Assembly: GCA_965227655.1 (NCBI GenBank) | Contig: OZ245765.1 | Span: 2,393,724-2,457,723 of the forward strand | DNA from: Rhodoglobus sp. | GTDB taxonomy: Bacteria; Actinomycetota; Actinomycetes; Actinomycetales; Microbacteriaceae | Direction: 5' to 3' | Length of the DNA stretch: 64,000 bases | In this document: positions 1 to 64,000 of the stretch, piece by piece | Layout: the number at the start of each line of letters is the position of its first letter | Position numbering within the stretch: the first letter of the stretch is position 1 | Notes under the pieces: generated by a model | Seen by the model: only the letters and a program-made list of their open reading frames with translations | Database searches by the model: none | What the model was told of the DNA's origin: nothing | Made by a program: the position numbers and the translations under genes

Positions 1-1673
1 GCGGGGAAGCCGAACACCGACTGGAACAGCAGCCAACTCGCCCCGAGGCTCGCGAAGAAGCTCGCGACCACGGTCAGCAGGAGCAGCACGGGGGCCACGA
101 GCGCGCGCAGCAGCAGCACGAGCACGAGGAACACGAGCCCCAGGATGAGCGGGATCACGAGGTCTTGGTCGGCGGTCTGCGCCGCGTTCACGTCGAGCGT
201 CTGGGCGTCGAGCCCGCCCACGAGCGCCGTAGTGCTGTCGCGCATCTCCTGCACTATCGCGAACGACTCGGGGGTTTCCGCGGCAGCGTCGAGCGTGACG
301 TTCAACTGCGTGATGGTGGCGGATGATTCGCCCGGCGTCACGGAGACGACCCCGTCGATCTTCTCGAGAGCCGCGGTGACCGCGTCGACCTCGTCGTTGT
401 CCGCGATGACGACGGCCGGCGAGCCGCTCCCCGCCGAGAACGCGTCGGCGAGTAGCTCCTGGCCGACGACGGCCTCCGGCACCGACGTGAACTTCTCGCT
501 CTGCGACAACCCGATCCGGATGCCCGGCACCCCGGCGAAGGCGAGGCCGCCCAGCAGCAGCGCCCCCACGAGGGCGACGACCACGGGCCGCTTCGACACG
601 AGGATCCCGAGCCGGTGCCACACGCCGCGCTCGGTCGAGCCCTCGGTGCCGAAGCGCGGCACGTACGGCCAGAACAGTCTGCGCCCGAACAGCACGAGGG
701 CCGCGGGGAGCACGAAGAGGGCGAACAGCATGGCGATGACGATGCCCGTGGCGCACGCGATGCCGAGCGCCCGGTTTCCCTCGAGCTGCGCGAACAGGAG
801 GGTGAGCAGCGAGAGAACCACGGTGCTGCCGCTCGCGATCACCGCGGGTCCGGCGCCGCGCAGGGCGACGGCCATGGCCTCACGGCGGTCTTCGTGGGTG
901 CGCAGCTCGTCGCGGTAGCGGGCGATGAGCAGCAGCGCGTAGTTCGTCCCCGCGCCGAAGACGAGAACGGAGAGGATGCCCGTGACCGAGGCATCGAGCG
1001 TGATTCCCGCGGCCGCAGCCACACGCGTCGCGACGATGCTCGCGAGGCCGTCGGCGAGCCCCACGACGGTGAGCGGAACGAGCCACAGCCACGGGCTGCG
1101 GTAGGTGATAAGGAGGAGCACCGCCACGACGATGACCGTCGTGAGCAGGAGGGTGAAGTCGGCGCCCTTGAAGACGGCGGCGATGTCGACGGCGAAACCC
1201 TCCGGGCCGGTCAAGAGGGCGGTGAGGCCCTCGGGGAGGTCGGCGTTGGCAGTGGAGCGCAGCTCTGCTGCGCGATCGGCTTGGGCCGCGACATCCGTGA
1301 GCTCATCGAGCGGGACCACGACGAGGGCGACAGTCCCGTCGTCCGAGACGGTGGGCGGCGGCACGAACCCGTCGGAGGAGAGGTCGGCGAGCTTCTGGCC
1401 GGATGCCGTCACCGCGGCAACATCGGCGTCCGTGAGCTTGGCGCCGTCGCGGCTGAAGACGAGCAGCGCGCTCGTGCCGTCGGCTCCCGGCAGTGTGTCC
1501 TGCAGGGCCGCGACCTTGGCGGATTCGGCGGATGCGGGAAGGCCCACTCCTGGCGAGCTGTCGCCGTCGGCGCCGGACCCCATCGCGAACACTGCCCCGG
1601 CGGCCAGGGCCGCGCCCACGAGGACGATCCACGAGGTGCGGCGGGAGGTGATGAAGTTCGTCAGTTGGCGCAT
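1..1673 (-). CDS. MMPL (RND superfamily) transporter, 3' end runs off the window
   Basis: Manual translation from ATG at 1673: MRQLTNFITSRRTSWIVL...LTGPEGFAVDIAAVF...LLLITYRSPWLWLVPL...FGAGTNYALLLIARYRDELR, typical MMPL segments; divergent from MarR. Confidence 0.9.
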   Translation of the reverse strand, partial: MRQLTNFITSRRTSWIVLVGAALAAGAVFAMGSGADGDSSPGVGLPASAESAKVAALQDTLPGADGTSALLVFSRDGAKLTDADVAAVTASGQKLADLSSDGFVPPPTVSDDGTVALVVVPLDELTDVAAQADRAAELRSTANADLPEGLTALLTGPEGFAVDIAAVFKGADFTLLLTTVIVVAVLLLITYRSPWLWLVPLTVVGLADGLASIVATRVAAAAGITLDASVTGILSVLVFGAGTNYALLLIARYRDELRTHEDRREAMAVALRGAGPAVIASGSTVVLSLLTLLFAQLEGNRALGIACATGIVIAMLFALFVLPAALVLFGRRLFWPYVPRFGTEGSTERGVWHRLGILVSKRPVVVALVGALLLGGLAFAGVPGIRIGLSQSEKFTSVPEAVVGQELLADAFSAGSGSPAVVIADNDEVDAVTAALEKIDGVVSVTPGESSATITQLNVTLDAAAETPESFAIVQEMRDSTTALVGGLDAQTLDVNAAQTADQDLVIPLILGLVFLVLVLLLRALVAPVLLLLTVVASFFASLGASWLLFQSVFGFP

Positions 1674-1737
1674 TATCCTTTTATTTCACTTGGTTAACTA
1701 TTAATGCTCTGAACAAGTTAGTCGTAAACTGGACTAC

Positions 1738-2175
1738 GTGCAAAGCCCGACCCGACAGCCCACCTACTCCTTGCAGGAGTTCGTGCAGCTCAGCCGCGCC
1801 TTCGAAGCGCACCTCGGGCGCGAGCTCACCGTCAACCCGACAGACCTCGCCGCGATGGAGCACCTCATCACGAGCGGACCGCTCGGCCCGAGCGAGTTGG
1901 CGCGCCGGCTGAACATCACTCCGCCCGCGGTCACTGCCGCCGTGGACCGCCTGGAGGAGCTCGGGCATGCCACCCGCGTCGTCAACCCCGCAGACCGTCG
2001 GGCCGTCGTCGTCACGCCGGCTCCCGCATCCGTGCAGAAGGCCATGTCGTACCTGCTGCCCATGATCAGTGACGTGGATGAGGCGCTCGACGGATTCGAC
2101 GCCGAGCAGCAGGCCGTCATCGCCGAGTACCTCGACCGCGTCGTCGCCGCGCTGCGCACGCACGTGCCCTCGTGA
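1738..2175 (+). CDS. MarR family transcriptional regulator
   Basis: TDLAAMEHL...GPSELARRLNITPPAVTAAVDRLEELGHATRVVNPADRRAVVV winged HTH with DRR; TAAACT 7 nt before GTG suggests leaderless. Confidence 0.92.
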   Translation: MQSPTRQPTYSLQEFVQLSRAFEAHLGRELTVNPTDLAAMEHLITSGPLGPSELARRLNITPPAVTAAVDRLEELGHATRVVNPADRRAVVVTPAPASVQKAMSYLLPMISDVDEALDGFDAEQQAVIAEYLDRVVAALRTHVPS

Positions 2176-2537
2176 TCTCGCGCAGGGAGGCGGCGCTGCG
2201 CCTCGACATCCCGCTCGAGATGGCCAACCGCCACGGGCTGCCGCGGAGCATGAGCGAGACCGAGCTCGAGGCCATGCGCGCAGACCCGCCGCCGTGGCTC
2301 GCGCAGTCCTGGGCCAACCGCACGGGCAAGAAGCCCGTCTGGGTGCAGCTCACGTGCGACATCTGCGGGTTCACCGAGGCCGCGCGCCCGAAGAAGTGGT
2401 GGCCCGCCTTCACGTGGTTGTCGTGCGAGGAGCACGCGGCAGCCGAACTTCCGCCGCTCGCCGAAGGCTACGTGCGTGGCGAGATCGACGGCATCGGCAG
2501 CAGGTTCATCGGCATCGTGGACGAGCCGCGCGCCTAG
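2172..2537 (+). CDS. Hypothetical protein with HTH-like N-terminus and CxxC...CxxH putative Zn site
   Basis: GTGA overlap with MarR stop; TCDICG and SCEEH motifs. Confidence 0.75.
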   Translation: MISRREAALRLDIPLEMANRHGLPRSMSETELEAMRADPPPWLAQSWANRTGKKPVWVQLTCDICGFTEAARPKKWWPAFTWLSCEEHAAAELPPLAEGYVRGEIDGIGSRFIGIVDEPRA

Positions 2538-2558
2538 TCCGTCCTGCGCGGCCCGGCG

Positions 2559-3656
2559 CTACGGCGCGATCGACAGGAACAGGAACGCGCCGAACAGCAC
2601 GAGGTGCACGCCGCCCTGCAGTCGCGTGGCGCGGCCCGGTGCGAGCGTCAGGATGCTCACCACAACGGTCAGCAGCAAGAGCACGATCTGCGTCGACTCG
2701 AGGCCGAGTACCAGTGGGCCCGTGATGAAGATCGACGCGAGCGCGATGGCCGGGATGGTGAGGCCGATGCTCGCCATGGCGGAGCCGAGCGCGAGGTTGA
2801 GGCTCGTCTGGAACCGGTCGCGGCGCGCGGCGCGGATGGCGGCGATGCTCTCCGGCAGCAGCACGAGCAGCGCGATGATCACACCGACGAACGAGGGCGG
2901 GAAGCCGATCGCGAGCACCCCGGCCTCGATCGAGGGCGACTCGATCTTGGCGAGCCCGACCACGGAGACGAGGGCGATGACGAGCAGCCCGAGGCTCATG
3001 AGCGCCGCACGCTTCGTGGGGGCTTCGGCGTGGTCGTCAGCCTCGACGGGCTTGCCCGCCTTGGTGACGGGCAGGAAGAAGTCACGGTGCACGCCGGTCT
3101 GGGTGAAGACGAACATGCCGTAGAGCGCGAGCGACGCGACGGCGACGAAGGCGAGCTGGCTGGGAGAGAACTGCTGCTCCGAGCCCGAGGTGAAGGTGGG
3201 GAGCACGAGGGTGAGCACCGCGAGGGCGGTGACGGTCGCAAGCAGAGCGCCCGCCCCCTCGGCATTGAAGTTGACGAGCCGGTGCCGCAGTGCGCCCACG
3301 AGGAGGGAGACGCCCACGATGCCGTTGGTCGTGATCATGACGGCGGCGAATACGGTGTCGCGCGCGAGGGTGGCGGCCTCTGCGCCGCCCGAGATCACGA
3401 GCGTGATGATGAGGGCCACCTCGATGACCGTGACCGCGACGGCGAGGATGAGCGACCCGAACGGTTCACCCACCTTGTGGGCGATGACCTCGGCGTGGTG
3501 AACAGCGGAGAGCACAGTGCCGCCCAGCACGAGCGCGATGAGGATGACGGCGACGAGCGGGAGGTCTTTGACGTTCCACGCGAGGGCGAGAACCACGATC
3601 GCGACTACGGGCACGATGGCGGACGAGTTCTTGATCAGGAATCTCACAGCGCGCAT
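2559..3656 (-). CDS. Ca2+/H+ antiporter (CaCA/ChaA, y4hA-like)
   Basis: Multi-TM; GEPFGSLILAVAVTVIEVALI and LLPESIAAIRAARRDRFQTSLNLALGSAMASIGLTIP alpha repeats; start trimmed to MRAVRF. Confidence 0.9.
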   Translation of the reverse strand: MRAVRFLIKNSSAIVPVVAIVVLALAWNVKDLPLVAVILIALVLGGTVLSAVHHAEVIAHKVGEPFGSLILAVAVTVIEVALIITLVISGGAEAATLARDTVFAAVMITTNGIVGVSLLVGALRHRLVNFNAEGAGALLATVTALAVLTLVLPTFTSGSEQQFSPSQLAFVAVASLALYGMFVFTQTGVHRDFFLPVTKAGKPVEADDHAEAPTKRAALMSLGLLVIALVSVVGLAKIESPSIEAGVLAIGFPPSFVGVIIALLVLLPESIAAIRAARRDRFQTSLNLALGSAMASIGLTIPAIALASIFITGPLVLGLESTQIVLLLLTVVVSILTLAPGRATRLQGGVHLVLFGAFLFLSIAP

Positions 3657-3707
3657 CCTGACCATTATCTCAGACCTTGCTGGGAAACGCTCGGATAGCA
3701 TTCCCCC

Positions 3708-4067
3708 ATGACCGCCACCATCACCGCAGTGGGCCGCAAGCCCGGACGAGTGTGGGGCGTACTGTCGCTCATCGCCGTCGCCATTCCCCTCCCGTTCCTG
3801 TTCGTCCTGAACATCCTGTCGCTCGTGGTGCGCAACCAGGTGACGCTGCCGGGGCATCCGACCATCGAGTCGACCGTCTACGGGCTCATCGCGTTCGCGG
3901 GCCTGTTCTTCTTCCCCGTGCTGTTCGTGCTGGCCACCGTGCTCGCCGTCAACGCCGTGCGCAGGCCGAGGTTCGCCGGCAAGGTCATGGGCTGGATCAC
4001 CATCGCCGTCGTGATCATCGCGATCCCGCTCAGCTGGTTCGGGTACGCGGTGTGGATCGTCAGGTAG
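3708..4067 (+). CDS. Hypothetical membrane protein (about 3 TM)
   Basis: Hydrophobic helices; TAGCAT 6 nt before ATG. Confidence 0.75.
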   Translation: MTATITAVGRKPGRVWGVLSLIAVAIPLPFLFVLNILSLVVRNQVTLPGHPTIESTVYGLIAFAGLFFFPVLFVLATVLAVNAVRRPRFAGKVMGWITIAVVIIAIPLSWFGYAVWIVR

Positions 4068-4076
4068 CGTGAGGTC

Positions 4077-4505
4077 ATGAGCGACGACGCCCGATTCGAT
4101 CCGAGGTTCGACCCCGCTTTCCAGCCCGGCTACACGGGCCCGATCTCCACGGCCAAGCCCGCGCAGAAGACGCTCGTGGGTGACCCGCCGCAGCCCCTGC
4201 CCGCGCAGCCCGTGGCTGTTGTCGCTCAGCAGCCCGCCATCGACGACGAGTTCGACGAGCCAGCGCCGCGCCGCGCCAACCCCTTCCTCATCGTGCTTGC
4301 CGCCGTCGCCGTCGTGCTCGTGGGGGGCGGCCTCTACCTCGTGTCGCGCCTGCGCGACCTGTTCGCCGACACGCAGTCGGGCTCCGACTTCGACTACGTG
4401 ACGCTGCAGGTGCTCATGTTCGCGTCGCCCATGATCATCGTGTTGGGCCTCGCCACGGGTATCGGCGTTCTGTTCCTGTTCGCCACGCGCTGGGGGCGCC
4501 GCTAG
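4077..4505 (+). CDS. Hypothetical membrane protein (Pro-rich N-terminus, 2 TM)
   Basis: RFDPRFDPAFQPG N-terminus; RBS-like GAGG; two TM helices. Confidence 0.75.
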   Translation: MSDDARFDPRFDPAFQPGYTGPISTAKPAQKTLVGDPPQPLPAQPVAVVAQQPAIDDEFDEPAPRRANPFLIVLAAVAVVLVGGGLYLVSRLRDLFADTQSGSDFDYVTLQVLMFASPMIIVLGLATGIGVLFLFATRWGRR

Positions 4506-4894
4506 CGGTTCTCGAGCCGCCAGACCACCTTCAGGCCCGACCAGTCGGTGTCGATGGCGGCGATCTTCACGTCGACGAGCCCGAGCGGCAGCACGATCTC
4601 GCGCACGCGGTTATCGGTCACATCGCTCACGTGGCCCGCGGCCCTGCGCGGCCAGGCTATCCAGAGCGCACCCGCCGGCCGGATGCGGCTGCCGAGCGCC
4701 AGCACGGTGCGCTCCACACCCGCGGCGGAGGTGCAGAACGCCAGTATGACGTCGGCGGGGGCATCCGGCCGCACCATCTCGACCCCCACCGGATCGGTCT
4801 CGAAGCCCCACCCCGCAGGCCGGTCGACCACATCGAGGCGCACTCCCGGCACGATGCCGAGCTTCGTGAGCTGGGGTGTGCCGGTGGTCGCCAC
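4502..4894 (-). CDS. DUF3052-like protein
   Basis: KLGI...ALWIAWPRRAAGHVSDVTDNRVREIVLPLGLVDVKIAAIDTDWSGLKVV. Confidence 0.8.
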   Translation of the reverse strand: MATTGTPQLTKLGIVPGVRLDVVDRPAGWGFETDPVGVEMVRPDAPADVILAFCTSAAGVERTVLALGSRIRPAGALWIAWPRRAAGHVSDVTDNRVREIVLPLGLVDVKIAAIDTDWSGLKVVWRLENR

Positions 4895-4895
4895 G

Positions 4896-5501
4896 CTACT
4901 TCTTGTCGGGGTCGAGCGGCTTGCCGTTGAGCAGGATGCCCGGCGACGGCTGGTTCGGCGCGAGGGGCGGAGCGGGCGGCGCAGGGGGAGTGACGGGCGG
5001 CGTGGCGGCCGTGGGAGTGGCGGGCACCGGGGTGGCAGGCGGCGCGCCCACGCGGGTGCGCGGTGCGCGGAGCACGCTCACGATCGCGACGGCGCCGAGG
5101 GCCAGGCCGAAGAGGATAGGAATGATCGCGTCGCCGATGCCGCTCGTGAACTGGTTGCTGAGCGTGTGGAGGAACGGTGCGCCGAACAGGCCGCCGTTGC
5201 CGCCGACCTTGGTGAAGCCGGCGTAGGTGCCCGCGACGATCCCGGAGAAGATGCCGATCAGCACCGCCGCGACGCTCACAGCGACGAACGGCCCCCAGCC
5301 CGCGCGGGTGAGTTGTGCCCCCGCGCCCTTCGCGTAGAGCCACGCGGCCATGGGAGGTATGACGATGGCGGCGAACCCCGAGATCGTGTTGAAGAACATG
5401 GCGACGGCCACGAACACGATGATGGCGGCGGGGATCACGAGCAGTGCTGCGGCTGCGCCCCGGCCGACGTTCTCGAAGGGGGCGGTGTTCTGTTCGGTCA
5501 T
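4896..5501 (-). CDS. Hypothetical membrane protein, Pro-rich tail (paralog of 6076..6573)
   Basis: ENVGRGAAAALLVIPAA start, 4 TM. Confidence 0.75.
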   Translation of the reverse strand: MTEQNTAPFENVGRGAAAALLVIPAAIIVFVAVAMFFNTISGFAAIVIPPMAAWLYAKGAGAQLTRAGWGPFVAVSVAAVLIGIFSGIVAGTYAGFTKVGGNGGLFGAPFLHTLSNQFTSGIGDAIIPILFGLALGAVAIVSVLRAPRTRVGAPPATPVPATPTAATPPVTPPAPPAPPLAPNQPSPGILLNGKPLDPDKK

Positions 5502-5528
5502 CCCTCCACCATATCTACCGCAAGGATC

Positions 5529-6071
5529 TCAGCGGCACTCTCCCCACAGGCCGCCGAAACGTGCGGCAGCGCTCGATTCTGCCCGCACTACCGGTAGCCA
5601 GAGTGCGTCGTTGGGCGGCATCTCCTCGGCCCGCACGAAGCCGTCGACGGCGAGCAGGTAGTTTACGTAGCGACCGTCGGCGGCCCACACGTTCATGAGC
5701 CAGCGCCCGCCCTCGTCCTGTGCGACGGTGTCGGTGGCCACCCAGGCCACCGAGCCCTTCGGCAGCAGCTCCTCGAGCCGCCCCTGGGCCTCGATAGCGA
5801 AGCACTCCGGCACGATTCCGTTGTTGGGCGAATCGACGCTGAGCAGGCGCGCGGTGATGGTGCCGTGATCCCGCACCTGCGAGCCGGGCAGGTCGGCCGA
5901 CAGCATGACGGTGTCACCGCTGAGCACCTGCAGCACAACCATGGGTTGGGCATCCAGCGGCCGGGACATCACGGATGCTGCGGCCTCCTGCTGCGGCACG
6001 AGCGACACGATCCCGGCCGCGAGCAGGCCCGCCACCACCACGGCGATGAGGAGGGCGCGCAGAGTACGCAT
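5529..6071 (-). CDS. Thermonuclease (SNase-like) family protein with N-terminal signal/TM
   Basis: VLSGDTV, RLLSVDSP, CFAIEA, DEGGRWLMNVW, VNYLLAVDGF, AAARFGGLWGEC; start trimmed to MRTLRALL. Confidence 0.8.
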   Translation of the reverse strand: MRTLRALLIAVVVAGLLAAGIVSLVPQQEAAASVMSRPLDAQPMVVLQVLSGDTVMLSADLPGSQVRDHGTITARLLSVDSPNNGIVPECFAIEAQGRLEELLPKGSVAWVATDTVAQDEGGRWLMNVWAADGRYVNYLLAVDGFVRAEEMPPNDALWLPVVRAESSAAARFGGLWGECR

Positions 6072-6075
6072 GGGA

Positions 6076-6573
6076 CTAGTTCGGTGCGACCCGCACGAGC
6101 GGTGGGCGCGGGGCGGTAACCACCGCGACCGCGAGGCTCGCACCGCCGACGGTCGTCGCGACGACAGCGCCGAAGATCAGATCTTCGACAGTTCCGTATC
6201 CGAAGTACATGTTCGTGGTGAAGGACAGACCGAGTACTTCCAAGAAGCCCGGATCGAGCGGACCTCCCGCTCCACCAACCTGCCGGTACACCTGGTAGGC
6301 GACGGTCAGGACCGAGCCGATGAGGGAGACGGCGAGTGCGACAACTGTCACAACGACGAGCTGCCGCCGTCCCATCGCAAGGAAACCGCCAGACCCACGG
6401 AGGTAAAGCAGGCGTGTCAGCCACGGCAGCGCCACGACGACCACCACCCAGTAGATGCCTTGCCACTCCAGAGGAACGGGGGCAAGGCCCAGGGTCAGCG
6501 CTGCCGGAATCGCTAGGGCTGCGAGGGCAGCTCCGCGACCGACGTTCTCGGGTCGTACGTCGCTCATACGCAC
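6076..6573 (-). CDS. Hypothetical membrane protein (paralog of 4896..5501)
   Basis: ENVGRGAALAALAIPAA start, 4 TM. Confidence 0.7.
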   Translation of the reverse strand: MRMSDVRPENVGRGAALAALAIPAALTLGLAPVPLEWQGIYWVVVVVALPWLTRLLYLRGSGGFLAMGRRQLVVVTVVALAVSLIGSVLTVAYQVYRQVGGAGGPLDPGFLEVLGLSFTTNMYFGYGTVEDLIFGAVVATTVGGASLAVAVVTAPRPPLVRVAPN

Positions 6574-6576
6574 ACT

Positions 6577-7353
6577 CTAGGTCTGGCAGCGAGGGCACCA
6601 GTAGGTGTTGCGTAACTGGAGCGCGGTGTCGCCCAGCTCGCCGCGCTCCACGCGGGTGCCGCAGCGCAGGCACGCGCGGCCGTCCCGTCCGTAGACCCAC
6701 GACGTGTCGCCCCGCAGGTTGCCCGTGGTGGTGCGGGTCGACCGGTCTTTGTTCGCCTCGATGAGCTTCTTCGCGAGCGCGACCATGCGCTCGAGGTCAT
6801 CCACCTCGCCGACCGGACGCGTCGGAAGCACGCCGCGGAGGAAGCACAGTTCCGCGCGGTAGACGTTGCCGAGGCCGGCGAGGTTGCGCTGGTCGAGCAG
6901 AGCGAGGCCGATCTCGCGCTCGGGGTCGCTGCGGAGGTTCGCCACGGCGTCGGCCGAGTTCCAGTCGGGGCCGAGCAGGTCGGGGCCGAGGTATCCGACT
7001 ACCGTGTCTTCGTCGGCGGTGCGGACGACCTCGAAGAGCCCGAGTTCGAACCCCACGGCCGTCACGCTCTCGGTGGAGAGGATGGCGCGGGCCTTGAACT
7101 CCGGACGCCGCCATCGCTCGCCCGGCCGGTACACATGCCACACGCCCTCCATCTTGAGATGGCTGTGCAGCGTATATTCCCCCACGCGCATGAGCAGGTG
7201 CTTGCCGCGGCTGACCGTCTGGTGCACGGTCTCGCCCGCGAGGTCGACGGTCGCGAACGCGGGAACCCGGATGTCGCTGCGCGTGAGCACGCTCCCGTCG
7301 AGTGCGCCGCCGAGCAGCTTCGCCGCGCGGTAGACCGTGTCACCCTCAGGCAC
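6577..7353 (-). CDS. nei: Fpg/Nei family DNA glycosylase (endonuclease VIII-like)
   Basis: N-terminal (V/M)PEGDTV, SHLKMEG, LLDQRNLAGLGNVY H2TH, C-terminal Zn finger CLRC...CPRCQ; overlaps lhr. Confidence 0.93.
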   Translation of the reverse strand: MPEGDTVYRAAKLLGGALDGSVLTRSDIRVPAFATVDLAGETVHQTVSRGKHLLMRVGEYTLHSHLKMEGVWHVYRPGERWRRPEFKARAILSTESVTAVGFELGLFEVVRTADEDTVVGYLGPDLLGPDWNSADAVANLRSDPEREIGLALLDQRNLAGLGNVYRAELCFLRGVLPTRPVGEVDDLERMVALAKKLIEANKDRSTRTTTGNLRGDTSWVYGRDGRACLRCGTRVERGELGDTALQLRNTYWCPRCQT

Positions 7354-10300
7354 GGAGCCGCAGCCCCTGGGGCGTGGGTGCGAAGCCCGCCTCGGCGAGC
7401 AGGAGCCCGAGGGGCGAGCCGATCGAGAACTCGCCGTCCACGCGCTCGACGCGCAACTTTCCGAGGCGCGAGCGCACGGTGGCCGCGAGGGAGGCCGCCG
7501 CCGCGCGCAGCACCTGCTCCTCCGACGTGAAGGTGAGCAACGTCTTACCGCCGCGCTCGACGTAGAGCACGAGCATCCCGTCGACGAGGACGACGAGTGC
7601 GCCAGCCTTGCGGCCGGGGCGATGGCCGCGCTTGCCGGTGTCGGTCGATGCCGTGGCCTCGATCTCGGGCGTCGCGGGCCACGCGAGGGCAGCGCCGAAC
7701 GGGTTCGCCGGATCGGTGGCCGCGAGGGTGAGGGCCTCCAGCGCGGGTGCGGCCTCGGCATCCCGTGCGTAGCTGCGCAGCCGATCGACAGTCGCGCTCG
7801 TCGCGAACTGCGCGGCGCCGAGGCCCTCGACGAAGTACCCGCGACGCGCCCGGCCGATCTCCTCGAAACCGCTCAGCACCTTGTACGCGAGTGCGAAGCC
7901 GCCCCGGATGCCCTCGCTCACGACAGCGCCGCGAGTCACCACTCCGTGCCGCTCGAGCAGCGACTCAGCCATCGCCTTCGCCCGCACGGTCGTGTCGCCC
8001 TCGGCGAGCGGCAGCAGTGACCACCGCCCGCCACCCGTCGGAGGACCGGACTGGGCGACCCGCAGCGAACTCGACCGCCCGCGGTACGAGCGCGTGCGCG
8101 GTGTCGCCGCGGGCCCGCCGAGGTAGGAGCGCAGCGGCGAGAGGGTGTCGTTCGTGATGAGCCCGGCCCACACCAGCTCCCACAGGGCGGCGTTGAGGGC
8201 CTTGTCGTCGGTGCTGCCGATGGCCTGACCGAGCTGGCGGAAGAAGTAGGCGCCGCCCCCGGCCATGGCCTCGAGGATGCTCCGCTGCAGTTCCGTGGTC
8301 TCGTCGCCACTCGGCTCGGGCAGGGTGAGACGTGCGGTGTCGGCGAGGTGGAAGCTGACCCATCCGTCGCTGCCCGGCAGCACCCCGTTGCCCGACCAGA
8401 TGACCTCACCCGTGGTCGTGAGCTCGTCGAGCCAAGCGGGGGAGTAATTCGTGAGGCGCGCGGGGAAGACGAGGCTCTCCCACGCGCTCGCGGGCAGCGA
8501 GACCCCGGCGAGCTGGTCGATGACCTGCGCGAGGCCGTCGACGCCGCGCAGGGTGCCGCCCACCGACTGCCACGCGGGAAGGAAACGGCCGAGCGTTGCG
8601 ACGTCGACCGGCTCTACCTCCTGCCGGAGGGCCGCGAGCGATCGGCTTCGCAGGCGGCGCAGCACTTCGACCGAACACCACTCCGTGCCGCTCGACCCCG
8701 GCCGGAACTCGCCGTCGACGACGCGGCGGTCGGCGGCGAGACGCCGCAGGGTGTCGGTGACCACGGCGGTTCCGAGGCCGAAGCGAGTTGCCGCATCCTG
8801 CACGGTGAAGGGGCCGTGCGTGCGGGCGTAGCGGCTCACGAGGTCGCCCACGGGGTCGTCGACCGGCTCGATGAACGCGGCGGGAACCCCGATCGGCAGC
8901 GGTACTCCGAGTGCGTCGCGCAGGCGGGCCGCGTCCTCGACGGCGGCCCAGTGCAGCGTGCCGGCGATCGTGACGCGCAGGGCGCGATTGGCGCGCTGCA
9001 GGTGATCGAGCCACTCGGTGATCGAGCCCTGACCGCGGGCGTCATCCTCAACGTCGGCGGGGGCGACCGCGGTGCGCGCCACGAGCTCGTCGAGGGTCAG
9101 CGGCCCGAGCATCCTGAGCAGGTCGATCACACCCTCCGCATCGCGGGCTTTGCGCTCGGGCGTGAGGCGCTGCAGTTCGAGCTCGGTCTGCTCGAGCACG
9201 GCCGGATCGAGCAGCTCGCGCAGCTCGGCCCGGCCCAGCAGCTCGGCGAGGAGGGTGGGGTCGAGTGACAGTGCCGCAGCGCGGCGCTCCGCGAGCGGGG
9301 AGTCGCCCTCGTACATGAACGCAGCGACATATCCGAAGAGCAGAGAACGCGCGAACGGCGACGGCACCTCCGTCTCGGTCTCGACCATGCGCACCTTGCG
9401 CGTCTCCAGCTGGGTGGTGAGGGCGCTGAGGGCCGGCAGGTCATAGACATCCTGCAGAACCTCGCGCACGGTCTCCAGCACGATCGGAAATGTGGGGTAG
9501 CGGCGGGCAACATCCAGCAGCTGGGATGCCCGCTGCCGCTGCTGCCACAGCGGCGAGCGTCGTCCGGGGTCGCGGCGGGGCAGCAGCAGCGCCCTCGCTG
9601 CACACTCGCGGAATCGCGCGGCGAACAGGGCGGACCCTCCCACCTCCTCGGTGACTATCGCCTCGAGCTCTTCGCGCTCGAACGCGAATAGCTCGGCACC
9701 GGGTGGCTCCGCATCCGTGTCGGGGATGCGGACGACTATGCCGTCGTCGCCCGCCATGGCCGCGCCGTCGACACCGAGCCGATCGCGCACACGCGCCGTG
9801 ACGGCGAGGGCCCACGGCGCGTGCACGGGCATGCCGTACGGGGAATGTAAGACGACGCGCCAGTCGCCGAGCTCGTCGCGGAAGCGCTCGACCACGAGCG
9901 TCGTGTCGGTGGGAACTTGCCCGGTTGACGCCTTCTGCTCGGCAACGAGCGCGATGAGGTTGTTGGCAGCACGCTCGTCGAGGCCGATGTCGGCGAGCCG
10001 CCCGCGTACGTCGCCGCCGGAAGCGATCTCCCTGACGAACGACCCGATCGCCGCCCCGAGCTCGGCAGGTCTGCCCAGCCCGTCGCCTTTCCAGAACGGC
10101 ACCTTCCCCGGCTGCCCGAACGCCGGCGAGACGAGCACCTGGTCGTGCGTGATCTCCTCGATGCGCCAGCTCGTCGTGCCGAGCGCGAAGACGTCACCCA
10201 CGCGCGACTCGTAGACCATCTCCTCATCGAGCTCCCCGACGCGACGGCCGGGTGCGCCGGGAGTTGCCGCGGAGCCGACCATGAACACCCCGAACAGGCC

Positions 10301-11920
10301 GCGGTCGGGGATGGTTCCGCCCGACGTCACTGCGAGCCGCTGCGATCCGGGCCGACCGGTGATGGTGCCGCCCACGCGGTCCCACACGATGCGCGGCCTC
10401 AGCTCGGCGAACTCGTCGCTCGGGTAGAGACCGCTGAGGAGGTCGAGAGTAGCGTCGTAGGCGCTGCGGGGCAGTGTCGCGAACGGCGCGCTGCGGCGCA
10501 CGGTGTCGAACCACTCCTCCACATCGATGCCCTCGAGCGCCGTCGCTGCAACGGTCTGCTGCGCGAGCACGTCGAGCGGGTTCGCGGGCACCGCTATCGA
10601 CTCGATCTGGCCCGACTTCATGCGCTCGACGGCGACAGTCGTGTGGATGAGGTCGGTGCGGTGCTTCGGGAACAGCACGCCCTTCGATATCTCGCCGACC
10701 TGGTGACCGGCCCGCCCGATGCGCTGGAGCCCGGATGCCACAGACGGCGGTGACTCGACCTGGATCACCAGATCGACAGCACCCATGTCGATGCCCAGCT
10801 CGAGCGAGCTTGTCGCCACGACGCAGCGCAGACGGCCGGACTTCAGGTCGTCCTCGATGGTCGCCCGCTGTTCTTTCGAGACCGAGCCGTGGTGGGCTCG
10901 CGCGAGGAGGGGAGCCGCTCCCGCGGTCGCGCCGGCTTGTGCCATCATCTGGGCGGGTGGTGCGTCAGACCGCCCGGCCGGGACGAGCTCCATCCGCTCC
11001 TCGTAGATCTCGTTCAACCGCGCCGTGAGCCGCTCGGCAAGCCGCCGCGAGTTCGCGAACACGATGGTCGACCGGTGCTCGAGAATCTCGTCTACGATGC
11101 GCTCCTCGACGTGCGGCCAGATCGAACCCGTGGCCTCCGGTGACATGCCGGTATCGCCCACGCCCTCCCTCGGTGCGACGACTCCGGGCTCGGTCATGTC
11201 GTCCACGGGAACCACGACCGAGAGGTCGAACGTCTTGGCGGCGGGCGGCTGCACGATCGTCACGGGGGCTCGGCCCCCGAGGAAGCGCGCAACCTCCTCA
11301 AGCGGACGCACCGTGGCGGAGAGGCCGATGCGCTGTGCGGGGGTCGCGAGGAGAGCATCCAGTCGCTCGAGGGAGACCGCAAGGTGCGCGCCGCGCTTGG
11401 TGGCGGCGACGGCGTGCACTTCGTCGATGATGACCGTCTCGACCCCGAGGAGGGTCTCGCGCGCGGCCGACGTGAGCATGAGGTACAGCGACTCGGGTGT
11501 CGTGATGAGGATGTCGGGCGGCGTGCGCGCGAGCAGGCGCCTGTCGCCAGGAGTGGTGTCGCCCGACCGCACACCCACCGTGACGGACGGCACGGGAACC
11601 CCGAGGCGTCGGGCCGTCTGGGTGACGCCCACGAGCGGCGCGCGGAGATTGCGCTCGACGTCGACGCCGAGAGCCTTCAGCGGGGAGATGTAGAGCACAC
11701 GCGTGCGGTGCCGCGGATCATCCGGCGCGGGCGTCGACGCCAACTGGTCGATGGCCCACAAGAACGCCGCGAGAGTCTTGCCCGAGCCGGTCGGGGCCAC
11801 GACGAGCGCGTGCGAGCCCGACGACACGGCCTCCCACGCCCCGAGCTGTGCCGGGGTTGCCGCCGCGAAGGCGCCCGAGAACCACTCCCGCGTGGCGGGG
11901 GAGAAGCGGTCGAGCACCAT
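7346..11920 (-). CDS. lhr: Lhr ATP-dependent helicase (long form)
   Basis: APTGSGKT, DEVH, SAT, AHHGS, LELGIDMG, QRIGRAGH, Lhr C-terminal region; lhr-nei pairing known in actinobacteria. Confidence 0.95.
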   Translation of the reverse strand: MVLDRFSPATREWFSGAFAAATPAQLGAWEAVSSGSHALVVAPTGSGKTLAAFLWAIDQLASTPAPDDPRHRTRVLYISPLKALGVDVERNLRAPLVGVTQTARRLGVPVPSVTVGVRSGDTTPGDRRLLARTPPDILITTPESLYLMLTSAARETLLGVETVIIDEVHAVAATKRGAHLAVSLERLDALLATPAQRIGLSATVRPLEEVARFLGGRAPVTIVQPPAAKTFDLSVVVPVDDMTEPGVVAPREGVGDTGMSPEATGSIWPHVEERIVDEILEHRSTIVFANSRRLAERLTARLNEIYEERMELVPAGRSDAPPAQMMAQAGATAGAAPLLARAHHGSVSKEQRATIEDDLKSGRLRCVVATSSLELGIDMGAVDLVIQVESPPSVASGLQRIGRAGHQVGEISKGVLFPKHRTDLIHTTVAVERMKSGQIESIAVPANPLDVLAQQTVAATALEGIDVEEWFDTVRRSAPFATLPRSAYDATLDLLSGLYPSDEFAELRPRIVWDRVGGTITGRPGSQRLAVTSGGTIPDRGLFGVFMVGSAATPGAPGRRVGELDEEMVYESRVGDVFALGTTSWRIEEITHDQVLVSPAFGQPGKVPFWKGDGLGRPAELGAAIGSFVREIASGGDVRGRLADIGLDERAANNLIALVAEQKASTGQVPTDTTLVVERFRDELGDWRVVLHSPYGMPVHAPWALAVTARVRDRLGVDGAAMAGDDGIVVRIPDTDAEPPGAELFAFEREELEAIVTEEVGGSALFAARFRECAARALLLPRRDPGRRSPLWQQRQRASQLLDVARRYPTFPIVLETVREVLQDVYDLPALSALTTQLETRKVRMVETETEVPSPFARSLLFGYVAAFMYEGDSPLAERRAAALSLDPTLLAELLGRAELRELLDPAVLEQTELELQRLTPERKARDAEGVIDLLRMLGPLTLDELVARTAVAPADVEDDARGQGSITEWLDHLQRANRALRVTIAGTLHWAAVEDAARLRDALGVPLPIGVPAAFIEPVDDPVGDLVSRYARTHGPFTVQDAATRFGLGTAVVTDTLRRLAADRRVVDGEFRPGSSGTEWCSVEVLRRLRSRSLAALRQEVEPVDVATLGRFLPAWQSVGGTLRGVDGLAQVIDQLAGVSLPASAWESLVFPARLTNYSPAWLDELTTTGEVIWSGNGVLPGSDGWVSFHLADTARLTLPEPSGDETTELQRSILEAMAGGGAYFFRQLGQAIGSTDDKALNAALWELVWAGLITNDTLSPLRSYLGGPAATPRTRSYRGRSSSLRVAQSGPPTGGGRWSLLPLAEGDTTVRAKAMAESLLERHGVVTRGAVVSEGIRGGFALAYKVLSGFEEIGRARRGYFVEGLGAAQFATSATVDRLRSYARDAEAAPALEALTLAATDPANPFGAALAWPATPEIEATASTDTGKRGHRPGRKAGALVVLVDGMLVLYVERGGKTLLTFTSEEQVLRAAAASLAATVRSRLGKLRVERVDGEFSIGSPLGLLLAEAGFAPTPQGLRLRA

Positions 11921-11984
11921 CCGCCTATCTTCCCCCGAGCAGCCGTCATCCGGGCGGGGTTGCGCTCTAGGCGAGCGGCCGCAG

Positions 11985-12611
11985 CTACACCCGGTCGCGC
12001 AGGAACGTCACGAAGTCCATGAGCATGGGCGCTGAGATCGCGTGGCCCAGGTCTTCGTAGATGCGGATCGTCGCGTCGGCGTGCTCGGGCAGCCATTCGG
12101 CGGTGCGCGTGACCGCCTCCGCGGGGATCACCGCGTCTGCCGTGCCGCGACCCCAGAACACCGCGGGCTTCACGACGGCGAGCTGGGCATCACCGGGGTG
12201 GTCGCCGGATGCCACGAAGCCCGCGATGGCGACGGTGGCGGTGAAACGCTCCGGGGCGTGGCGCAGGAGCTGCAGCGCGAGCGCCGCCCCCTGCGAGAAG
12301 CCGATGAGCGACACGGACGTGAATTCGAGGGTGTCGAGCCAGTCGATGACCGCGGCGGCAGCCTCATCCACCCGCTCGGAGGGCGGGTTGCCCGTGGGGC
12401 TGTCGAAACGGCTCCACCAGGCCCAACCGCCGTTCTCGGCGAGCGGGGCGCGCAGCGACGCGACGACGGGGCCGAGCGGTAGGCCGGGTGACATTCCGAA
12501 CAGGTCGCCCTCGTGCGAGCCGTATCCGTGCAGTAGCAGGAGCAGCGGGCGGCCCGCGCGCTCGCGCTCGGGGGCTGACCAGAGGATTGCCGAGGCGTCG
12601 AGCTGCATCAT
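11985..12611 (-). CDS. Phospholipase/carboxylesterase alpha/beta hydrolase
   Basis: LLHGYGS, GFSQGA nucleophile elbow, GTAD, GH. Confidence 0.9.
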   Translation of the reverse strand: MMQLDASAILWSAPERERAGRPLLLLLHGYGSHEGDLFGMSPGLPLGPVVASLRAPLAENGGWAWWSRFDSPTGNPPSERVDEAAAAVIDWLDTLEFTSVSLIGFSQGAALALQLLRHAPERFTATVAIAGFVASGDHPGDAQLAVVKPAVFWGRGTADAVIPAEAVTRTAEWLPEHADATIRIYEDLGHAISAPMLMDFVTFLRDRV

Positions 12612-12641
12612 CCCAGCCTAGATCGTAGGTAACAATGGACC

Positions 12642-13187
12642 ATGAGCTCCGTTGGTACGCCTGACCCCGACCCGAATCCCGGATGGCTGTCTGAGGACGA
12701 GCTCGCCGAGACCCGCAAGCACCTGCCCCTCCTGTACGTCGAGGCGGTTCCGGTGCGCGTCGACGGCCTCGGGCGCGTCATCGAGGTAGGGATGCTCCTG
12801 CGCGCGAACGACGGCGAGATCACACGCACGCTCGTCTCGGGCCGCGTCATGTACGGCGAGACCTTGCGCGACGCACTGTTCCGCCACCTCGAGAAAGACC
12901 TCGGGCCGATGGCCTTCCCGCTGCTGCCCGCGTCGCCCGTGCCCTTCTCCGTGGCCGAGTATTTCCCGTGGCCGAGCGACAGCCAGTTCATGGATGCTCG
13001 CCAGCACGCCGTCTCGCTGGCGTACGTCGTCCCGATCACGGGCACGTGCGAACCGCGCCAGGACGCACTCGAAGTGACGTGGCTGCGGCCGGCCGACGCC
13101 GCATCGGAGTCGGTGACCGCCGACATGGAGGGCGGCCGTGGAGCGCTGCTGCGCGCCGCGCTCGCGTCGGTGGGGGTTCTGCCCTAG
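12642..13187 (+). CDS. NUDIX-fold protein (DUF4916-like)
   Basis: LVSGRVMYGETLRDALFRHLEKDLG; CEPRQDAL. Confidence 0.85.
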   Translation: MSSVGTPDPDPNPGWLSEDELAETRKHLPLLYVEAVPVRVDGLGRVIEVGMLLRANDGEITRTLVSGRVMYGETLRDALFRHLEKDLGPMAFPLLPASPVPFSVAEYFPWPSDSQFMDARQHAVSLAYVVPITGTCEPRQDALEVTWLRPADAASESVTADMEGGRGALLRAALASVGVLP

Positions 13188-13801
13188 CCCGCGAGGTCGC
13201 TCGCTCGTCCGGGGATCGTGTCCTCGAGAACCGGCCACTCGCGCACCGTGAAGCGGCCGGGGGCGGGCTCGAGGTTGAGCGCCGAGATGTAGAGGTCGAG
13301 CCCCTCGCGGAAGATGCGGTCGGCGCTCACGATGTTCATCGAGCCGGCCATCGCCGCGGATCCGACCGTGTACGACAGCAGCACGCCGACATAGTCGGTG
13401 GCGAGCTCCGGGTTGCTGGATGCCCGGCGGAACAGCTCGCCCAGGTCGCGGCGCAGGCGCGCGAGCTCGGCGCTGCGGTTGGTGCGGTCGAGCAGGTGGG
13501 CGGCGAGGCCCGGACGCGCCACGAGGCAGTTCCAGAGCGCGCGCATCACGAGCTCCACCTTGTTCTGGCTCGTGCCCGCCTCGGGCATGGCGATGCGGGC
13601 GAGCTCCAGATCGAGCACGGCGTCGGCGAGGTCGCCGCGGTCCTCGACGTGGCTGTACAGCGAGTTCGGGGCGACACCGAGCACCTCGGCGACCCTGCGC
13701 ATCGTCACGGCGCTGAATCCTTCGAGCACGAGCAGATCGTGGGCTGCGCGCGCCACATCTTCTCGGATCAGTCCCGCTCGGGTTCCGCGACCTCGTCCCA
13801 T
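13184..13801 (-). CDS. TetR/AcrR family regulator
   Basis: EGFSAVTMRRVAEVLGVAPNSLYSHV HTH. Confidence 0.92.
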   Translation of the reverse strand: MGRGRGTRAGLIREDVARAAHDLLVLEGFSAVTMRRVAEVLGVAPNSLYSHVEDRGDLADAVLDLELARIAMPEAGTSQNKVELVMRALWNCLVARPGLAAHLLDRTNRSAELARLRRDLGELFRRASSNPELATDYVGVLLSYTVGSAAMAGSMNIVSADRIFREGLDLYISALNLEPAPGRFTVREWPVLEDTIPGRASDLAG

Positions 13802-13824
13802 GCCGCAACCGTACGGTGTGCGGC
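13802..13824. promoter_or_regulatory. Palindromic operator overlapping the -10 box of leaderless tetR
   Basis: GCCGCA-ACCGTACGGT-G-TGCGGC; minus-strand TACGGT 6 nt before ATG. Confidence 0.5.
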
Positions 13825-13910
13825 CCCAATCGCACGGCGTCCAATACGGCGTGTTGAGCGGATGCGCTCGCCGCAGTAGCCCGCTCGCGCCCGCCCGCGC
13901 CCCCGCTGTG

Positions 13911-13973
13911 CCGCGAGAGTGCAGTTGCGCACAGTGTCCGGCCTCGCGACTGTGCCCTGCTGCACTCTCGCGG
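13911..13973. repeat. Long intergenic inverted repeat (REP-like stem-loop)
   Basis: Perfect 14-bp arms CCGCGAGAGTGCAG / CTGCACTCTCGCGG plus inner 7-bp GCACAGT / ACTGTGC. Confidence 0.7.
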
Positions 13974-14000
13974 GGTGCAGTCGCACTCGCGCGGAACGCA

Positions 14001-14030
14001 CGAACGGCGCCCCCTCAGGGACGCCGTTCG
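14001..14030 (-). terminator. Intrinsic terminator-like hairpin after the DEAD helicase
   Basis: CGAACGGCG...CGCCGTTCG stem about 20 nt past the stop codon. Confidence 0.6.
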
Positions 14031-14048
14031 GTGAGTGGAGCGTGGTGC

Positions 14049-15587
14049 CTAGCGGCCGCGGTTGTTCGCGCGCACGACCTGGCCGACGCGGATGGGGCCA
14101 CCGGAGGACTGCGCGCGGCCCTTGCCGCCGCGCGGACGCGAGGGCCCCTGCTCGGCGCGTGCGGGCTGTGCTGCGCGCTCGGTGCGGTCGGGGGAGCGGC
14201 GCTCGCCGGTCACTGCCGCGCGGCCGGTGCCGGTCGCTGCTGCCGGACGACCCTGCGCGGGGCGACCCGAGCGGTCGCGGCGGGGTGCGCCGTCACGGGC
14301 CGGAGCACCGTCGCGGTTGGCGCGCTTGCGCTGAGCATTGGCGCCCTGCGAGCGTCCGCCCTGCGACTGGCCGCGAGCGGGCTCGGCGGCGCGGGGCGCG
14401 GGCTTCACGTAGGCGGCGACATCCCCGACAAGCGCGGTAACGGCGGCGGATGTCGCGGTGACGTGCTGCGGCGTGACCGTGATCTCGGCCTTGCGCAGCA
14501 GCGCTGCGGTGTCTTTGCGCTGGGCGGGCAGCACGATCGTGACGACCTCGCCCTCCTTGCCGGCGCGGGCGGTGCGGCCCGAGCGGTGCAGGTACGCCTT
14601 GTGCTCGGCAGGCGGGTCGACGTGGATCACGAGCTCGATGTCATCCACGTGAACACCGCGGGCGGCGACATCGGTGGCGACGAGAACGCGGGTCTCACCC
14701 GAGGCGAACGAGGCGAGGTTGCGGTCGCGGGCGACCTGCGAGAGGTTGCCGTGCAGGTCCACCGACGGGATACCCGCGTCGGTGAGCTGCTTGGCGAGCT
14801 TCTTGGCGTGGTGCTTCGTGCGCATGAACAGGATGCGGCGGCCGGTGCCCGAGGCGAGCATCCGCACCAGCTCGTTCTTCTCGTCGACGCCGGCGACCTC
14901 GAACACGTGGTGCGTCATCGCGGCGACGTGGCTGTTGGCCTCATCGACGGAGTGCAGCACCTCGTTGTGGAGGTAGCGCTTGACGAGCTTGTCCACACCG
15001 TTGTCGAGCGTGGCGCTGAAGAGCAGGCGCTGGCCGTTCTGCGGGGTCTTGTCCATGATGCGCGTGACGACCGGCAGGAAGCCGAGGTCGGCCATGTGGT
15101 CGGCCTCGTCGAGCACGGTGATCTCGATGGCGTCGAGGTGGGCGAATCCCTGCTTCATGAGGTCTTCGAGGCGGCCGGGGCAGGCGACGACGATGTCGAC
15201 GCCGGCCTTGAGCGCTGCGACCTGGCGGTTCTGCGAGACGCCTCCGAAGATCGTGGTGATGGTGAGACCGTACGCGGTGGCGAGCGGCTCCATGGCGGCG
15301 GTGATCTGCGTGGCGAGCTCACGGGTGGGGGCGAGGACGAGGCCGAGGGGACGACCGGCGCGGCGCTTGCCACCGGCGAGTGCGCCGCCGAGGCGGGCGA
15401 CCATGGGGATGGAGAAGGCGAGGGTCTTGCCCGAGCCGGTCTTTCCGCGGCCGAGCACGTCCTTGCCGGCGAGGGTGTCGGGGAGCGTGTCGACCTGGAT
15501 CGGGAACGGCTCGGTGATGCCGTTGGCGCCGAGGGCGGCAACGATGGGGGCGGGCACGCCGAGCGTGCTGAAGATGTTGTCAGTCAT
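14049..15587 (-). CDS. DEAD-box RNA helicase (RhlE/DeaD-like)
   Basis: PFPIQ, GKTGSGKT, PTRELA, LDEAD, FSAT, HRSGRTAR; Arg/Gly-rich tail; start trimmed to MTDNIF. Confidence 0.95.
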   Translation of the reverse strand: MTDNIFSTLGVPAPIVAALGANGITEPFPIQVDTLPDTLAGKDVLGRGKTGSGKTLAFSIPMVARLGGALAGGKRRAGRPLGLVLAPTRELATQITAAMEPLATAYGLTITTIFGGVSQNRQVAALKAGVDIVVACPGRLEDLMKQGFAHLDAIEITVLDEADHMADLGFLPVVTRIMDKTPQNGQRLLFSATLDNGVDKLVKRYLHNEVLHSVDEANSHVAAMTHHVFEVAGVDEKNELVRMLASGTGRRILFMRTKHHAKKLAKQLTDAGIPSVDLHGNLSQVARDRNLASFASGETRVLVATDVAARGVHVDDIELVIHVDPPAEHKAYLHRSGRTARAGKEGEVVTIVLPAQRKDTAALLRKAEITVTPQHVTATSAAVTALVGDVAAYVKPAPRAAEPARGQSQGGRSQGANAQRKRANRDGAPARDGAPRRDRSGRPAQGRPAAATGTGRAAVTGERRSPDRTERAAQPARAEQGPSRPRGGKGRAQSSGGPIRVGQVVRANNRGR

Positions 15588-15782
15588 GAGTGATTTCTGG
15601 AGCATGCGGGAACCCATGCATATTCACGGGATTCCAGCTGAATGGCGAAGGTGGCGATGGCCACATCCGTTCGCCGGAGAAGTTATTGACCTAAGCCAAG
15701 GGAAGCGTTCTACGACGCAGGGAGACCGTCATGGTCTCGCAAGATGGCTCAACCCTAGCAGACGGCCCTGTGGGGTGCTCCG

Positions 15783-16397
15783 CTAGTGCGCCCCCGAGTA
15801 CCGCTCCCCGACGGGGATCTCCACAGCGACGCGATTGCCCGGCTGCGCGAGAGGACACGCCCAGGCGGGGTCGTAGGCGCACGAGGGGTTGTACGCGAAG
15901 TTGAAGTCGAGCACGAGCGAATCCGGAGCATGACCGGGGCCGAGGTCGGCGCCCTTCACGGTGTCGAGCAGGTAGCGCCCGCCGCCGTAGGTGCCGCCGG
16001 GCTTTCCCGCCAGGGCGTCTTTGACGGGGAGGAAGATGCCGCCGCCGTAGGAGGCGAGTCGCCACACGTCGAGCGGGCCCACGCCCGGAACGTCGGCGAT
16101 GCCGATGAGCTCGAACGGCACGACGCCGTCGGTCCCCGTCTCGACCTCGATGCGGCGCGGCTCGGCGGGCGTGAGAGCGACCTCGAACCGCCACGCCGGG
16201 TCGTAGGGACGCACGGGGAGTCCGGTGAACTGGGCGCGGTCATCCGGAAGGAGAGGGGTTGACGGATGGTTCGCGAACAGGTCGTCGCGCTCGCGGCGCC
16301 ACAGGTCGTGCGCGGCGTAGAGGTCAGTCGCCTCCCGCACGCGCTCGTAGACGGAGAAGACGCGGCGGCGCCAGTCGGCGACCTCGAGGGCGGTCAT
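15783..16397 (-). CDS. DUF1684 family protein
   Basis: DWRRRV, TYGGGRYLLD, LDFNFAYNPSCAYDPAWACPL. Confidence 0.9.
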   Translation of the reverse strand: MTALEVADWRRRVFSVYERVREATDLYAAHDLWRRERDDLFANHPSTPLLPDDRAQFTGLPVRPYDPAWRFEVALTPAEPRRIEVETGTDGVVPFELIGIADVPGVGPLDVWRLASYGGGIFLPVKDALAGKPGGTYGGGRYLLDTVKGADLGPGHAPDSLVLDFNFAYNPSCAYDPAWACPLAQPGNRVAVEIPVGERYSGAH

Positions 16398-16858
16398 CGC
16401 CAGCCCTTCGCGAGGCGCTTGATCTGCACGGCGCGCCACTGCCAGAACGCCCAGATGCCCGGCCACACGGCGAGGCTCACGGGCTCCGCGTCGAAGAGCA
16501 GCCTGTCGCGGAACAGCGTGCGACCGTCTTTCGTGGGCGACACCGCCATGGTGTGGTGCCAGTAGCTGATCACCGACAGTGCCCCGGATGCGCCCTGCCC
16601 GGTGTCGTGCACGAACCGCACGTCGCCACGCTCGGTGAAGGTCAGGTCGACGACCTGCGTGCCGACCGGGATCACCCCCAGCAGCGATGCGGCTACCGGA
16701 TGCTCCGCCTGGGTCCAGCTCGCGGGAAAGCCCTCGGGCTCGAGCGACCTGAACGACATCAGCGGCCCGGCGACGGCGCGGAACACCTCGGGACTGCGCA
16801 GGGCGCGCCAGGCGACATCCGGCGTGCAGTCGAGTTCTTGCTTGAGCATGACGTGCAT
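16394..16858 (-). CDS. Hypothetical protein, probable SRPBCC/START-like fold
   Basis: ELDCTPDVAWRAL...WHHTMAVSP...TLFRDRL; ATGA overlap with DUF1684. Confidence 0.65.
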   Translation of the reverse strand: MHVMLKQELDCTPDVAWRALRSPEVFRAVAGPLMSFRSLEPEGFPASWTQAEHPVAASLLGVIPVGTQVVDLTFTERGDVRFVHDTGQGASGALSVISYWHHTMAVSPTKDGRTLFRDRLLFDAEPVSLAVWPGIWAFWQWRAVQIKRLAKGWR

Positions 16859-16894
16859 ATGTCCATCATCGGTGGTCGGGGCTAGGAATGAGCC

Positions 16895-17323
16895 ATGAAG
16901 AATTGGTTGTGTGTGGTTCAGCGTGAGCATGTGCTGCGCGGGATAACTCTCGGAATAGTGCAGACCAACCACGGGGTGCGGTCGGGCATCCAGCGGATGT
17001 CGCCCGGAGACGGGCTCGTGTTCTACTCGCCCAAGACCGCCTATCCGGAGGGCGACCCGCTCAAGCAGTTCACGGGCATCGGGGTGGTGACCGACGGCGA
17101 GCCCTGGCAGGAGGACGAGGGCGAGTTCCATCCGTGGCGCCGCAAGGTGCACTTCGAGAAGGCCGCTGTCGCGACCCCCATCGCGCCCCTGCTCGATGTG
17201 CTCGAGCTCACGCGCGGGAACAGCAACTGGGGCTTCGTCATGCGGCGCGGGCAGCTCGAGATTTCCCAGCATGACTTCGACGTGATCGCACGCGAGATGC
17301 AGGCCGGTAGCCTCGTACGGTGA
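16895..17323 (+). CDS. EVE domain protein (PUA-like)
   Basis: WLCVV...HG...RMSPGDGLVFYSP...FTGIG...WRRKV. Confidence 0.88.
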   Translation: MKNWLCVVQREHVLRGITLGIVQTNHGVRSGIQRMSPGDGLVFYSPKTAYPEGDPLKQFTGIGVVTDGEPWQEDEGEFHPWRRKVHFEKAAVATPIAPLLDVLELTRGNSNWGFVMRRGQLEISQHDFDVIAREMQAGSLVR

Positions 17324-17856
17324 CTTCGCCGCGCAACCAGCCCCAGTACCAGATCCGTTTCGACTGGGGGGTCGACGGTGCCAACGCGATCGCGCCCGGT
17401 GCCCACATCGTCGTCTGGGCGGATGCTCTCGCCCACGGCCCCGCCGACCCGCTGTCCATCACCCACGACAATGCGATCATCACGGGCAGCGTCGGGTCGC
17501 GGAAGGCCATCGCCGCCTGGGTGCTGGAGCGCCAGGTCGAGCTCGGCGACCGTGCGACGGTCGCCGTGGTGGCGGCGGGCGGCCCCGACGGCCGTTTCGC
17601 TGTCGAAGACCTGCTCGCCGCGGGGGCTGTGATCGACGCGCTCGCCGAGGTCGGCATCGACTACATCTCGCCGGAGGCCGCCGCGGCGGTCGGCGCCTAC
17701 ACAGGTCTGCTCTATGCCACGGGCCACGTACTCTCGGCGAGCGTGACCGGCCAGGAGATCATCGCGGCTGACGGCCGCGGGCCGATCGATGCCGCGCGCT
17801 CGCACAACGATGCCCCCGAGTTCACGGTCCTGAAGGAATTCAGGCTCCCGGCGTAG
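17320..17856 (+). CDS. 2-phosphosulfolactate phosphatase (ComB)-like protein, short form
   Basis: QYQIRFDWG, RFAVEDLLAAGAVI, SPEAAAA. Confidence 0.7.
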   Translation: MTSPRNQPQYQIRFDWGVDGANAIAPGAHIVVWADALAHGPADPLSITHDNAIITGSVGSRKAIAAWVLERQVELGDRATVAVVAAGGPDGRFAVEDLLAAGAVIDALAEVGIDYISPEAAAAVGAYTGLLYATGHVLSASVTGQEIIAADGRGPIDAARSHNDAPEFTVLKEFRLPA

Positions 17857-17892
17857 CGTTGGCTCCAGCAGGACAACCTACGGAGGAGCACC

Positions 17893-18195
17893 ATGAAGGC
17901 AGTACTGGGCGACACGGTCATCGCTGAAGCACCCAAGGAAGACCTCATCTCGATCGAGGGCAACTGGTACTTCCCGCCGTCGAGCGTGAAGAGCGAGTAC
18001 CTCGTCGAGAGCTCGACCCCGTACACCTGCCCGTGGAAGGGCGAGTGCCAGTACTTTTCCGTGAAAGACGGAGACGCCGTGCTGCAGGACCGCGCATGGA
18101 GCTACCCCACCCCGTACCCGACCGCGTTCGACCGCGTCGGCAAGGACTTCTCCAACTACGTCGCCTTCTGGAAAGAAGTGAAGGTCACCGACTAG
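17893..18195 (+). CDS. DUF427 family protein
   Basis: IEGNWYFPP, TCPWKG, AWSYPTP, NYVAFW. Confidence 0.92.
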   Translation: MKAVLGDTVIAEAPKEDLISIEGNWYFPPSSVKSEYLVESSTPYTCPWKGECQYFSVKDGDAVLQDRAWSYPTPYPTAFDRVGKDFSNYVAFWKEVKVTD

Positions 18196-18199
18196 CCGT

Positions 18200-18793
18200 C
18201 TAGGCCTTCGTGCGGTGCTTGCGCACCTTCGCGCGGTTGCCGCAGCGCTGCATCGAGCACCAGCGGCGGTTGTTGGAGCGGGACTCGTCGTAGAACACGA
18301 GGGCGCAGTCGGCGGCCGCGCACTCGCGGATGCGTTCCCGCTCCTCAGACGAGAACAGCTCGACGGCTTCGCGCGCCATGACGGAGAGGGCCTGGCCCAC
18401 TCGGGCTCGTGAGCGGCCGGCCTGGCGGCGTCCGCCGGCGAGCACGGGCGGGATGTCCGGCGTCGCGGCGAAGAGGTTGATGATGTCGACGTCGTCGCCA
18501 GACGGGTCGTGCCCCCTGCTGAAGGCCGTGGCCGATCGGGCGATCGCTGCACGCAGGGCGAGGGCATCCGTGAGCTCGCGCTCGCCCGCGGTCGTGTCGA
18601 CGTCGTCGAAGCGCTCGTCGAGCCAGGCGGTGAGATCGGATGCCGCGCGCAGGCTCTCCCACGCGGGGTTCTCGCCCATCGCCCCGGTGTAGGCGAAGTC
18701 GAGGCTGAGCGCCCCCGAGTCGAACCACCAGCGGTGGCCGTCGCCGGAGAGGAACCATTGGCCCGTGGGGCGGGCGTCAGTCGGGTGTCGCAC
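18200..18793 (-). CDS. CGNR zinc finger / ABATE domain protein
   Basis: LSLDFAYT; CAAADCALVFYDESRSNNRRWCSMQRCGNRAKV; GTG start at 18793. Confidence 0.92.
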   Translation of the reverse strand: MRHPTDARPTGQWFLSGDGHRWWFDSGALSLDFAYTGAMGENPAWESLRAASDLTAWLDERFDDVDTTAGERELTDALALRAAIARSATAFSRGHDPSGDDVDIINLFAATPDIPPVLAGGRRQAGRSRARVGQALSVMAREAVELFSSEERERIRECAAADCALVFYDESRSNNRRWCSMQRCGNRAKVRKHRTKA

Positions 18794-18814
18794 GTAACCA
18801 CTATAGTGGGTTAC
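18794..18814. promoter_or_regulatory. 21-bp near-palindromic bidirectional leaderless promoter/operator
   Basis: GTAACCACTATAGTGGGTTAC fills the whole intergenic space; TATAGT on both strands, 6-7 nt before each start codon. Confidence 0.6.
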
Positions 18815-19219
18815 ATGAGCGATTCTACGGGACTGACCAAAGACGCCGGGTGGGAAGTGGGCGTTCGCACGACGGTAGCAGCGCCCGTGCGGGCGGTGTG
18901 GGATTTCCTGCTCGGGGAGGGTCTGCCGCTGTGGCTGGGCGAGATCCGGTCGTTGCCCACCGAGAAGGGCGCGAACTACTCGACGGCCGATGGCGTGCGC
19001 GGGAGCATCCGGAGCTTCACCGACGGCTATCGGGTTCGGCTCGGCTGGCAGCCGGATGACTGGCCGCACGACACCACGCTGCAACTGACCCTCAAGGAGT
19101 CGGCAACGGGTACCAGTGTCGCCTTCCACCAGGAGCACCTCGCCGACCGCGACGAGCGCCGCATGATGCTCGGCCACTGGAAGAGCGTGGCAGCGGTTAT
19201 CGAGAAGCACTTCTCCTGA
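18815..19219 (+). CDS. SRPBCC/AHSA1-like domain protein
   Basis: KDAGWEVGVRTTVAAPVRAVWDFL...FHQEHL...GHW; start trimmed to MSDSTG. Confidence 0.8.
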   Translation: MSDSTGLTKDAGWEVGVRTTVAAPVRAVWDFLLGEGLPLWLGEIRSLPTEKGANYSTADGVRGSIRSFTDGYRVRLGWQPDDWPHDTTLQLTLKESATGTSVAFHQEHLADRDERRMMLGHWKSVAAVIEKHFS

Positions 19220-19667
19220 CGGTCCGCTGCTCCCAGCGGATCGCGTTCGCCGCACTGAACTTCGTGGAGCACTTGCCGCACGACAGGGCCCGCGCGGGCT
19301 TGCGGTAGCGGTAGTGCAGGTGGCCAGCTGGACACGTGCCCACCCACGGCGCGAACTCGTTGGCGATCTCGCCGTCGTGCAGCCGCTTGCCTTCGTAGCC
19401 GAGGTCTTTCGCCACGGCCTTCCACTTCGGGCCGTGGCCCGCGCGCGTGCCCGCGATAGCGTGCGCGACCTCGTGCAGGAGCACCTGGTGGATCTCGTCG
19501 TCCTCGTACCGCGCAGCCAGATACTTCGACACCGAGATGCGCTTGTCGGTGTAGTTGCACAGCCCCGCGCGGGTCTTGGCGTTGTCGAAGCGGAACGTCC
19601 AGCTGCGGTCGAGGTGCAGGTCGATCAGGGCGTTCGCCCACGTCGTCACCCTGCTCAACTCAGCCAC
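19197..19667 (-). CDS. SprT-like zinc metalloprotease domain protein
   Basis: FDNAKTRAGLC, LLHEVAHA (HExxH), GHG..WK, CPAGH...CGKC. Confidence 0.9.
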   Translation of the reverse strand: MAELSRVTTWANALIDLHLDRSWTFRFDNAKTRAGLCNYTDKRISVSKYLAARYEDDEIHQVLLHEVAHAIAGTRAGHGPKWKAVAKDLGYEGKRLHDGEIANEFAPWVGTCPAGHLHYRYRKPARALSCGKCSTKFSAANAIRWEQRTVRRSASR

Positions 19668-19676
19668 CCGTCGAGG

Positions 19677-20714
19677 TTAACCCCTCGCCAGGACATCGGT
19701 CGGCACCTGCACGATGCGGTCGTCTCCCTCGCGCGGCGAACCCCTGCCGTCCGTGTTGTTGGTGAGTATCCACACCGTGCCGTCGGGACCGGCGACCACA
19801 TCGCGCAGGCGCCCGTACGTTCCGACGAGTGCTGGCGTCGACGTGCCCGCCGGATCGATAACCCACAGCCGCTGTCCGCGCAGCGACGCGAGGTAGAACA
19901 GCCCGTCGGCGTAGGCGAGACCGCTGGGGCTCGCCTCATCCGTGTTCCACTGCACTACTGGGTCGAGGTAATCGGGGTTGCCCGCGATGCCCTCCACCAC
20001 GGGCCAGCCGTAGTTGCCACCGGCCTCGATACGGTTGAACTCGTCCCACGTGTCCTGCCCGAACTCGGCAGCCCACAGCTGGCCGGCGGCATCCCACGCG
20101 ATGCCCTGCGGATTGCGGTGGCCCATCGAGTAGACGGGGGAGCCGGGGAACGGGTTGTCCGCCGGGATCCCACCGTCGGGCTGGATGCGGAGGATCTTGC
20201 CGTTCGGGCTGTTCCTGTCCTGCGCCCGCTGGGGATCGCCCGCGTCGCCGACCGTCACGTAGAGGTCGCCATCCGGACCGATCTTGATACGCCCGCCGTT
20301 GTGGTTGCCCGCCTTCGCGAGCCCCTCGAGGATGACCGTGCCAGAGCCCAGCGAGTAGCCACCGGGCCCGCCCTCGAGCGGGAAGCTCTCGACCCGGTTA
20401 TCGTCGGCGGCCGTGTAGTACGCGAAGAGGGTGCCGTCGTCGAGCTCGATGCCGAGCAGCCCGCCCTCGCCGCCTGGCACGGCCTCGGCGAGGGTCGCGA
20501 CCTCGCGCAACTGCCCGTCGGCAGTGAGTTCCCGGATGCTCGCGCTGTCGCGCTCGCTCACGAGAGTCGACCCGCTCGCGAGCCTCACCATCGACCACGG
20601 AGCGGCGAGGCCGGTGACCACCTCGGTGGTCTCCGCCGGAACAGGGGACGGCGCCGGGGCGGCCGCGCATCCGGCGAGCAGCAGGACTGACAGGGCTACG
20701 GCGGCGATCCTCAT
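19677..20714 (-). CDS. PQQ-dependent sugar dehydrogenase (glucose/sorbosone family) lipoprotein
   Basis: Lipobox LLAGC; GEGGLLG, HNGGRIKIGPDG.LY...GD, GHRNPQG, GNYGWP. Confidence 0.9.
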   Translation of the reverse strand: MRIAAVALSVLLLAGCAAAPAPSPVPAETTEVVTGLAAPWSMVRLASGSTLVSERDSASIRELTADGQLREVATLAEAVPGGEGGLLGIELDDGTLFAYYTAADDNRVESFPLEGGPGGYSLGSGTVILEGLAKAGNHNGGRIKIGPDGDLYVTVGDAGDPQRAQDRNSPNGKILRIQPDGGIPADNPFPGSPVYSMGHRNPQGIAWDAAGQLWAAEFGQDTWDEFNRIEAGGNYGWPVVEGIAGNPDYLDPVVQWNTDEASPSGLAYADGLFYLASLRGQRLWVIDPAGTSTPALVGTYGRLRDVVAGPDGTVWILTNNTDGRGSPREGDDRIVQVPTDVLARG

Positions 20715-20840
20715 GTCTCCATCCCACCGGGTTCTGGCGCGAAGCGCACCCCCTTGCCGCGTGAACAACTCAGGCACGATCGGGGCGTCGGGGGCGCTGA
20801 GCCCGACTGGTGCCGGTTCTGCCTGAGTTGTTGACACCCA

Positions 20841-21707
20841 CTACTCGGCTCCGGGCTTGGCCAGGAAGATGTTCTTCGCGGGCGGCGGGGACTGGATGGC
20901 CGTGGCATCCGTCACGACGGACGCCCCCGCGATGAACTCCCGCAGTTCGGAGTCGTGCACGATCTTCGACGGGTGCGGACCCGCGGCCAGCAGGCGCGCC
21001 ATCCACGAGTACGGCAGCTCCTCCGACGAGCCCACCATGACGAGGTTGCCGAACCGCTTGCCCTTCAAGATCTGGGTCTCGGCGAGCACGGCGACCGTGG
21101 GGAGAACGGACGAGATGGTCGCGGCCTGCGAGCGCGCAAACGCGAGGCCGGGCCCGTCGGCGACATTGGCGAGGATGATCCCGCGGGGCGACAGCAGCGC
21201 GACGGCGAGCCTGTAGAACTCGATGCTCGTGACGTGGGCGGGGGTTCGGGCGCCGCTGAACACGTCGACGACGACGAGGTCGACGGTGCCGTGCAGACCC
21301 TGTGGCAGCTTGCCGAGCACTTCGCGAGCGTCCCCGTGGCGGATGCGGATCTGGGCTTTCTTCGACCACGGCAGTTCTGTGCGCACGAGGTCGACGATGT
21401 CGGGCTCGATCTCGACAACCTGCTGCCGTGATCCGGGGCGGGTGGCCTCGATGTAGCGGGGGAGCGTGAGGGCGCCCGCGCCGAGGTGCACGGCGGTGAT
21501 GGGCTCGCCGGGCATCCCGATCTGGTCGATCACATGCCCCATGCGCTGGATGTACTCGAAGAACAGGTCGGCGGGATCGTCGAGGTTCACGTGCGACTGC
21601 GGCGTGCCGTTCACGGTGAGGGTGAAGGCGCCGGGAACCCAGCGGTCGGCAGTGATGGTGGCGAGGTGACCACTGCCGCTCAGTACCCGGCTCGGATTCT
21701 CGCTCAT
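20841..21707 (-). CDS. Spermidine synthase-like SAM-dependent methyltransferase fold protein
   Basis: QSHV, VHLGAGALTLPRY, VEIEPD, RHGDAR, DLVVVDVF. Confidence 0.85.
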   Translation of the reverse strand: MSENPSRVLSGSGHLATITADRWVPGAFTLTVNGTPQSHVNLDDPADLFFEYIQRMGHVIDQIGMPGEPITAVHLGAGALTLPRYIEATRPGSRQQVVEIEPDIVDLVRTELPWSKKAQIRIRHGDAREVLGKLPQGLHGTVDLVVVDVFSGARTPAHVTSIEFYRLAVALLSPRGIILANVADGPGLAFARSQAATISSVLPTVAVLAETQILKGKRFGNLVMVGSSEELPYSWMARLLAAGPHPSKIVHDSELREFIAGASVVTDATAIQSPPPAKNIFLAKPGAE

Positions 21708-21857
21708 GCTCCGAGGCTAGCCGACCGCGTGGCGGAGCCTCGGTGGCCGACGAGCGCGCAAGTTCGATACAACTTCTTCGTAGTAGTTGCTTAAATCTCA
21801 ACATTGTGGGGAGTATGGAGAGGATCCGAATTTCGACGAGGAATGAGGTAGGGGAAC

Positions 21858-22094
21858 ATGCAAACGATCGCTGAAGCATGGATTTTGGGCGAGGACTGGG
21901 GTATCGGCACCGATGTGTGGCCGTCGCCCATCGAGCCGTCGGGCTCGTACCTGAACCTTCAGGCGCCTCAGATGCCCGGCATGAGCAACTTCACGCTGGT
22001 GGACTGTGCTACGGCATCCGCCGTGTGCATGTCCACCTACTGCACGACCAGACTGGGCTCCTGTATAGGGACCAAGGGAGTCTGCGGCTGCTGA
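21858..22094 (+). CDS. Putative lanthipeptide precursor (LanA), 78 aa
   Basis: Purine-rich RBS (GAGGTAGGGGAAC-ATG); N-half has no Cys; residues 43-78 carry 6 Cys and 10 Ser/Thr; 67 bp upstream of LanM on the same strand. Confidence 0.85.
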   Translation: MQTIAEAWILGEDWGIGTDVWPSPIEPSGSYLNLQAPQMPGMSNFTLVDCATASAVCMSTYCTTRLGSCIGTKGVCGC

Positions 22095-22161
22095 GCCACT
22101 TGCCGCTCCCCGGCCAGACCCGCGAGTGTCATGTGAGCCTGCGTCGGGGAGGTGAGGGCGC

Positions 22162-25002
22162 GTGACTCCTCCGAGTGGGTCGCTCAGTGCCTCCGACCGC
22201 GAGCGTGCGCGGTTGGTGCCGCCCCCCATCTTCGTCGCCGCGGAGAAGCATTCGGAGTCGCTCGAAGCAATGGCGGCGCACACGATTACCGCGCGATGGA
22301 TTGAACGCGCCATGCGGGGGCTCGGGCCAGGTGCCGACCTTCCCTATGACCACGTCAGGGCTGCCCTGAGCGCGGAACTCACGGGCATGATGATGCGTTC
22401 GCTCGTCCTGGAGCTCGCTCTGGCGAACCGCGTCGGTGTCTTACCCGGCACTCTCCACGAGCAATATCGTTCGTTCTTCGGTGATCGATCGCTGGATGCC
22501 CTCATCGATTACTTGTCCCGGAAGTATCCGGCCCTTGCTGCTCTTGTCGACCATCGGGTCGCGTCGGCGGTCCGCTACTGCGATGTGGTTGAAGGCCTGT
22601 GGCGTGACGATCGCGCGGCCCTCTCGCCTGGATTGGTCGAGGATGGCGCCGAGATCATCGACCTCGAACCTCTCGGCGACACCCATGAGCACGGAATTCG
22701 CTCGGGCAAAGTGCACCTTTCTTCCGGTGAGGCCGTTGCCTTCAAGCCGTCCAGCGCTCGGCCACAAGGCTTTCTGACACGGTTCGGTGCTATCGCGCTG
22801 TCAGGCCGGAACATCCTGCAGGTCCCTAAGACCGTGGCCAGAGGCTCGCACCACTGGCAGAGATGGGAGAGCGGCGACGACCTCGTTGACGAGGATTCCG
22901 CGGTAGCCGCACAGACGTTCGGTCGCTGGCTCGCGATCGCCCATTTGACCGGAACAACGGATCTTCACTACGAGAACTTCATCGTGGGTCGTGCCGGTAT
23001 CCTCGCCGTCGATCTCGAAACGGTCGCCTCTGCGCAGCTGAGAATCGACGATGCACCTGTGGATAGTCGCGATGATCTAGCGAGAACCCTGATTCTGCCT
23101 TTCCGCATGGGCGGTGTCGACAACGTGCCGGGTCCGAACTGGGGCGCTTGGGGCGGTGATCATCGGTCGGCTGCGGGATTCCCCCGCTTCATGCTCGACA
23201 ACGACGAGACACCGCACATCAGGCTGCGGCAAGTGCTCGTCGATGCGGAGGAGCGCAGCCAGGTGGATCTCGCGGAGGTCCGGCGATCGATTGCCGCGTA
23301 TCCGCTCTTCCGCGAAGGCTTCATCGAGGCGATGCGCTCGGCGCGGGCGAACGCCACAGCCTTGTCTGCTCTGATCGGGTCGCAGGGTGGCATGAGATCG
23401 CGGGTGGTCCTGCGCGCGACGCAGACCTATTACGAGTCGATAGCGAAGGCCACACATCCGGTCGAATTGCTCAGTCGCCGTCGATTTCGAGCCGCGCTCG
23501 AAGGCAATCTGCCCGTCGCCCACCTCGAGGGTCTGATACCGGCCGAGCTCGCCTTACTCTCGCGGGGTGAGATCCCGCGTTTCCATGCCAAGTTCGACCA
23601 GTCGTCCGTTCGGGGTGTCGCCCTGGACTCGCCTGCGACCGTGATCCGGCGTCGGATGGACGCTTTGGTCAACGGCGGGGACCACATGCTCACGCTGTTC
23701 GAGCAGGACATCGAGGCACACGTGGTCGCGTTCAGCTTCTTGGGCGAGCTGCCCGCAGCCGCGGAAACGCGCGAGGCTGAGGAGAGTCTCCCGCCGGCGT
23801 CGGCAGCAATCGCGGCGAGCGTGGCCGCGATGCGTGTTGTGGGTAGCTCGTGGCCGACGAATCCGCGCACGTGGAGCAACGTGAACCCCACGATGTCGGG
23901 CTTATGGGCCCGAGAGAGATCCATGCCCAACTTCTACTCCGGAATGCCCGGAGTATACGTGTCGCTGAGCATGGCGAATCAGGCGGAAGCGGGAAGAGTC
24001 CCTCCCGAGTTCGTCACTGGCCTGGCGCACGAGATTCTGAACCTGTCTGTTGAGCCACCGAAGGACCTTGCGAATCCAGGAGCCTTCGCGGGATACGGCG
24101 GTGTCGCCTACGCCCTCGGGAGAGCCGTTCTCGCGGAGGATGTGACTCTCGAGGACGGGGTGGCGGGCTTGGCCAGTCTGAGCCGCACGATCGAGGAGAG
24201 CGTGCGGGAGGACGCCTGCTTTGACCTTATCGCTGGAGCGGCAGGCGCGGTCGCCGTATTCGCGGAACTCGTGCGCTGCGGTGTCTTGTCGGTCGAGAAC
24301 GGCGCCGAGGTCGTCGAACCCGCGATCAACCACCTGAAACTGAATGCGATGGAACATCCGGACGGACTGGTCTGGCCCAACGTTCTCTGGGACGGTGATT
24401 GGGTGAGCGGGCTCAGCCACGGGGGTGTAGGCATTGGCTGGGCGCTGCGGCGTTGGGCTCGCGTCTCGGGGGACTCCGAAGCCGAACGTATTGCCAGCGC
24501 TGCCATCGGCGTCCAGGACGGGCTCCGTGATGGGCAGTTCCACTGGCGGGAAAAGAAGCCGACCGCGCGCGTGCCCGACGAGAATCAGACATCCTGGTGC
24601 CACGGGTCGCAGGGGGTTCTGTTGTCGGTGCTCGACGATGAACCGCTCGATGCCCAGGGTTTGGCGCAGTTCGCCACGGACTCTCATGCGGTGCCGCTGC
24701 CGAAGTTGTCGGGCCTGTGCCATGGTGCGGCCGGTCAGCTCGTCTTGCTCCAGCGCATGCATGACCGTGCGAGGGCCCTCGGGCTGACGATTCCCGAACC
24801 ACTCTCCGCGTCGATTCAGGAGATCACCGAGAGTTTGACAGCGACAGTGTCGCGTAGGCGCGTCGTCGGAGTGGATGCTCCCGACTTGTGGAGCGCATCT
24901 CTGATGACCGGCCAAGCCGGGATCGTGCATGCGCTCTCAGTGGTTGGATCACTGGATTCCTCCCGTGAGCCGACGGTGCTCCTCCTCGAGTTGGCTCGAT
25001 GA
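22162..25002 (+). CDS. lanM: Class II lanthipeptide synthetase LanM (DUF4135 dehydratase + LanC-like cyclase)
   Basis: GDTH, FKP, TDLHYEN, VDLET, RVVLRATQTY, ELALLSRGEIPRF; cyclase GLSHG, WCHG, LCHG, SLMTGQAGI; GGAGGT RBS. Confidence 0.93.
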   Translation: MTPPSGSLSASDRERARLVPPPIFVAAEKHSESLEAMAAHTITARWIERAMRGLGPGADLPYDHVRAALSAELTGMMMRSLVLELALANRVGVLPGTLHEQYRSFFGDRSLDALIDYLSRKYPALAALVDHRVASAVRYCDVVEGLWRDDRAALSPGLVEDGAEIIDLEPLGDTHEHGIRSGKVHLSSGEAVAFKPSSARPQGFLTRFGAIALSGRNILQVPKTVARGSHHWQRWESGDDLVDEDSAVAAQTFGRWLAIAHLTGTTDLHYENFIVGRAGILAVDLETVASAQLRIDDAPVDSRDDLARTLILPFRMGGVDNVPGPNWGAWGGDHRSAAGFPRFMLDNDETPHIRLRQVLVDAEERSQVDLAEVRRSIAAYPLFREGFIEAMRSARANATALSALIGSQGGMRSRVVLRATQTYYESIAKATHPVELLSRRRFRAALEGNLPVAHLEGLIPAELALLSRGEIPRFHAKFDQSSVRGVALDSPATVIRRRMDALVNGGDHMLTLFEQDIEAHVVAFSFLGELPAAAETREAEESLPPASAAIAASVAAMRVVGSSWPTNPRTWSNVNPTMSGLWARERSMPNFYSGMPGVYVSLSMANQAEAGRVPPEFVTGLAHEILNLSVEPPKDLANPGAFAGYGGVAYALGRAVLAEDVTLEDGVAGLASLSRTIEESVREDACFDLIAGAAGAVAVFAELVRCGVLSVENGAEVVEPAINHLKLNAMEHPDGLVWPNVLWDGDWVSGLSHGGVGIGWALRRWARVSGDSEAERIASAAIGVQDGLRDGQFHWREKKPTARVPDENQTSWCHGSQGVLLSVLDDEPLDAQGLAQFATDSHAVPLPKLSGLCHGAAGQLVLLQRMHDRARALGLTIPEPLSASIQEITESLTATVSRRRVVGVDAPDLWSASLMTGQAGIVHALSVVGSLDSSREPTVLLLELAR

Positions 25003-25009
25003 GGTTCTC

Positions 25010-25768
25010 CTAGCCGCCCTGCGTGAAACTCTTGAGCACCTGCACGATTGTCGCGCCGCCGCTCAGGGTGTCGGGAACCTCGGTGCGCACCGGGCCCACG
25101 CCGTCGGCGAGCCATGTCGTCGCGTTGATGACGAGGCCCTCCACGCCGAGCTCCGGCAGCGAGATCGTGAGCGTCTGCGCGAGCTTGCGCGCCGAGTAGC
25201 TGCCCGCGGGGACGGTCACATCCTCGAGGCCGGCTCCTGCGATCGAGAAGTCGACGACCTCGTTGACCGTGGACGCGCTCGTCACGACCGTGGCCTCGAT
25301 GGTTCCCGTCTGGGGTGTGCCCGCCTCGAACTCGGCGTCGCTCGGCCACGTCATCGTGCCGCTCTTGACGGTGACGGTGCTGCCGCCCGCGGTCGGAATC
25401 GACTGGAAGGGCACGCTCAGCGACCCGTCCGCCGCGAACACGTAGTCGATGGTGTCGACGAGCTGCGGCTGCGATCCGTCGTCCCACACGAATGTGCGCT
25501 CGATGGTCACGCGCGCGCCGTCGCCCTCGGGTACGACCGAGGTCATGACCTCGGTGTCGGTCACCGTCGACCCGGTGCCGTAGTCGATCGAGTAGACCCA
25601 CGTGTTGCCCTCGCCCACGGGGTAGTAGATGCTCGCGATGCTGGCGCCGGCCGACCCCGTCGGGGCGCCCGTCGTCGCACCGGTCGGGTCGCTCGTAGCG
25701 GCGGGGCCGGCGGGGGTGCATCCGGCGAGCAGGGCGACGGTCACTACGGCAAGCGCTGCGAGTCTCAT
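25010..25768 (-). CDS. Hypothetical lipoprotein, beta-rich (DUF3108-like is a guess)
   Basis: Lipobox LLAGC; YYPVGEGNTWVY; EDVTVPAGSY; TWLADGVGPVRTE. Confidence 0.8.
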   Translation of the reverse strand: MRLAALAVVTVALLAGCTPAGPAATSDPTGATTGAPTGSAGASIASIYYPVGEGNTWVYSIDYGTGSTVTDTEVMTSVVPEGDGARVTIERTFVWDDGSQPQLVDTIDYVFAADGSLSVPFQSIPTAGGSTVTVKSGTMTWPSDAEFEAGTPQTGTIEATVVTSASTVNEVVDFSIAGAGLEDVTVPAGSYSARKLAQTLTISLPELGVEGLVINATTWLADGVGPVRTEVPDTLSGGATIVQVLKSFTQGG

Positions 25769-25794
25769 GCTCCCCAGATTAAGGCCGGATCAGC

Positions 25795-26442
25795 TCACGC
25801 GAGGGTAGGGAAAGCGCTGGACAGTACGCCGTCCACCGCGGCGATACTCGCGGCCAGGCGCTGCTCGCGCGGGCCCGTGATGAGCCGCCACGGCTCACCG
25901 CGGCGCTCGAGCTCCTCGACGAACCAGCGCTGCATGTCGTCGCGGAAGCTCTCGCCATCACGGATGCCGTCCTGTTCGAAGGGCACCCCGACCACGTCGG
26001 CGAGCAGATAGAGGGCGCGCGGCGGGGAGACCGGCACCGCCTCCAGGGCCGCGGTCGACGCGTCGCCGAGGTAGCGCCGTTCCCACAGCTGGGTGGCGAA
26101 CGCGTCGGTGTCGCAGAACAGCACGGGCGATCCGGATGCGGCGGCCTCATCCTCGAGGCGCTGCTGTTCGAGTGCGATCACCGCGAAGTCGTGTGGCCCC
26201 CACTCTGCGCTCGCGGCCTCGCCGTCTGCGGCGACGGATCCCTGTCGCTCGAGCAGTACCTCGGTGTACTCACGTCCGTACTCGGCAACCCACTTCGTGT
26301 CGGCCCAGATGCCGCCGATGGCACGGTAGCGGCCGACGAGTTCGCGAGCGAGCGTGGTCTTGCCCGTCGATTCGGAGCCCACGATCACGACCCTCGCGGT
26401 GAGGTCTGCGCGCTCGTCGGGGGTGAGTTTCAGCCAGTCCAT
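25795..26442 (-). CDS. NadR-type ribosylnicotinamide kinase-like P-loop protein (AAA_28)
   Basis: VIVGSESTGKTTL, EYGREY, LFCDTD, PFEQDGIR. Confidence 0.85.
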   Translation of the reverse strand: MDWLKLTPDERADLTARVVIVGSESTGKTTLARELVGRYRAIGGIWADTKWVAEYGREYTEVLLERQGSVAADGEAASAEWGPHDFAVIALEQQRLEDEAAASGSPVLFCDTDAFATQLWERRYLGDASTAALEAVPVSPPRALYLLADVVGVPFEQDGIRDGESFRDDMQRWFVEELERRGEPWRLITGPREQRLAASIAAVDGVLSSAFPTLA

Positions 26443-26667
26443 CGCCGCTTATAGCCCATTCTCAGAATCAGGTCAAGAAATAAGTTGCATAGGCGCGTCG
26501 TTACGTCCTATAGTTGATCCTTGCGCTCCCAGACAACTCATGCCGTCATATTGTGGACAGCTGGCGCGCCCCGAGTATAGCGGCGGGGCAAATCTCTCTT
26601 GGGTTCTGGTGAGCATTTCATTACCGACAGTTATGGTCCACTCCACGGGCCCACGGAGGTTATTTCC

Positions 26668-29600
26668 TTGGCTGCTGCGCGCACTGCGTCCACCAAAAAG
26701 TCCCCCAAGAACGGCCGCAACGCTTCGCGGCTTTCTTTCGCCAAGATCACCGACACCCTGACGGTTCCCGATCTGCTCGCACTGCAGACCGAGAGCTTCG
26801 ACTGGTTGGTCGGCAACGACATCTGGAAGCAGCGCGTCACGGAGGGTGTGGCCCAGGGCCGCACCGACCTGCCGTCCCGCAGCGGCCTCGATGAGATCTT
26901 CGAGGAGATCTCTCCCATCGAGGACCTCGGCGAGACCATGCAGCTCTCGTTCACGGGCCCGGAGCTCGAAGAGCCGAAGTACACGATCGACGAGTGCAAG
27001 GAGCGCGGCAAGACCTTCGCCGCCCCGCTGTACGTCAACGCCGAGTTCATGAACCACCTCACCGGTGAGATCAAGACCCAGACGGTCTTCATGGGCGACT
27101 TCCCGCTCATGACCGAGAAGGGCACGTTCATCATCAACGGCACCGAGCGTGTCGTCGTGTCCCAGCTCGTGCGTTCGCCCGGTGTCTACTTCGACCGCAC
27201 CCCCGAGAAGCTGTCTGACAAAGACATCTACTCCGCTCGCGTCATCCCGAGCCGTGGCGCATGGCTCGAGTTCGAGATCGACAAGCGCGACCAGGTCGGT
27301 GTGCGTATCGACCGCAAGCGCAAGCAGAGCGTCACCGTGTTCCTCAAGGCCCTCGGCCTCACGAGCGAGCAGATCCTCGAGGAGTTCAAGGGCTTCCCGT
27401 CGATCGAGCTCACCCTCGAGAAGGACTCCATCCTCACCAAGGAAGAGGCCCTCAAGGACATCTACCGCAAGCTGCGTCCGGGCGAGCAGGTTGCCGCCGA
27501 GGCCGCGCGCGCGCTGCTCGACAACTTCTACTTCAACTCGAAGCGCTACGACCTCGCGAAGGTCGGCCGTTACAAGATCAACCGCAAGCTGGGCCTCGAC
27601 ACCGACATCAAGCAGTCGGTTCTCACCATCGAGGACATCATTGCGACGATCAAGTACCTGGTCGCCCTGCACGACCCGTCGTCGAGCTACGTCTCCACGC
27701 AGGAGAACGGCTTCCAGACCATCAAGGGCCTCCGCGATGGCAAGAAGGTGGATGTGCGTCTCGACGTGGACGACATCGACCACTTCGGCAACCGTCGCAT
27801 CCGCGCCGTCGGCGAGCTCATCCAGAACCAGGTCCGCACCGGTCTCTCCCGCATGGAGCGCGTCGTTCGCGAGCGCATGACCACGCAGGACATCGAGGCG
27901 ATCACCCCGCAGACCCTGATCAACGTGCGCCCCGTCGTCGCCGCGATCAAGGAGTTCTTCGGCACGAGCCAGCTGTCGCAGTTCATGGACCAGAACAACC
28001 CGCTCGCGGGCCTGACCCACAAGCGTCGACTCTCGGCCCTCGGCCCCGGCGGTCTGTCGCGTGAGCGTGCCGGCGTCGAGGTTCGTGACGTCCACCCGTC
28101 GCACTACGGCCGCATGTGCCCCATCGAGACCCCGGAAGGCCCCAACATCGGCCTCATCGGTTCGCTCGCATCGTTCGCGCGCATCAACGCGTTCGGGTTC
28201 ATCGAGACCCCGTACCGCCGCGTCGTGAACGGCAAGGTCACCGACAAGATCGACTACCTCACCGCATCGGAAGAGGACGACTTCATCGTCGCCCAGGCGA
28301 ACGCCCCGCTCACCGCGGACGCGCACTTCGCCGAGCCCCGCGTGCTCGCCCGTAAGAAGGGCGGCGAGGTCGACCTGATCCCGACCGAGCAGATCGGCTA
28401 CATGGATGTCTCGCCGCGCCAGATGGTGTCGGTGGCAACGTCCCTCATCCCGTTCCTCGAGCACGACGACGCAAACCGCGCCCTCATGGGTGCGAACATG
28501 CAGCGCCAGGCAGTTCCGCTGCTGCGTTCGGAGAGCCCGCTCGTCGGTACCGGCATGGAGGGCTTCGCGGCCATCGACGCCGGCGACGTCATCACCGCCG
28601 ACAAGGCCGGTGTCGTCTCCGAGGTCTCGGCAGACTCGATCACCATCCAGCTCGACGAGGGCGGCACGCAGGACTACTACCTGCGCAAGTTCGACCGCTC
28701 GAACCAGGGCACGAGCTACAACAACCGGGTCATCGTCAGCGCGGGCGACCGCGTCGAGGCCAGCCAGGTGCTCGCCGACGGTCCCGCTACGGAGAACGGC
28801 GAGCTCGCGCTCGGCAAGAACCTCCTCGTGGCGTTCATGCCGTGGGAGGGTCACAACTTCGAAGACGCGATCATCCTGAGCCAGAACCTCGTGAAGGACG
28901 ACACCCTCTCCTCGATCCACATCGAGGAGTACGAGGTGGATGCCCGCGACACGAAGCTCGGCAAGGAGGAGATCACCCGTGACCTCCCCAACGTCAGCCC
29001 CGAGCTGCTCGCCGACCTCGACGAGCGCGGCATCATCCGCATCGGCGCGGAGGTTCGCCCCGGCGACATCCTCGTCGGCAAGGTCACGCCCAAGGGTGAG
29101 ACCGAGCTGAGCGCCGAGGAGCGCCTGCTGCGCGCCATCTTCAACGAGAAGAGCCGCGAGGTTCGCGACACCTCGCTCAAGGTTCCTCACGGTGAAGAGG
29201 GAACGATCATCGCGGTCAAGGAGTTCAATGCGGAGAACGACGACGAGCTCGGCTCGGGCGTCAACCAGCGCGTTGTGGTCTACATCGCCCAGAAGCGCAA
29301 GATCACCGCGGGCGACAAGCTCGCCGGTCGTCACGGCAACAAGGGCGTCATCTCGAAGATCCTTCCGGTGGAAGACATGCCGTTCATGGCAGACGGCACC
29401 CCCGTCGACGTCATCCTGAACCCGCTCGGTATCCCCGGCCGCATGAACTTCGGCCAGGTCCTCGAGACCCACCTCGGCTGGGTTGCGAAGCAGGGCTGGG
29501 AGGTCGACGGTTCCCCGAAGTGGGCAAACACGCTGCCCGACCACGCCCGTAGCGCCGCTCCCGGCACGAAGGTCGCGACCCCCGTGTTCGACGGTGCCCT

Positions 29601-30192
29601 CGAGAGCGAGATCGAGGGACTCCTGGAGTCCACGATCCCGACCCGCGATGGCGAGCGGATGATCGGCGCGAGCGGAAAGGCCCGTCTGTTCGACGGCCGT
29701 TCCGGCGAGCCGTTCCCCGAGCCCGTCTCGGTCGGATACATGTACATCCTGAAGCTCCACCACCTGGTGGACGACAAGATCCACGCCCGGTCGACCGGCC
29801 CCTACTCCATGATCACTCAGCAGCCGCTGGGTGGTAAGGCGCAGTTCGGTGGCCAGCGATTCGGTGAGATGGAGGTCTGGGCGCTCGAGGCATACGGTGC
29901 CGCGTACGCGCTCCAGGAGCTCCTCACGATCAAGTCGGACGACATCCTCGGACGCGTCAAGGTGTACGAGGCCATCGTCAAGGGCGAGAACATCCAGGAG
30001 CCTGGTATCCCCGAGAGCTTCAAGGTCCTGATCAAGGAGATGCAGTCGCTGTGCCTGAACGTGGAGGTGCTGTCTGCTGACGGCTCCACGGTCAACCTGC
30101 GCGACACGGATGACGAGGTCTTCCGTGCAGCGGAGGAGCTGGGCATCAACATCTCCACGCGCTTCGAGTCGTCGTCGATCGACGAGATCTAA
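26668..30192 (+). CDS. rpoB: DNA-directed RNA polymerase beta subunit
   Basis: [57 protein letters not shown]; TTG start after GGAGGT. Confidence 0.99.
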
Positions 30193-30238
30193 GCCGCCTC
30201 TCACTCATTTCTGAAGCTTTCTAAGAGAGAAGAACACA

Positions 30239-34120
<3,882 letters not shown>

Positions 34121-34133
34121 GCAGTAGCCCTGC

Positions 34134-34167
34134 CGAAAGCCCTCACCCTCCGGGGTGGGGGCTTTCG
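34134..34167 (+). terminator. Intrinsic terminator hairpin after rpoC
   Basis: CGAAAGCCCTCACCC...GGGTGGGGGCTTTCG stem with one G-U pair. Confidence 0.75.
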
Positions 34168-34213
34168 CCGTGTTCGGGGCTCGACGGGTGATCCCCGCTT
34201 CGAGGCGCTCGAG

Positions 34214-34262
34214 TTGCGCCAATTCGGGCACGCGCGAGGTGATTCTGCCCGATTTGGCGCAA
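34214..34262. repeat. Intergenic inverted repeat (REP-like)
   Basis: TTGCGCCAATTCGGGCA / TGCCCGATTTGGCGCAA, 16 of 17 pairs. Confidence 0.65.
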
Positions 34263-34366
34263 GTCGGGTTGCGAGGGGTACCGGATGCGGGCGCGCGCGG
34301 CCCGGACCGGGGTACGAAGAGGCCCGAACTGTGGGCTAAATGCTGCAGTTCCGCTAATGTGACCGT

Positions 34367-35266
34367 GTGTTCGCCTACCTACCCGAAAGGGGCGAAGCGT
34401 CCGGCTATGCCGTCGTAACCCCCCGTTTTGCCTGCCTACTGGGCTCCGATGCCACGGCCGAGATCGCCCGATCGATCTTCTGGCTGCTTGATGGCCCGGA
34501 TGCCCAGCTCCAGGATGCCCTCGGCACCCTGTCCCACATCGACAAGGTCGACCGCTTCGCGATCGTCGAACTGCTCGACGCCTCTGCCACCGAGCTGCGG
34601 GTTTCCGCGCTGGGAGAGGTGAGCGTCGGCATCGACGGCGTTACCACTGCCCGCGCATCCGGCTCAGTGTTGACGACCTCGGCCACGGGCGTGCGCGCCT
34701 CGTGGTTCTCACTCGAGGGCGGTCGCCCTGAGGGCGACCTGCTGCCCCTGCACCGCGGCATCGCCCGTGCGACCGCCCTCGTCACCGGCGGGCCGTCGGC
34801 GCCGAGCGTCGACGCTGCCGAGTTCGCGGTCGACGCCGAGCCCGAGCCCGAGCCTCAGGCTGAGCAGCCCGAGACTCAGCCCGACGTTGCACCCGAACCC
34901 GAGCAGCAGGCGGCGCCCGAGGCCCCGACCGGCCGCTGGGTGCTGCACCTGCCCGACGGATCCGAGGTCGAGGCGAGTAGAACCATCATCATCGGCCGCG
35001 ACGAGTGGGCGGCGCCCGACGACGGCGACCTCATCCGTCACGTCTCGGTGCCCTCGCCGAAGAAGCAGATCTCGGGCGATCACCTCGAGCTCGCCCTCGT
35101 CGGCGACGAGCTGGTGGCGCGTGATCTCGACTCCACGAACGGCACCATCGTCATCACCCAGGAGCAGCCACCGCGACTTCTCCACAACGGTGAGACGACC
35201 CCGCTGCAGGCAGGCGATATCCTCGATCTCGGGGAGAGCCTGCAGATCGTGGTGAGCAACCGCTAG
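34367..35266 (+). CDS. FHA domain protein
   Basis: C-terminal IIIGR...ISGDH...DLDSTNGT; acidic Pro linker; TAATGT 6 nt before GTG. Confidence 0.88.
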   Translation: MFAYLPERGEASGYAVVTPRFACLLGSDATAEIARSIFWLLDGPDAQLQDALGTLSHIDKVDRFAIVELLDASATELRVSALGEVSVGIDGVTTARASGSVLTTSATGVRASWFSLEGGRPEGDLLPLHRGIARATALVTGGPSAPSVDAAEFAVDAEPEPEPQAEQPETQPDVAPEPEQQAAPEAPTGRWVLHLPDGSEVEASRTIIIGRDEWAAPDDGDLIRHVSVPSPKKQISGDHLELALVGDELVARDLDSTNGTIVITQEQPPRLLHNGETTPLQAGDILDLGESLQIVVSNR

Positions 35267-35302
35267 CTAGGGCCCCCGCTTCACGACGGGAGGGGCACCG
35301 CC

Positions 35303-36430
35303 ATGGCACGCGCCACGCTGACCCCACCCGTCCTGCCGGGCTTCACGTACGTGCGCCCGCTCGGCACGGGCGGCTTCGCCGACGTGTTCCTGTACGAGCA
35401 GGACATGCCGCGGCGCGTGGTGGCCGTGAAGGTGCTCCTCAACGACGCCATCAACCCCGAGGTGCTGAGGGCGTTCAACGCCGAGGCCGACATCATGGCG
35501 CGGCTGAGCGCGCATCCGTCGATCGTCACCATCTACCAGGCGAGCATCTCGGCCGACGGCAGGCCGTTCCTCGCCATGGAGTACTGCCCAGACACGATGA
35601 GCGCCCGGTACCGCAAGGCGCCGCTGGGGGTCGCCGAGGTGCTCGACGCGGGGGTGCGGATCGCCGCGGCCCTCGAGACCGTGCACCGCTCGGGGGCCTT
35701 ACACCGCGACATCAAGCCGTCGAACATCCTCATCACCTCCCTCGGCATCCCCGTGCTCGCCGACTTCGGTATCGCCGCGGGCTTCGGCATCGAGAACGCG
35801 GGCCCCGACCTGCTCGCGCTCTCGGTGCCATGGAGTTCGCCCGAGGTGCTCTCGGAGAAGGTGAACGGTTCGGTGCCGAGCGAGGTGTGGAGCCTTGGCG
35901 CGACGCTCTACACGTTGCTCGCGGGCCGCAGTCCGTTCGAGCTCGCCGACCGGGTGAAGAACACGCGCGACCAGCTCTCGGCACGCGTCGCGAAAGCGCA
36001 CTACACCCCGCTGGCCCGCACGGATGTGAGCCAGAAGCTCGAGGGCATCCTCGCCCGCAGCATGGCCAAGGAGCCGTCGCAGCGGTACGCGTCGATGCAC
36101 GCAATGGCGGAAGACCTGCGGTGGGCGCAGTACGAGCTGGGTCTGCCGCCGACAGCGCTCGAGGTGGCGAGTCCCGAGTGGGCGGCGGCCTCCACCGTGA
36201 GCTTCGCGGATTCGGCGGCGCGCGGGCCGATCATCACGACAGTCAACAAGGACTCGCGCAGGGCAGCGCGCGCGCAGACTGTGCTCTCGCGCCTGGACGG
36301 CGACCGCGAGGGCGTCACGGCCGGATCGAAGCGGCAGCGGGGCTGGAAGGTCCCCGTGCTCGTCGGTGTCGGTGCCGTCATCGTGCTGGGCATCGTCGCC
36401 GTCACCCTCCGCCTGCTCGGAGTGCTCTGA
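35303..36430 (+). CDS. Hanks-type Ser/Thr protein kinase with C-terminal TM
   Basis: GTGGFADV, VAVK, HRDIKPSN, ADFG, PWSSPE, SEVWSLG. Confidence 0.95.
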   Translation: MARATLTPPVLPGFTYVRPLGTGGFADVFLYEQDMPRRVVAVKVLLNDAINPEVLRAFNAEADIMARLSAHPSIVTIYQASISADGRPFLAMEYCPDTMSARYRKAPLGVAEVLDAGVRIAAALETVHRSGALHRDIKPSNILITSLGIPVLADFGIAAGFGIENAGPDLLALSVPWSSPEVLSEKVNGSVPSEVWSLGATLYTLLAGRSPFELADRVKNTRDQLSARVAKAHYTPLARTDVSQKLEGILARSMAKEPSQRYASMHAMAEDLRWAQYELGLPPTALEVASPEWAAASTVSFADSAARGPIITTVNKDSRRAARAQTVLSRLDGDREGVTAGSKRQRGWKVPVLVGVGAVIVLGIVAVTLRLLGVL

Positions 36431-36431
36431 C

Positions 36432-39400
36432 GTGACTCGACCCCTCCTGAAGGTGGGCGCGGTCGTGGCTGCCGTCGCCACCGTCGTGACCCTCGCCGTT
36501 GTGGCTCAGGGCTACGACGCCCAGGAGGTGCCACGCCTCGAGACCTCGGTGTGGGTCACGCGCGACGACGGCCAGTACGCGCGCGTCAACACCGAGCTCG
36601 CCGAGCTCGACACCGTGCGGTCCGTGCAGGACCCGACGGGTGTCGTGCAGTCGGGCGACAACAGCATCGTCTTCAGCCAGGGTTACAGCCAGGTGTGGCC
36701 TGTCGACGCCTCCCGGCCCGTGAACCTCTCGGAGGGCGCCAACGCCCCCGACGGCTCCGGCGCCCCTGTCTCGAGTAGCAGCACTCCGCCGGGCACGCGC
36801 ACGGTCGTTTCGGCGGGGCCCTGGGTGCTCTACCTGACTGACACCGGCTCGGTGTTCCTCGGCGAGCTCGGCGACGGCTCCGTGGCACCGGATGCGGTCA
36901 TCCCCGTCACTCCGTTCGCCGAGGCGACTGCCCCCGAGGGGCGTCCGCAGCCCACCTACAGCGCCTCGGCCGTGGCTGTCTCCGCCTCGGGCCAGGTGGC
37001 GCTCTACTCGACCGCGGAGTCGTCGGTGCGCAGGTTCGACGCCAACACCCTGCAGTTCATCGGTGGCGCCACTGCCGTACCGTCGCCCCCGAAAGCCGAT
37101 TCGGCGGTCGAGCTCGCTGTCGTCGGCACGCACTGGATCCTCAGCGCGGCCACCGAGGGGCTCGCGTGGGTGCAGGGGCTCGCCGCTCCCCTCGAGACCG
37201 GTGCGGGCGGCGAGGCGAGACTGCAGTCCAGCTCCGCGAGCGGTGCGGTGGCGTACCTGGCCGACGCGACGGGGCTTGTCAGCGTCGACCTCGGCAGCGG
37301 AGCTGTCGGGTCCGTGGTCTCTGCGGCGGGCATCCCGGCCACCCCGCTCGCGCTCGACGATACCGTCTACGCGGCGTGGCTGTCGGCGGATGCCGGCACC
37401 CTGTGGTCCTCGGCAACGGGCGAGTCGACACCGCTCGCGACGCAGGCCGACGTGCTGGGCGAGGTGCAGGCGATCGCGCCGGTGTTCCGCAGCAACGGAC
37501 AGCGTGCCGTGCTCAACGAGACCTCGTCGGGCATGGTGTGGACGGTGCCTGACGGCACGCTCATCCCGGTCGACCAGTGGACGGTCGGCGACGACACGCA
37601 GCAGGACACGGGCACGGTTGTCGTGGACGACGTCGCCGAGGAGAAGCCGCCCGTGGCGGTCGCGGACTCGTTCGGTGTGCGCAGCGGAGCGCAGGTGGCG
37701 CTGCCCCTGCTGCTCAACGACCACGACCCCAACAAGAAAGACGTGCTCTCCGTCTCGGCCGATTCGGTGGGCGGTGGGCTCTCCGACCCCGCGTTCGGCT
37801 CGCTCGGCCTCGCGTCGAACAACCAGCAGGCCGTCGTGACCGTGGGCGCCGATGCCGGGTCTGCGACCTTCTCGTACGCGGTCACCGATGGTGCCGCCAC
37901 CTCCGAGCCGGCCGCCGTCACGCTCACCGTCGTGCCGGACGGGCAGAACTCAGCTCCCGTGTGGTGTGGGGTGGAGAACTGCCAGCAGCAGTGGCCCTCG
38001 CCGCAGGTGTCGCCGGGAGGCACCGTGACGGTCCCCGTGCTCACCGGCTGGGTGGATCCCGAGGGCGACCCTTTCGTGCTCTCGGATGCACGCCCGGAGA
38101 ACAGCGCAGACCCCGTGTCGGTAGTGGCGACCGCCGACGGCCGCGTGGCGATCCGGCACAGCGACCCCAACGCGGCGAGCAGCACCATCGCGATCGTGGT
38201 GACCGTGACCGACTCGTTCGGCGCGAGCGCGGAGAAGGTACTCACCCTGCTCGTGAGCTCGAGCCCCGCACTCGACGTCGCCCCGATCGTGCTCGTCGCG
38301 GGCGTGGGCGAGAAGGCGAGCATCCGGATCGGCGAGCACGTAACGGGCGGATCGGGCGCGTACCGCGTGCTCGACGCCGTGGCCTCCACCGCCTCGTCCG
38401 GGCTCCTCGTGGTCCCCAATGCCGCCGCGGGAACCGTCGAGCTCACGGCGTCGAACGCGGGCGAGTACCTCGTGACGTACACCGTGCAGGATGCCTCGAC
38501 CCTCGCGCAGCAGTCGGCGATCATCCGGCTCACGGTGCCCGAGGCGGGCGTGCCGCTCGCGATAGCCCCCGTCACGGCGTTCGTGCGCTCGAACGAGGAC
38601 ACGACCATCGACCTCATCGGCGCCGTGCAGAACAGCACGGGCCGCGTGCTCATCGTGTCCCAGGCGACCACGGTCGACGCGGGACTGAGCGTGAGCGTCG
38701 TGGGCCAGTCGCAGGTGCGCGTGAGCGGATCGACGGCCACGGGCGAGCCCGGCCGCGTGGGCACGGCGAGCGTGACGATCACGGATGGCGCGGGCTCCAC
38801 GGTCGTCGGCCAGCTCACGGTGTTCCAGGTGCCGGCGAGCACCGACGCGTTCCCCATCGCGGTACCCGACAGTGTCACCGTGCGCGCGGGACTGCAGGTG
38901 GACATCCCGGTTCTGGCGAACGACCTGAGTCCGCGCGGGGAACGTCTCGTGCTGCATCCGACCATCGAAGGCTCGGGCACGGATGGCGAGCTCGCCTTCG
39001 TCGCGGGCAGCGCGGTGCGCTACCTCGCCCCGACCGCGCCGGGCGTCTACACCCTGCGCTACTCGCTCTACCTCGAGTCGCGGCCCGACCGCCTCGACAC
39101 GGCGCTCATCACCGTGACCGTGCTGCCCGCGGGGGCCAACCGCGCGCCGCAGCCCTCGATCCTGACCGCGCGCGCCCTCAGCGGGCAGACTGTGCGGATT
39201 CCCGTGAGTGGATACGGCGTCGACCCGGACGGTGACACCGTCGTGCTCGCCTCCGTCGACCAACCCGGTTCCGGCAAGGGCACCGCGGCCATCTCGGCGG
39301 AGGGCGATGCCATCGTCTACACGGCTCCGGCGGCGGGCGTGCCCGGCAGCCAGGTGAGCTTCGCGTACTCCGTGCGCGACTCGTCAGGGGCCGTAGGCTC

Positions 39401-42338
39401 GGCGCTCGTGCGCGTCGGCGTGCTCAGTGATGCGCTCTCCGACACCACGCCCGTCACCTACAGCGACTACGTGCGCACGACGGCCGGTGCCCCGAACCCC
39501 ATCACGGTCACGCCGCTCATCAACGACCGCGACCCCTCGCAGGGCACGTTGTCGATCATCTCGGTCGTGCCCAACGCCCCCGCGGGCACCGAGGAGTACG
39601 CGGCCCTCGCGGCCCTCGTGGAGCCCGCGAAGGCCGACGGCTCCGTCGTGGTCAGGGCGGGCTCGACTCTCGGCACGCACTCCTACGTGTACACGGTTCA
39701 GTCGTCCATCTCGACGAGCACGGCGGAGGGTCTCATCGTCGTCACGGTGGCCGAGAGCGCCGCCCCTGACGTGCCCGTCGTCACCGACACGGTGGTCACG
39801 GCGCGGTCGCGGCTCGAACTCGCCACCACGGGCATCGACGTCGTCTCTGGCAAGGTCCTGTGGCCGTCGGGCGACGTGGCGAGCCTGCAGCTGCAGCTGT
39901 GGCCGGGGGCACCCGCGGGGTTCGAGGTCTCCGGGTCGAGCATCCGGGGCTCCCTGCCGGCGGACGGCGCGCTCGTGCCCTTCTCGCTGACCGGTACGGA
40001 TGCCGCGGGCGCCGCTGTCGTGAGCTACGGGTTCCTGCGCATCCCTGCGTTCGACGACATGCGCGTGCAGCTGCGCACGAGCACGGGGCCCGTGGTCGTC
40101 GACGAGGAGAAGTCGGTGGAGTTCGCGCTGCGCGACCTGCTGGACATCGATAGATCCGACACGATCCAGGTGCGCCGGGATGACTCATTCACCGTGCAGC
40201 GCGCCAACTCGTCGTGCACGCCGAGCGGCGCGACGACTGCCACATACACGGCGGGCCGTGAGGCGCCGTGGGTCGACTCGTGCACCATCCCCGTGCGCCT
40301 CGGCGGCCAGTCGAGCTGGACCATGGTCTCGGTGCCGATCGCGGTCATCCCGAAGGACCCGCAGGCCATCCTCAACTCGGTGACGCGCACCATCTCGCCG
40401 GGCGCCACGGAGTCGCTCGACATCTACGACGCCATGACGACGTGGGAGGGCGGTCGCGTCGGCGACAAGAGCAGGCTCGTCTACACGGTCTCGGGGGGTG
40501 GCTCCGCGTTCATCGTCACGCAGGTGGGCACGCGCGTCTCCGTCGACGCTCGGGCGGACGTGCCGTCCGGCACGCGCTCGACCCTTCAGGTCACCACGAG
40601 CGCGTACGGCGGACTCACCGCCGCGATAACCCTCATCGTCGGGGTCGCCCCACCCGACGCCCCACGCGGTGCGACTTTCAGCAGTCAGTGCGACGTGAGC
40701 CGCGGTCCGTCGTGCGCGATCACCGTCACGGGCGTGAACGGCGAGTACGACCCGTTCGCGGGCGCCGTCGGCTCCGGCCTGAAGCTCGTCTCGGTGGGCA
40801 CGGGTGGCGCGGTCGTGTGCCCCATCGCCACCGTCTCGGTGCAGGGGTCGACGCAGGTCGTCGCGCGCTGGCCCGCGGGGGCGCATCCGGTCGGCGGTTC
40901 GTGCGTCGTGCCGTTCACCGTCGCGGATGCCCAGGGCCGCACTGGCACGGGCGAGCTCACGATCGACGTGCTCGGGTACCCGCAGACGCCGTCGTCCGTC
41001 ACCACCTCGGGCTACTCGGGCTCGAGTGTGACCCTGTTCGTCGACCTCGGGCCGGCGACCCAGGCGCATCCCACGGTGACGGGTGTCGCGCTGTACGAGA
41101 ACGGCGCGGCGGTGCCGCAGTCGAGCTGCTCGGCCTCGCCGCCGAGCGGCTACACGTGCACGGTCTCGGGCCTCGTGAACGGCGAGCGGCACGACATCAC
41201 GGCGCGCGCCCTCAACAGCGTCGGGGAGTCTGACGACACCTCCGCGGTCACGACCAACGCGTACCAGGCACCGCAGATCGCGACCATCGCCACGGCACCG
41301 AAGTACGTGCCCGGCACCACGAGCACGACCGCGGGCGTCACGACCGTCACGATCACGGGCGGCACCGACCTGCGCTCGGGCCGCGTGCTCAACACGGGCG
41401 AGATCGTGCAGGCCGGCCAGGCGAAGGACATCACCCTCGGGGTCGGCGGGCAGCTGCTGCAGATCGTGCCGATCAGCAGGTTCTCGCCGCCCACGAGCGG
41501 CAGCAACGAGGGCTCGACGAGCACGAAGCCCATCACCGTCGTGGGCACGGCGTTCTACCCCGCGGGCGGTAGCGTCGCCCGCACGAGCGACGGCGTGCGC
41601 ACCCTCACGGTTCCCGCGCTCGACCTGAACTCGAGCGCAGGCGCCAAGACCGAGCTCTTCATCGCGTCGCAGTCGCCGGGCGTCACGTGCACGGGCAACG
41701 GCGCCTCGCTCTCGTTTGCCGGTGGCTCCGCGGTCATCACCTCGGCGACATCGACGCTCTCGGGCCTCGCCGCCAACAAGCTGTACTGGCTGAGCGCGTG
41801 CGGCAGTAACGAGTACGGCGCCGCGCACTCAGCCGAGATCCAGACCGACACGGTCGTGCTGCCGGGCGCTCCCACGGGCACCCTCACCTACGGCGTCGAC
41901 CCCACGACAGGGCAGGGCGGCTCGCACTACGAGTGGAGCTCGGTCACGAGCCCGAGCGTCGACGCCGCCCCCGCCGACTTCGCCATCGAGTTCCGCCGCA
42001 ACGGTGCATCAGCCTCGTTCCAGCTCGACTCGGGCGCTGTGGCATCCTGGACCGTCGCCTACTGCTCGACGATCGTGAGCGGTGCGTGCGGGCCCGCAGC
42101 TCCCCTCACCGTGGGTTCTGGGCTCATTCCGATCCCCGTCACCGTCGACTTCCCGGCCGGATGCTCCACCGAGGCCTCCCCGGAGGCCCCGGTCGTGAGC
42201 GCGGGCGTGGGCAGCGACTGGGGCTTCACGGCGGTCGAGGGTGGACTGCTGAACCTCTTCATGGAGTACACCGTGACCTTCACGGGCTCCTTCTCGCCCC
42301 TCAACCCCGTGCAGACCTACGAGGTCATCAAGTGCTGA
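36432..42338 (+). CDS. Giant exported protein with tandem bacterial Ig/cadherin-like repeats and an FN3 domain
   Basis: N-terminal signal/TM; repeated PVAVADS / PIAVPDSV..VLANDLSP / VDPDGD motifs; FN3-like PQTPSSV...ALNSVGES; GTG start at 36432. Confidence 0.85.
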   Translation: MTRPLLKVGAVVAAVATVVTLAVVAQGYDAQEVPRLETSVWVTRDDGQYARVNTELAELDTVRSVQDPTGVVQSGDNSIVFSQGYSQVWPVDASRPVNLSEGANAPDGSGAPVSSSSTPPGTRTVVSAGPWVLYLTDTGSVFLGELGDGSVAPDAVIPVTPFAEATAPEGRPQPTYSASAVAVSASGQVALYSTAESSVRRFDANTLQFIGGATAVPSPPKADSAVELAVVGTHWILSAATEGLAWVQGLAAPLETGAGGEARLQSSSASGAVAYLADATGLVSVDLGSGAVGSVVSAAGIPATPLALDDTVYAAWLSADAGTLWSSATGESTPLATQADVLGEVQAIAPVFRSNGQRAVLNETSSGMVWTVPDGTLIPVDQWTVGDDTQQDTGTVVVDDVAEEKPPVAVADSFGVRSGAQVALPLLLNDHDPNKKDVLSVSADSVGGGLSDPAFGSLGLASNNQQAVVTVGADAGSATFSYAVTDGAATSEPAAVTLTVVPDGQNSAPVWCGVENCQQQWPSPQVSPGGTVTVPVLTGWVDPEGDPFVLSDARPENSADPVSVVATADGRVAIRHSDPNAASSTIAIVVTVTDSFGASAEKVLTLLVSSSPALDVAPIVLVAGVGEKASIRIGEHVTGGSGAYRVLDAVASTASSGLLVVPNAAAGTVELTASNAGEYLVTYTVQDASTLAQQSAIIRLTVPEAGVPLAIAPVTAFVRSNEDTTIDLIGAVQNSTGRVLIVSQATTVDAGLSVSVVGQSQVRVSGSTATGEPGRVGTASVTITDGAGSTVVGQLTVFQVPASTDAFPIAVPDSVTVRAGLQVDIPVLANDLSPRGERLVLHPTIEGSGTDGELAFVAGSAVRYLAPTAPGVYTLRYSLYLESRPDRLDTALITVTVLPAGANRAPQPSILTARALSGQTVRIPVSGYGVDPDGDTVVLASVDQPGSGKGTAAISAEGDAIVYTAPAAGVPGSQVSFAYSVRDSSGAVGSALVRVGVLSDALSDTTPVTYSDYVRTTAGAPNPITVTPLINDRDPSQGTLSIISVVPNAPAGTEEYAALAALVEPAKADGSVVVRAGSTLGTHSYVYTVQSSISTSTAEGLIVVTVAESAAPDVPVVTDTVVTARSRLELATTGIDVVSGKVLWPSGDVASLQLQLWPGAPAGFEVSGSSIRGSLPADGALVPFSLTGTDAAGAAVVSYGFLRIPAFDDMRVQLRTSTGPVVVDEEKSVEFALRDLLDIDRSDTIQVRRDDSFTVQRANSSCTPSGATTATYTAGREAPWVDSCTIPVRLGGQSSWTMVSVPIAVIPKDPQAILNSVTRTISPGATESLDIYDAMTTWEGGRVGDKSRLVYTVSGGGSAFIVTQVGTRVSVDARADVPSGTRSTLQVTTSAYGGLTAAITLIVGVAPPDAPRGATFSSQCDVSRGPSCAITVTGVNGEYDPFAGAVGSGLKLVSVGTGGAVVCPIATVSVQGSTQVVARWPAGAHPVGGSCVVPFTVADAQGRTGTGELTIDVLGYPQTPSSVTTSGYSGSSVTLFVDLGPATQAHPTVTGVALYENGAAVPQSSCSASPPSGYTCTVSGLVNGERHDITARALNSVGESDDTSAVTTNAYQAPQIATIATAPKYVPGTTSTTAGVTTVTITGGTDLRSGRVLNTGEIVQAGQAKDITLGVGGQLLQIVPISRFSPPTSGSNEGSTSTKPITVVGTAFYPAGGSVARTSDGVRTLTVPALDLNSSAGAKTELFIASQSPGVTCTGNGASLSFAGGSAVITSATSTLSGLAANKLYWLSACGSNEYGAAHSAEIQTDTVVLPGAPTGTLTYGVDPTTGQGGSHYEWSSVTSPSVDAAPADFAIEFRRNGASASFQLDSGAVASWTVAYCSTIVSGACGPAAPLTVGSGLIPIPVTVDFPAGCSTEASPEAPVVSAGVGSDWGFTAVEGGLLNLFMEYTVTFTGSFSPLNPVQTYEVIKC

Positions 42339-42360
42339 CGAACATCCGAGAGGACACCGA

Positions 42361-43326
42361 ATGACGATTCCCCCCGAGCAGGCCACCTGGTTCGCCGAGA
42401 CGTTCGCGCTCCTGGCCGACAACGTCGAGCAGTCGATCCTCGGCAAGCGCAAGGTCGTCGAGCTCGTGCTCGCGACGGCCATCAGCGAGGGCCACGTGCT
42501 GCTGGAGGATGTGCCCGGCACGGGCAAGACCGCGCTCGCGCGCACGATAGCCCAGACGGTCACGGGCGTGAGCTCGCGCATCCAGTTCACCCCCGACCTG
42601 CTGCCGGGCGACGTGACGGGCATCACGGTCTACGACCAGAAGGTCGGCGAGTTCCAGTTCCACGCGGGCCCCATCTTCGCGAACGTCGTGCTCGCGGATG
42701 AGATCAACCGCGCGAGCCCGAAGACGCAGTCGGCGCTCCTCGAGGTCATGGAGGAGGGGCAGGTCACCGTCGACGGCATCACGCGCCCGGTCGGAGTGCC
42801 GTTCCTCGTCATCGCGACGCAGAACCCCGTCGAGCAGGCGGGCACGTACCGCCTCCCGGAGGCGCAACTCGACAGGTTCATGATCAAGACCTCTATCGGG
42901 TACCCGGATGACGCGGCGACCATGCGAATCTTGCAGGGGGTCATGAGCCCCAAGCCCGAGGTGGCAGGAATCGTCTCGCCGGAGACGCTCGTCTCGATGA
43001 CCGACATCGCGCGCGGTGCCTACGTGAACCCGCTGCTGTTCGACTACATCATGCGCATCGTGGACGCCACCCGCCGGGCCTCCGAGGTCAAGCTCGGGGT
43101 GAGCGTTCGCGGCGCCCTCGCGCTCTCGAAGCTCGTCATGACGTGGGCCGTCGCGCACGGCCGCACCTTCGTGACCCCTGACGACGTGCGCGAGCTGGCG
43201 GTGCCGGCGCTCGCCCATCGCCTCATCCTGCTGCCGGAGGCCGAGTTCGACGGCGTCACCGCCGTGGGCGTCATCGGGCAGATCCTGCTCGACGTGCCCG
43301 CCCCCGCGGAGAACGGGGCCGCGTGA
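42361..43326 (+). CDS. MoxR family AAA+ ATPase
   Basis: EDVPGTGKT, RIQFTPDLLPGD, ADEINRASPKTQSALLE, ATQNP, QLDRF. Confidence 0.96.
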   Translation: MTIPPEQATWFAETFALLADNVEQSILGKRKVVELVLATAISEGHVLLEDVPGTGKTALARTIAQTVTGVSSRIQFTPDLLPGDVTGITVYDQKVGEFQFHAGPIFANVVLADEINRASPKTQSALLEVMEEGQVTVDGITRPVGVPFLVIATQNPVEQAGTYRLPEAQLDRFMIKTSIGYPDDAATMRILQGVMSPKPEVAGIVSPETLVSMTDIARGAYVNPLLFDYIMRIVDATRRASEVKLGVSVRGALALSKLVMTWAVAHGRTFVTPDDVRELAVPALAHRLILLPEAEFDGVTAVGVIGQILLDVPAPAENGAA

Positions 43327-44702
43327 CCCCAGCTCCACGAGAGAACCACACCGAGGCGGGACTGAGCCGCACCTCGGCGAGCACCCGCACGCGCGCGGAG
43401 ACCGTCACGCGGTTCACGAGCACGCGGGCGGCGGTCGTCGGCTCCGGCGTGTTCTGGGGTCGCCGGGCGTTGCGCGGCGCGCGCTCGTGGGCGCTCGCGG
43501 TGTGGGAGTTCCTCTCGGGGACCATCACGGCGGCCGGATGGCTCCTGGTCGCCGTCCTCGTGGCGGGCCTCGTCGCGGGGCTCGCCCTCGGCTGGGTGGA
43601 GGCCCTCGTCGTCGCGAGCATTGCCGCAGTGCTTCTCATCCTGTGCCTGCCGTTCCTGTTCGGCGGCCACGACTACCGTGCGCACCTCGTGCTCGAGAAC
43701 GACCGCGTGGTGGCGGGCACCGACGTGAGCGGCTACCTCGAGATCCGCAACCAGTCGCACCGGTTCTCGCTGCCGGGCGTCGTCGATATCCCCGTGGGCG
43801 AGGGACTCGTTGAGGCGCACGTGCCCCTGCTCGGCGCGGGTGCCGAGCACCGCGAGCAGCTCACGATCGGCGCGCACCGTCGCGGTGTGATCACCGTGGG
43901 GCCCATGACCATCGGCCGCGGGGATCCGCTGGGGATCCTTCGCCGGGAGGTGTCGTGGCCTCAGGTGGAACAGGTGTTCGTGCATCCGGTCACCGTCGCC
44001 ATCCCGTCGACGAGTGCGGGAAACATCAAGGACCTCGACGGGGCGCCCACGAAGGACATCGTCAACGCCGACCTGTCGTTCCACGCGATCCGGCAGTACA
44101 TGCCGGGCGATTCTCGCCGTCACGTGCACTGGAAGTCGACGGCGAAGACCGGCACCCTCATGGTGCGGCAGTACGAGGAGACCCGCCGCGCGCGGGTGGC
44201 CGTGGTGCTCGACCTCGATCTCGCCGAGTACGGCAGCGACGACGAGTTCGAGATGGCGGTGAGTGCCGCGGCCTCCCTCGCCGTGCAGGGCGTGCGCGAC
44301 GGCCGCGAGGTGCTCGTCGCCGTGAGCGACGAGATTCCCGAGATCACCCGGACGACTGTGCTGTCGATCCGCGAGCTGCCCACCCTGACCCCCCGCACGC
44401 TCCTCGACGCCATGGCGGGCGTGCAGGGCAGCGAGCGCGCCCTGCGCCTCGAGACGGTGACGGCGCTCGCCGTGGCATCGCACGCCGACCTCTCGATAGC
44501 CTTCGTCGTCACGGGCAGCGGGCCGAGCCTCACGCGCCTGCGGACGGCCGCCCTCGCCTTCCCGGTGGATGTCGTCACCGTGGCGGTGCGCATCGAGCCG
44601 GGTGCCGAGCCGACGCTGCGCTCCACCGACGACCTCACGGTGATGACTGTCGGCGCGCTGCACGACCTCTCGCACATGATCGCGCGCGGAGCACTCTCGT
44701 GA
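43323..44702 (+). CDS. DUF58 domain protein (MoxR-associated)
   Basis: FHAIRQYMPGDSRRHVHWKSTAKTGTLMVRQYE. Confidence 0.93.
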   Translation: MTPAPRENHTEAGLSRTSASTRTRAETVTRFTSTRAAVVGSGVFWGRRALRGARSWALAVWEFLSGTITAAGWLLVAVLVAGLVAGLALGWVEALVVASIAAVLLILCLPFLFGGHDYRAHLVLENDRVVAGTDVSGYLEIRNQSHRFSLPGVVDIPVGEGLVEAHVPLLGAGAEHREQLTIGAHRRGVITVGPMTIGRGDPLGILRREVSWPQVEQVFVHPVTVAIPSTSAGNIKDLDGAPTKDIVNADLSFHAIRQYMPGDSRRHVHWKSTAKTGTLMVRQYEETRRARVAVVLDLDLAEYGSDDEFEMAVSAAASLAVQGVRDGREVLVAVSDEIPEITRTTVLSIRELPTLTPRTLLDAMAGVQGSERALRLETVTALAVASHADLSIAFVVTGSGPSLTRLRTAALAFPVDVVTVAVRIEPGAEPTLRSTDDLTVMTVGALHDLSHMIARGALS

Positions 44703-47110
44703 GGCGCCTGTGGGATCTCGCCTACGTCATTGTGGGCGCGGCCGTCGCTACGGCTCTGGCGTGGCCCATCTACGAGAGCCCGCGCGTGGTGCTCATCGGC
44801 ATCGCCAGCGTCGTCGTCGCCCTCGCGATCGTGCTGCTGGCGCGGCGCGGATGGCTCGCCGCAGTCCTCGCCCTCGTCGCGTACCTCGCCCTCGTGGTTC
44901 CGCTCGCGATACCGTCGGGCCTCGGCTCACTCGATCGCGTGCTGCGAGCCCTGCGCGACGGACTGTTCGGCATCGTTCTCGGCTGGAAGCAGCTGCTCAC
45001 CCTGAGCCTGCCCCTCGGCGAGTACCAGGCCGTGCTCGTGCCGCTGCTCGTCGTGCTCCTGGGGGGCACGGTTCTCGCGCTGTGGCTCGTGCGCGGGCGG
45101 TTCGCCCCCGCGGCGATCGTCGTCGTGTTCGCGATGGCGCTGTTCGGCATCGCGTTCGGGTCGACGGAGACGGGGGCTCCGCTCATCGTGGCGGGAGTGG
45201 GCATCCCGGCCCCGCGCGAGATCGGGCTCATCGTCGCCCTCGTCGTCGCGTCGCTCGCGTGGCTCGTGGGCCGCGCCCGGTTCGCCCGAGTCGAGGCTCT
45301 GCGCATCGCGCAGGCGAGCACGGCAGGTGTTCGGCAGGGACCGTCGTCGTTCTGGCGCGCCGCGCGCCGCCGCATCCTCGCCGCCATCCTCCTCGTAGTG
45401 GCCCTCGTGGGTGGTCTCGCGATCGCGCCTCTCGCGTCTGGCCTCGCTCCGCGGCAGGCGCTGCGCGACGGCGTCGACCCGCTCGTCGTGCTGCGCGACC
45501 AGCCGAGTCCGCTCGCCGCCTACCGCTCGTGGTTCCTCGGCGGCAAGTACGGCAGCGAGCTCTTCACCGTCACGGGTGACACCGCAGCGTTCGACAGGCT
45601 GCGCATCGCGACCCTCGACACCTACGACGGCCAGGTCTTCGAGGTCGCTGCGAGCGCGCCGTTCAGTCGCGTTCCCAGCACGACACCCGCGGACGGCAGC
45701 AGCGAGCTCACGGTGACGATCGGCGACGGATTCGCCGGCCCCTGGGTGCCCGTGCCCACGGGTCTCACGGCAGCACCGGCCTTCGAAGGGCCGCGCGCCG
45801 ACCTCCTCGCCGACGGCTTCTACGTTGGGGAGCAGGGCGGCACGGCGCTGGACACCGCCGTCTCGGGCGACGGGGGCTACGGGTTGCGGGCGGGTGACTC
45901 GTACCGCGTCTCAGGTGCTGCCGCGGCCCCGGATGCCGCACTCGCGGGCGCGCGAGGTGGCGACTCCCTCATCCCGGCCGACGAGTACCCGGCCCTCGTG
46001 CGCTGGGTGGCGCTGCAGGAGGTTCCGCGCACGGGGGAGGGGCTCATCCGGCTCACGTCCCTGCTCACGCAGCGCGGATACCTCAGCCACTCCCTCACGG
46101 ACGACGCGGCCTCGACGGCCTGGGTTGCCGACCTCGTGGCGCGCGCACCGTACGCCTTCCAGAGCAGCTACGCGGGGCACTCGGCAGCGCGCGTGGAGGA
46201 GCTGTTCACCGACCTCGTCGACCAGCAGGTGCGCGCGGGCGAGGGTGCGCGCGACGACCTCCTCGTGACGGCAGTGGGTGATGACGAGCAGTTCGCCACG
46301 GCGACCGCACTGCTCGCGCGCTACCTCGGCTTCGAGTCGCGGGTCGTGCTCGGCGTGCGCCTCACGGCTGCCGCCGACTCGCCCATCGCGCCGTGCGCCG
46401 ACGGCGTGTGCACGGGGGCGAACGTGACCGCGTGGACCGAGGCCCGCGCGCCCGGTGGCACGTGGGCGCCGCTCGACGCGAGCCCGCAGTTCGCGGTCGC
46501 ACCGACGACTATCGCCGTGGGCGAGCAGCTGCCGGAGAACCCGACGGTGCCCGACCAGCAGTCTCCGCAGGTCGTCGAGCCGCCCGCAGTGCAGCGCGAC
46601 GATTCCGCGGGCGCCGACGCCCCGGTCGCCCCCGCGCCCGGCTGGCTCGAGCTTCTGCTGCCCATCCTCGCGAGGGTTGCCATGGGCGCCCTCGGGCTAC
46701 TGCTGCTCATCCTGCCGGCCGCGGTGCTGCTCATCGCGAAGGCCTTCCGCCGCCGAACCCGGCGCGATGCCGAGGTGCCCGAGGTGTCGATCGTCGGCGC
46801 ATGGGACGAGCTCGTCGACAGCTACCTCGACCACGGCGTCGAGATCGCGCCCGGCAGCACGCGAGCCGCCGTGGCGCGCGAACTCGGCAGGCCCGCGGTG
46901 GTGGAACTCGCCGCGACCGTCGATCGCGCGGTGTTCGCCGAGACGCAGTCCGGTATCGTCGCGCGCGACCGCGCGTGGCAGCTCGTCGACGGGGAACGGC
47001 TCGCACTCGCCCGCGTGAGCACGAGAATGGAGAGGGTGCGCGCCGCGCTGAGTCCGGCATCCTTCCTCCGCCAGCTCGCATCAGCACCACGCCGCAAGGA
47101 GAACGCATGA
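44699..47110 (+). CDS. Multi-TM transglutaminase-like (TgpA-type) protein lacking the catalytic Cys and His
   Basis: About 8 N-terminal TM; LRIATLDTYDG; GDDEQFA...RYLGFESRVVLG; TAWTE; WAPLDASP; GTG start overlaps DUF58 stop. Confidence 0.85.
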   Translation: MRRLWDLAYVIVGAAVATALAWPIYESPRVVLIGIASVVVALAIVLLARRGWLAAVLALVAYLALVVPLAIPSGLGSLDRVLRALRDGLFGIVLGWKQLLTLSLPLGEYQAVLVPLLVVLLGGTVLALWLVRGRFAPAAIVVVFAMALFGIAFGSTETGAPLIVAGVGIPAPREIGLIVALVVASLAWLVGRARFARVEALRIAQASTAGVRQGPSSFWRAARRRILAAILLVVALVGGLAIAPLASGLAPRQALRDGVDPLVVLRDQPSPLAAYRSWFLGGKYGSELFTVTGDTAAFDRLRIATLDTYDGQVFEVAASAPFSRVPSTTPADGSSELTVTIGDGFAGPWVPVPTGLTAAPAFEGPRADLLADGFYVGEQGGTALDTAVSGDGGYGLRAGDSYRVSGAAAAPDAALAGARGGDSLIPADEYPALVRWVALQEVPRTGEGLIRLTSLLTQRGYLSHSLTDDAASTAWVADLVARAPYAFQSSYAGHSAARVEELFTDLVDQQVRAGEGARDDLLVTAVGDDEQFATATALLARYLGFESRVVLGVRLTAAADSPIAPCADGVCTGANVTAWTEARAPGGTWAPLDASPQFAVAPTTIAVGEQLPENPTVPDQQSPQVVEPPAVQRDDSAGADAPVAPAPGWLELLLPILARVAMGALGLLLLILPAAVLLIAKAFRRRTRRDAEVPEVSIVGAWDELVDSYLDHGVEIAPGSTRAAVARELGRPAVVELAATVDRAVFAETQSGIVARDRAWQLVDGERLALARVSTRMERVRAALSPASFLRQLASAPRRKENA

Positions 47111-48198
47111 CCGACTACCAGGGCGTCACGACCGCGCTCATCATCTCGTCAGTCGTGAGCGGTCTGCTGATCGTGGGCTTCTATGTCTGGTACGCCTACG
47201 CGCTCACGAAGCTGTTCCCCAAGCTCGGCGCTGAAGGTTGGAAGGGCTGGGTGCCGATCCTCAACGAGGTCGTGCTGCTGGAGCGCGGGGGAGTTCCCGG
47301 TTGGTCGATCGTGTTCTACGTGCTCCCGGTCGTGCAGCTCTACGGCATCTACCTCAAGGTCACGGCCCTGCACCGCATCACGGAGTCGTTCGGCAAGGGC
47401 GCGGGTGTCACCGTGCTCGGGCTGTTCCTGCCGCCCGTCTGGGCGACCCTGCTGGCGAGCTCCCGGATGCCCGCCCCCGGCGCCTACGACAGCAAAGTCG
47501 ACCAGCTCATGCGGCTGCAGGAGGGCAGCCCTCGCGCCGAGCTGCTCACCCCCACGGTCTACGCCTCGGAGCCTCCGGCCCCCCCCGCCGCCCCCGTGCC
47601 GCTGTCGTTCCCGTCGCTCGCGCCCTCCACCCCCGAGCCCGCGCGACTGCTGGAGCCGGAGCCGGTCGTCCCGGCCCCCGCAGCTGCGGCACCCACTCCT
47701 GCTCCTGCTCCCGTATCACCAGAGAAGATCGTCTTCCCGTGGGCCTCCCACGACGAGGCCGAGGAGACGATCATCACGCCGGCGCCCGCGCCGCTCGTCG
47801 CCCCGGTCGAGGCCGATGACCTCGACCGCACGATCGTCGTCGAGCGCCAGCCCTTCGTCGCGTGGCGCCTCGTGACCGACGAGGGGCACGTCATCCCGCT
47901 CCGGGCCCGTCGGGTGCTGCTCGGTCGCAAGCCCTCGTCCAGTACGGACGACGTGGCGGTCGTGGCCGTGCCGGACAGCACCAAGACGCTCTCGAAGAAC
48001 CACGCGCGGCTGGAGCTCTCCGCCGAGGGGGCGTGGAGCATCCTCGACCTCGACTCCACCAACGGCGTCATCATCATCGAACCCGACGGCAGCGAGACGC
48101 TCCTGCCGCCGGGCGGCAGCGCACCCGTGCCCGGCAGGTTCCTGCTCGGCAGGGTGGGCATGCAGGTCAGCAGCGACGACCTCGAGGAGACGCGATGA
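47107..48198 (+). CDS. DUF5684-like TM domain + Pro-rich linker + FHA domain protein
   Basis: KLFPKLGAEGWKGWVPILN...FGKG; VLLGR...LSKNHA...DLDSTNG. Confidence 0.85.
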   Translation: MTDYQGVTTALIISSVVSGLLIVGFYVWYAYALTKLFPKLGAEGWKGWVPILNEVVLLERGGVPGWSIVFYVLPVVQLYGIYLKVTALHRITESFGKGAGVTVLGLFLPPVWATLLASSRMPAPGAYDSKVDQLMRLQEGSPRAELLTPTVYASEPPAPPAAPVPLSFPSLAPSTPEPARLLEPEPVVPAPAAAAPTPAPAPVSPEKIVFPWASHDEAEETIITPAPAPLVAPVEADDLDRTIVVERQPFVAWRLVTDEGHVIPLRARRVLLGRKPSSSTDDVAVVAVPDSTKTLSKNHARLELSAEGAWSILDLDSTNGVIIIEPDGSETLLPPGGSAPVPGRFLLGRVGMQVSSDDLEETR

Positions 48199-48989
48199 CC
48201 GAGGTCGTGCTCGCGGTGGCCGCCAGAACGGATCCGGGACTCAAGCGGCCCGTCAACGAGGATTCGCTGCTCGCCGAGTCGCCGGTGTTCGTCGTCGCCG
48301 ACGGCATGGGCGGGTACGAGGCTGGCGACCTCGCGAGTGCTGCGGTCGTCGACGCGTTCCGCGGCATGGTGGGGGATGCGTGGGCCGACGTGGCGGGCAT
48401 CCGGGCGGCCCTCGTCGCGGCGTCGGAGGGCGTGGCGGCAGTCGCTGACGGCACACTGCGCGGAGCGGGCAGCACCGTCACGGGGGCTGCCCTCGTCGAT
48501 CACGGCGGAATCGCGCACTGGCTCGTCTTCAACGTGGGCGACTCGCGCGTCTATCGCCACGTGGGCAACGAGCTCGAGCAGCTCACCATCGACCACTCGC
48601 TCGGGCAGGAGCTCGTCGACCGCGGCGAGCTCAGACACGACCAGATGGCCGACTTCGCCAACCGCAACATCATCACGCGAGCCATCGGCGCCGCCGACAG
48701 CACTGCCGACAGCTGGCTCGTGCCCGTGGTCACGGGCGACCGGCTGCTGATCTGCTCGGACGGGCTGTACTCGGAGGTGCCCGACGAGGGAATCCGCGCG
48801 ACCCTGACGATGAGCGGCAAGCCGGAGTCCGCGGCGAGCACCCTCGTGCAGCGCGCACGGGATGCGGGCGGCCGCGACAACATCTCCGTGATCGTCATCG
48901 ACGTCATCGCGGGCGGGTCGCCCGCGGCGGCCGGCGAGTCGACGGGCGTGCGCGACACCACGACGGTCCCCGTGCCGAGGCAGTCGTGA
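48195..48989 (+). CDS. PP2C/PPM family Ser/Thr phosphatase
   Basis: RPVNEDS, VADGMGG, NVGDSR, CSDGL, GGRDNIS. Confidence 0.95.
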   Translation: MTEVVLAVAARTDPGLKRPVNEDSLLAESPVFVVADGMGGYEAGDLASAAVVDAFRGMVGDAWADVAGIRAALVAASEGVAAVADGTLRGAGSTVTGAALVDHGGIAHWLVFNVGDSRVYRHVGNELEQLTIDHSLGQELVDRGELRHDQMADFANRNIITRAIGAADSTADSWLVPVVTGDRLLICSDGLYSEVPDEGIRATLTMSGKPESAASTLVQRARDAGGRDNISVIVIDVIAGGSPAAAGESTGVRDTTTVPVPRQS

Positions 48990-49489
48990 TCGACGAGAAC
49001 GACGACGATGTCGACGACACGGTCGTGATCGACAGGGAGCCCACCGTGGTTCCCGAGCGCGACGAGGACCGCACGATCGCCATACCGCGCACGCGGCAGG
49101 CACCCGTGGAGCCGGAACCCGTATCCGAATCCGAACCCGACGACGCGGATGACGACGACCACACGATCGCGCTGCCGAGAACGACACCGAAACGCAAGAC
49201 CGACGACGAGGTCATGCGTCTGCTGCCGCCGCGGGAGTCGCGCGCGCGCGCAGCGGTGGGCCCCCGCGCGGTGGCGAGCTATCCGGCGCGCACTGTCGGT
49301 CCCGCGCCCAAGGGCGTCGTCGCCGACACCGTGCTGCGCGAGCGCGGGCCGGGGAACTCGAGGGCGCTGCCCTCGGTCGCTCGCGTGTCACGCCGGGCGG
49401 GCATCCGTGCGCTCGTGCTGTTCGCCGCGGCGTGCGTCGTCTCGGTAGTCGGGATCGTCGTCGTTGTCGTGTGGTTCGTGCGCGGCTGA
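48986..49489 (+). CDS. Hypothetical protein: acidic disordered N-terminus with repeated D-x-T-hydrophobic motifs, C-terminal TM
   Basis: GTGA overlap with PP2C; DDTVVI, DRTIAI, DHTIAL. Confidence 0.7.
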   Translation: MIDENDDDVDDTVVIDREPTVVPERDEDRTIAIPRTRQAPVEPEPVSESEPDDADDDDHTIALPRTTPKRKTDDEVMRLLPPRESRARAAVGPRAVASYPARTVGPAPKGVVADTVLRERGPGNSRALPSVARVSRRAGIRALVLFAAACVVSVVGIVVVVVWFVRG

Positions 49490-49504
49490 GCCTGCACACC
49501 CGGC

Positions 49505-50506
49505 TCAGTGCGAGCGTGGAACCTCGTGCCGCGAGTAGTTCGATCCGTCGGCGACGACCGTGCCTATGCTGTCGCGGCCCGGCGGCAGCAGTCGTGCGAT
49601 GACGCGGCCGTCAGTAGCATCGCCGAGCGCGGAGACGGCGATATCGGCGAACCTGTCGAGGTCGTCCGGGTCGAGCAGCTCGGGGTCGCTGTCGTCGAGA
49701 AGCACCACGTCGACGCCGCGCGTGCGGGCTGCCTTGGCCGCGTCCACGAGCCGGTGCTGCCGTAGCCCGCGTGCGCGAAGCCCGTCGCGCAGCTCGGCCT
49801 CGGCCGCCGCGAACTCCAAGCGATCTGCGTCGCTCGGGCGCTCGTCGGCGGCGATGCGCTCGAGCAGCGGGACCACCGTGCGGCGCAGGTCGGCGAGGCG
49901 CCCGGCCCGCTCGTCCGACGCCGCGAGGTTCGCGGCCTCCGCTGCACTGCGCGCGTCGGCCTCGGCGGTGAGGTGCCGGATGCTCCTGCCGGTGCGTCGC
50001 AGCCCGATGGCGGTGAGCGTGCCGAACCCGAGGATGGCAGACTGCCGCGCGGCGGTCAGGACCGTCTCCTCCACGCCGGCCCACGTGGTGAAGCCCGAGG
50101 CGATGAGGGCGGCGGCGAAGAAGGCGCACCCGATCCACGCGAACAGGATCCGCCCACGCAGGTTCACGAGGAACAGCATCGCCGTCGCCGCGCCCACGTA
50201 CCAGGCCGTGTAGCCGCCGTCGACGAGCTGCCACGCGACGAGCACGACGGACACCGGCCCGACTGCGATCGCGGCGAGCGTGACGGGCAGCGAGAGTCGC
50301 TCGTGCCGATCGAGGGTCACGGCAAGGCACACTGCCGCGTACAGGACGATCGCGACGATCGGCAGGGCGGGCACCGTCCAGTCCGAGACCGTCCACAGGG
50401 CGAGCACGAGCGTCGCCACGAAGTACGCCCACACGAAGAGGATCGCCCCGACCCCCGTGAGGCTTACGAGCTGCGTCGACGACTCCGGAGTCACCTGTCG
50501 TGCCAT
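49505..50506 (-). CDS. Membrane protein resembling a degenerate sensor kinase
   Basis: About 6 TM, then coiled-coil ERAGRLADL, with no H-box His and no recognisable N/G boxes. Confidence 0.7.
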   Translation of the reverse strand: MARQVTPESSTQLVSLTGVGAILFVWAYFVATLVLALWTVSDWTVPALPIVAIVLYAAVCLAVTLDRHERLSLPVTLAAIAVGPVSVVLVAWQLVDGGYTAWYVGAATAMLFLVNLRGRILFAWIGCAFFAAALIASGFTTWAGVEETVLTAARQSAILGFGTLTAIGLRRTGRSIRHLTAEADARSAAEAANLAASDERAGRLADLRRTVVPLLERIAADERPSDADRLEFAAAEAELRDGLRARGLRQHRLVDAAKAARTRGVDVVLLDDSDPELLDPDDLDRFADIAVSALGDATDGRVIARLLPPGRDSIGTVVADGSNYSRHEVPRSH

Positions 50507-51663
50507 GCGAGGGTCACCACCGTTCCACGGCCCGGTGACGACACGACGGTCGCCGTGCCGTTGTCGACGGCCTCCATGCGCCCTCGGATGCTCACCATGA
50601 TGCCGAGGCGGTATGGGTTCACCGACTGCGTATCGAAGCCGGAGCCGCCGTCGCGGATCTCGACTCGCACGCCGTCATCCGAGAGGGAGAGTGTTGCCCG
50701 CCGCACCACGTGGGGGCCACCCGCGTGCCGCAGGCTGTTGCGCAGCGCCTCGGTGGCGCCCTCCGCGAAGGCGTCGGCGACATCGGCGGGCACGGGCGTC
50801 GTGCGCTGCCCGCGCACCGTGAGCGGCAGGTCGCTCGAGAGGTCGAGGAGCACGGCGCGCAGGCGGCTCGCGAACACGGCAGGCTCGACGGGGGAGGGGT
50901 CGGCGCGCCCCGCATCCAATCGTGCCAGCTCGTCGAGGGCCTTGCGGGCCTGCACCTGCACCGAGCCCGTAAGCTCGCCCTGGTCGGTCGTGGCGTAGTA
51001 CAGGGCGGTGATGAGCTCGTCGTGCACGAGCGCGTCGAGTCGCGCCTGTTCGTGCACGCGTGCGGCCGTGGAGGCGGCGCGTGCTGCGCTCGCGCGGGCG
51101 GTGAGAGCCGCGGCGTCCAGCGCGCGGGCGTTGCGGATGGCGACGATGGCCACGACGGTGAAGATCGCACAGAACACGAGGCAGAACAGGCCGTCCTGCA
51201 GGGCCACGTCGAGGTCGAGCATCCCGGTCGCTTCGAACCTCACGGCGGCGAGGGCAGCGGAGTTCGCGATGACGGCGGCCCACGCGATGGACGGCCGCCA
51301 GGCGAGCGCGGCAGGCACGGTGCCGATGCCCGTGATCCCCAGCACCCACGGTGCCGTGGCGAGGGGCATCGACTCGCCGTGCATAGCGGGGATCCAGGTG
51401 CCCACGACGACCAGGAACCCTATCGCGTAACCGCCGAGGGCGATCCGCAGGCTGCGCAGGGAGAGCGTGCCCGAGATGGTCGCGAGCACGAGCGGGTAGC
51501 CGAACACGATCGCCACGGCGAACCCGAGCCAGACCGGATGCACGTACCCGGCCTGAGCGACGACCGTGGCCGCGCTCAGCACCGCGTAGGCGGCGACGGC
51601 CACCCCGAGCACGATGACGATCGTGCGCACGACGCGCGTCTCGGCGAGGAACGGGTCGGTCAC
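50491..51663 (-). CDS. Sensor histidine kinase (HisKA_3/NarX-like)
   Basis: TMs; LVHD H-box; EALRNSLRHA N-box; IRDGGSGF G1; SSPGRGTVV G2. Confidence 0.88.
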   Translation of the reverse strand: MTDPFLAETRVVRTIVIVLGVAVAAYAVLSAATVVAQAGYVHPVWLGFAVAIVFGYPLVLATISGTLSLRSLRIALGGYAIGFLVVVGTWIPAMHGESMPLATAPWVLGITGIGTVPAALAWRPSIAWAAVIANSAALAAVRFEATGMLDLDVALQDGLFCLVFCAIFTVVAIVAIRNARALDAAALTARASAARAASTAARVHEQARLDALVHDELITALYYATTDQGELTGSVQVQARKALDELARLDAGRADPSPVEPAVFASRLRAVLLDLSSDLPLTVRGQRTTPVPADVADAFAEGATEALRNSLRHAGGPHVVRRATLSLSDDGVRVEIRDGGSGFDTQSVNPYRLGIMVSIRGRMEAVDNGTATVVSSPGRGTVVTLAWHDR

Positions 51664-52295
51664 TGTTCGGGCCTCGGGAGGATGCGGTCCTCGACCGCGC
51701 GCTTGTACAGGTCGATCTTGGTCTGCGCGGGGCGGCCCACGAGGGCGTATTTAGTGCGGATGCGTCGGATGTACTCGCTCACGGTGCTCGGGGAGAGTCC
51801 GGCGCGCGTGGCCACGGTGATGGACTTGTCGCCCGAGGCGTACAGGGCGAGCACCTCCTGCTCCTTCGGGCTGAGTTTCGCGGACGCGAGGTCGGGGTCG
51901 GAATCGAGGGCGGCGGCCCACTCCGTGGTCACGATGGTCTCGCCGCGGGCGGCCGCGCGCACGGCGTCGAGGATGGTCTGGCGCGTCTCCGACTTTCGCA
52001 CGATACCGAGCACGCCAGCCTTGGAGGCATCACGCACCTCGTCGGCGCTGTCGGCCGCGGTGAACGCGAGCACGCGCGCGTTCCTCTCGAGCAGAACGCT
52101 GAGGTTGTGGGCGATCGTCGTACCGTCGGAGAGCCGCACGTCGAGGATGACGAGGTCGACGCTGTCGAGCCAAGGCAGTATGTCGGTGACAGTCGGGCCG
52201 GCCGCCACGATCTCGAGCTCGGGATCCGTCGCCACGAGCGACGCGAAGCCCAGGCGCACGGTCTCGTGGTCATCGACATGCGCAAGACGGATCAT
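51660..52295 (-). CDS. NarL/LuxR family response regulator
   Basis: VDDHE, ILDVRL, VRKS receiver; LSPKEQEVL...LSPSTVSEYIRRIRTKY HTH. Confidence 0.93.
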   Translation of the reverse strand: MIRLAHVDDHETVRLGFASLVATDPELEIVAAGPTVTDILPWLDSVDLVILDVRLSDGTTIAHNLSVLLERNARVLAFTAADSADEVRDASKAGVLGIVRKSETRQTILDAVRAAARGETIVTTEWAAALDSDPDLASAKLSPKEQEVLALYASGDKSITVATRAGLSPSTVSEYIRRIRTKYALVGRPAQTKIDLYKRAVEDRILPRPEQ

Positions 52296-52477
52296 GACAC
52301 TGCCTCCGTCCACTGCGCTGCGAGTTGTTCCGAGAATGGCATGGGTGAGCATCCCTTGGCAAAACCGGGCGTCCTGCCCCCCGTACGGGTGTCAGGGAAA
52401 GTGACGACTAGGACGAGCGGTACACCGCTGTCAGGATTCGATCACCCCGACGTGACTTCCGTGATCCAGGAGCCCCG

Positions 52478-52891
52478 ATGCAAGCACTCGCAATTGACGA
52501 CCACGTCAGCACCAAGCTCTACGCGTGGTACACGTTCGTCTCCGCGTGGGTGCCGCCGGGGCAGAGCGCGCCCGGCATCTGCCAGGAGTGCGTCGAGTCC
52601 GCGCTCGCCTGCACCATCGACATCCAGGCCTGGCCGCACGATGTGATCCACGTGCTCGTGCAGTCGCTGCGCAGCGCCGTCCGCGACGTCCACGACTCCT
52701 ATTGCGAGGAGTTCCAATGGGACTGCACCTCCGCGCCGGATGTCGCCCATGCCGCCGTGCGCGACACGCTCATGCGCTACGCGCCCGACATCAACGACGT
52801 GCTCGACCAGTGCCTCACCGAGCGTCTCGAGACGTGGGTTGCCACCCAAGTCGATGACGACCTGGACCTCAGGCGCCTAGCGGCATCCTGA
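52478..52891 (+). CDS. Hypothetical protein with CxxC and HxxxH motifs
   Basis: W..W...WVP...CQEC...WPHDVIH; AGGAG RBS. Confidence 0.7.
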   Translation: MQALAIDDHVSTKLYAWYTFVSAWVPPGQSAPGICQECVESALACTIDIQAWPHDVIHVLVQSLRSAVRDVHDSYCEEFQWDCTSAPDVAHAAVRDTLMRYAPDINDVLDQCLTERLETWVATQVDDDLDLRRLAAS

Positions 52892-53240
52892 GCGGCCAGG
52901 CGCCATCCAGGATGACCTGGGTGGCTTCGCCGCTCGTGGCGTGCATGAGGATCGGCGCCATGAGGTTGGCCGAGGGCCCCGCGTCGTTGATGGTCGTGAC
53001 GACCAGGACGCGCACCTGCGAGGTCTCGGTGGCGCCGATGGATTCGAGCTGCTGCTCGCTGACCTCGGGGTTGTAGTCGGGCAGGTAGACGGGCGCGTCG
53101 ATGACGAACAGGCGGATGTCCGGAGCATCCAGTGACTGCAGCGTGTAGAGCCCGTCGGCGTCCGCGACGGGTGCCAGGTCGAAGTCGACGAGCGGCGAGA
53201 GGCCGGGGGGCGAGCTGATGAAGGTGACGAGGCCGGTCAT
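52869..53240 (-). CDS. fliW: Flagellar assembly factor FliW
   Basis: PPGL, LYTLQS, RLFVIDA..Y.PDY, SANLMAPI; follows flgL. Confidence 0.9.
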   Translation of the reverse strand: MTGLVTFISSPPGLSPLVDFDLAPVADADGLYTLQSLDAPDIRLFVIDAPVYLPDYNPEVSEQQLESIGATETSQVRVLVVTTINDAGPSANLMAPILMHATSGEATQVILDGAWPLRMPLGA

Positions 53241-54118
53241 GAGAGGAACGACATGAGTGTCGGCTGCAGCGCACGCGCGGTGACGGCGAGGGCAGTCTGG
53301 TAGGCGACCTCCTGTGACTTCAGTTCCAGGATCACCTTGCTCAAGTCGATATCCTCCACATCGGCTCGCTGGCTCTCCAGTGAGCCGGACTGTGCCATGT
53401 TCAGCTCCTTACTGGTCTCCAGTTGCGCGTACTTCGACCCCACACGCGATTGCTCTCCCAGTATGGACGAGAGGGCCCCGTCCACGGCGGTGAGATGAGT
53501 GCTGATATCCGTGCCCGCGCGCAGGTCGCTCGCGATCTGGTCGATGAGGGCGAAGGTCGAGGTGGCACCGGTACCGAACACGGTGGTGCCGTCGACATCG
53601 ACGCGCACGGTCGAGGTGGGGCTGATGCGGCGCTCGACGCCACTCGTGACGGCGTTGCTCGTGTAGGTGGAGGTGAAGGCCTCGGCGGCGTCGGAGTTGC
53701 CGGCGAACACCGAGCGGCCCGCGTACTTCGTGTTCGCCGTGGCGAGCAGCTGCTCCTTGAGGGAGTCGAGCTGGATGGCGATGGCCTCGCGTGACGCGGG
53801 GGAGAGCGATCCGGTGCTCGCGCCCTGCACGACGAGGTCGCGCACGGCCTGCATCGTGTCCGTCGCGTTCGAGAGCGCCGTGTCGGCAGTGCCGAGCCAC
53901 GACAGTCCGTCTTTGATGTTCGTGGAGAACTGCGTGAGCGCGCGCTGGTCGGCCCGGATGCGCAGGGACTCGCCGGCGCCAGCCGGATCGTCGGACGGCT
54001 TCGAGATGGACTTCTGCGTTCCTGCCTGGTTCTGGAGCTTGGCGAGCGTGGCCATGGAGGTCTGCAGGTTGCGCTGCGACGACTGCAGCAGCATCGAACT
54101 GGTGATTCTCTCAACCAT
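53237..54118 (-). CDS. flgL: Flagellar hook-associated protein 3
   Basis: Flagellin-like N-terminus KPSDDPAG, ANTKYAGRSVFAG, C-terminal YQTALAVTARALQPTLMSFL. Confidence 0.93.
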   Translation of the reverse strand: MVERITSSMLLQSSQRNLQTSMATLAKLQNQAGTQKSISKPSDDPAGAGESLRIRADQRALTQFSTNIKDGLSWLGTADTALSNATDTMQAVRDLVVQGASTGSLSPASREAIAIQLDSLKEQLLATANTKYAGRSVFAGNSDAAEAFTSTYTSNAVTSGVERRISPTSTVRVDVDGTTVFGTGATSTFALIDQIASDLRAGTDISTHLTAVDGALSSILGEQSRVGSKYAQLETSKELNMAQSGSLESQRADVEDIDLSKVILELKSQEVAYQTALAVTARALQPTLMSFLS

Positions 54119-54121
54119 CGG

Positions 54122-55543
54122 CTATCTCCCCACCACTCCGGTGCGATTGATGAGTGTGTCGAGCATCTCGTCGATCGCTGTCATCACTCTCGCAGCACCC
54201 TGGTACGCGTGCTGGTAGGTGATGAGCTGTGTCGTCTCCTCGTCCATGTCCACGCTCGTCTCCGAGAGCAGCTTCGCGCTCGCCGAGGAGGCGGCCTGGG
54301 TGGCTGTCGCAGCCTGGTCCGTGGACTTGCGGGTGTCGATGCCGACCCGTACGACGAACGACGACCACGAGGCATCCGGACCCGTTGCCGAAGAACCGAG
54401 GGCCGAGATGCGGTCGGCCAGGCTGCCGTCGAGGGCGCCCGCGCCGACCGTGCCCGTGGCGATGCCCGAGGCGTCGGTCGGGATGATCGAGAGGCCCAGG
54501 GCCGCGGGCTTGCTCGCGTCGATGGCGAAGAAGTTCAGGTTGGTGACTCCCGCGGTCGTCGCACCGGTCGAGTGGATCGCGTTCACCTGGGTGGCGAGCT
54601 GCGTCGCGAGGGCGTTGTACGTCTCCGCCGCCGAGACGATGCTGCCGCCACCGCTCGCGCTGCCGGGGCCGAGGGCCGCCACCGCTGCTGCGAGCGCGCC
54701 GCCCGAGAGCGCAGCGGAACTGCCGGGGCGGTTCGCCCACTCGAGCTGCACGGGGCTCGTGTTCGCGTCGCCCAGGAGCTGGGCGCCGGTGAGCACGAGC
54801 GTGTGGGTCTTGTTGCCGGTCACGAGCGGGTTTCCGCCGACGAGGACGTCGGCTGAGCCATCCGCCCGGTCGACGACGGTCGCGCCCGTGAGGTTCGCGA
54901 GGGTCGTCGTGAGCTGCGCGCGCTGGTCGAGCATCTCGTTGGGCGACTGGCCCGCGGCCGTGGCCTGGCGGATCTGATCGTTGAGGGCCGCGACCTGCGT
55001 GGCGATGGCGTTGACCTGGGTCACCATGCCCTGCGCCTGGCTGCGCGTGGTGGTGAAGGTGTCGACGGCGTCCTGATAGCCCTGGGCGAGCGCACTCGCG
55101 ACGCCGCTCGCGGCCTCGATGAGCACTCCGGATGCCGACGACTCGCCAGCGTGGTTGGAGACGTTGCCCCACGCGGCCCAGAAGTCGTGCAGCTTTGCGG
55201 CGAGGCCGTTGTCGCCCGGCTCGTGCAGCGAGGTCTCGATGGCGTTCTGCACGGTCGAGGTCATCTGGGCGTAGCCGCTGGAGGCCGACGACGTGCGAAC
55301 GCGGCTCTCGAGCAGCGCGTTGCCGAGGCGCTGGATCATGTCGACGGTGACGCCCGTGCCACCGCGGAAGAGGGTGTCGAGCGGGCCGATGCCCGCGAGG
55401 GAGCCGTTCGCCGACTGGCCCACCCGTTGGCGCGTGTAGCCCTCGGTGTTGACGTTGGCGATGTTCTGGCCGATGGTGTCGATGCCGGCGCGAGCGGCGG
55501 CGAGACCCGTGTACGCGGTGCTGAGCCCTCCGAAAGTGCTCAT
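54122..55543 (-). CDS. flgK: Flagellar hook-associated protein 1
   Basis: GQNIANVNTEGYTRQRV; VDMDEETTQLITYQHAYQGAARVM; start MSTFGG. Confidence 0.95.
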   Translation of the reverse strand: MSTFGGLSTAYTGLAAARAGIDTIGQNIANVNTEGYTRQRVGQSANGSLAGIGPLDTLFRGGTGVTVDMIQRLGNALLESRVRTSSASSGYAQMTSTVQNAIETSLHEPGDNGLAAKLHDFWAAWGNVSNHAGESSASGVLIEAASGVASALAQGYQDAVDTFTTTRSQAQGMVTQVNAIATQVAALNDQIRQATAAGQSPNEMLDQRAQLTTTLANLTGATVVDRADGSADVLVGGNPLVTGNKTHTLVLTGAQLLGDANTSPVQLEWANRPGSSAALSGGALAAAVAALGPGSASGGGSIVSAAETYNALATQLATQVNAIHSTGATTAGVTNLNFFAIDASKPAALGLSIIPTDASGIATGTVGAGALDGSLADRISALGSSATGPDASWSSFVVRVGIDTRKSTDQAATATQAASSASAKLLSETSVDMDEETTQLITYQHAYQGAARVMTAIDEMLDTLINRTGVVGR

Positions 55544-56025
55544 GCCTCGTTGTCCAGAAGTCGTGCGCGGGGGCTGGGGATGTCTGCGGCCCCTGTCGCG
55601 TCGTACGTTCCACTGTCGGTGACGATGTGGGCGAGGGTCTCCTGCGTCGAGCGGGAGGCGGCCCGCAGGAACTGCAGGTTGCTGTCGCGGAGCGCGGCGA
55701 TTCCGGCCGCGAGTTCGTTGAGGGCGTGCAGGTGAGACGTGAACGTCTCCTTCCACGCGGCCGACGGCGCGTGGGTGATGATCTCCTTGAGCGTCGCATC
55801 CTCGCTCGTGCCCCACTCGGTGGCGACCCCCGCGACCTCGAGCGAGCGCTCAAGGGCTGACTGGCGGAGGCGGCCGAGAACCTGCTCGACCTCGCGCGTG
55901 GCGAAAGGGAGCCACCGGGTTCGACCCGCGCTCAGAAGCAGCTGCTCCTCTTCGAGCTTGAACATGAGGAGTTCGAGCATCTCGCGCTCGCGCCACAGGA
56001 GCGCAGACAGTTCATGGGCTCCCAT
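55540..56025 (-). CDS. flgN: Flagellar export chaperone FlgN
   Basis: ELSALLWRERE.LELL.FKLEEEQLLL..GRTRWL; directly upstream of flgK. Confidence 0.85.
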   Translation of the reverse strand: MGAHELSALLWREREMLELLMFKLEEEQLLLSAGRTRWLPFATREVEQVLGRLRQSALERSLEVAGVATEWGTSEDATLKEIITHAPSAAWKETFTSHLHALNELAAGIAALRDSNLQFLRAASRSTQETLAHIVTDSGTYDATGAADIPSPRARLLDNEA

Positions 56026-56111
56026 GCGTGAGTGGTCTCCTTCCGGTTGCTCGGGGCTGACCCTCTCCGTTTCGATCTTCGCATAGAGCGTCCGATTGGG
56101 CATACAGAGAA

Positions 56112-56139
56112 CTGTCGGCAGCTTTTCGCGTCCCGTTAG
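56112..56139 (-). promoter_or_regulatory. Sigma-28 (FliA/WhiG/SigD)-type promoter of flgN-flgK-flgL-fliW
   Basis: Minus strand CTAAC-N16-CCGACAG. Confidence 0.7.
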
Positions 56140-56357
56140 TGGGAATTGATATATCACCTCACATAGGTGCGTGTCAGAGACGACACGCGCACCCGTTGTG
56201 GGGGGTGCGGGGGGTCGGATATACCCCACATAATTGTGAACTGTCACCGGCGAGGGCTTACCCAGCACCCACTCCTCGCTTGCGAACCCGACGAAATTAC
56301 CAAGCGTTCCCTGAGGGGACCGCGCAATGCATATCGGTGACTTCTGGGGAGCCCTCG

Positions 56358-57179
56358 GTGAATCGAGACCAACGCAACGCGCTTGTCGTGGAGAACCTGC
56401 CTTTGGTCGGGTATCTCGTCCGCGACCTCTGCGCGCGCGCGACACATCTTTCTCGCGACGACCTAGCCGCTGCCGGCGCCCTGGCCCTCGTGACATCGGC
56501 TGACGCCTACGACCCGTCCCTCGGTGTGCCCTTCGGCGCCTTCGCCCGCCGACGCATCATCGGCTCGTTCGCCGACACCATGCGCACGGATGACTGGGCG
56601 ACGCGCAGCGCTCGGCGCCGCATCCGGGAGACCCTCGCCGTTCAGGAGACGCTCACCGCCTCGCTCGGCCGCGTGCCGAGCGTCGACGAGATCGCCTCGA
56701 CCCTCGGCGTCGACAGGCAATCCGCGACGGATGCCCTCACCGACGCCTCGCGCACCATCAGCACCCTCGACGAGATCAACACCGACCTGCTGATCGCCGA
56801 CAACTCGACGCCCGAGGAGACGGTGATCACCCAAGAGCGCACGATCTTCGTCCGTTCCACCGTCGCTGCCCTTCCCGACGACATGCGCTACATCATCGAG
56901 CAGATCTACTTCGAGGAGCGCACGGTCAAGGAGATCGCCGAGGAGCTGGGATTCACCCACTCCGCGGTCTCGCAGAAGCGGTCGGAGGCTGTGCGCCTCA
57001 TCCGCGACGGCCTCACCACCCACTACGCGGAAGACGAGCGCGCCGCCGCTGTCGCCGCCGAATCGCGCATCGCCCCCGTGCGTCGCGCCGCATATCTTGC
57101 CCGTGTCGCCGAGTACGCCAAAGCCGGAATGGTTGACGGTCTCGTAGACACGGGTTGGGCGGAGTCAGCTGTCTCCTGA
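56358..57179 (+). CDS. fliA: FliA/WhiG family RNA polymerase sigma factor
   Basis: VENLPLV, DDLAAAGALAL, FGAFARRRIIG...DDWATRS, region-4 HTH TVKEIAEELGFTHSAVSQ; GTG start at 56358. Confidence 0.88.
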   Translation: MNRDQRNALVVENLPLVGYLVRDLCARATHLSRDDLAAAGALALVTSADAYDPSLGVPFGAFARRRIIGSFADTMRTDDWATRSARRRIRETLAVQETLTASLGRVPSVDEIASTLGVDRQSATDALTDASRTISTLDEINTDLLIADNSTPEETVITQERTIFVRSTVAALPDDMRYIIEQIYFEERTVKEIAEELGFTHSAVSQKRSEAVRLIRDGLTTHYAEDERAAAVAAESRIAPVRRAAYLARVAEYAKAGMVDGLVDTGWAESAVS

Positions 57180-57199
57180 CCCCCCTTTCGGGTCGAAAG

Positions 57200-57227
57200 C
57201 TAACCAGTAACACCGAGCAACCGAATG
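57200..57227 (+). promoter_or_regulatory. Sigma-28-type promoter of flagellin
   Basis: CTAAC-N16-CCGAATG. Confidence 0.7.
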
Positions 57228-57232
57228 TCAAC

Positions 57233-57280
57233 AGTGCCGGACCACGGATGGACCGGCGCACTAAGCCCACATCACGGAGG
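57233..57280 (+). promoter_or_regulatory. Two CsrA-like binding sites in the flagellin 5' UTR
   Basis: CACGGATG at the apex of hairpin 57233-57262; CACGGAGG overlapping the Shine-Dalgarno at 57273-57280. Confidence 0.6.
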
Positions 57281-57288
57281 AAATCACC

Positions 57289-58437
57289 ATGGGTATGTCA
57301 ATCAACACCAACATCGCGGCGAACAACTCGTACCGCAACCTCACGAACACGCAGAACGACCTGTCCAAGTCGCTGGAGAAGCTCTCCAGCGGTCTTCGCA
57401 TCAACCGCGCAGCGGATGACGCAGCAGGCCTCGCGATCTCTGAGGGCCTCAAGTCGCAGGTCGGTGGCCTCACGGTCGCCTCCCGCAACGCCCAGGACGG
57501 CATCTCGGTCATCCAGACCGCTGAAGGCTCGCTCTCCGAGGTCCACACCATCCTGCAGCGCGTTCGTGACCTGGCCGTCCAGGCCGGTAACGACTCGAAC
57601 AACGCAACGTCGCGCGCCGCGATCACCACCGAGGTGTCCGCGCTCACGACCGAGCTCGGTCGTATCGCTTCCGCCACGGACTTCAACGGCACCAAGCTGC
57701 TCGACGGCTCGGCTTCGGCACTGAGCTTCCAGGTCGGCGCGAACGGCGATGCGGCCAGCCGCATCTCGGTCAACCTCACCAACATCGCCGGTCTGGCCGC
57801 GGGCCTCACCACCGGCGGCGCTGGCGCGAAGTTCGACGTGCTCACCCCGACCGACGTCACGGGCGCCCAGGCGTTCACCGTCACGGACGGCACCACCGAC
57901 ACGACCATCAGCGTTACGCTCGGCGCTGCCGGCACGTACAAGACGGTCCAGGATGTGGCCAGCGCCCTCAACGCCGACACCGGCTTCAAGGGCAAGCTCA
58001 ACGCGACGGTCAACCAGAACAACCAGCTCGTCGTGAGCGCGCTCTCGGGCGGTGCTGTCGTCGGTGGCTCGACCGCGGGTACGGACGCCTCGTCCGGTAC
58101 CGGTACGGGCACCTCCTCGGCTGTTGCCGGTGGCGTGCTCAACTTCACCAACGCGACCACGTCCGCCGCCGCCATCACGGCGATCGACGCTCGTATCGCC
58201 TCGGTGTCGACCGCTCGCGCCGACCTCGGTGCACAGCAGAACCGTTTCGAGAGCGTCATCCGCAACCTGGCAGTCTCGAAGGAGAACCTGTCGGCGGCCG
58301 GCTCGCGCATCCGCGACACGGACATGGCTGAGGAAATGGTCAAGTACACGCGTGCCAACATCCTGCAGCAGGCTGGCACCGCGATGCTGGCGCAGGCCAA
58401 CCAGAGCACCTCTGGCATCCTGCAGCTCCTGCGCTAG
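57289..58437 (+). CDS. fliC: Flagellin
   Basis: LEKLSSGLRINRAADDAAGL, RNAQDGIS.IQTAEG, GAQQNRFE, SRIRDTDMAEEM, AMLAQAN. Confidence 0.98.
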   Translation: MGMSINTNIAANNSYRNLTNTQNDLSKSLEKLSSGLRINRAADDAAGLAISEGLKSQVGGLTVASRNAQDGISVIQTAEGSLSEVHTILQRVRDLAVQAGNDSNNATSRAAITTEVSALTTELGRIASATDFNGTKLLDGSASALSFQVGANGDAASRISVNLTNIAGLAAGLTTGGAGAKFDVLTPTDVTGAQAFTVTDGTTDTTISVTLGAAGTYKTVQDVASALNADTGFKGKLNATVNQNNQLVVSALSGGAVVGGSTAGTDASSGTGTGTSSAVAGGVLNFTNATTSAAAITAIDARIASVSTARADLGAQQNRFESVIRNLAVSKENLSAAGSRIRDTDMAEEMVKYTRANILQQAGTAMLAQANQSTSGILQLLR

Positions 58438-58476
58438 TCCCAGTCGCACTAACTGAACTGATCTAACGCACATCCT

Positions 58477-58523
58477 CCGGTGGTGGCGGTGAAGGGCCCA
58501 AGAACCCTTCGCCGTCACCCCGG
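58477..58523 (+). terminator. Strong hairpin between fliC and fliD (terminator or 3' stabiliser)
   Basis: GGTGGCGGTGAAGGG / CCCTTCGCCGTCACC with G-U pairs, flanked by CCGG. Confidence 0.6.
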
Positions 58524-58553
58524 TGGGTGGCTACCCCACCAGGAGAGGACACC

Positions 58554-59939
58554 ATGGGATCGCTAGCTATCGACGGGCTCGTCAGCGGCCTCCAGACCAC
58601 GGACCTCATCAACAACCTCATGTCGATCGAGGCGGCGCCCCAGACGCTCCTCAAAGCGAAAGCCTCGACAACCCAGAGCCTCGTCTCCGCGTTCCAGAGC
58701 CTCAACACCTCTGTCGCCTCCCTTGCCTCCTTTGCCAAGAAGACAGCACTGCCCGCCTCGGTCGACCTCTTCACCGCGACCTCGAGCGCCTCGAGCGTGC
58801 TCGCCACCGCGGCATCCGGTGCCTCGGTCGGCCAGATCGACCTGAGCGTGACCTCCGTCGCCAAATCGCAAGTCTCCGTCTCCGCTGCCATGTCGCAGTG
58901 GGCAGACAGCCCCGCGACCTTCACGATCGTCAAGGCCGACGGCACCAAAGTCGAGATCACCGCCGCATCCACGTCGATGTCGGACATCGCGGATGCCATC
59001 AACTCCTCATCCGCGGGCGTCAAAGCCGCACGCGTCGCCGCGGGCACGAACGGCACCGACCCGCTCTACCGCCTCCAGCTCACGTCGAGCACGACGGGAG
59101 CGGCCAGTGCGTTCCAGGTCTTCCGCGGCTCGGCCGCCGACGTCACCGCGGGCACCGCTCCCAACCTGCTCACCGAGACGGGGGCCGCCACTGTCGCGAC
59201 CGCGAGCGACGCGTCGGTCACACTGTGGGCCGGCACTGCCGCCGAGCAGGTCATCACGTCCTCGACGAACGCGTTCACCGACATCCTGCCCGGCGTCACG
59301 ATCAACGTCTCCAAGGTTGAGACCTCGCCCGTGACGATCAGCGTCGCGAAGGATACCGCGGGCATCAGCGCCCTCGCGTCCAACCTCGTGGCAAACCTCG
59401 GCGTGGTCTTCAACTTCATCGACAGCAAGTCGACGGTCACGCCCACGACCTCGTCGACGGGCCAGGCCGGCACCTCCGCGGGGGTGTTCACCGGCAACAG
59501 CACGGCGCGTGACGTGAAGGCGCGCATCATGACGGCGGCCTCGGCCCCCGTCGACGGACGCTCGCCCTCCGAGATCGGCATCTCGATCACCAAGGACGGC
59601 ACCATCGAGTACGACGCGACCAAGTTCGCCGCCGCCCTCGCCGCGGACCCTGCCAAGACGCAGGCGATGCTCCAGACCATCTCCGACCGCGTGGCCACGG
59701 CCGCGGACTCGGCGTCGAACCAGTACACGGGCTCGATCACGCAGGTCATCACGGGCCAGCAGTCGTCGCTCAAATCGCTCGGCGACCAGATCAGCGACTG
59801 GGATGTGCGGCTTGCCTCCCAGCGCACGGGCCTCGAGCGCGTCTACTCGGCGCTCGAAGTCTCGCTCAGCAACCTTCAGGCACAATCCAGCTGGCTGACC
59901 TCACAGCTCGCTGCACTCTCATCGGGGACCAGCTCATGA
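58554..59939 (+). CDS. fliD: Flagellar filament cap protein
   Basis: GLVSGLQTTDLINNLM; PSEIGISITKDGTIEYD; LERVYSALEVSLSNLQAQSSWL. Confidence 0.95.
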   Translation: MGSLAIDGLVSGLQTTDLINNLMSIEAAPQTLLKAKASTTQSLVSAFQSLNTSVASLASFAKKTALPASVDLFTATSSASSVLATAASGASVGQIDLSVTSVAKSQVSVSAAMSQWADSPATFTIVKADGTKVEITAASTSMSDIADAINSSSAGVKAARVAAGTNGTDPLYRLQLTSSTTGAASAFQVFRGSAADVTAGTAPNLLTETGAATVATASDASVTLWAGTAAEQVITSSTNAFTDILPGVTINVSKVETSPVTISVAKDTAGISALASNLVANLGVVFNFIDSKSTVTPTTSSTGQAGTSAGVFTGNSTARDVKARIMTAASAPVDGRSPSEIGISITKDGTIEYDATKFAAALAADPAKTQAMLQTISDRVATAADSASNQYTGSITQVITGQQSSLKSLGDQISDWDVRLASQRTGLERVYSALEVSLSNLQAQSSWLTSQLAALSSGTSS

Positions 59940-60376
59940 CCATGACACAGGACCCGCGCCTCGCGCGGGCGCAGTACAACCAGGATGCGATCCTCTCGGC
60001 ATCGCCCAACCGGTTGCTCACGATGCTGTTCGACAGGCTCATGCTCGACCTGCAGCGCGCGGAGGCCGCGCAGTCCGAGCAGGACTGGAACCGGGCATCC
60101 GGCTACCTCATCCACGCTCAGGACATCGTCGCGGAGCTCGCCGGCACGCTCGACGTGGAGCGTTGGGATGGCGGCCAGAACCTGCTCGCCATCTACCTGT
60201 TCTCGTCGACGAAGCTCGTGAGCGCCAACGTCGAGCACTCGATCGAGCGCACGCGCGAGGTCATCACGATCATGGAGCCGCTGCGCCAGACCTGGCACGA
60301 AGCCGCGGCCATCGTCGCGGCGCAGTCGAGCGCGCAGTACACGGGCAGCAGCACGGGCGAGCTCGGCTTTGCCTGA
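59936..60376 (+). CDS. fliS: Flagellar export chaperone FliS
   Basis: ASPNRLLTMLFDRL, HAQDIVAEL..TLD...W.GGQNL..IY, PLRQTWHEA. Confidence 0.93.
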   Translation: MTMTQDPRLARAQYNQDAILSASPNRLLTMLFDRLMLDLQRAEAAQSEQDWNRASGYLIHAQDIVAELAGTLDVERWDGGQNLLAIYLFSSTKLVSANVEHSIERTREVITIMEPLRQTWHEAAAIVAAQSSAQYTGSSTGELGFA

Positions 60377-60674
60377 TCGCGAGGAGATCAACGCCTCTTG
60401 GCGCATGATCCTGGGCGAGCTGGAAACGGATCTCGCCCGCCTCAGCTCGGGCGACGGGGGCCGTATCGCCTCCGCAGACTGGTCGCCGCCCACCATCGTC
60501 GGGCCGCTGCCGGACGAGTACGCCCACACCGTGCGCGACCTCATCGAGCGCCAGCGCCTCGCCCTCGAGGCCCTCGAGGAGGAGCGTCGCCGAACGGGCG
60601 AGCACCTCTCCGCCGTGAAGGCCGCGGAGCCCGCGCGCGGCCACCAGCCCGCGTACCTCGACGTCGAAGGCTGA
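60369..60674 (+). CDS. Hypothetical flagellar protein in the fliT position
   Basis: Overlaps fliS; helical; W..ILGELE.DL...WSPP...GPLP...AYLD. Confidence 0.7.
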   Translation: MPDREEINASWRMILGELETDLARLSSGDGGRIASADWSPPTIVGPLPDEYAHTVRDLIERQRLALEALEEERRRTGEHLSAVKAAEPARGHQPAYLDVEG

Positions 60675-60705
60675 AGCTGAAGCTGAGGTCTTTTTTCTCA
60701 AACTT

Positions 60706-60733
60706 CTAACGGCGCTGACGAAACCGCCGATAG
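60706..60733 (+). promoter_or_regulatory. Sigma-28-type promoter of the flgB operon
   Basis: CTAAC-N16-CCGATAG. Confidence 0.7.
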
Positions 60734-60741
60734 GTACAACA

Positions 60742-60780
60742 GAGCACGGATAGCTCGATATCACCGGCCACGGATTGGCC
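60742..60780 (+). promoter_or_regulatory. Two hairpins with ACGGA at the apex (CsrA-like) in the flgB leader
   Basis: GAGC-ACGGATA-GCTC and GGCCA-CGGAT-TGGCC. Confidence 0.55.
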
Positions 60781-60812
60781 TTTCCTTCACACGTACGTAG
60801 GGAACGCAATCC

Positions 60813-61154
60813 GTGTTCGATTCGGTAACCATGAATGCACTCACCAGTGCACTGGATGGTCTTTCCGCGCGCCAGCGTGCGATCGCGAACAACATCGCGA
60901 ACGTGAACACCCCCGGATACCACGCGCAGCGTGTCTCGTTCGAAGAGGCCCTCGCGAAGTCCGTGAAAGAGGGAAGCGGCGACGTCGCCCCGACCACGAA
61001 GAGCTCCCTCGACCCCACGCGCCTCGACGGCAACAACGTCAACCTCGACACCGAGACCCTCTCGAACATCGACACGGTCCTGCGCTTCCAGTTCGCGTCG
61101 AACGCGACGAGCGCCCAGTTCAACTACGTCCGCGCAGCCCTGGGAGGCAACTGA
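60813..61154 (+). CDS. flgB: Flagellar basal-body rod protein FlgB
   Basis: RQRAIANNIANVNTPGY, DGNNVNLDTE. Confidence 0.95.
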   Translation: MFDSVTMNALTSALDGLSARQRAIANNIANVNTPGYHAQRVSFEEALAKSVKEGSGDVAPTTKSSLDPTRLDGNNVNLDTETLSNIDTVLRFQFASNATSAQFNYVRAALGGN

Positions 61155-61546
61155 TGGCTACTGACGCGATCGCGATCGCCGGCACCGCACTCACGGTGCA
61201 CCGTAAATGGCTCGACGCCATCTCGGACAACATCGCCAACGTCAACACCGTCCGTTCGACGAACGAGGAGGCCTTCAAGGCCCACTACGTCATCGCGCGC
61301 GCCGGCGAGGGAACCACGGGCGTCTACGTCGAAGGCGGTGCGTACTCCAACTCGGAGGGCCGCATGGTCTACGAGCCCGACCATCCCCTCGCCGACGAGA
61401 AGGGCTACGTGCGCTACCCCGACATCGACCTCGGCCAGCAGATGGGCGACCTCATCATGGCCCAGCGCGGCTACGAGGCCAACGCCGCCGTCGTCGACCG
61501 CGCGAAGACCGCCTACGAGGCAGCGATCCAGATCGGCAGCCGCTAG
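61154..61546 (+). CDS. flgC: Flagellar basal-body rod protein FlgC
   Basis: DNIANVNT, YEPDHPLADEKGYVRYPDID, AQRGYEAN. Confidence 0.95.
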   Translation: MATDAIAIAGTALTVHRKWLDAISDNIANVNTVRSTNEEAFKAHYVIARAGEGTTGVYVEGGAYSNSEGRMVYEPDHPLADEKGYVRYPDIDLGQQMGDLIMAQRGYEANAAVVDRAKTAYEAAIQIGSR

Positions 61547-61845
61547 TGGTCCTCCCCGTCACCGCCGTCTCCGGCGTCGCCCCCAGCCAGTACCTCACCG
61601 GTGCGCAGCAGACTTCCGGCACCACCACCGACTTCGGTTCGGTGTTCGCGGGCGCCGTCGACAACCTGCAGCAGCTCCAGTCGACCTCGGACACCCTCGC
61701 GGTCAAGGCCGTCACGGGTGACCTCAACGACATCCATCAGGCCACCATCGCCGCCACGCGCGCGCAGGTGACCATGGAGGTCGTCGCCGCCGTCCGCAAC
61801 AAGGGCGTCGAGGCGTTCAACGAGATCATGAGAATGCAGGCCTGA
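61546..61845 (+). CDS. fliE: Flagellar hook-basal body protein FliE
   Basis: GDLNDIHQATIA...VRNKGVEAFNEIMRMQ; GTG start overlapping the flgC stop. Confidence 0.92.
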   Translation: MVLPVTAVSGVAPSQYLTGAQQTSGTTTDFGSVFAGAVDNLQQLQSTSDTLAVKAVTGDLNDIHQATIAATRAQVTMEVVAAVRNKGVEAFNEIMRMQA

Positions 61846-63485
61846 TGCCCAAGGAAGTCTCCGCCGCGTTCGGCCGGATCACCCACGCACTGCGGGAGTT
61901 CACTGTCGGCCAGCGCACCATCGCGATCATCGGCGTCGCCGTGCTCGTGGTCGGCGCCGTGGCGCTGGGCGCCTGGTTTACCCGTTCGACCTACTCCCCG
62001 TTGTTCTCGGGCCTCAGCGGCTCCGACGCGAGCGCGATCGTCGACCAGCTCGACGCCGACGGTGTCGCGTACCAGCTCACCGACGGCGGCCAGACCATCC
62101 TCGTGCCCGACTCCGAGGTCAATTCGGCCCGCCTCAAGGCCGCGGCCGCAGGCCTTCCGAGCCTCGACAACGGCGGCTACGCGCTTCTCGACGCCATGGG
62201 CGTCACGGCGTCCGAGTTCCAGCAGGATGTCACGTACAAGCGCGCGATCGAGGGCGAGCTCGCCTCCACCATCGAGTCGATCAAGGGTGTTCGCACCGCG
62301 TCGGTGAAGCTCGCCATCCCCGAGCAGTCGGTGTTCGTCTCGGAGAAGCAGGACCCGACGGCCTCCGTGTTCGTCGACACCGAGTCGGGCGTCACGCTCA
62401 GCACCGACCAGGTGCAGGCCATCACCCACCTCACCGCGGCATCCGTCGACGGCCTCACCCCCGAGAACGTCTCCGTGGTCTCCGCCGACGGCACCGTGCT
62501 CTCCGCGGTCGGGACCGGCACGACGGGCAACTCCGACCAGCAGGCCTCCACCTACGAGGATCGCGTGCGCTCGGCGGTGCAGGCGATGCTCGACCGCGTC
62601 GTCGGCGTCGGCAACGCCACGGTCGTCGTGGCCGCGAGCATGAGCCTGCAGTCCGGTCAGCGGGTCGAGGAGACCTTCACGACCCCCGAGGGCGAGCCCG
62701 CCCTGCAGGAGTCGACAACCAAACAGGACTACGCGGGAACGGGCTCCGGCACGGGCACGGGTGTTCTCGGCGCCGACAGCATCGCGGTTCCCACCGATAC
62801 CACCACGGGCGGCGACGGCACGTACACGAACGAGACGTCGAACCGCACCAACGCCATCAACAAGGTGACCGAGACCACGCAGATCCCCGCGGGCCAGGTC
62901 GAGCGCCAGACCGTCTCGGTCGCCGTCGACAAAGATGCAGCGGCCGGGATGAACGCGGCAACACTCGAGGGACTGGTCGCCGCCGCGGCGGGCATCAACG
63001 AAGACCGCGGCGACGCCGTCAAGGTCGAGCTCGTGAGCTTCGCGAAGGTGGACAGCGGCACCGCCGCCAGTGCCCTCGAGGAGGCCCGCGCGTCGGAGCT
63101 GCAGAGCAGCATCACCAAGATCATCACGACCGCCGTCCCTGTGGCGGGCGCGATCATCGTGCTAATCATCCTCATGAGCGGCATCCGCGGATACCGCAAG
63201 CGCAAGGAGAAGCAGGACGCGAAGGACCTCGGCGAGATGACCCAGGTGCGCGACGGCCTCGAAGCAAGCCAGGCCCAGGCGCTCGACGCCGCTGCCGCGG
63301 CGGGACTGCTGCCGCCCACCCAGCCTCTCGTCGCCGGCCCCTCGGCATTCGCCGAGTTCGGCCCCGATCTCGACGAGCCCGGTGTCGAGCGCATGCGCCA
63401 GGAGATCGACAGTCTCGCGGCCCAGAGCCCCGAGCGCATGGCCGAGCACCTGCGCAGCCTCATGGATGACAGGAGTCGTGCGTGA
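61845..63485 (+). CDS. fliF: Flagellar MS-ring protein
   Basis: YSPLFSGL..SDASAIV..L, GYALLD..GVTASEFQQ, IEGELASTI, two TM. Confidence 0.95.
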   Translation: MPKEVSAAFGRITHALREFTVGQRTIAIIGVAVLVVGAVALGAWFTRSTYSPLFSGLSGSDASAIVDQLDADGVAYQLTDGGQTILVPDSEVNSARLKAAAAGLPSLDNGGYALLDAMGVTASEFQQDVTYKRAIEGELASTIESIKGVRTASVKLAIPEQSVFVSEKQDPTASVFVDTESGVTLSTDQVQAITHLTAASVDGLTPENVSVVSADGTVLSAVGTGTTGNSDQQASTYEDRVRSAVQAMLDRVVGVGNATVVVAASMSLQSGQRVEETFTTPEGEPALQESTTKQDYAGTGSGTGTGVLGADSIAVPTDTTTGGDGTYTNETSNRTNAINKVTETTQIPAGQVERQTVSVAVDKDAAAGMNAATLEGLVAAAAGINEDRGDAVKVELVSFAKVDSGTAASALEEARASELQSSITKIITTAVPVAGAIIVLIILMSGIRGYRKRKEKQDAKDLGEMTQVRDGLEASQAQALDAAAAAGLLPPTQPLVAGPSAFAEFGPDLDEPGVERMRQEIDSLAAQSPERMAEHLRSLMDDRSRA

Positions 63486-64000
63486 GCACGATGACCGGCA
63501 TCGAGACTGCCGCCCTCGTCATCATGCAGATGTCGCAGGGGCACGCAGCTCAGGTGATGCGCCAGTTCTCAGAGGCCGAGGCCGAGGAGATCGCCGCGGA
63601 GATCATCCGCCTGCGCAAAGTCGAAGACGGCCACGCCGAGGCCGCGATAACGGAATTCCACGCTCGTACCCGAAGCGGGCGTGCGGATACCAAGGGAGGC
63701 CGCGACGCCGCGGCACTCCTCCTCGAGAGCGCGTTCGGGGAGGAGCGCGCAGCGGGCCTCATGGACCGCGCCGCCTCCGCTGCCGGGGGCTCGTTCGAGT
63801 TCATGGACACCGTCGACCCCTCGCACGTTGCCCGTGTCCTCGATGGCGAAGCCCCCGGCACCGTCGCCCTCGTTCTTGCGCACCTGCGCCCCGAGGTGGC
63901 CTCGCACGTGCTCGGAACCTTCAGCACGAGCATCCGGGCCGACATCGCCCAGGCCCTCGCCACCATGGGCACCCCCAATGCCGAGATCGTCGAGATCGTT
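63482..64000 (+). CDS. fliG: Flagellar motor switch protein FliG (5' part, runs off the window)
   Basis: Manual translation from GTG 63482: MTGIETAALVIMQM...AEEIAAEIIRL...GGRDAAALLLESAFGEERA...FEFMD; follows fliF. Confidence 0.9.
   Translation, partial: MSTMTGIETAALVIMQMSQGHAAQVMRQFSEAEAEEIAAEIIRLRKVEDGHAEAAITEFHARTRSGRADTKGGRDAAALLLESAFGEERAAGLMDRAASAAGGSFEFMDTVDPSHVARVLDGEAPGTVALVLAHLRPEVASHVLGTFSTSIRADIAQALATMGTPNAEIVEIV

What the first reader, a model, noticed from the sequence alone, without database searches (positions are those of the whole stretch)
21858..22094. Candidate new lanthipeptide: 6-Cys core behind a Trp/Pro-rich, non-canonical leader
Seen: MQTIAEAWILGEDWGIGTDVWPSPIEPSGSYLNLQAPQMPGM-SNFTLVDCATASAVCMSTYCTTRLGSCIGTKGVCGC. 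All 6 Cys (C50, 57, 62, 69, 76, 78; spacing Cx6Cx4Cx6Cx6CxC) and 10 Ser/Thr lie in residues 43-78, and the peptide ends in CGC. Known: LanM substrates usually have acidic helical leaders (ELxxxEL) ending in GG/GA/GS for C39 peptidase cleavage. Here the N-half has 3 Trp and 5 Pro, no ELxxxEL, only an internal GS at 29-30, and a YLNLQ motif that looks more like class I FxLD or class III LxLQ leader motifs. Inference: a densely cross-linked (up to 6 rings) lanthipeptide of a precursor family I do not recognise.
Basis: partly seen in the sequence, partly recalled or inferred. Interest (0 to 1): 0.88.

Follow-up and report, generated by a model that had tools for sequence, protein, structure and literature searches.

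The report
Orphan class II lanthipeptide precursor gene
This 78-codon gene is real and conserved; it very probably encodes the substrate of the lanthionine synthetase (LanM) gene right after it, so it is a rare new family within a well-known class of ring-bridged bacterial peptides, not a new kind of system.

Summary
It lies 67 nt upstream of a 946-aa LanM (22162-25002) that has both Pfam domains and intact catalytic and zinc motifs.

Cys density alone is weak evidence: 2% of six-frame ORFs in this window match it. Two other results show the gene is real:
- The only close LanM homologue in public data (57% identity, locus L001) has a homologous 79-aa ORF in the same position. Residues 1-14 and the 33-residue Cys/Ser/Thr core are conserved; the linker between them is variable.
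- A roughly 92%-identical strain (run X7) differs at 11 listed sites inside the ORF. All 11 are synonymous (P about 1e-7).

The peptide matches no Pfam or NCBIfam precursor family. It has no other relative among about 15 billion proteins.

lanA and lanM form a 3.3-kb island of lower GC. A related strain lacks it. It carries no transporter, protease or immunity gene.

The motif reading does not: YLNLQ, W21 and the internal GS are not conserved. The leader is also acidic (net charge -5), as usual. Ring formation is untested.

Verdict: new member of a known kind, moderate interest.

The parts
21727..25034 (+). lanA-lanM island: a two-gene cassette that varies between strains
   Evidence: A contig in run X2, with flanks about 85-87% identical to the window, joins 21726 to 25035. 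It skips 3308 nt and has 624 other letters in their place. Island GC is 0.637 against 0.686 and 0.699 in the flanks. GC3 is 0.78 for lanA and 0.74 for lanM, against 0.86-0.95 for neighbouring genes. No flanking repeats and no tRNA gene.
21845..21854 (+). Shine-Dalgarno-like purine run (GAGGTAGGGG) upstream of the lanA ATG
   Evidence: Read directly from the sequence. L001 has AAGGGG at a similar distance. No sigma-70-type promoter was found on the + strand.
21858..22094 (+). lanA: 78-aa precursor peptide gene, stop codon included
   Evidence: It is 65% identical to the homologue at L001:920-1159. 11 of 11 differences in run X7 are synonymous.
21858..21899 (+). Conserved N-terminal leader motif, residues 1-14 (MQTIAEAWILGEDW); inferred LanM recognition helix
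   Evidence: Against L001: 8 identical codons, 5 synonymous, 1 non-synonymous. The only helix AlphaFold2 predicts in the leader is residues 4-9, at low confidence.
21900..21992 (+). Variable leader linker, residues 15-45, with conserved islands PSPIE (22-26) and P37-x-M39-x-G41; the leader/core boundary is unknown, probably near G41-F45
   Evidence: Against L001: 4 identical codons, 6 synonymous, 21 non-synonymous. There is no GG/GA site.
21993..22091 (+). Conserved core, residues 46-78: TL[VI]DCATASAxCMSTYCTTxLGxCIGTKxVCGC, with 6 conserved Cys and 8 conserved Ser/Thr
   Evidence: Against L001: 13 identical codons, 15 synonymous, 5 non-synonymous.
22095..22161 (+). lanA-lanM intergenic stem-loop; its 3' arm holds the lanM Shine-Dalgarno-like GGGGAGGTGAGGG
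   Evidence: RNA fold -34.3 kcal/mol, z -1.55. A stem-loop at the same position but with a different sequence occurs in L001 (-29.7 kcal/mol, z -2.16). A role in attenuation or translational coupling is inferred.
22162..25002 (+). lanM: 946-aa class II lanthipeptide synthetase
   Evidence: Pfam DUF4135 (residues 122-476, E 2.6e-38) and LANC_like (590-937, E 1.7e-25). TIGR03897 scores 232 bits, below its 304-bit cutoff. Motifs align to CylM and LicM2: GDTH, FKPS, TDLHYEN, VDLE, RATQTY, SHG, SWCHG, LCHG. 27 of 35 listed differences in X7 are synonymous.

Best explanation
lanA (21858-22094) and lanM (22162-25002) form a minimal class II lanthipeptide operon carried on a 3.3-kb horizontally acquired island in a Microbacteriaceae genome. 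Shown: the peptide gene is real, conserved and under purifying selection; LanM is full-length with all catalytic and zinc-ligand motifs; and the pair is conserved as a unit in the only related locus. Inferred mechanism: LanM binds the acidic leader, most likely through the conserved N-terminal amphipathic segment (residues 2-14), perhaps with PSPIE. Its DUF4135 domain phosphorylates conserved core Ser/Thr (T46, T52, S54, S59, T60, T63, T64, T72) and eliminates the phosphate, giving Dha/Dhb. Its zinc-dependent LanC-like domain adds the six conserved Cys to form (methyl)lanthionine rings. T46-C50 is nearly forced. Likely others are T52 or S54 to C57, S59 or T60 to C62, T63 or T64 to C69, and T72 to C76 or C78. 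The sixth Cys needs an overlapping ring, a disulfide, or stays free. Proteins encoded outside the island must remove the leader (near the conserved PxMxG, with no GG/GA site) and export the product. The product is probably a secreted antimicrobial or signalling peptide; its activity is unknown.
For: The ORF and its features are confirmed. The next gene is a LanM with both domains and conserved catalytic motifs. The only close LanM homologue, P0003 (57% identity), has a homologous 79-aa ORF directly upstream. Conservation follows the pattern expected of a leader motif, a variable linker and a core. DNA homology between the two loci starts exactly at the lanA ATG. 11 of 11 X7 differences in lanA and 27 of 35 in lanM are synonymous. 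The leader carries net charge -5 and the core +1 or 0. A stem-loop lies between lanA and lanM in both loci. The island is missing from a related strain and has lower GC3.
Against: There is no biochemical evidence of dehydration or cyclisation. There are no expression data: three host RNA-seq runs gave 0 reads. The island has no LanT/C39 transporter, protease, immunity or regulator gene, and none was seen among the annotated genes of the window, so the cluster might be silent or incomplete. The leader has no recognised class II motif and no defined cleavage site. LanM scores below the TIGR03897 cutoff. The family rests on only two sequence clusters plus one near-identical strain variant.
Confidence: 0.8

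Rival explanations
1. It is a genuine LanM substrate, but the mature product has fewer than six thioethers: some Cys form disulfides or stay free, as reported for other class II peptides that carry a disulfide. This refines the main explanation rather than excluding it.
For: Only one conserved Ser/Thr (T72) lies between C69 and C76/C78, so local N-to-C ring closure cannot serve both C-terminal Cys. S68 is Ala in L001. L001 has a seventh Cys at position 45.
Against: There are 8 conserved Ser/Thr for 6 conserved Cys, so six rings remain possible on counting alone if rings overlap.
Confidence: 0.35
2. The leader is a highly diverged member of the W-motif leader group shared by mersacidin/lichenicidin-type (TIGR03898) and actinopeptin (DUF6229) precursors, so this is not an independent leader type.
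For: The nearest, still distant LanM relatives (24-28% identity) sit beside TIGR03898 or DUF6229 precursors. Those leaders share X[VLIA]XXW[LR]X and XP[AV]GX motifs (PMC13509491). The window peptide has A5-E-A-W8-I and P27-S-G29.
Against: There is no HMM hit even at E<=10. hhalign against six such precursors gives probability 0.1. The residue after W is Ile, not L/R. P-S-G is not conserved in L001, where it reads S-A-T. The TxTxEC core motif is absent.
Confidence: 0.2
3. The cassette is a silent or decaying remnant: because it lacks export, protease and immunity genes, it makes no mature product in this host.
For: The island holds only two genes. The membrane-protein gene that overlaps the lanM stop codon in L001 has no counterpart in the window. 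No expression data exist.
Against: Both genes are intact. Substitutions against the 92% strain are overwhelmingly synonymous, and the island sits at the same locus in that strain. Both points indicate selection for function.
Confidence: 0.12
4. It is a chance ORF in GC-rich DNA and not a gene.
For: 2% of six-frame ORFs in the window are equally Cys-dense. The peptide has no database family.
Against: A homologue sits beside the homologous lanM. 11 of 11 changes are synonymous in this frame and 0 of 11 in the overlapping frames. The ORF has a Shine-Dalgarno-like stretch.
Confidence: 0.01

Closest known systems
Mersacidin/lichenicidin-type class II precursors (NCBIfam TIGR03898)
   Same: Single-polypeptide LanM chemistry and an acidic leader. 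The leader has a Trp-centred N-terminal segment: RAWKDP in the L002 and L006 precursors, AEAWIL here. These precursors are partners of the LanMs most similar to this one.
   Different: No TIGR03898 hit at E<=10 and hhalign probability 0.1. There is no conserved P[AV]G, no TxTxEC lipid II motif and no adjacent C39-ABC transporter, which L002 does have. LanM identity is only 24-28%.
Actinopeptins (DUF6229/PF19740 class II precursors of Actinomycetota; PMC13509491)
   Same: An actinobacterial class II system, often with a simple lanA-lanM core. The LanM has the classic CHG zinc motif. The leader has a [VLIA]xxW element.
   Different: No PF19740 hit. The core is much longer and richer in Cys (6 Cys in 33 residues, against short cores ending in CC). 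LanM identity is about 25%.
Actagardine/michiganin A group (michiganin comes from Clavibacter, also Microbacteriaceae). The comparison rests on my recollection of the published sequences, not on a tool result.
   Same: Class II peptides of high-GC Actinobacteria with a C-terminal Cys-x-Cys (CAC there, CGC here). In actagardine that motif closes overlapping C-terminal rings.
   Different: The 19-21-residue core with the CTLTxEC motif has no counterpart here. No sequence similarity was detected in any search.
Lacticin 481-type class II precursors (NF040664) with ELxxxxGG/GA leaders and LanT(C39) processing
   Same: LanM-dependent modification and an acidic leader.
   Different: No (E/D-8)(L/M-7) motif, no GG/GA cleavage site and no LanT; no HMM hit.

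Membership tests
Class II lanthipeptide system (LanA + LanM) | A single synthetase with an N-terminal DUF4135 dehydratase domain and a C-terminal LanC-like cyclase domain | tested here: met
   PF13575 covers residues 122-476 (profile positions 1-377 of 378) and PF05147 covers 590-937. TIGR03897 scores 232 bits, below its 304-bit cutoff, so this is a divergent member.
Class II lanthipeptide system (LanA + LanM) | Kinase/lyase catalytic residues and Cys-Cys-His zinc ligands are conserved | tested here: met
   Alignment to CylM (5DZT) and LicM2 (6ST5) shows GDTH, FKPS, TDLHYEN, VDLE, RATQTY, SHG, SWCHG (C813) and LCHG (C853/H854). All are invariant in P0003. Which CylM residues are catalytic is taken from my own knowledge.
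Class II lanthipeptide system (LanA + LanM) | An adjacent, co-oriented short ORF with a leader and a C-terminal core rich in Ser/Thr and Cys | tested here: met
   lanA ends 67 nt before lanM. The same arrangement and a homologous peptide occur in L001.
Class II lanthipeptide system (LanA + LanM) | Dehydration of Ser/Thr and formation of thioether rings in the product | not testable with these tools
   This needs co-expression and mass spectrometry.
Mersacidin/lichenicidin family (TIGR03898) | Match to the family HMM; leader motifs X[VLIA]XXW[LR]X and XP[AV]GX; TxTxEC core motif | tested here: not met
   No hit at E<=10 and hhalign probability 0.1. AEAWI is only a near match. PSG is not conserved. 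The core contains no Glu.
Actinopeptins (DUF6229) | PF19740 leader domain | tested here: not met
   No Pfam hit at E<=10 for either homologue, whereas the L004 and L005 precursors carry PF19740.
Double-glycine leader / LanT(C39)-processed class II peptides | [quoted passage not shown] | tested here: not met
   No conserved GG/GA/GS, and GS29-30 reads AT in L001. No C39 or ABC gene lies in the island or among the annotated neighbours.
Nif11 / nitrile-hydratase-like leader precursors | Match to the Nif11 or NHLP leader models | tested here: not met
   No NCBIfam or Pfam hit at E<=10.
   YLNLQ reads YKKVE in the homologue. The enzyme is a LanM: the class III and IV models score only 32 and 54 bits, on the cyclase domain alone.
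Two-component lantibiotic | Two distinct lanA genes, usually with two lanM genes | tested here: not met
   The 3.3-kb island and L001 each hold one lanA and one lanM.

The most novel reading that the evidence does not exclude
This is a self-contained, mobile two-gene lanthipeptide cassette. LanM recognises its substrate through a previously undescribed N-terminal Trp-containing helix (AEAWILGEDW), far from the core. The product has a new hexa-thioether topology, including interlocked C-terminal CGC rings, and is matured and exported entirely by host housekeeping functions.
Probability: 0.3. Interest if true: 0.55.

Novelty: new member of a known kind. Interest (0 to 1): 0.4.

Why it matters
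If it is expressed and modified as predicted, the peptide would add a new scaffold to the class II lanthipeptides: a 33-37-residue core with up to six rings. Its LanM is no more than 28% identical to any other except one. Its leader matches no known model. That would be useful for natural-product discovery and for studying how LanM enzymes recognise leaders. The 3.3-kb two-gene size makes it unusually easy to test by heterologous expression. It does not change any concept: thousands of class II precursors are already catalogued (3002 in PMC7268733), and new families are reported regularly (for example the actinopeptins, PMC13509491).

Tried and rejected
- Peptide against 5.8 billion protein clusters: it found only itself.
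- Exhaustive phmmer against 1.84 billion representatives: only itself plus two 1400-aa Thr/Ser/Gly-rich repeat proteins (P0010, P0011). I rejected these as compositional matches.
- Profile of the two homologues: only the same two peptides.
- Genome contigs, scanned with the LanM alignment and then the peptide alignment: nothing.
- Metagenome contigs: one hit, L003. It is a chance WILGEDW in an unrelated long ORF with no LanM, so I rejected it.
- Plasmid tblastn: no peptide hit, and only LanMs at 25% identity or less.
- Pfam and NCBIfam at E<=10: no hit for either peptide.
- hhalign against TIGR03898 and DUF6229 precursors: no relationship.
- Literature string searches for CMSTYC, WILGEDW and CIGTKG, and the stored supplements of PMC7268733: no hit, but the precursor table there is truncated, so this negative is only partial.
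- RNA-seq runs of the host label: 0 reads, so no expression evidence either way.
- Island-flanking direct or inverted repeats, tRNA genes, Rfam families, sigma-70 promoter and intrinsic terminator scans: nothing relevant.
- AlphaFold2 on the peptide: pLDDT 42, uninformative apart from a short helix at residues 4-9.

Full report
**Observation.** Every count is correct: six Cys at 50, 57, 62, 69, 76 and 78; ten Ser/Thr in residues 43-78; three Trp; five Pro; GS at 29-30; YLNLQ at 31-35; and a CGC end. A purine-rich Shine-Dalgarno-like run (GAGGTAGGGG, 21845-21854) precedes the ATG.

Cys density alone does not exceed chance in this 69% GC window. Twelve of 563 six-frame stop-to-stop segments of at least 60 aa contain at least 6 Cys within 29 residues.

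**The neighbouring gene.** A 946-aa ORF (22162-25002, +) starts 67 nt downstream.
- It has a full-length DUF4135 dehydratase domain (E 2.6e-38) and a full-length LANC_like cyclase domain (E 1.7e-25).
- It matches TIGR03897 (LanM) end to end at 232 bits, below that model's 304-bit cutoff. It is therefore a divergent LanM.
- In alignments to CylM and LicM2 it keeps GDTH, FKPS, TDLHYEN, VDLE and RATQTY in the dehydratase half, and SHG, SWCHG and LCHG (the zinc ligands) in the cyclase half. Which of these residues are catalytic comes from my own knowledge of CylM.

**Is lanA a real gene?** Two independent lines say yes.

First, this LanM has just one close relative among 5.8 billion protein clusters. 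That is P0003, at 57% identity, on a 5-kb Logan contig (L001). Everything else is at 28% or below. L001 carries a 79-aa ORF directly upstream of its lanM. This ORF is 65% identical to the window peptide. DNA similarity between the two loci begins exactly at the lanA ATG. Conservation has the structure expected of a RiPP precursor:

| Residues | Identical codons | Synonymous | Non-synonymous |
|---|---|---|---|
| 1-14 | 8 | 5 | 1 |
| 15-45 | 4 | 6 | 21 |
| 46-78 | 13 | 15 | 5 |

Second, sequencing run X7 holds a roughly 92%-identical copy of lanA-lanM at the same chromosomal locus. All 11 differences listed inside lanA are third-position synonymous changes. None of them is synonymous in the two overlapping alternative ORFs. 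Only 23.5% of possible substitutions are synonymous, so P is about 1e-7. In lanM, 27 of 35 listed differences are synonymous. About four further differences at 22028-22069 lie near contig ends and could not be read.

**Anatomy of the precursor.**
- Conserved leader elements are MQT[IL]AEAWILGEDW (residues 1-14), PSPIE (22-26) and P37-x-M39-x-G41.
- The core is TL[VI]DCATASAxCMSTYCTTxLGxCIGTKxVCGC. It has six invariant Cys and eight invariant Ser/Thr.
- Residues 1-41 carry net charge -5 in both homologues. The rest is +1 or 0. That is the usual pairing of an acidic leader with a neutral or cationic core.
- YLNLQ, W21, P27, P40 and the internal GS are not conserved.
- There is no GG/GA site, and the cleavage point is unknown.
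- AlphaFold2 gives a disordered peptide (pLDDT 42) with one short helix at residues 4-9.
- Both loci have a stem-loop between lanA and lanM at the same position but with different sequence. Its 3' arm contains the lanM ribosome-binding site (z -1.55 and -2.16). I read this as a possible attenuator or translational-coupling element. That is inference only.

**Genomic context.**
- The host is a Microbacteriaceae bacterium. Its RpoC falls in a cluster at 90% identity or more with Conyzicola nivalis. Its flagellin clusters with proteins labelled Leifsonia, Rhodoglobus and Salinibacterium.
- lanA-lanM lie between a spermidine-synthase-like gene (20841-21707, -) and a DUF3108-like gene whose product starts with a lipoprotein-like signal sequence (25010-25768, -). 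This is 1.6 kb upstream of rpoB.
- In run X2, a contig from a related strain joins 21726 to 25035, with 624 unrelated letters in place of 3308 nt. The pair is therefore an island that varies between strains.
- Island GC is 0.637 against 0.69-0.70 in the flanks. GC3 is 0.74-0.78 against 0.86-0.95 for neighbouring genes. L001 has 0.61 GC.
- These figures fit horizontal acquisition. No repeats or tRNA mark the borders.
- The island contains no transporter, protease, immunity, regulator or tailoring gene. None was seen among the annotated genes of the window.
- In L001, a gene for a membrane protein overlaps the lanM stop codon (ATGA). It has no HMM match and no counterpart in the window.

**Comparison with known families.**
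- Neither homologue hits any Pfam or NCBIfam model, even at E<=10.
- The distant LanM relatives sit next to TIGR03898 (mersacidin/lichenicidin-type) precursors in L002 and L006. They sit next to DUF6229 precursors in L004 and L005.
- The DUF6229 precursors were recently named actinopeptins. According to that paper they share the leader motifs X[VLIA]XXW[LR]X and XP[AV]GX with mersacidin-like peptides (PMC13509491).
- The window peptide's A5-E-A-W8-I is a near match to the first motif. Its P-S-G is not conserved. Profile-profile comparison shows no relationship (hhalign probability 0.1).
- Exhaustive phmmer against 1.84 billion representatives found no further relatives. Nor did a two-sequence profile search, two genome-contig scans, one metagenome scan or a plasmid tblastn.
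- No paper in the library contains the core strings. The stored but truncated RODEO precursor table does not contain them either.

**Mechanism.**
- Shown: a conserved, selected precursor gene is paired with an intact LanM.
- Inferred from the established LanM mechanism: LanM binds the leader, most likely through the conserved N-terminal helix. It phosphorylates core Ser/Thr and eliminates the phosphate, then adds Cys in a zinc-dependent step to give thioether rings.
- T46-C50 is nearly forced for C50, because T46 is the only conserved Ser/Thr N-terminal to it.
- Only T72 lies between C69 and C76/C78. Six rings would therefore need an overlapping or reversed ring. Otherwise one or two Cys are disulfide-bonded or free.
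- Leader removal and export must use genes outside the island. The activity of the product is unknown.

**Verdict.** This is a real class II lanthipeptide precursor candidate of an orphan family, and a new member of a known kind. Only about one third of LanAs have GG leaders, and about 3000 class II precursors were already catalogued in 2020 (PMC7268733). An unrecognised leader and core is therefore moderately interesting, not highly surprising. Interest is 0.4.

Noticed in passing
window 26599-34120: rpoB (26599-30192) and rpoC (30239-34120) lie 1.6 kb downstream of the lan island. The island sits in a stretch of accessory genes just upstream of the RNA polymerase operon, probably by coincidence.
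   Followed up: partly
window 34367-47110: A co-oriented cluster: an FHA-domain protein, a Ser/Thr protein kinase (35303-36430), a 1990-aa protein with Big_9 and cadherin-like domains (36366-42338), a MoxR-type AAA_3 ATPase (42361-43326) and a DUF58 protein (43323-44702). The ORFs after these gave no Pfam hit.
   Followed up: partly
window about 52800-63500: A probable flagellar gene cluster. The flagellin at 57289-58437 is in a 90% cluster with Leifsonia, Rhodoglobus and Salinibacterium flagellins, so the host is probably a motile member of the Microbacteriaceae. The other genes were judged only from their N-terminal sequences.
   Followed up: partly
runs X1-X3, X11-X17: The runs that hold this window carry an organism label that also has a 210-Gb Hi-C library and RNA-seq libraries (TRANSCRIPTOMIC RNA-Seq cDNA). 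The bacterium is therefore probably a cobiont or contaminant of a eukaryote sample. The same samples hold a second, roughly 85-87%-identical strain that lacks the lan island.
   Followed up: partly
L001 242-571 and 4060-4998: The only related locus sits in a different context. Upstream is a 109-aa protein with weak ribbon-helix-helix / TraY-like similarity (E 0.047). Downstream, a membrane-protein gene overlaps the lanM stop codon. It has no HMM hit, but its N-terminus reminds me of FtsX/MacB-type permeases (from memory only). It may be this family's exporter or immunity protein, and the window lacks it.
   Followed up: partly
L002 5363-5890; L006 3076-3523; L004 3764-3958; L005 3808-3993: The distant LanM hits carry uncharacterised precursors: two pairs of TIGR03898-type peptides, and two DUF6229 'actinopeptin' peptides from metagenomes. 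L002 also has a C39-ABC transporter and MacB/FtsX transporter genes next to its lanM.
   Followed up: partly
window 7346-11920 (-): A 1524-aa Lhr-type helicase with its full set of winged-helix domains and a weak AlkZ-like match.
   Followed up: no
window 25795-26442 (-): A NadR-like AAA_28 protein between the island and rpoB. It is a singleton at 90% identity among about 15 billion proteins.
   Followed up: no

What the first reader, a model, noticed from the sequence alone, without database searches (positions are those of the whole stretch)
22162..25002. Intact LanM in a minimal two-gene cluster with no exporter, protease, immunity or regulator
Seen: the dehydratase motifs used by LctM/CylM (Lys of FKP; D, H, N of DLHYEN; D, E of DLE; R-x5-T of RVVLRAT) and the cyclase Zn ligands (Cys of WCHG; Cys and His of LCHG; GLSHG His) are all present. 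The flanks are a spermidine-synthase-like gene and a convergent lipoprotein only 7 bp from the lanM stop. Known: class II clusters normally encode LanT (peptidase-ABC) or LanP. Inference: maturation and export use trans-acting host enzymes (the Pro-rich leader end suggests prolyl oligopeptidase or aminopeptidase trimming, as in class III systems), or the product acts inside the cell or as a signal rather than as a bacteriocin.
Basis: partly seen in the sequence, partly recalled or inferred. Interest (0 to 1): 0.75.

Follow-up and report, generated by a model that had tools for sequence, protein, structure and literature searches.

The report
Minimal mobile lanA–lanM lanthipeptide cassette
A soil-type actinobacterium (family Microbacteriaceae) picked up a 3.3-kb, two-gene module that encodes a cysteine-rich peptide and the enzyme that ties it into thioether rings. 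Both genes are intact and kept by selection, but this is an ordinary kind of system from an undescribed peptide family, not a new mechanism.

Summary
ORF 22162-25002 is an intact class II lanthipeptide synthetase (LanM) with every catalytic and zinc-binding residue in place. It is preceded by a 78-aa precursor gene (lanA, 21858-22094). Nothing in the 64-kb window encodes an ABC or C39 exporter, a leader peptidase, LanFEG-type immunity or a nearby regulator.

The pair is a 3.3-kb horizontally acquired islet (21727-25013, GC3 0.74-0.78 against about 0.9 in its neighbours). It sits in a variable slot upstream of rpoB. None of 80 syntenic Microbacteriaceae loci carries it, and a co-occurring strain has a 624-bp alternative allele there.

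A strain about 92% identical has the same two-gene arrangement. All 11 of its lanA differences are synonymous, and 32 of 39 changed lanM codons are synonymous. The cassette is therefore under selection, not decaying.

LanM belongs to a small divergent clade (nearest relatives 58%, 35% and about 30% identical). Its partners form an undescribed LanA family: a leader with ExW[IL], and a core ending C-x-G-T-x-x-V-C-G-C.

Relatives often sit beside transposases or integrases and carry variable accessories (ABC/FtsX, secreted S41 peptidase, or none).

How this product is exported and trimmed remains untested. The proposed prolyl-oligopeptidase route has no support. Moderate interest.

The parts
21727..25013 (.). 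The lanA-lanM islet: the segment present here but absent from syntenic relatives.
   Evidence: Homology to relatives L003-L006 stops at 21706-21726 and resumes at 25014-25021. A co-occurring strain's contig joins 21726 to 25035 with 624 other letters in between. GC3 is 0.74-0.78, against 0.86-0.92 in the neighbours.
21727..21857 (+). Non-coding leader region upstream of lanA, relatively AT-rich. It presumably holds the promoter. A ribosome-binding site (GAGGTAGGGG) lies just before the ATG.
   Evidence: Sequence read. The simple scan found no consensus sigma-70 site, so the promoter is inferred. The region is not conserved with L001 apart from the ribosome-binding site and the start codon.
21858..22094 (+). 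lanA, a 78-aa precursor peptide: MQTIAEAWILGEDW...PQMPG | MSNFTLVDCATASAVCMSTYCTTRLGSCIGTKGVCGC.
   Evidence: It is 65% identical to the peptide upstream of the closest LanM. It belongs to an 11-member LanA family. All 11 nucleotide differences in a strain about 92% identical are synonymous, P about 1e-7.
21858..21980 (+). Predicted leader (aa 1-41). It carries the family motifs AEAWIL, PSPIE and PQMPG. The cleavage site after G41 is inferred, not shown.
   Evidence: Family alignment; conservation pattern.
21981..22091 (+). Predicted core (aa 42-78): 6 Cys and 10 Ser/Thr, ending in the family signature C-I-G-T-K-G-V-C-G-C.
22095..22161 (+). lanA-lanM spacer, 67 bp. GGAGG at 22148-22152 lies 9 nt before the GTG start. 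No significant hairpin.
   Evidence: The fold z-score is 0.35.
22162..25002 (+). lanM, a 946-aa class II lanthipeptide synthetase.
   Evidence: In the relative from sample X7, 32 of 39 changed codons are synonymous and there are no indels.
22525..23589 (+). Dehydratase (kinase/lyase) domain, aa 122-476 (DUF4135). Contains K195, D267, H269, N272, D284, E286, R414 and T420.
23929..24972 (+). LanC-like zinc cyclase domain, aa 590-937. Contains H753, C813, C853 and H854.
20841..21707 (-). Left boundary gene, NOT part of the cluster: a spermidine-synthase-like methyltransferase-fold protein.
   Evidence: Conserved at 69-86% identity in 80 Microbacteriaceae loci that all lack lanAM.
25010..25768 (-). 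Right boundary gene, NOT part of the cluster: a DUF3108-like lipoprotein, convergent, 7 bp from the lanM stop.
   Evidence: Present next to the SpdSyn-like gene in relatives that lack lanAM.

Best explanation
This is a functional, horizontally acquired, stripped-down class II lanthipeptide cassette.

How it works. lanA encodes a 78-aa precursor. LanM binds the conserved N-terminal leader (AEAWIL...PSPIE). It phosphorylates Ser/Thr in the core with ATP and eliminates phosphate to give dehydro-residues. Its zinc cyclase domain then adds the six Cys thiols to form thioether rings. This chemistry is inferred from the conserved catalytic residues; it is not shown here.

Where it comes from. The pair belongs to a small, previously undescribed actinobacterial LanM/LanA family that travels with mobile elements. 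The lanA-lanM pair is the constant core of that family, and the accessory genes around it come and go. In this lineage only the core was inserted, into a variable slot between a lipoprotein gene and a SpdSyn-like gene upstream of rpoB. It has been kept under purifying selection since.

Fate of the product. Because several family members carry ABC/FtsX modules or secreted S41 peptidases, the product is most probably an extracellular peptide of the bacteriocin type. Here its export, its leader trimming (probably after the conserved P-x-M-x-G motif) and any self-protection would be supplied by genes elsewhere in the genome.
For: Identity: domains and all catalytic and zinc residues are present.

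Precursor: the peptide upstream of the 58%-identical LanM is 65% identical, with leader and core conserved and the linker variable. Eleven LanMs of the clade each sit next to a peptide that ends ...C.G[TS]xx[VIMFL]CGC.

Acquisition: GC3 is 0.74/0.78 against about 0.9 in the neighbours. 0 of 80 syntenic loci carry it; the slot is empty in L003 and holds a small lipoprotein gene in L004-L006. Both alleles co-occur in one study.

Selection: a relative about 92% identical keeps the same junctions and has no indels. lanA shows 11 of 11 synonymous differences (P = 1.2e-7) and lanM 32 of 39 (P = 2.6e-13).

Mobility and variable accessories in relatives: resolvase, transposase or integrase beside lanAM in L085, L086, L088-90 and L093/94. 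ABC/FtsX in L088-90, L091, L093/94 and L095. S41 peptidase in L085 and L086. Nothing within 10 kb either side in Curtobacterium herbarum.

Literature: about one third of lanthipeptide clusters lack a protease, and remote proteases are known (PMC10885120).
Against: There is no direct evidence of transcription or of a product. The RNA runs under the same organism label contain no reads of this bacterium, not even on rpoB/rpoC. No RNA run holds the locus.

The rest of the genome could not be searched, so the trans-acting exporter, peptidase and immunity genes are assumed.

No recognisable promoter or terminator was found. lanM ends 7 bp from a convergent gene.

The leader has no double-glycine motif and no signal-peptide features, so the export route is unknown.

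The ring pattern and biological activity are unknown. The S41 and ABC associations come from a handful of short metagenomic contigs.
Confidence: 0.55

Rival explanations
1. The modified peptide is not exported. It acts inside or on the producing cell, for example as an anti-phage effector analogous to the class I 'lanthivirins', or as a signal or morphogen. On this reading no exporter, leader peptidase or immunity gene is needed, and the two genes are the whole system.
For: No exporter, peptidase or immunity gene lies in 64 kb here, nor within 10 kb either side in Curtobacterium herbarum. The whole LanA, leader included, is under purifying selection (11 of 11 synonymous differences). The family is associated with mobile elements. 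There is precedent: class I clusters in Actinobacteria confer anti-phage activity, lack a protease, and it is unclear whether processing is needed (bioRxiv 10.64898/2026.08.26.747419; PMC12715929).
Against: At least four family members have ABC/FtsX genes and two have secreted S41 peptidases beside lanAM, which points to an extracellular product. PADLOC gives no hit for LanM or LanA. No defence genes flank the islet. Leader conservation is equally expected for recognition by LanM.
Confidence: 0.17
2. The cassette is an incomplete fragment of a larger cluster that was captured without its transporter and immunity genes. It is silent or non-productive: a genomic passenger that has not yet decayed.
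For: The closest relative (L001) has a further gene that overlaps the lanM stop and encodes a membrane protein absent from the window. Other relatives have ABC/FtsX modules. No promoter or terminator is recognisable. No expression data exist.
Against: Both ORFs are intact in two lineages about 8% diverged at the nucleotide level. There are no indels, and synonymous changes are in strong excess in both genes. All catalytic residues are retained. The same bare arrangement occurs independently in Curtobacterium herbarum.
Confidence: 0.13
3. LanM here acts mainly on a substrate other than the adjacent peptide, such as distant precursor genes (as with ProcM and the prochlorosins) or a protein. On this reading the small ORF is incidental.
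For: LanM-type enzymes with remote substrates are known in cyanobacteria (PMC7268733).
Against: The adjacent peptide co-varies with the LanM clade in 11 loci and is under purifying selection. The zinc site is CHG/CHG, not the ProcM-type CCG. A motif scan of the window finds no second LanA-like ORF.
Confidence: 0.03

Closest known systems
Class II lanthipeptide synthetases (LanM: CylM, LicM2, LctM)
   Same: The two-domain architecture is the same: a DUF4135 kinase/lyase domain plus a LanC-like zinc cyclase. Every catalytic residue defined in CylM is conserved. A Cys/Ser/Thr-rich precursor gene lies immediately upstream.
   Different: Similarity is weak: phmmer E-values are 1e-15 to LicM2 and 1e-5 to CylM. 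The score is below NCBI's TIGR03897 cutoff. Among 1.84 billion representative proteins, only one relative is above 35% identity. There is no LanT, no LanP and no double-glycine leader.
Actagardine / michiganin A group (class II lantibiotics of Actinoplanes and the Microbacteriaceae member Clavibacter)
   Same: These are actinobacterial, and one is from the same bacterial family. They are globular class II peptides without a GG leader; their leader ends are EDRTIYAA and RRVVSPYM (PMC3930743). Their C-terminal C-G-T-x-x-C-A-C resembles the C-x-G-T-x-x-x-C-G-C tail here. This resemblance rests on sequences recalled from memory.
   Different: A profile of the new LanA family scores only 3-4 bits on the recalled GarA, ClvA and MrsA precursors, and 5-9 of 200 shuffles do as well. 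The lipid II motif T-x-[ST]-x-E-C is absent from the window's core. No mersacidin-type Pfam model hits.
Actinopeptins (DUF6229 class II lanthipeptides of Actinomycetota, PMC13509491)
   Same: They are actinobacterial LanA/LanM pairs with a Trp-containing leader motif ([VLIA]xxW[LR]) and a P[AV]G-type motif. They have CHG zinc sites and are below 30% identical to other class II families.
   Different: Neither LanA hits DUF6229 or any other Pfam model, even at E <= 10. The leader motif here is ExW[IL] and P-x-M-x-G. The core tail ...CGC is specific to this family.
Prochlorosin (ProcM/ProcA) and other lanthipeptide systems whose protease or transporter is encoded remotely (class III/IV AplP-type)
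   Same: The biosynthetic core has no dedicated protease or exporter in the cluster. Trans-acting maturation is established for these systems (PMC10885120).
   Different: ProcM has a CCG zinc site, Nif11/NHLP leaders with GG motifs, and many substrates. Here there is one substrate, CHG sites and no GG motif. Class III/IV enzymes have a different dehydratase architecture.
Lanthivirins (class I anti-phage lanthipeptide clusters of Actinobacteria)
   Same: They are actinobacterial, have no protease in the cluster, and the product has not been detected outside cells (bioRxiv 10.64898/2026.08.26.747419).
   Different: They use LanB/LanC enzymes plus methyltransferase and CoiH. Here the enzyme is a LanM. 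There is no PADLOC hit and no defence-island context.

Membership tests
Class II lanthipeptide synthetase (LanM) | N-terminal DUF4135 dehydratase domain (PF13575) above the gathering score | tested here: met
   132.6 bits against a cutoff of 29, aa 122-476.
Class II lanthipeptide synthetase (LanM) | C-terminal LanC-like cyclase domain (PF05147) with zinc ligands Cys/Cys/His and the catalytic His | tested here: met
   89.8 bits against a cutoff of 23.2. C813, C853, H854 and H753 are present.
Class II lanthipeptide synthetase (LanM) | Kinase and phosphate-elimination residues of CylM (K274, D347, H349, N352, D364, E366, R506, T512) | tested here: met
   K195, D267, H269, N272, D284, E286, R414 and T420 align to them. 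They are invariant in 9 clade members.
Class II lanthipeptide synthetase (LanM) | Score above the curated cutoff of NCBIfam TIGR03897 (lanti_2_LanM) | tested here: not met
   232.4 bits against a cutoff of 304. The match is full-length but divergent.
Class II lanthipeptide synthetase (LanM) | Adjacent precursor with leader plus Cys- and Ser/Thr-rich core | tested here: met
   lanA at 21858-22094, with 6 Cys and 10 Ser/Thr in the last 37 residues. Conserved in 11 related loci.
Class II lanthipeptide synthetase (LanM) | Demonstrated dehydration and cyclisation of the precursor | not testable with these tools
   Needs co-expression and mass spectrometry.
Canonical class II lantibiotic gene cluster (lacticin 481 / mersacidin type) | LanT (ABC exporter with C39 peptidase domain) or LanP in the cluster | tested here: not met
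   None in 64 kb by Pfam or by tblastn.
Canonical class II lantibiotic gene cluster (lacticin 481 / mersacidin type) | Double-glycine (GG/GA/GS) leader cleavage motif | tested here: not met
   The leader has no GG/GA/GS motif before the core. The conserved element is P-x-M-[PST]-G.
Canonical class II lantibiotic gene cluster (lacticin 481 / mersacidin type) | Immunity genes (LanI or LanFEG) and LanRK regulators nearby | tested here: not met
   None nearby. The only response-regulator/kinase pair is at 50.5-52.3 kb.
Actinopeptins | Precursor matches Pfam DUF6229 | tested here: not met
   No Pfam hit for either LanA, even at E <= 10.
Actagardine/michiganin/mersacidin-type precursors | Significant sequence relationship of the precursor, and the lipid II-binding T-x-[ST]-x-E-C ring | tested here: inconclusive
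   The family profile scores 3.4-4.3 bits on precursor sequences recalled from memory, and 5-9 of 200 shuffles score as well. The motif is absent from the window's core. The reference sequences could not be fetched.
ProcM-type (prochlorosin) synthetases | CCG zinc-site motif and Nif11/NHLP leader | tested here: not met
   The motifs are WCHG and LCHG. The leader has no Pfam or NCBIfam hit.
Known anti-phage defence systems (PADLOC 2.0) | Match of LanM or LanA to a defence-system model | tested here: not met
   No hits. The library predates the lanthivirins.

The most novel reading that the evidence does not exclude
The bare lanA-lanM pair is a complete, self-sufficient mobile module. Its ring-closed peptide works without dedicated export or leader removal, that is, inside or on the producer cell, for instance as a class II counterpart of the anti-phage lanthivirins or as a signal. 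This would explain why the entire precursor, leader included, is frozen by selection, and why the pair spreads alone.
Probability: 0.12. Interest if true: 0.75.

Novelty: new member of a known kind. Interest (0 to 1): 0.35.

Why it matters
This defines an uncharacterised LanM/LanA family, with 11 precursors sharing a leader motif and a C-x-G-T-x-x-V-C-G-C tail. The family occurs in Actinomycetota, often on mobile elements, and is largely unannotated; the lanA of a deposited Curtobacterium herbarum genome assembly (GCA_016907335.1) is not among its called genes.

It also gives a clean natural example of a two-gene lanthipeptide core inserted into a housekeeping neighbourhood and maintained by purifying selection without local exporter, peptidase or immunity genes. 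That makes it a convenient system for asking what the minimal requirements for lanthipeptide production are, and which host functions substitute for LanT, LanP and LanFEG.

It does not change what is known about the chemistry or class of the system.

Tried and rejected
(1) Scans of GTDB genomes and JGI metagenomes with LanM-derived patterns, and of JGI metagenomes with a LanA-core DNA pattern, found no relatives. Relatives were eventually found through the full HMMER search and contig look-ups.

(2) A word-index search with LanA found only itself.

(3) Transcription could not be tested. Three RNA-seq runs under the same organism label have zero reads on 15 kb that includes rpoB/rpoC, so the bacterium is absent from them and they are uninformative. 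The RNA-specific run search found no RNA run holding the locus.

(4) The gene downstream of lanM in L001 has no Pfam hit and no homologue, and no similarity to the FtsX protein of L088. Its FtsX-like appearance (a transmembrane segment followed by a large external domain) remains a guess.

(5) The plasmid database holds only distant LanMs, at 25% identity or less.

(6) I looked for mobile-element scars at the islet borders. The only candidate is a 12-nt imperfect repeat (21734 / 25074), probably chance.

(7) There is no hairpin or attenuator in the lanA-lanM spacer (z = 0.35). No consensus promoter was found on the + strand upstream of lanA, and no terminator.

(8) A relationship to actagardine, michiganin or mersacidin precursors was not significant. 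The michiganin paper is not held.

(9) The SpdSyn-like neighbour was rejected as a tailoring enzyme, because it is conserved in all 80 relatives that lack lanAM.
Full report
WHAT IS THERE

The window is a high-GC (about 69%) actinobacterial chromosome segment. It carries rpoB (26599-30192) and rpoC (30239-34120) and a flagellar cluster at 52.8-64 kb. Using the left flanking gene as a probe, 80 syntenic loci were recovered. All are from Microbacteriaceae (MAGs and isolates labelled Salinibacterium, Rhodoglobus, Leifsonia, Glaciihabitans, Mycetocola and others), and rpoB is up to 96-98% identical at the protein level.

ORF 22162-25002 (+) encodes a 946-aa protein with a DUF4135 dehydratase domain (2.6e-38) and a LanC-like cyclase domain (1.7e-25). 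Sixty-seven bp upstream lies a 78-aa ORF (21858-22094): MQTIAEAWILGEDWGIGTDVWPSPIEPSGSYLNLQAPQMPGMSNFTLVDCATASAVCMSTYCTTRLGSCIGTKGVCGC.

CHECK OF THE MOTIFS

phmmer against PDB sequences aligns the protein to LicM2 (6st5, 1e-15) and CylM (5dzt, 1e-5). Counting along the CylM alignment gives these equivalences:
- K195 = K274
- D173/H175 = D252/H254
- D267/H269/N272 = D347/H349/N352
- D284/E286 = D364/E366
- R414/T420 = R506/T512

In the cyclase domain GLSHG (H753), WCHG (C813) and LCHG (C853/H854) are present. All of these are invariant in the closest homologue. All but the last pair are invariant across nine clade members; one member is only 838 aa, which may account for that pair, though I did not check it. 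One qualifier: the protein scores 232 bits on NCBI's LanM model TIGR03897, below the 304-bit cutoff, so it is a divergent LanM.

CHECK OF 'NOTHING ELSE'

I ranked ORFs by codon-position GC and scanned essentially all coding-like ORFs of the 64 kb against Pfam.
- There is no ABC transporter, no C39, S8, S9 or M1 peptidase, and no LanFEG-like genes.
- The only transporters are an MMPL protein and a Na/Ca exchanger more than 18 kb away.
- The only two-component regulator pair is at 50.5-52.3 kb.
- tblastn with the accessory proteins found beside related lanM genes (ABC, FtsX, S41, SBP) finds nothing in the window.
- lanM's TGA is 7 bp from the stop of a convergent lipoprotein gene, whose product starts MRLAALAVVTVALLAGC.

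THE PAIR IS AN ACQUIRED ISLET

GC3 is 0.74 for lanM and 0.78 for lanA, against 0.86-0.92 for the neighbours. None of the 80 syntenic Microbacteriaceae loci contains lanA or lanM. In the four closest (L003-L006) the gene order is rpoB, AAA_28 kinase, lipoprotein, [slot], SpdSyn-like, GSDH, SprT. Nucleotide homology with the window stops at 21706-21726 and resumes at 25014-25021. The slot is 16 bp in L003 and about 620 bp, holding a small lipoprotein gene, in L004-L006.

In a metagenome from the same study as the window's source, a co-occurring strain's contig joins 21726 to 25035 with 624 other letters in between. Both alleles therefore coexist in nature. No transposon scars were found at the borders.

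IT IS MAINTAINED BY SELECTION

In a sample under a different organism label, contigs about 92% identical cover 21769-25856 except for a 46-bp gap at 22657-22702. They show the same junctions and no indel in either gene; the only indel is 1 bp in the 7-bp spacer.
- lanA: all 11 differences are third-position and synonymous. A random change is synonymous with probability 0.235, so P = 1.2e-7.
- lanM: of the 40 listed differences (39 changed codons), 32 codons are synonymous and 7 are not (P = 2.6e-13).

The islet therefore predates the split of these lineages, and both genes have been under purifying selection in the bare two-gene arrangement. This argues strongly against a decaying remnant.

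THE FAMILY

A full HMMER search of 1.84 billion representative proteins finds 2,758 LanM-like proteins, but only one at 58% identity (P0002) and one at 35%. Four more lie at 29-30% with E-values between 1e-72 and 1e-83, and the rest are weaker than 1e-53.

Contig look-ups show that each of these LanMs is preceded by a small ORF. Eleven distinct peptides share three features:
- a leader motif [IL]-x-E-[AS]-W-[IL] followed by S-P-[IV];
- a P-x-M-[PST]-G element before the core;
- a core ending C(T)T-x-C...[IV]-G-[TS]-x-x-[VIMFL]-C-G-C.

The peptide of L083 has the family leader but a different core (13.4 bits, 0 of 200 shuffles as good). One member is an uncalled 72-aa ORF (L084:9789-10007) in the Curtobacterium herbarum genome assembly GCA_016907335.1.

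The precursors hit no Pfam or NCBIfam model, even at E <= 10. They are therefore not actinopeptins (DUF6229, PMC13509491) and not mersacidin-type by those models. A profile of the family does not significantly match actagardine, michiganin or mersacidin precursors written from memory (3-4 bits; 5-9 of 200 shuffles as good). The C-terminal resemblance to actagardine's C-G-T-V-I-C-A-C is only a lead.

CONTEXT OF RELATIVES

Mobile-element genes lie directly beside lanAM in several loci:
- L085: resolvase, rve transposase, AAA_22
- L086: resolvase
- L088-90: phage-type integrase; these loci also carry two lanA-lanM pairs
- L093/94: Transposase_mut

Accessory genes differ from locus to locus:
- L088-90: an 872-aa FtsX-type protein plus a 608-aa ABC exporter
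- L091, L093/94, L095: ABC ATPases and/or FtsX
- L085 and L086: homologous secreted S41 peptidases, 32% identical to each other
- L083: a peptide-binding SBP_bac_5 protein
- L001: an unidentified membrane protein whose gene overlaps the lanM stop
- C. herbarum: nothing within 10 kb either side

The constant unit is therefore lanA-lanM. The window holds the stripped form.

HOW IT MOST LIKELY WORKS

Shown:
- an intact LanM with all catalytic residues;
- a co-evolving precursor that is conserved by selection;
- horizontal acquisition;
- no local accessory genes.

Inferred from established LanM biochemistry (CylM structure, PMC4550811): ATP-dependent phosphorylation and elimination at Ser/Thr of the core, then zinc-catalysed Cys addition, giving up to six thioether rings in a core of about 37 residues (6 Cys, 10 Ser/Thr).

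Inferred from family context:
- the leader is removed after the conserved P-x-M-x-G element;
- the product is extracellular, because relatives carry ABC/FtsX and secreted peptidases;
- in this genome the needed functions are encoded elsewhere.

Remote proteases are well documented for lanthipeptides, and about one third of more than 20,000 clusters lack a protease (PMC10885120).

RIVALS

(a) An intracellular or cell-associated role with no export. The precedent is the class I lanthivirins, which lack a cluster protease and whose product has not been detected outside cells (bioRxiv 10.64898/2026.08.26.747419; PMC12715929). This reading is possible but not favoured, because relatives carry exporters, PADLOC gives no hit and there is no defence context.

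(b) A silent fragment. The selection data argue against it.

(c) LanM acting on remote substrates. The co-variation of the adjacent LanA argues against it, as do the CHG rather than CCG zinc sites and the absence of a second LanA-like ORF in the window.

WHAT COULD NOT BE DONE

- Transcription: no RNA data contain this organism.
- The whole-genome search for lanT/lanP, because only the window is available.
- Identification of the extra gene in L001.
- Retrieval of authentic actagardine and michiganin sequences.

VERDICT

The system is a new member of a known kind: a divergent LanM/LanA family in a minimal, mobile, selected two-gene form. Interest is moderate. It is a good genome-mining lead and a neat minimal system, but the missing accessory genes are not in themselves surprising.

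Noticed in passing
window 21727-25013 versus L003:9987-10000 and L004-L006 (about 620-bp segments): The slot between the DUF3108-like lipoprotein gene and the SpdSyn-like gene is a variable spot in this Microbacteriaceae lineage. It is empty (16 bp) in L003. In L004-L006 it holds a gene for a secreted lipoprotein of about 155 aa, rich in Cys and Asp (M..LTGCS...DCFDE...). In the window it holds lanAM. Both alleles co-occur in one study's samples.
   Followed up: yes
L084:9789-10007 (Curtobacterium herbarum GCA_016907335.1): A 72-aa LanA-family ORF (MDAATISEAWLSG...CVGTQRVCGC) lies immediately upstream of, and slightly overlapping, the annotated LanM. It is not among the called genes, so the precursor of this deposited genome assembly appears to be unannotated.
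   Followed up: partly
L085:9329-10309 (-) and L086:3365-4372 (+): Two independent lanA-lanM loci of the family have a homologous Peptidase_S41 gene beside them. The two peptidases are 32% identical and both have signal or lipoprotein N-termini. S41 peptidases are not, to my knowledge, established lanthipeptide leader peptidases, so this is a candidate worth testing.
   Followed up: partly
L001:4060-4998 and L001:242-571: In the closest relative, a gene overlapping the lanM stop by 4 bp encodes a protein with one N-terminal transmembrane segment and a large external domain. It has no Pfam hit and no homologue in 5.8 billion proteins. Upstream is a 109-aa protein with weak ribbon-helix-helix-like hits (TraY, PSK_trans_fac).
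   Followed up: partly
L088-L090 (2191-9593 in L088): Next to a phage-type integrase there are two consecutive lanA-lanM pairs (77-aa and 93-aa precursors; LanMs of 860-891 and 917 aa). A convergent 872-aa FtsX-type protein and a 608-aa ABC exporter follow. This may be a two-peptide system of the same family. It was seen on 17 contigs from different samples.
   Followed up: no
window 36366-48989: A gene for a 1,990-aa surface protein with Big_9 and cadherin-like repeats. It is followed by genes for a MoxR AAA+ ATPase, a DUF58 protein, a transglutaminase-like protein, an FHA/DUF5684 protein and a PP2C phosphatase. An FHA protein and a Ser/Thr kinase lie just upstream (34367-36430).
   Followed up: no
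window 52869-64000: A flagellar gene cluster (FliW, FlgL-like, FlgK, FlgN, a sigma factor, flagellin, FliD, FliS, rod proteins, FliF, FliG). The host is therefore a motile member of the Microbacteriaceae.
   Followed up: no
window 20841-21707 (-): The SpdSyn-like neighbour gives a weak hit to the PADLOC model mad2 (1.2e-8). This is probably shared methyltransferase fold only, since the gene is conserved housekeeping synteny in 80 relatives.
   Followed up: partly
sequencing runs X1-X17: The runs that hold this sequence share a species label with very large Hi-C and WGS libraries (up to 210,000 million letters) and with RNA-seq runs that contain no reads of this bacterium. The window probably comes from a bacterium co-sequenced in a eukaryote-host or environmental project rather than from an isolate.
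   Followed up: partly
window 26001-34000: The rpoB-rpoC region and the lanAM islet are the lowest-GC stretches of the window (0.63-0.66, against about 0.70-0.72 elsewhere). For rpoBC this goes with normal high GC3 (0.88-0.90), so it reflects protein composition. For lanAM, GC3 itself is low.
   Followed up: yes

What the first reader, a model, noticed from the sequence alone, without database searches (positions are those of the whole stretch)
56112..60733. One promoter signature (CTAAC-N16-CCGA) precedes both late flagellar genes and the basal-body operon
Seen: three identically spaced copies, upstream of flgN (minus, 56112-56139), fliC (57200-57227) and flgB (60706-60733). Known: this matches the sigma-28 family consensus (B. 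subtilis SigD CTAAA-N16-CCGAT). In the enteric hierarchy flgB-fliF-fliG are class II genes transcribed before sigma-28 is released. Inference: the adjacent FliA/WhiG-like sigma may drive early and late genes alike, a flattened hierarchy. No flgM is visible in this window.
Basis: partly seen in the sequence, partly recalled or inferred. Interest (0 to 1): 0.62.

Follow-up and report, generated by a model that had tools for sequence, protein, structure and literature searches.

The report
Sigma-28 promoters before every flagellar operon
A motile actinobacterium of the Microbacteriaceae carries the same flagellar sigma-factor promoter in front of all five of its flagellar operons, early and late. 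The signal is real and conserved, but this one-tier wiring has already been shown in Actinoplanes and predicted in other actinobacteria.

Summary
CTAAC-N16-CCGA occurs three times in the window against 0.12 expected. It occurs eight times in the 3.3-Mb genome. Five of those lie in the flagellar cluster, one per intergenic gap, each pointing into an operon: flgN-flgK-flgL-fliW, fliC-fliD-fliS, flgB to flgE, flbD-motAB, and fliM to csrA.

With at most one mismatch the box is present before flgB in 29 of 29 relatives, before fliC in 33 of 33, and before flgN in 33 of 36. It is never found before the sigma gene (0 of 39). A sigma-28-type box sits about 100 nt before flgB in many families of the class.

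The adjacent sigma is the genome's only FliA/WhiG-like factor. It lacks the c-di-GMP and RsiG contact residues, so it is WhiG1-like. No FlgM is detectable.

It is not new. In Actinoplanes missouriensis all flagellar units use FliA promoters, and Denis et al. 2026 predicted such sites across actinobacterial clusters.

No transcript data could be obtained. Verdict: a new member of a known kind, of low to moderate interest.

The parts
56112..56139 (-). P_flgN. The -35 box CTAAC is at 56139-56135, followed by a 16-nt spacer and the -10 box GCCGACAG at 56119-56112. The predicted start of transcription is near 56105, giving a leader of about 80 nt to the flgN ATG at 56025.
   Evidence: Exact match. 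It has the highest PWM score in the genome, 29.8. It is conserved in 33 of 36 relatives with at most one mismatch.
55540..56025 (-). flgN, the first gene of the flgN-flgK-flgL-fliW unit. flgK is at 54122-55537, flgL at 53237-54118 and fliW at 52869-53240.
   Evidence: Pfam FlgN, FlgK_D1, Flagellin_N/C and FliW.
56358..57179 (+). Gene for the flagellar sigma factor (FliA/WhiG1-like, 273 aa). The start is GTG at 56358. Residues about 221-273 form a conserved C-terminal tail.
   Evidence: Pfam sigma-70 regions 2, 3 and 4. The best NCBIfam match is FliA_WhiG at 124 bits, below the curated cut-off. The best solved-structure matches are FliA (1RP3, 6PMI). The start codon and ribosome-binding site are conserved. 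No sigma-28 box lies upstream in any of 39 relatives.
57200..57228 (+). P_fliC. The -35 box CTAAC is at 57200-57204, followed by a 16-nt spacer and the -10 box ACCGAATG at 57220-57227. It has the lowest PWM score of the five sites.
   Evidence: Exact match. PWM score 15.3. It lies at a fixed position of -88/-90 in 33 of 33 relatives with at most one mismatch.
57289..60674 (+). The fliC unit: fliC 57289-58437, fliD 58554-59939, fliS 59936-60376 and orf101 60369-60674. A strong hairpin lies between fliC and fliD, at about 58470-58530.
   Evidence: Pfam. The hairpin folds at -57.5 kcal/mol with z = -4.6.
60706..60734 (+). P_flgB. The -35 box CTAAC is at 60706-60710, followed by a 16-nt spacer and the -10 box GCCGATAG at 60726-60733. 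The predicted start of transcription is near 60741, giving a leader of about 72 nt to the GTG at 60813.
   Evidence: Exact match. PWM score 26.3. Present in 29 of 29 relatives with at most one mismatch. The invariant alignment columns are the two boxes and the leader hairpins. Class-wide, the box starts at -125 to -95 in 21 of 30 genomes, against 0.017 expected per window.
60813..64000 (+). Start of the basal-body operon: flgB 60813-61154, flgC 61154-61546, fliE 61543-61845, fliF 61845-63485 and fliG from 63482. The operon continues beyond the window to flgE.
   Evidence: Pfam. For the continuation.

Best explanation
The three boxes belong to a set of five promoters read by the flagellar sigma factor encoded next to them. 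That factor is sigma-28 of the FliA/WhiG1 type. Its region 4 would read CTAAC at -35. Regions 2 and 3 would read (G)CCGA(T/C)AG at -10, 16 nt downstream.

Each of the five flagellar transcription units starts with one box:
- flgN-flgK-flgL-fliW
- fliC(-fliD-fliS-orf101)
- flgB to flgE
- flbD-motA-motB
- fliM to flhA-csrA

Basal-body, motor, export, hook, junction and filament genes are therefore all switched on by the same holoenzyme.

The sigma gene has no such box. It must be started by another promoter and regulator, which gives two tiers: an unknown input drives the sigma gene, and the sigma drives everything else.

There is no FlgM, so there is no hook-basal-body secretion checkpoint acting on transcription. 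Any ordering is more likely to come from promoter strength and from post-transcriptional control. fliC has the lowest-scoring box, and CsrA-FliW-type sites lie in the fliC and flgB leaders.

Shown here: the motif, its statistics, its positions, its conservation, the identity of the sigma, and the absence of FlgM. Inferred: that the sigma actually initiates at these sites and that no second promoter serves flgB.
For: - Three matches in the window against 0.12 expected.
- Eight matches genome-wide, five of them in the flagellar cluster, all in intergenic gaps and all in sense orientation.
- A PWM built from 71 sites in relatives finds six genome hits at score >= 14. These are the five flagellar sites and one antisense site inside a gene.
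- Conservation with at most one mismatch: flgB 29 of 29, fliC 33 of 33, flgN 33 of 36, against 2.4% of random windows. The spacers diverge while the boxes stay fixed.
- The P_flgB / P_flbD / P_fliM trio recurs in most of the other families sampled. In 9 of the 14 genomes examined all three genes carry a box with at most one mismatch to the core. Outside this lineage the -35 is CTCA(G/A).
- The sigma's top hits are the FliA_WhiG family and FliA structures, and the DW..RS.RR segment is shared with FliA and WhiG.
- The only other strong match to the FliA_WhiG model in the genome lies in a 477-aa frame, which I take (untested) to be the principal sigma.
- There is no FlgM.
- There is no sigma-70-like promoter in 55900-61000.
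- Literature: in A. missouriensis all flagellar genes are under FliA1/FliA2 promoters, and loss of fliQ does not change their transcripts (PMC13083903, citing Jang 2016 and Hashiguchi 2020). Multiple WhiG boxes have been predicted inside actinobacterial flagellar clusters, where FlgM is absent (PMC13595943).
Against: - There are no transcription start site, RNA-seq or mutant data for this organism or its relatives.
- The sigma scores below the curated FliA_WhiG cut-off, 124 against 189.6 bits.
- Actinobacterial housekeeping promoters have weak -35 boxes. A TANNNT-type SigA promoter for flgB cannot be excluded by the E. coli-type scan.
- No clear terminator separates orf101 from P_flgB, so read-through from the fliC unit may add to flgB transcription.
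- P_fliC departs from the consensus at a highly conserved position (CCGAATG instead of CCGATAG).
Confidence: 0.8

Rival explanations
1. Dual-promoter arrangement as in Bacillus subtilis fla/che. An unrecognised housekeeping (SigA) promoter would give the first basal-body transcripts. The sigma-28 box before flgB would only add feedback amplification, so a real early/late order would persist.
For: B. subtilis flgB has both a sigma-A and a sigma-D promoter (PMC2245950). Actinobacterial SigA promoters are hard to recognise. The sigma-70 scan uses the E. coli consensus.
Against: - Only 31 nt separate the orf101 stop codon from the -35 box.
- The 29-genome alignment shows no conserved block upstream of the box.
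- The sigma gene lies outside the flgB operon, so the B. subtilis feed-forward logic does not apply.
- In Actinoplanes the early units depend on FliA (PMC13083903).
Confidence: 0.12
2. The box is read by something other than the adjacent sigma, either another alternative sigma or a DNA-binding regulator. The resemblance to sigma-28 promoters would be coincidental.
For: The sigma is divergent and scores below the curated family cut-off. No biochemical link was tested.
Against: - The two-block geometry, with a fixed 16-nt spacer and a fixed distance to the start codons, is that of a promoter.
- The -10 core GCCGA is the family hallmark.
- The genome has no other FliA/WhiG-like sigma.
- Two related genomes whose cluster-linked sigma is only 32-35% identical carry a shifted -35 box, GTTAC.
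Confidence: 0.05
3. Chance recurrence of a short motif in GC-rich DNA.
For: The pattern specifies only nine bases. Simple base composition would allow some genome-wide hits, and three non-flagellar hits exist.
Against: - Five hits fall in 28 kb where about 0.05 are expected.
- All lie in intergenic gaps and all are in sense orientation.
- The boxes are conserved across dozens of genomes while the spacers drift.
Confidence: 0.01

Closest known systems
FliA1/FliA2 (WhiG1-clade) flagellar regulon of Actinoplanes missouriensis (Jang et al. 2016; Hashiguchi et al. 2020, as summarised in PMC13083903 and PMC13595943)
   Same: A sigma-28-type promoter precedes every flagellar transcription unit, including the basal-body and export genes. 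There is no FlgM. There is no transcriptional checkpoint tied to hook-basal-body completion. The sigma is encoded with or near the cluster.
   Different: - There is one sigma here instead of three or four paralogues.
- There are five transcription units instead of eleven.
- The -35 box is CTAAC rather than CTCA.
- This is a unicellular motile rod lineage, not a zoospore former.
- The sigma gene is not itself preceded by the box.
- The upstream activator (TcrA in Actinoplanes) is unidentified here.
Predicted WhiG1/WhiG2 promoters in actinobacterial flagellar clusters (Denis et al. 2026, PMC13595943)
   Same: The consensus is the same: -35 xT(C/A)Ax and -10 GCCGA. Several sites occur per cluster. 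The sigma lacks the RsiG and c-di-GMP contact residues.
   Different: Microbacteriaceae and Micrococcaceae are not named in that paper's main text. That paper interprets the sigma's role as mainly late-stage. Here the early operons are the best-scoring and best-conserved sites.
Bacillus subtilis SigD regulon and the fla/che operon
   Same: The promoter consensus is almost identical (TAAA-N15-GCCGATAT). A sigma-D promoter also exists upstream of flgB. FliW and CsrA are present.
   Different: In B. subtilis, sigD lies inside the flgB operon, which is driven mainly by sigma-A with SwrA-DegU. FlgM is present there. Here the sigma is a separate upstream gene and FlgM is absent.
Enteric three-tier hierarchy (FlhDC, then class II including fliA/flgM, then class III)
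   Same: The late genes fliC and flgK-flgL use a sigma-28 promoter.
   Different: flgB, fliF, fliM and flhA operons are sigma-70/FlhDC class II there. Here they carry the sigma-28 box. The FlgM secretion checkpoint is missing here.

Membership tests
Sigma-28 (FliA/SigD/WhiG)-dependent promoter | Two blocks, TAAA-like at -35 and GCCGATAA-like at -10, with about 15 nt between TAAx and GCCGA | tested here: met
   The sequence is CTAAC-N16-CCGA, which equals TAAC-N15-(G/A)CCGA. The PWM consensus is CTAAC(G)-N16-(T/G)GCCGA(T/C)AG.
Sigma-28 (FliA/SigD/WhiG)-dependent promoter | Lies upstream of motility genes, in sense orientation, at promoter distance | tested here: met
   All five sites lie in intergenic gaps, 48-107 nt before flgN, fliC, flgB, flbD and fliM.
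Sigma-28 (FliA/SigD/WhiG)-dependent promoter | Transcription starts about 7 nt downstream of the -10 box and depends on the sigma | not testable with these tools
No transcription start site data are available.
FliA/WhiG sigma family (for the adjacent gene) | A group-3 sigma with regions 2, 3 and 4 that matches the family model | tested here: inconclusive
   Regions 2, 3 and 4 are present. TIGR02479 is the best family, but at 124 bits against a cut-off of 189.6. The best solved relatives are FliA 1RP3 and 6PMI at E of about 1e-19.
WhiG1 clade (flagellar, RsiG-independent; Denis et al. 2026) | Encoded in or near the flagellar cluster | tested here: met
   The gene lies between flgN and fliC. This synteny is kept in 36 relatives.
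WhiG1 clade (flagellar, RsiG-independent; Denis et al. 2026) | Lacks the WhiG2 residues that contact c-di-GMP (K57, G61, R62) and RsiG (T235, L236, E240, L242) | tested here: met
   In the alignment to S. venezuelae WhiG (6PFV_A) the corresponding residues are G, R, D and E, Q, E, R. That is 0 of 3 and 1 of 4 kept.
WhiG1 clade (flagellar, RsiG-independent; Denis et al. 2026) | Falls inside the WhiG1 branch of the published tree | not tested
   No tree was built with the paper's reference set. Its supplements are not held.
One-tier FliA regulon of the Actinoplanes type | Every flagellar transcription unit carries the FliA-type promoter | tested here: met
   Five of five units do. The only gaps of 50 nt or more without a box are the sigma gene's own upstream region and the fliC-fliD hairpin.
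One-tier FliA regulon of the Actinoplanes type | Flagellar transcripts are unaffected by loss of the export apparatus | not testable with these tools
   This needs a fliQ, fliP or flhA mutant and RNA measurements.
FlgM-gated hierarchy (enteric bacteria, Bacillus) | The anti-sigma FlgM is encoded in the genome | tested here: not met
   A six-frame search of the whole genome with Pfam PF04316 gives no match at E <= 10.
B. subtilis fla/che dual-promoter design | The sigma gene lies inside the flgB operon, and a sigma-A promoter precedes flgB | tested here: not met
   The sigma is a separate gene 3.6 kb upstream. No sigma-70-like site and no conserved extra block precede flgB. A weak SigA promoter cannot be excluded.

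The most novel reading that the evidence does not exclude
In Microbacteriaceae, Micrococcaceae and perhaps all flagellated Actinomycetes, the missing FlgM checkpoint may be replaced by one or both of two features seen here.

(a) CsrA-FliW may act on both the basal-body operon and flagellin. The flgB leader carries twin hairpins with A(C/U)GGA in the loop. They are conserved in all 29 relatives aligned and recur in two further families of the class. The fliC leader has the two-site Hag-like layout.

(b) The WhiG1-type sigma carries a conserved C-terminal helix, ...SRIAPxRRxAYLARxA..., with the class-wide form G(C/V)xARRxxAY(Y/F)A. It is absent from solved FliA and WhiG2 proteins. It could be the docking or auto-inhibitory site for the still unknown regulator of WhiG1.
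Probability: 0.2. Interest if true: 0.65.

Novelty: new member of a known kind. Interest (0 to 1): 0.3.

Why it matters
This extends the experimentally established Actinoplanes design to ordinary unicellular motile actinobacteria: Rhodoglobus, Salinibacterium, Leifsonia, Cryobacterium, and Arthrobacter relatives. In that design one FliA-type sigma drives early and late flagellar genes and there is no FlgM.

It also shows that the promoter before flgB is an old, class-wide feature.

It gives a clean, minimal regulon of five promoters and one sigma. The sigma gene lies outside its own regulon. That would be a convenient system for asking how flagellar assembly order is kept without FlgM, and what controls WhiG1-type sigmas. 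Denis et al. 2026 state both as open questions.

As a discovery in itself it is confirmatory.

Tried and rejected
- Jang et al. 2016 (PMC4966450) is not held. The supplements of Denis et al. are not held. I therefore could not check whether Microbacteriaceae were in their target tables.
- Sigma-70-type promoter scan of 55900-61000: no sites.
- Rfam scan of the same region at E <= 1: nothing, so there is no known riboswitch or leader family.
- FlgM search: nothing.
- A terminator between orf101 and P_flgB: only an insignificant fold, z = -0.9.
- The three exact hits outside the cluster (397001-, 513053-, 2934237+) and the PWM hit at 1263695 were set aside as not flagellar. 397001, 513053 and 1263695 lie inside or antisense to coding sequence. 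2934237 was not examined closely.
- Autoregulation of the sigma gene: rejected. The best match upstream has at least three mismatches in all 39 relatives.
- The idea that 'no motif' relatives had lost the promoter: rejected. They carry one-mismatch variants, CTTAC or TCGATAG, at the same position.
- AlphaFold of the sigma gives a moderately confident helix in the tail (pLDDT 74-81 for residues 231-250; pTM 0.38). The tool does not report contacts, so docking of the tail could not be judged.
Full report
**Observation**

A pattern search finds exactly three copies of CTAAC-N16-CCGA in the 64-kb window. They lie at 56115-56139 (-), 57200-57224 (+) and 60706-60730 (+). Dinucleotide-preserving shuffles expect 0.12, and none of 100 shuffles reached three.

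Read with their flanks the sites are:
- CTAAC-N15-GCCGACAGT
- CTAAC-N15-ACCGAATGT
- CTAAC-N15-GCCGATAGG

These have the spacing and -10 core of the sigma-28 consensus TAAA-N15-GCCGATAA (the consensus is established knowledge).

Pfam confirms the genes:
- flgN 55540-56025 (-), followed by flgK, flgL and fliW
- a sigma-70-family gene with regions 2, 3 and 4; its start is GTG at 56358, fixed by a conserved GGGGAG-N7-GTGAAT
- fliC, fliD, fliS and an unassigned 101-aa ORF
- flgB, flgC, fliE, fliF and fliG

**Extension to the genome**

The window is part of a single 3.306-Mb contig with 67.7% G+C. The exact pattern occurs only eight times in the genome. Five copies lie within the roughly 28-kb flagellar cluster.

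The two copies beyond the window are at genome 2464103 and 2466081. The first lies in the gap between flgE and flbD-motA-motB. The second lies in the gap between motB and fliM-fliN-fliOPQR-flhBA-orf289-csrA. Those genes are confirmed.

The cluster has six intergenic gaps of 50 nt or more. Five of them hold one box each, in sense orientation. The sixth, between fliC and fliD, holds a very stable hairpin instead (-57.5 kcal/mol, z = -4.6).

The three remaining genome hits have no flagellar context. Two lie inside open reading frames. The third, 2934237 (+), was not examined closely.

I built a position weight matrix from 71 sites in relatives. Its consensus is CTAAC(G)-N16(17)-(T/G)GCCGA(T/C)AG(T/C). 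At score >= 14 it gives six hits in the genome: the five flagellar sites and one antisense site inside a gene. By this test the regulon is confined to the flagellar cluster.

**Conservation**

The sigma protein retrieved 40 loci. They come from Rhodoglobus, Salinibacterium, Leifsonia, Cryobacterium, Curtobacterium and other Microbacteriaceae, and from Arthrobacter and Pseudarthrobacter. The order flgK-flgN / sigma-fliC-fliD-fliS-(orf101)-flgB-flgC is kept.

I allowed at most one mismatch to the eleven specified positions of CTAAC-N15-17-CCGAnAG. The results:
- flgB: 29 of 29
- fliC: 33 of 33
- flgN: 33 of 36
- random windows from the same loci: 2.4%

The one-mismatch variants are CTTAC at -35 or TCGATAG at -10. 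They sit at the same distance from the start codon.

I aligned the flgB upstream region of 29 genomes. The invariant columns are the -35 box, the -10 box, two leader hairpins and the start codon. The spacer and everything upstream of the -35 box drift freely. This is a clean phylogenetic footprint of one promoter, with no second conserved promoter-like block.

Among 401 genomes sampled from the class, 60 have flgB. In 21 of the 30 best, a relaxed box (xT[ACT]Ax-N15-17-CCGA) starts between -125 and -95 from flgB. The expectation is 0.017 per window. Most of the rest carry GACGA or GTTAC variants at the same place.

I also examined 14 genomes from about ten families. In 9 of them a box with at most one mismatch to the core precedes all three of flgB, flbD and fliM. 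In a tenth, only flgB could be scored and it carries the box. Outside this lineage the -35 box is CTCA(G/A).

**The sigma**

Its best NCBIfam family is FliA_WhiG. The score is 124 bits, which is below the curated cut-off of 189.6. Its best solved relatives are FliA from Aquifex (1RP3) and E. coli (6PMI). The DW..RS.RR segment at the junction of regions 2 and 3 is shared with them.

The only other strong match to the FliA_WhiG model in the genome lies in a 477-aa frame. I take this to be the principal sigma, but I did not test it.

I compared the sigma with S. venezuelae WhiG (6PFV_A). The three c-di-GMP-contacting residues K57, G61 and R62 are G, R and D here. Of the four RsiG-contacting residues only E240 is kept. 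By the criteria of Denis et al. 2026 (PMC13595943) this is a WhiG1-type sigma, meaning flagellar and RsiG-independent.

No FlgM is detectable anywhere in the genome. This agrees with the reported loss of FlgM from most actinobacterial clusters (PMC10746217, PMC13595943).

**The sigma gene is outside its own regulon**

In none of 39 relatives does the 220 nt upstream of the sigma gene contain a box with fewer than three mismatches. The cascade therefore has two tiers. An unidentified promoter and regulator start the sigma gene, and the sigma starts everything else.

The flgN-sigma spacer holds other conserved elements. Close relatives share a G-rich inverted repeat. Others carry ACCCGA-like repeats. 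A NarL-type response regulator lies just beyond fliW. I did not pursue these.

**How it probably works**

The holoenzyme carrying this sigma initiates at all five boxes. Basal-body, export, motor, hook, junction and filament genes are then transcribed together. There is no FlgM, so there is no secretion-coupled transcriptional checkpoint.

Three features could still order assembly:
1. Promoter quality differs. P_flgN, P_fliM and P_flgB score 26-30, while P_flbD scores 18 and P_fliC scores 15. P_fliC has a conserved CCGAATG variant in the closest relatives.
2. FliW and CsrA are both encoded. csrA lies at the far end of the cluster.
3. The fliC leader has a GGA-loop hairpin plus an ACGGAGGA overlapping the ribosome-binding site. 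The flgB leader has twin hairpins, GAGC-ACGGAU-GCUC and GGCC-ACGGAUC-GGCC. These are conserved in all relatives examined and recur in two other families.

These three points are inferences.

**Comparison with what is known**

In Actinoplanes missouriensis the flagellar genes form 11 transcription units. All are under FliA1- and FliA2-recognised promoters. Loss of FliQ does not alter their transcripts, so the enteric-type checkpoint is absent (PMC13083903, citing Jang et al. 2016 and Hashiguchi et al. 2020).

Denis et al. 2026 searched actinobacterial genomes with -35 xT(C/A)Ax and -10 GCCGA. They report several predicted sites inside flagellar clusters of Actinoplanes, Cellulomonas and Geodermatophilus. 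They note that the anti-sigma of WhiG1 is unknown (PMC13595943).

In B. subtilis a sigma-D promoter also lies upstream of flgB, but it sits beside the main sigma-A promoter (PMC2245950).

What is specific here:
- the lineage, Microbacteriaceae and Micrococcaceae, which is not named in the main text of that paper
- the CTAAC form of the -35 box
- the small number of units, five
- the absence of autoregulation

Several earlier follow-ups of this scan reached the same verdict for other actinobacterial genomes. I reached mine independently of them, from the literature and my own comparisons, and list them only as agreeing.

**Verdict**

It is a new member of a known kind. Interest is 0.3.

The more interesting leads are side observations. 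They are the class-wide C-terminal helix on WhiG1-type sigmas and the CsrA-type twin hairpins in the flgB leader.

Noticed in passing
window 57018-57176 (sigma residues about 221-273): The sigma has a tail of about 50 aa after region 4.2. It carries a conserved motif, SRIAPxRRxAYLAR(V/L)A, present in the Microbacteriaceae and Micrococcaceae relatives aligned. Homologues at about 40% identity in many families of the class keep a related G(C/V)xARRxxAY(Y/F)A segment. Alignments to solved FliA and S. venezuelae WhiG stop at residues 217-220. AlphaFold predicts a helix at 240-265 (pLDDT 74-81 for residues 231-250). The tail is not mentioned in Denis et al. 2026. It is a possible regulatory or docking element of WhiG1 sigmas.
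   Followed up: partly
window 60742-60780: The flgB leader has twin hairpins, GAGC-ACGGAUA-GCUC and GGCC-ACGGAUU-GGCC, with A(C/U)GGA in the loops. Their columns are invariant or nearly so in 29 aligned genomes. They are also present in two other families (f5, f40). They look like CsrA sites on the basal-body operon.
   Followed up: partly
window 57233-57288: The fliC leader has a hairpin with ACGGAUGG at its apex and ACGGAGGA overlapping the ribosome-binding site. Both are conserved in all relatives. This is the two-site layout of the B. subtilis hag leader.
   Followed up: partly
L119:16987-17253 (genome 2473987-2474253) and L119:17272-19053: csrA is not next to fliW. It is the last gene of the fliM-flhA unit, about 27 kb away. 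Nineteen nt downstream starts a PilB-like T2SSE ATPase with an MshEN domain. A pilus gene may therefore be co-transcribed with the flagellar unit.
   Followed up: partly
window 56140-56357: The flgN-sigma spacer has no sigma-28 box. It has a G-rich inverted repeat (TGTGGGGGGT...ACCCCCCA) and a block TTGTGAAyTGTCACCGGyGAGGGCTTACCCAG conserved in the closest relatives. More distant relatives carry 3-5 direct CACCCGA-like repeats or GTCC...GGAC palindromes. These are candidate operator sites for whatever controls the sigma gene.
   Followed up: partly
window 58470-58530: A very stable GC-rich hairpin without a U-tract lies between fliC and fliD (-57.5 kcal/mol, z = -4.6). It is probably an attenuator or terminator that sets the fliC:fliD ratio.
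   Followed up: no
sigma residues 200-206 (window about 56955-56975): The region 4.2 recognition helix reads THSAVSQ in every Microbacteriaceae and Micrococcaceae sigma aligned. In the other families, and in FliA and WhiG, it reads TESR(V/I)SQ. This coincides with the -35 box being CTAAC in the first group and CTCA(G/A) in the other actinobacterial families. It is a single lineage event, so it is only weak evidence of co-variation.
   Followed up: partly
L043/L075 (G272) and L047/L079 (G190), upstream of flgB: Two genomes of the same family have a cluster-linked sigma that is only 32-35% identical and whose alignment ends at residues 227-231, before the tail. They carry GTTAC-N16/17-C(C/G)CGATAGT before flgB. 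The leader hairpins are kept.
   Followed up: partly
L119:3539-4174 (genome 2460539-2461174): An NlpC/P60-domain protein is encoded inside the flgB-flgE operon between fliJ and the hook genes. It may be the peptidoglycan hydrolase for rod passage in a cluster that lacks FlgJ.
   Followed up: no
window 60369-60674 and L119:16108-16977: Two conserved cluster ORFs have no Pfam family. One is a 101-aa ORF in the fliT position after fliS, which also has no NCBIfam match. The other is a 289-aa ORF between flhA and csrA, in the position where FlhF or FlhG-type genes often lie.
   Followed up: no
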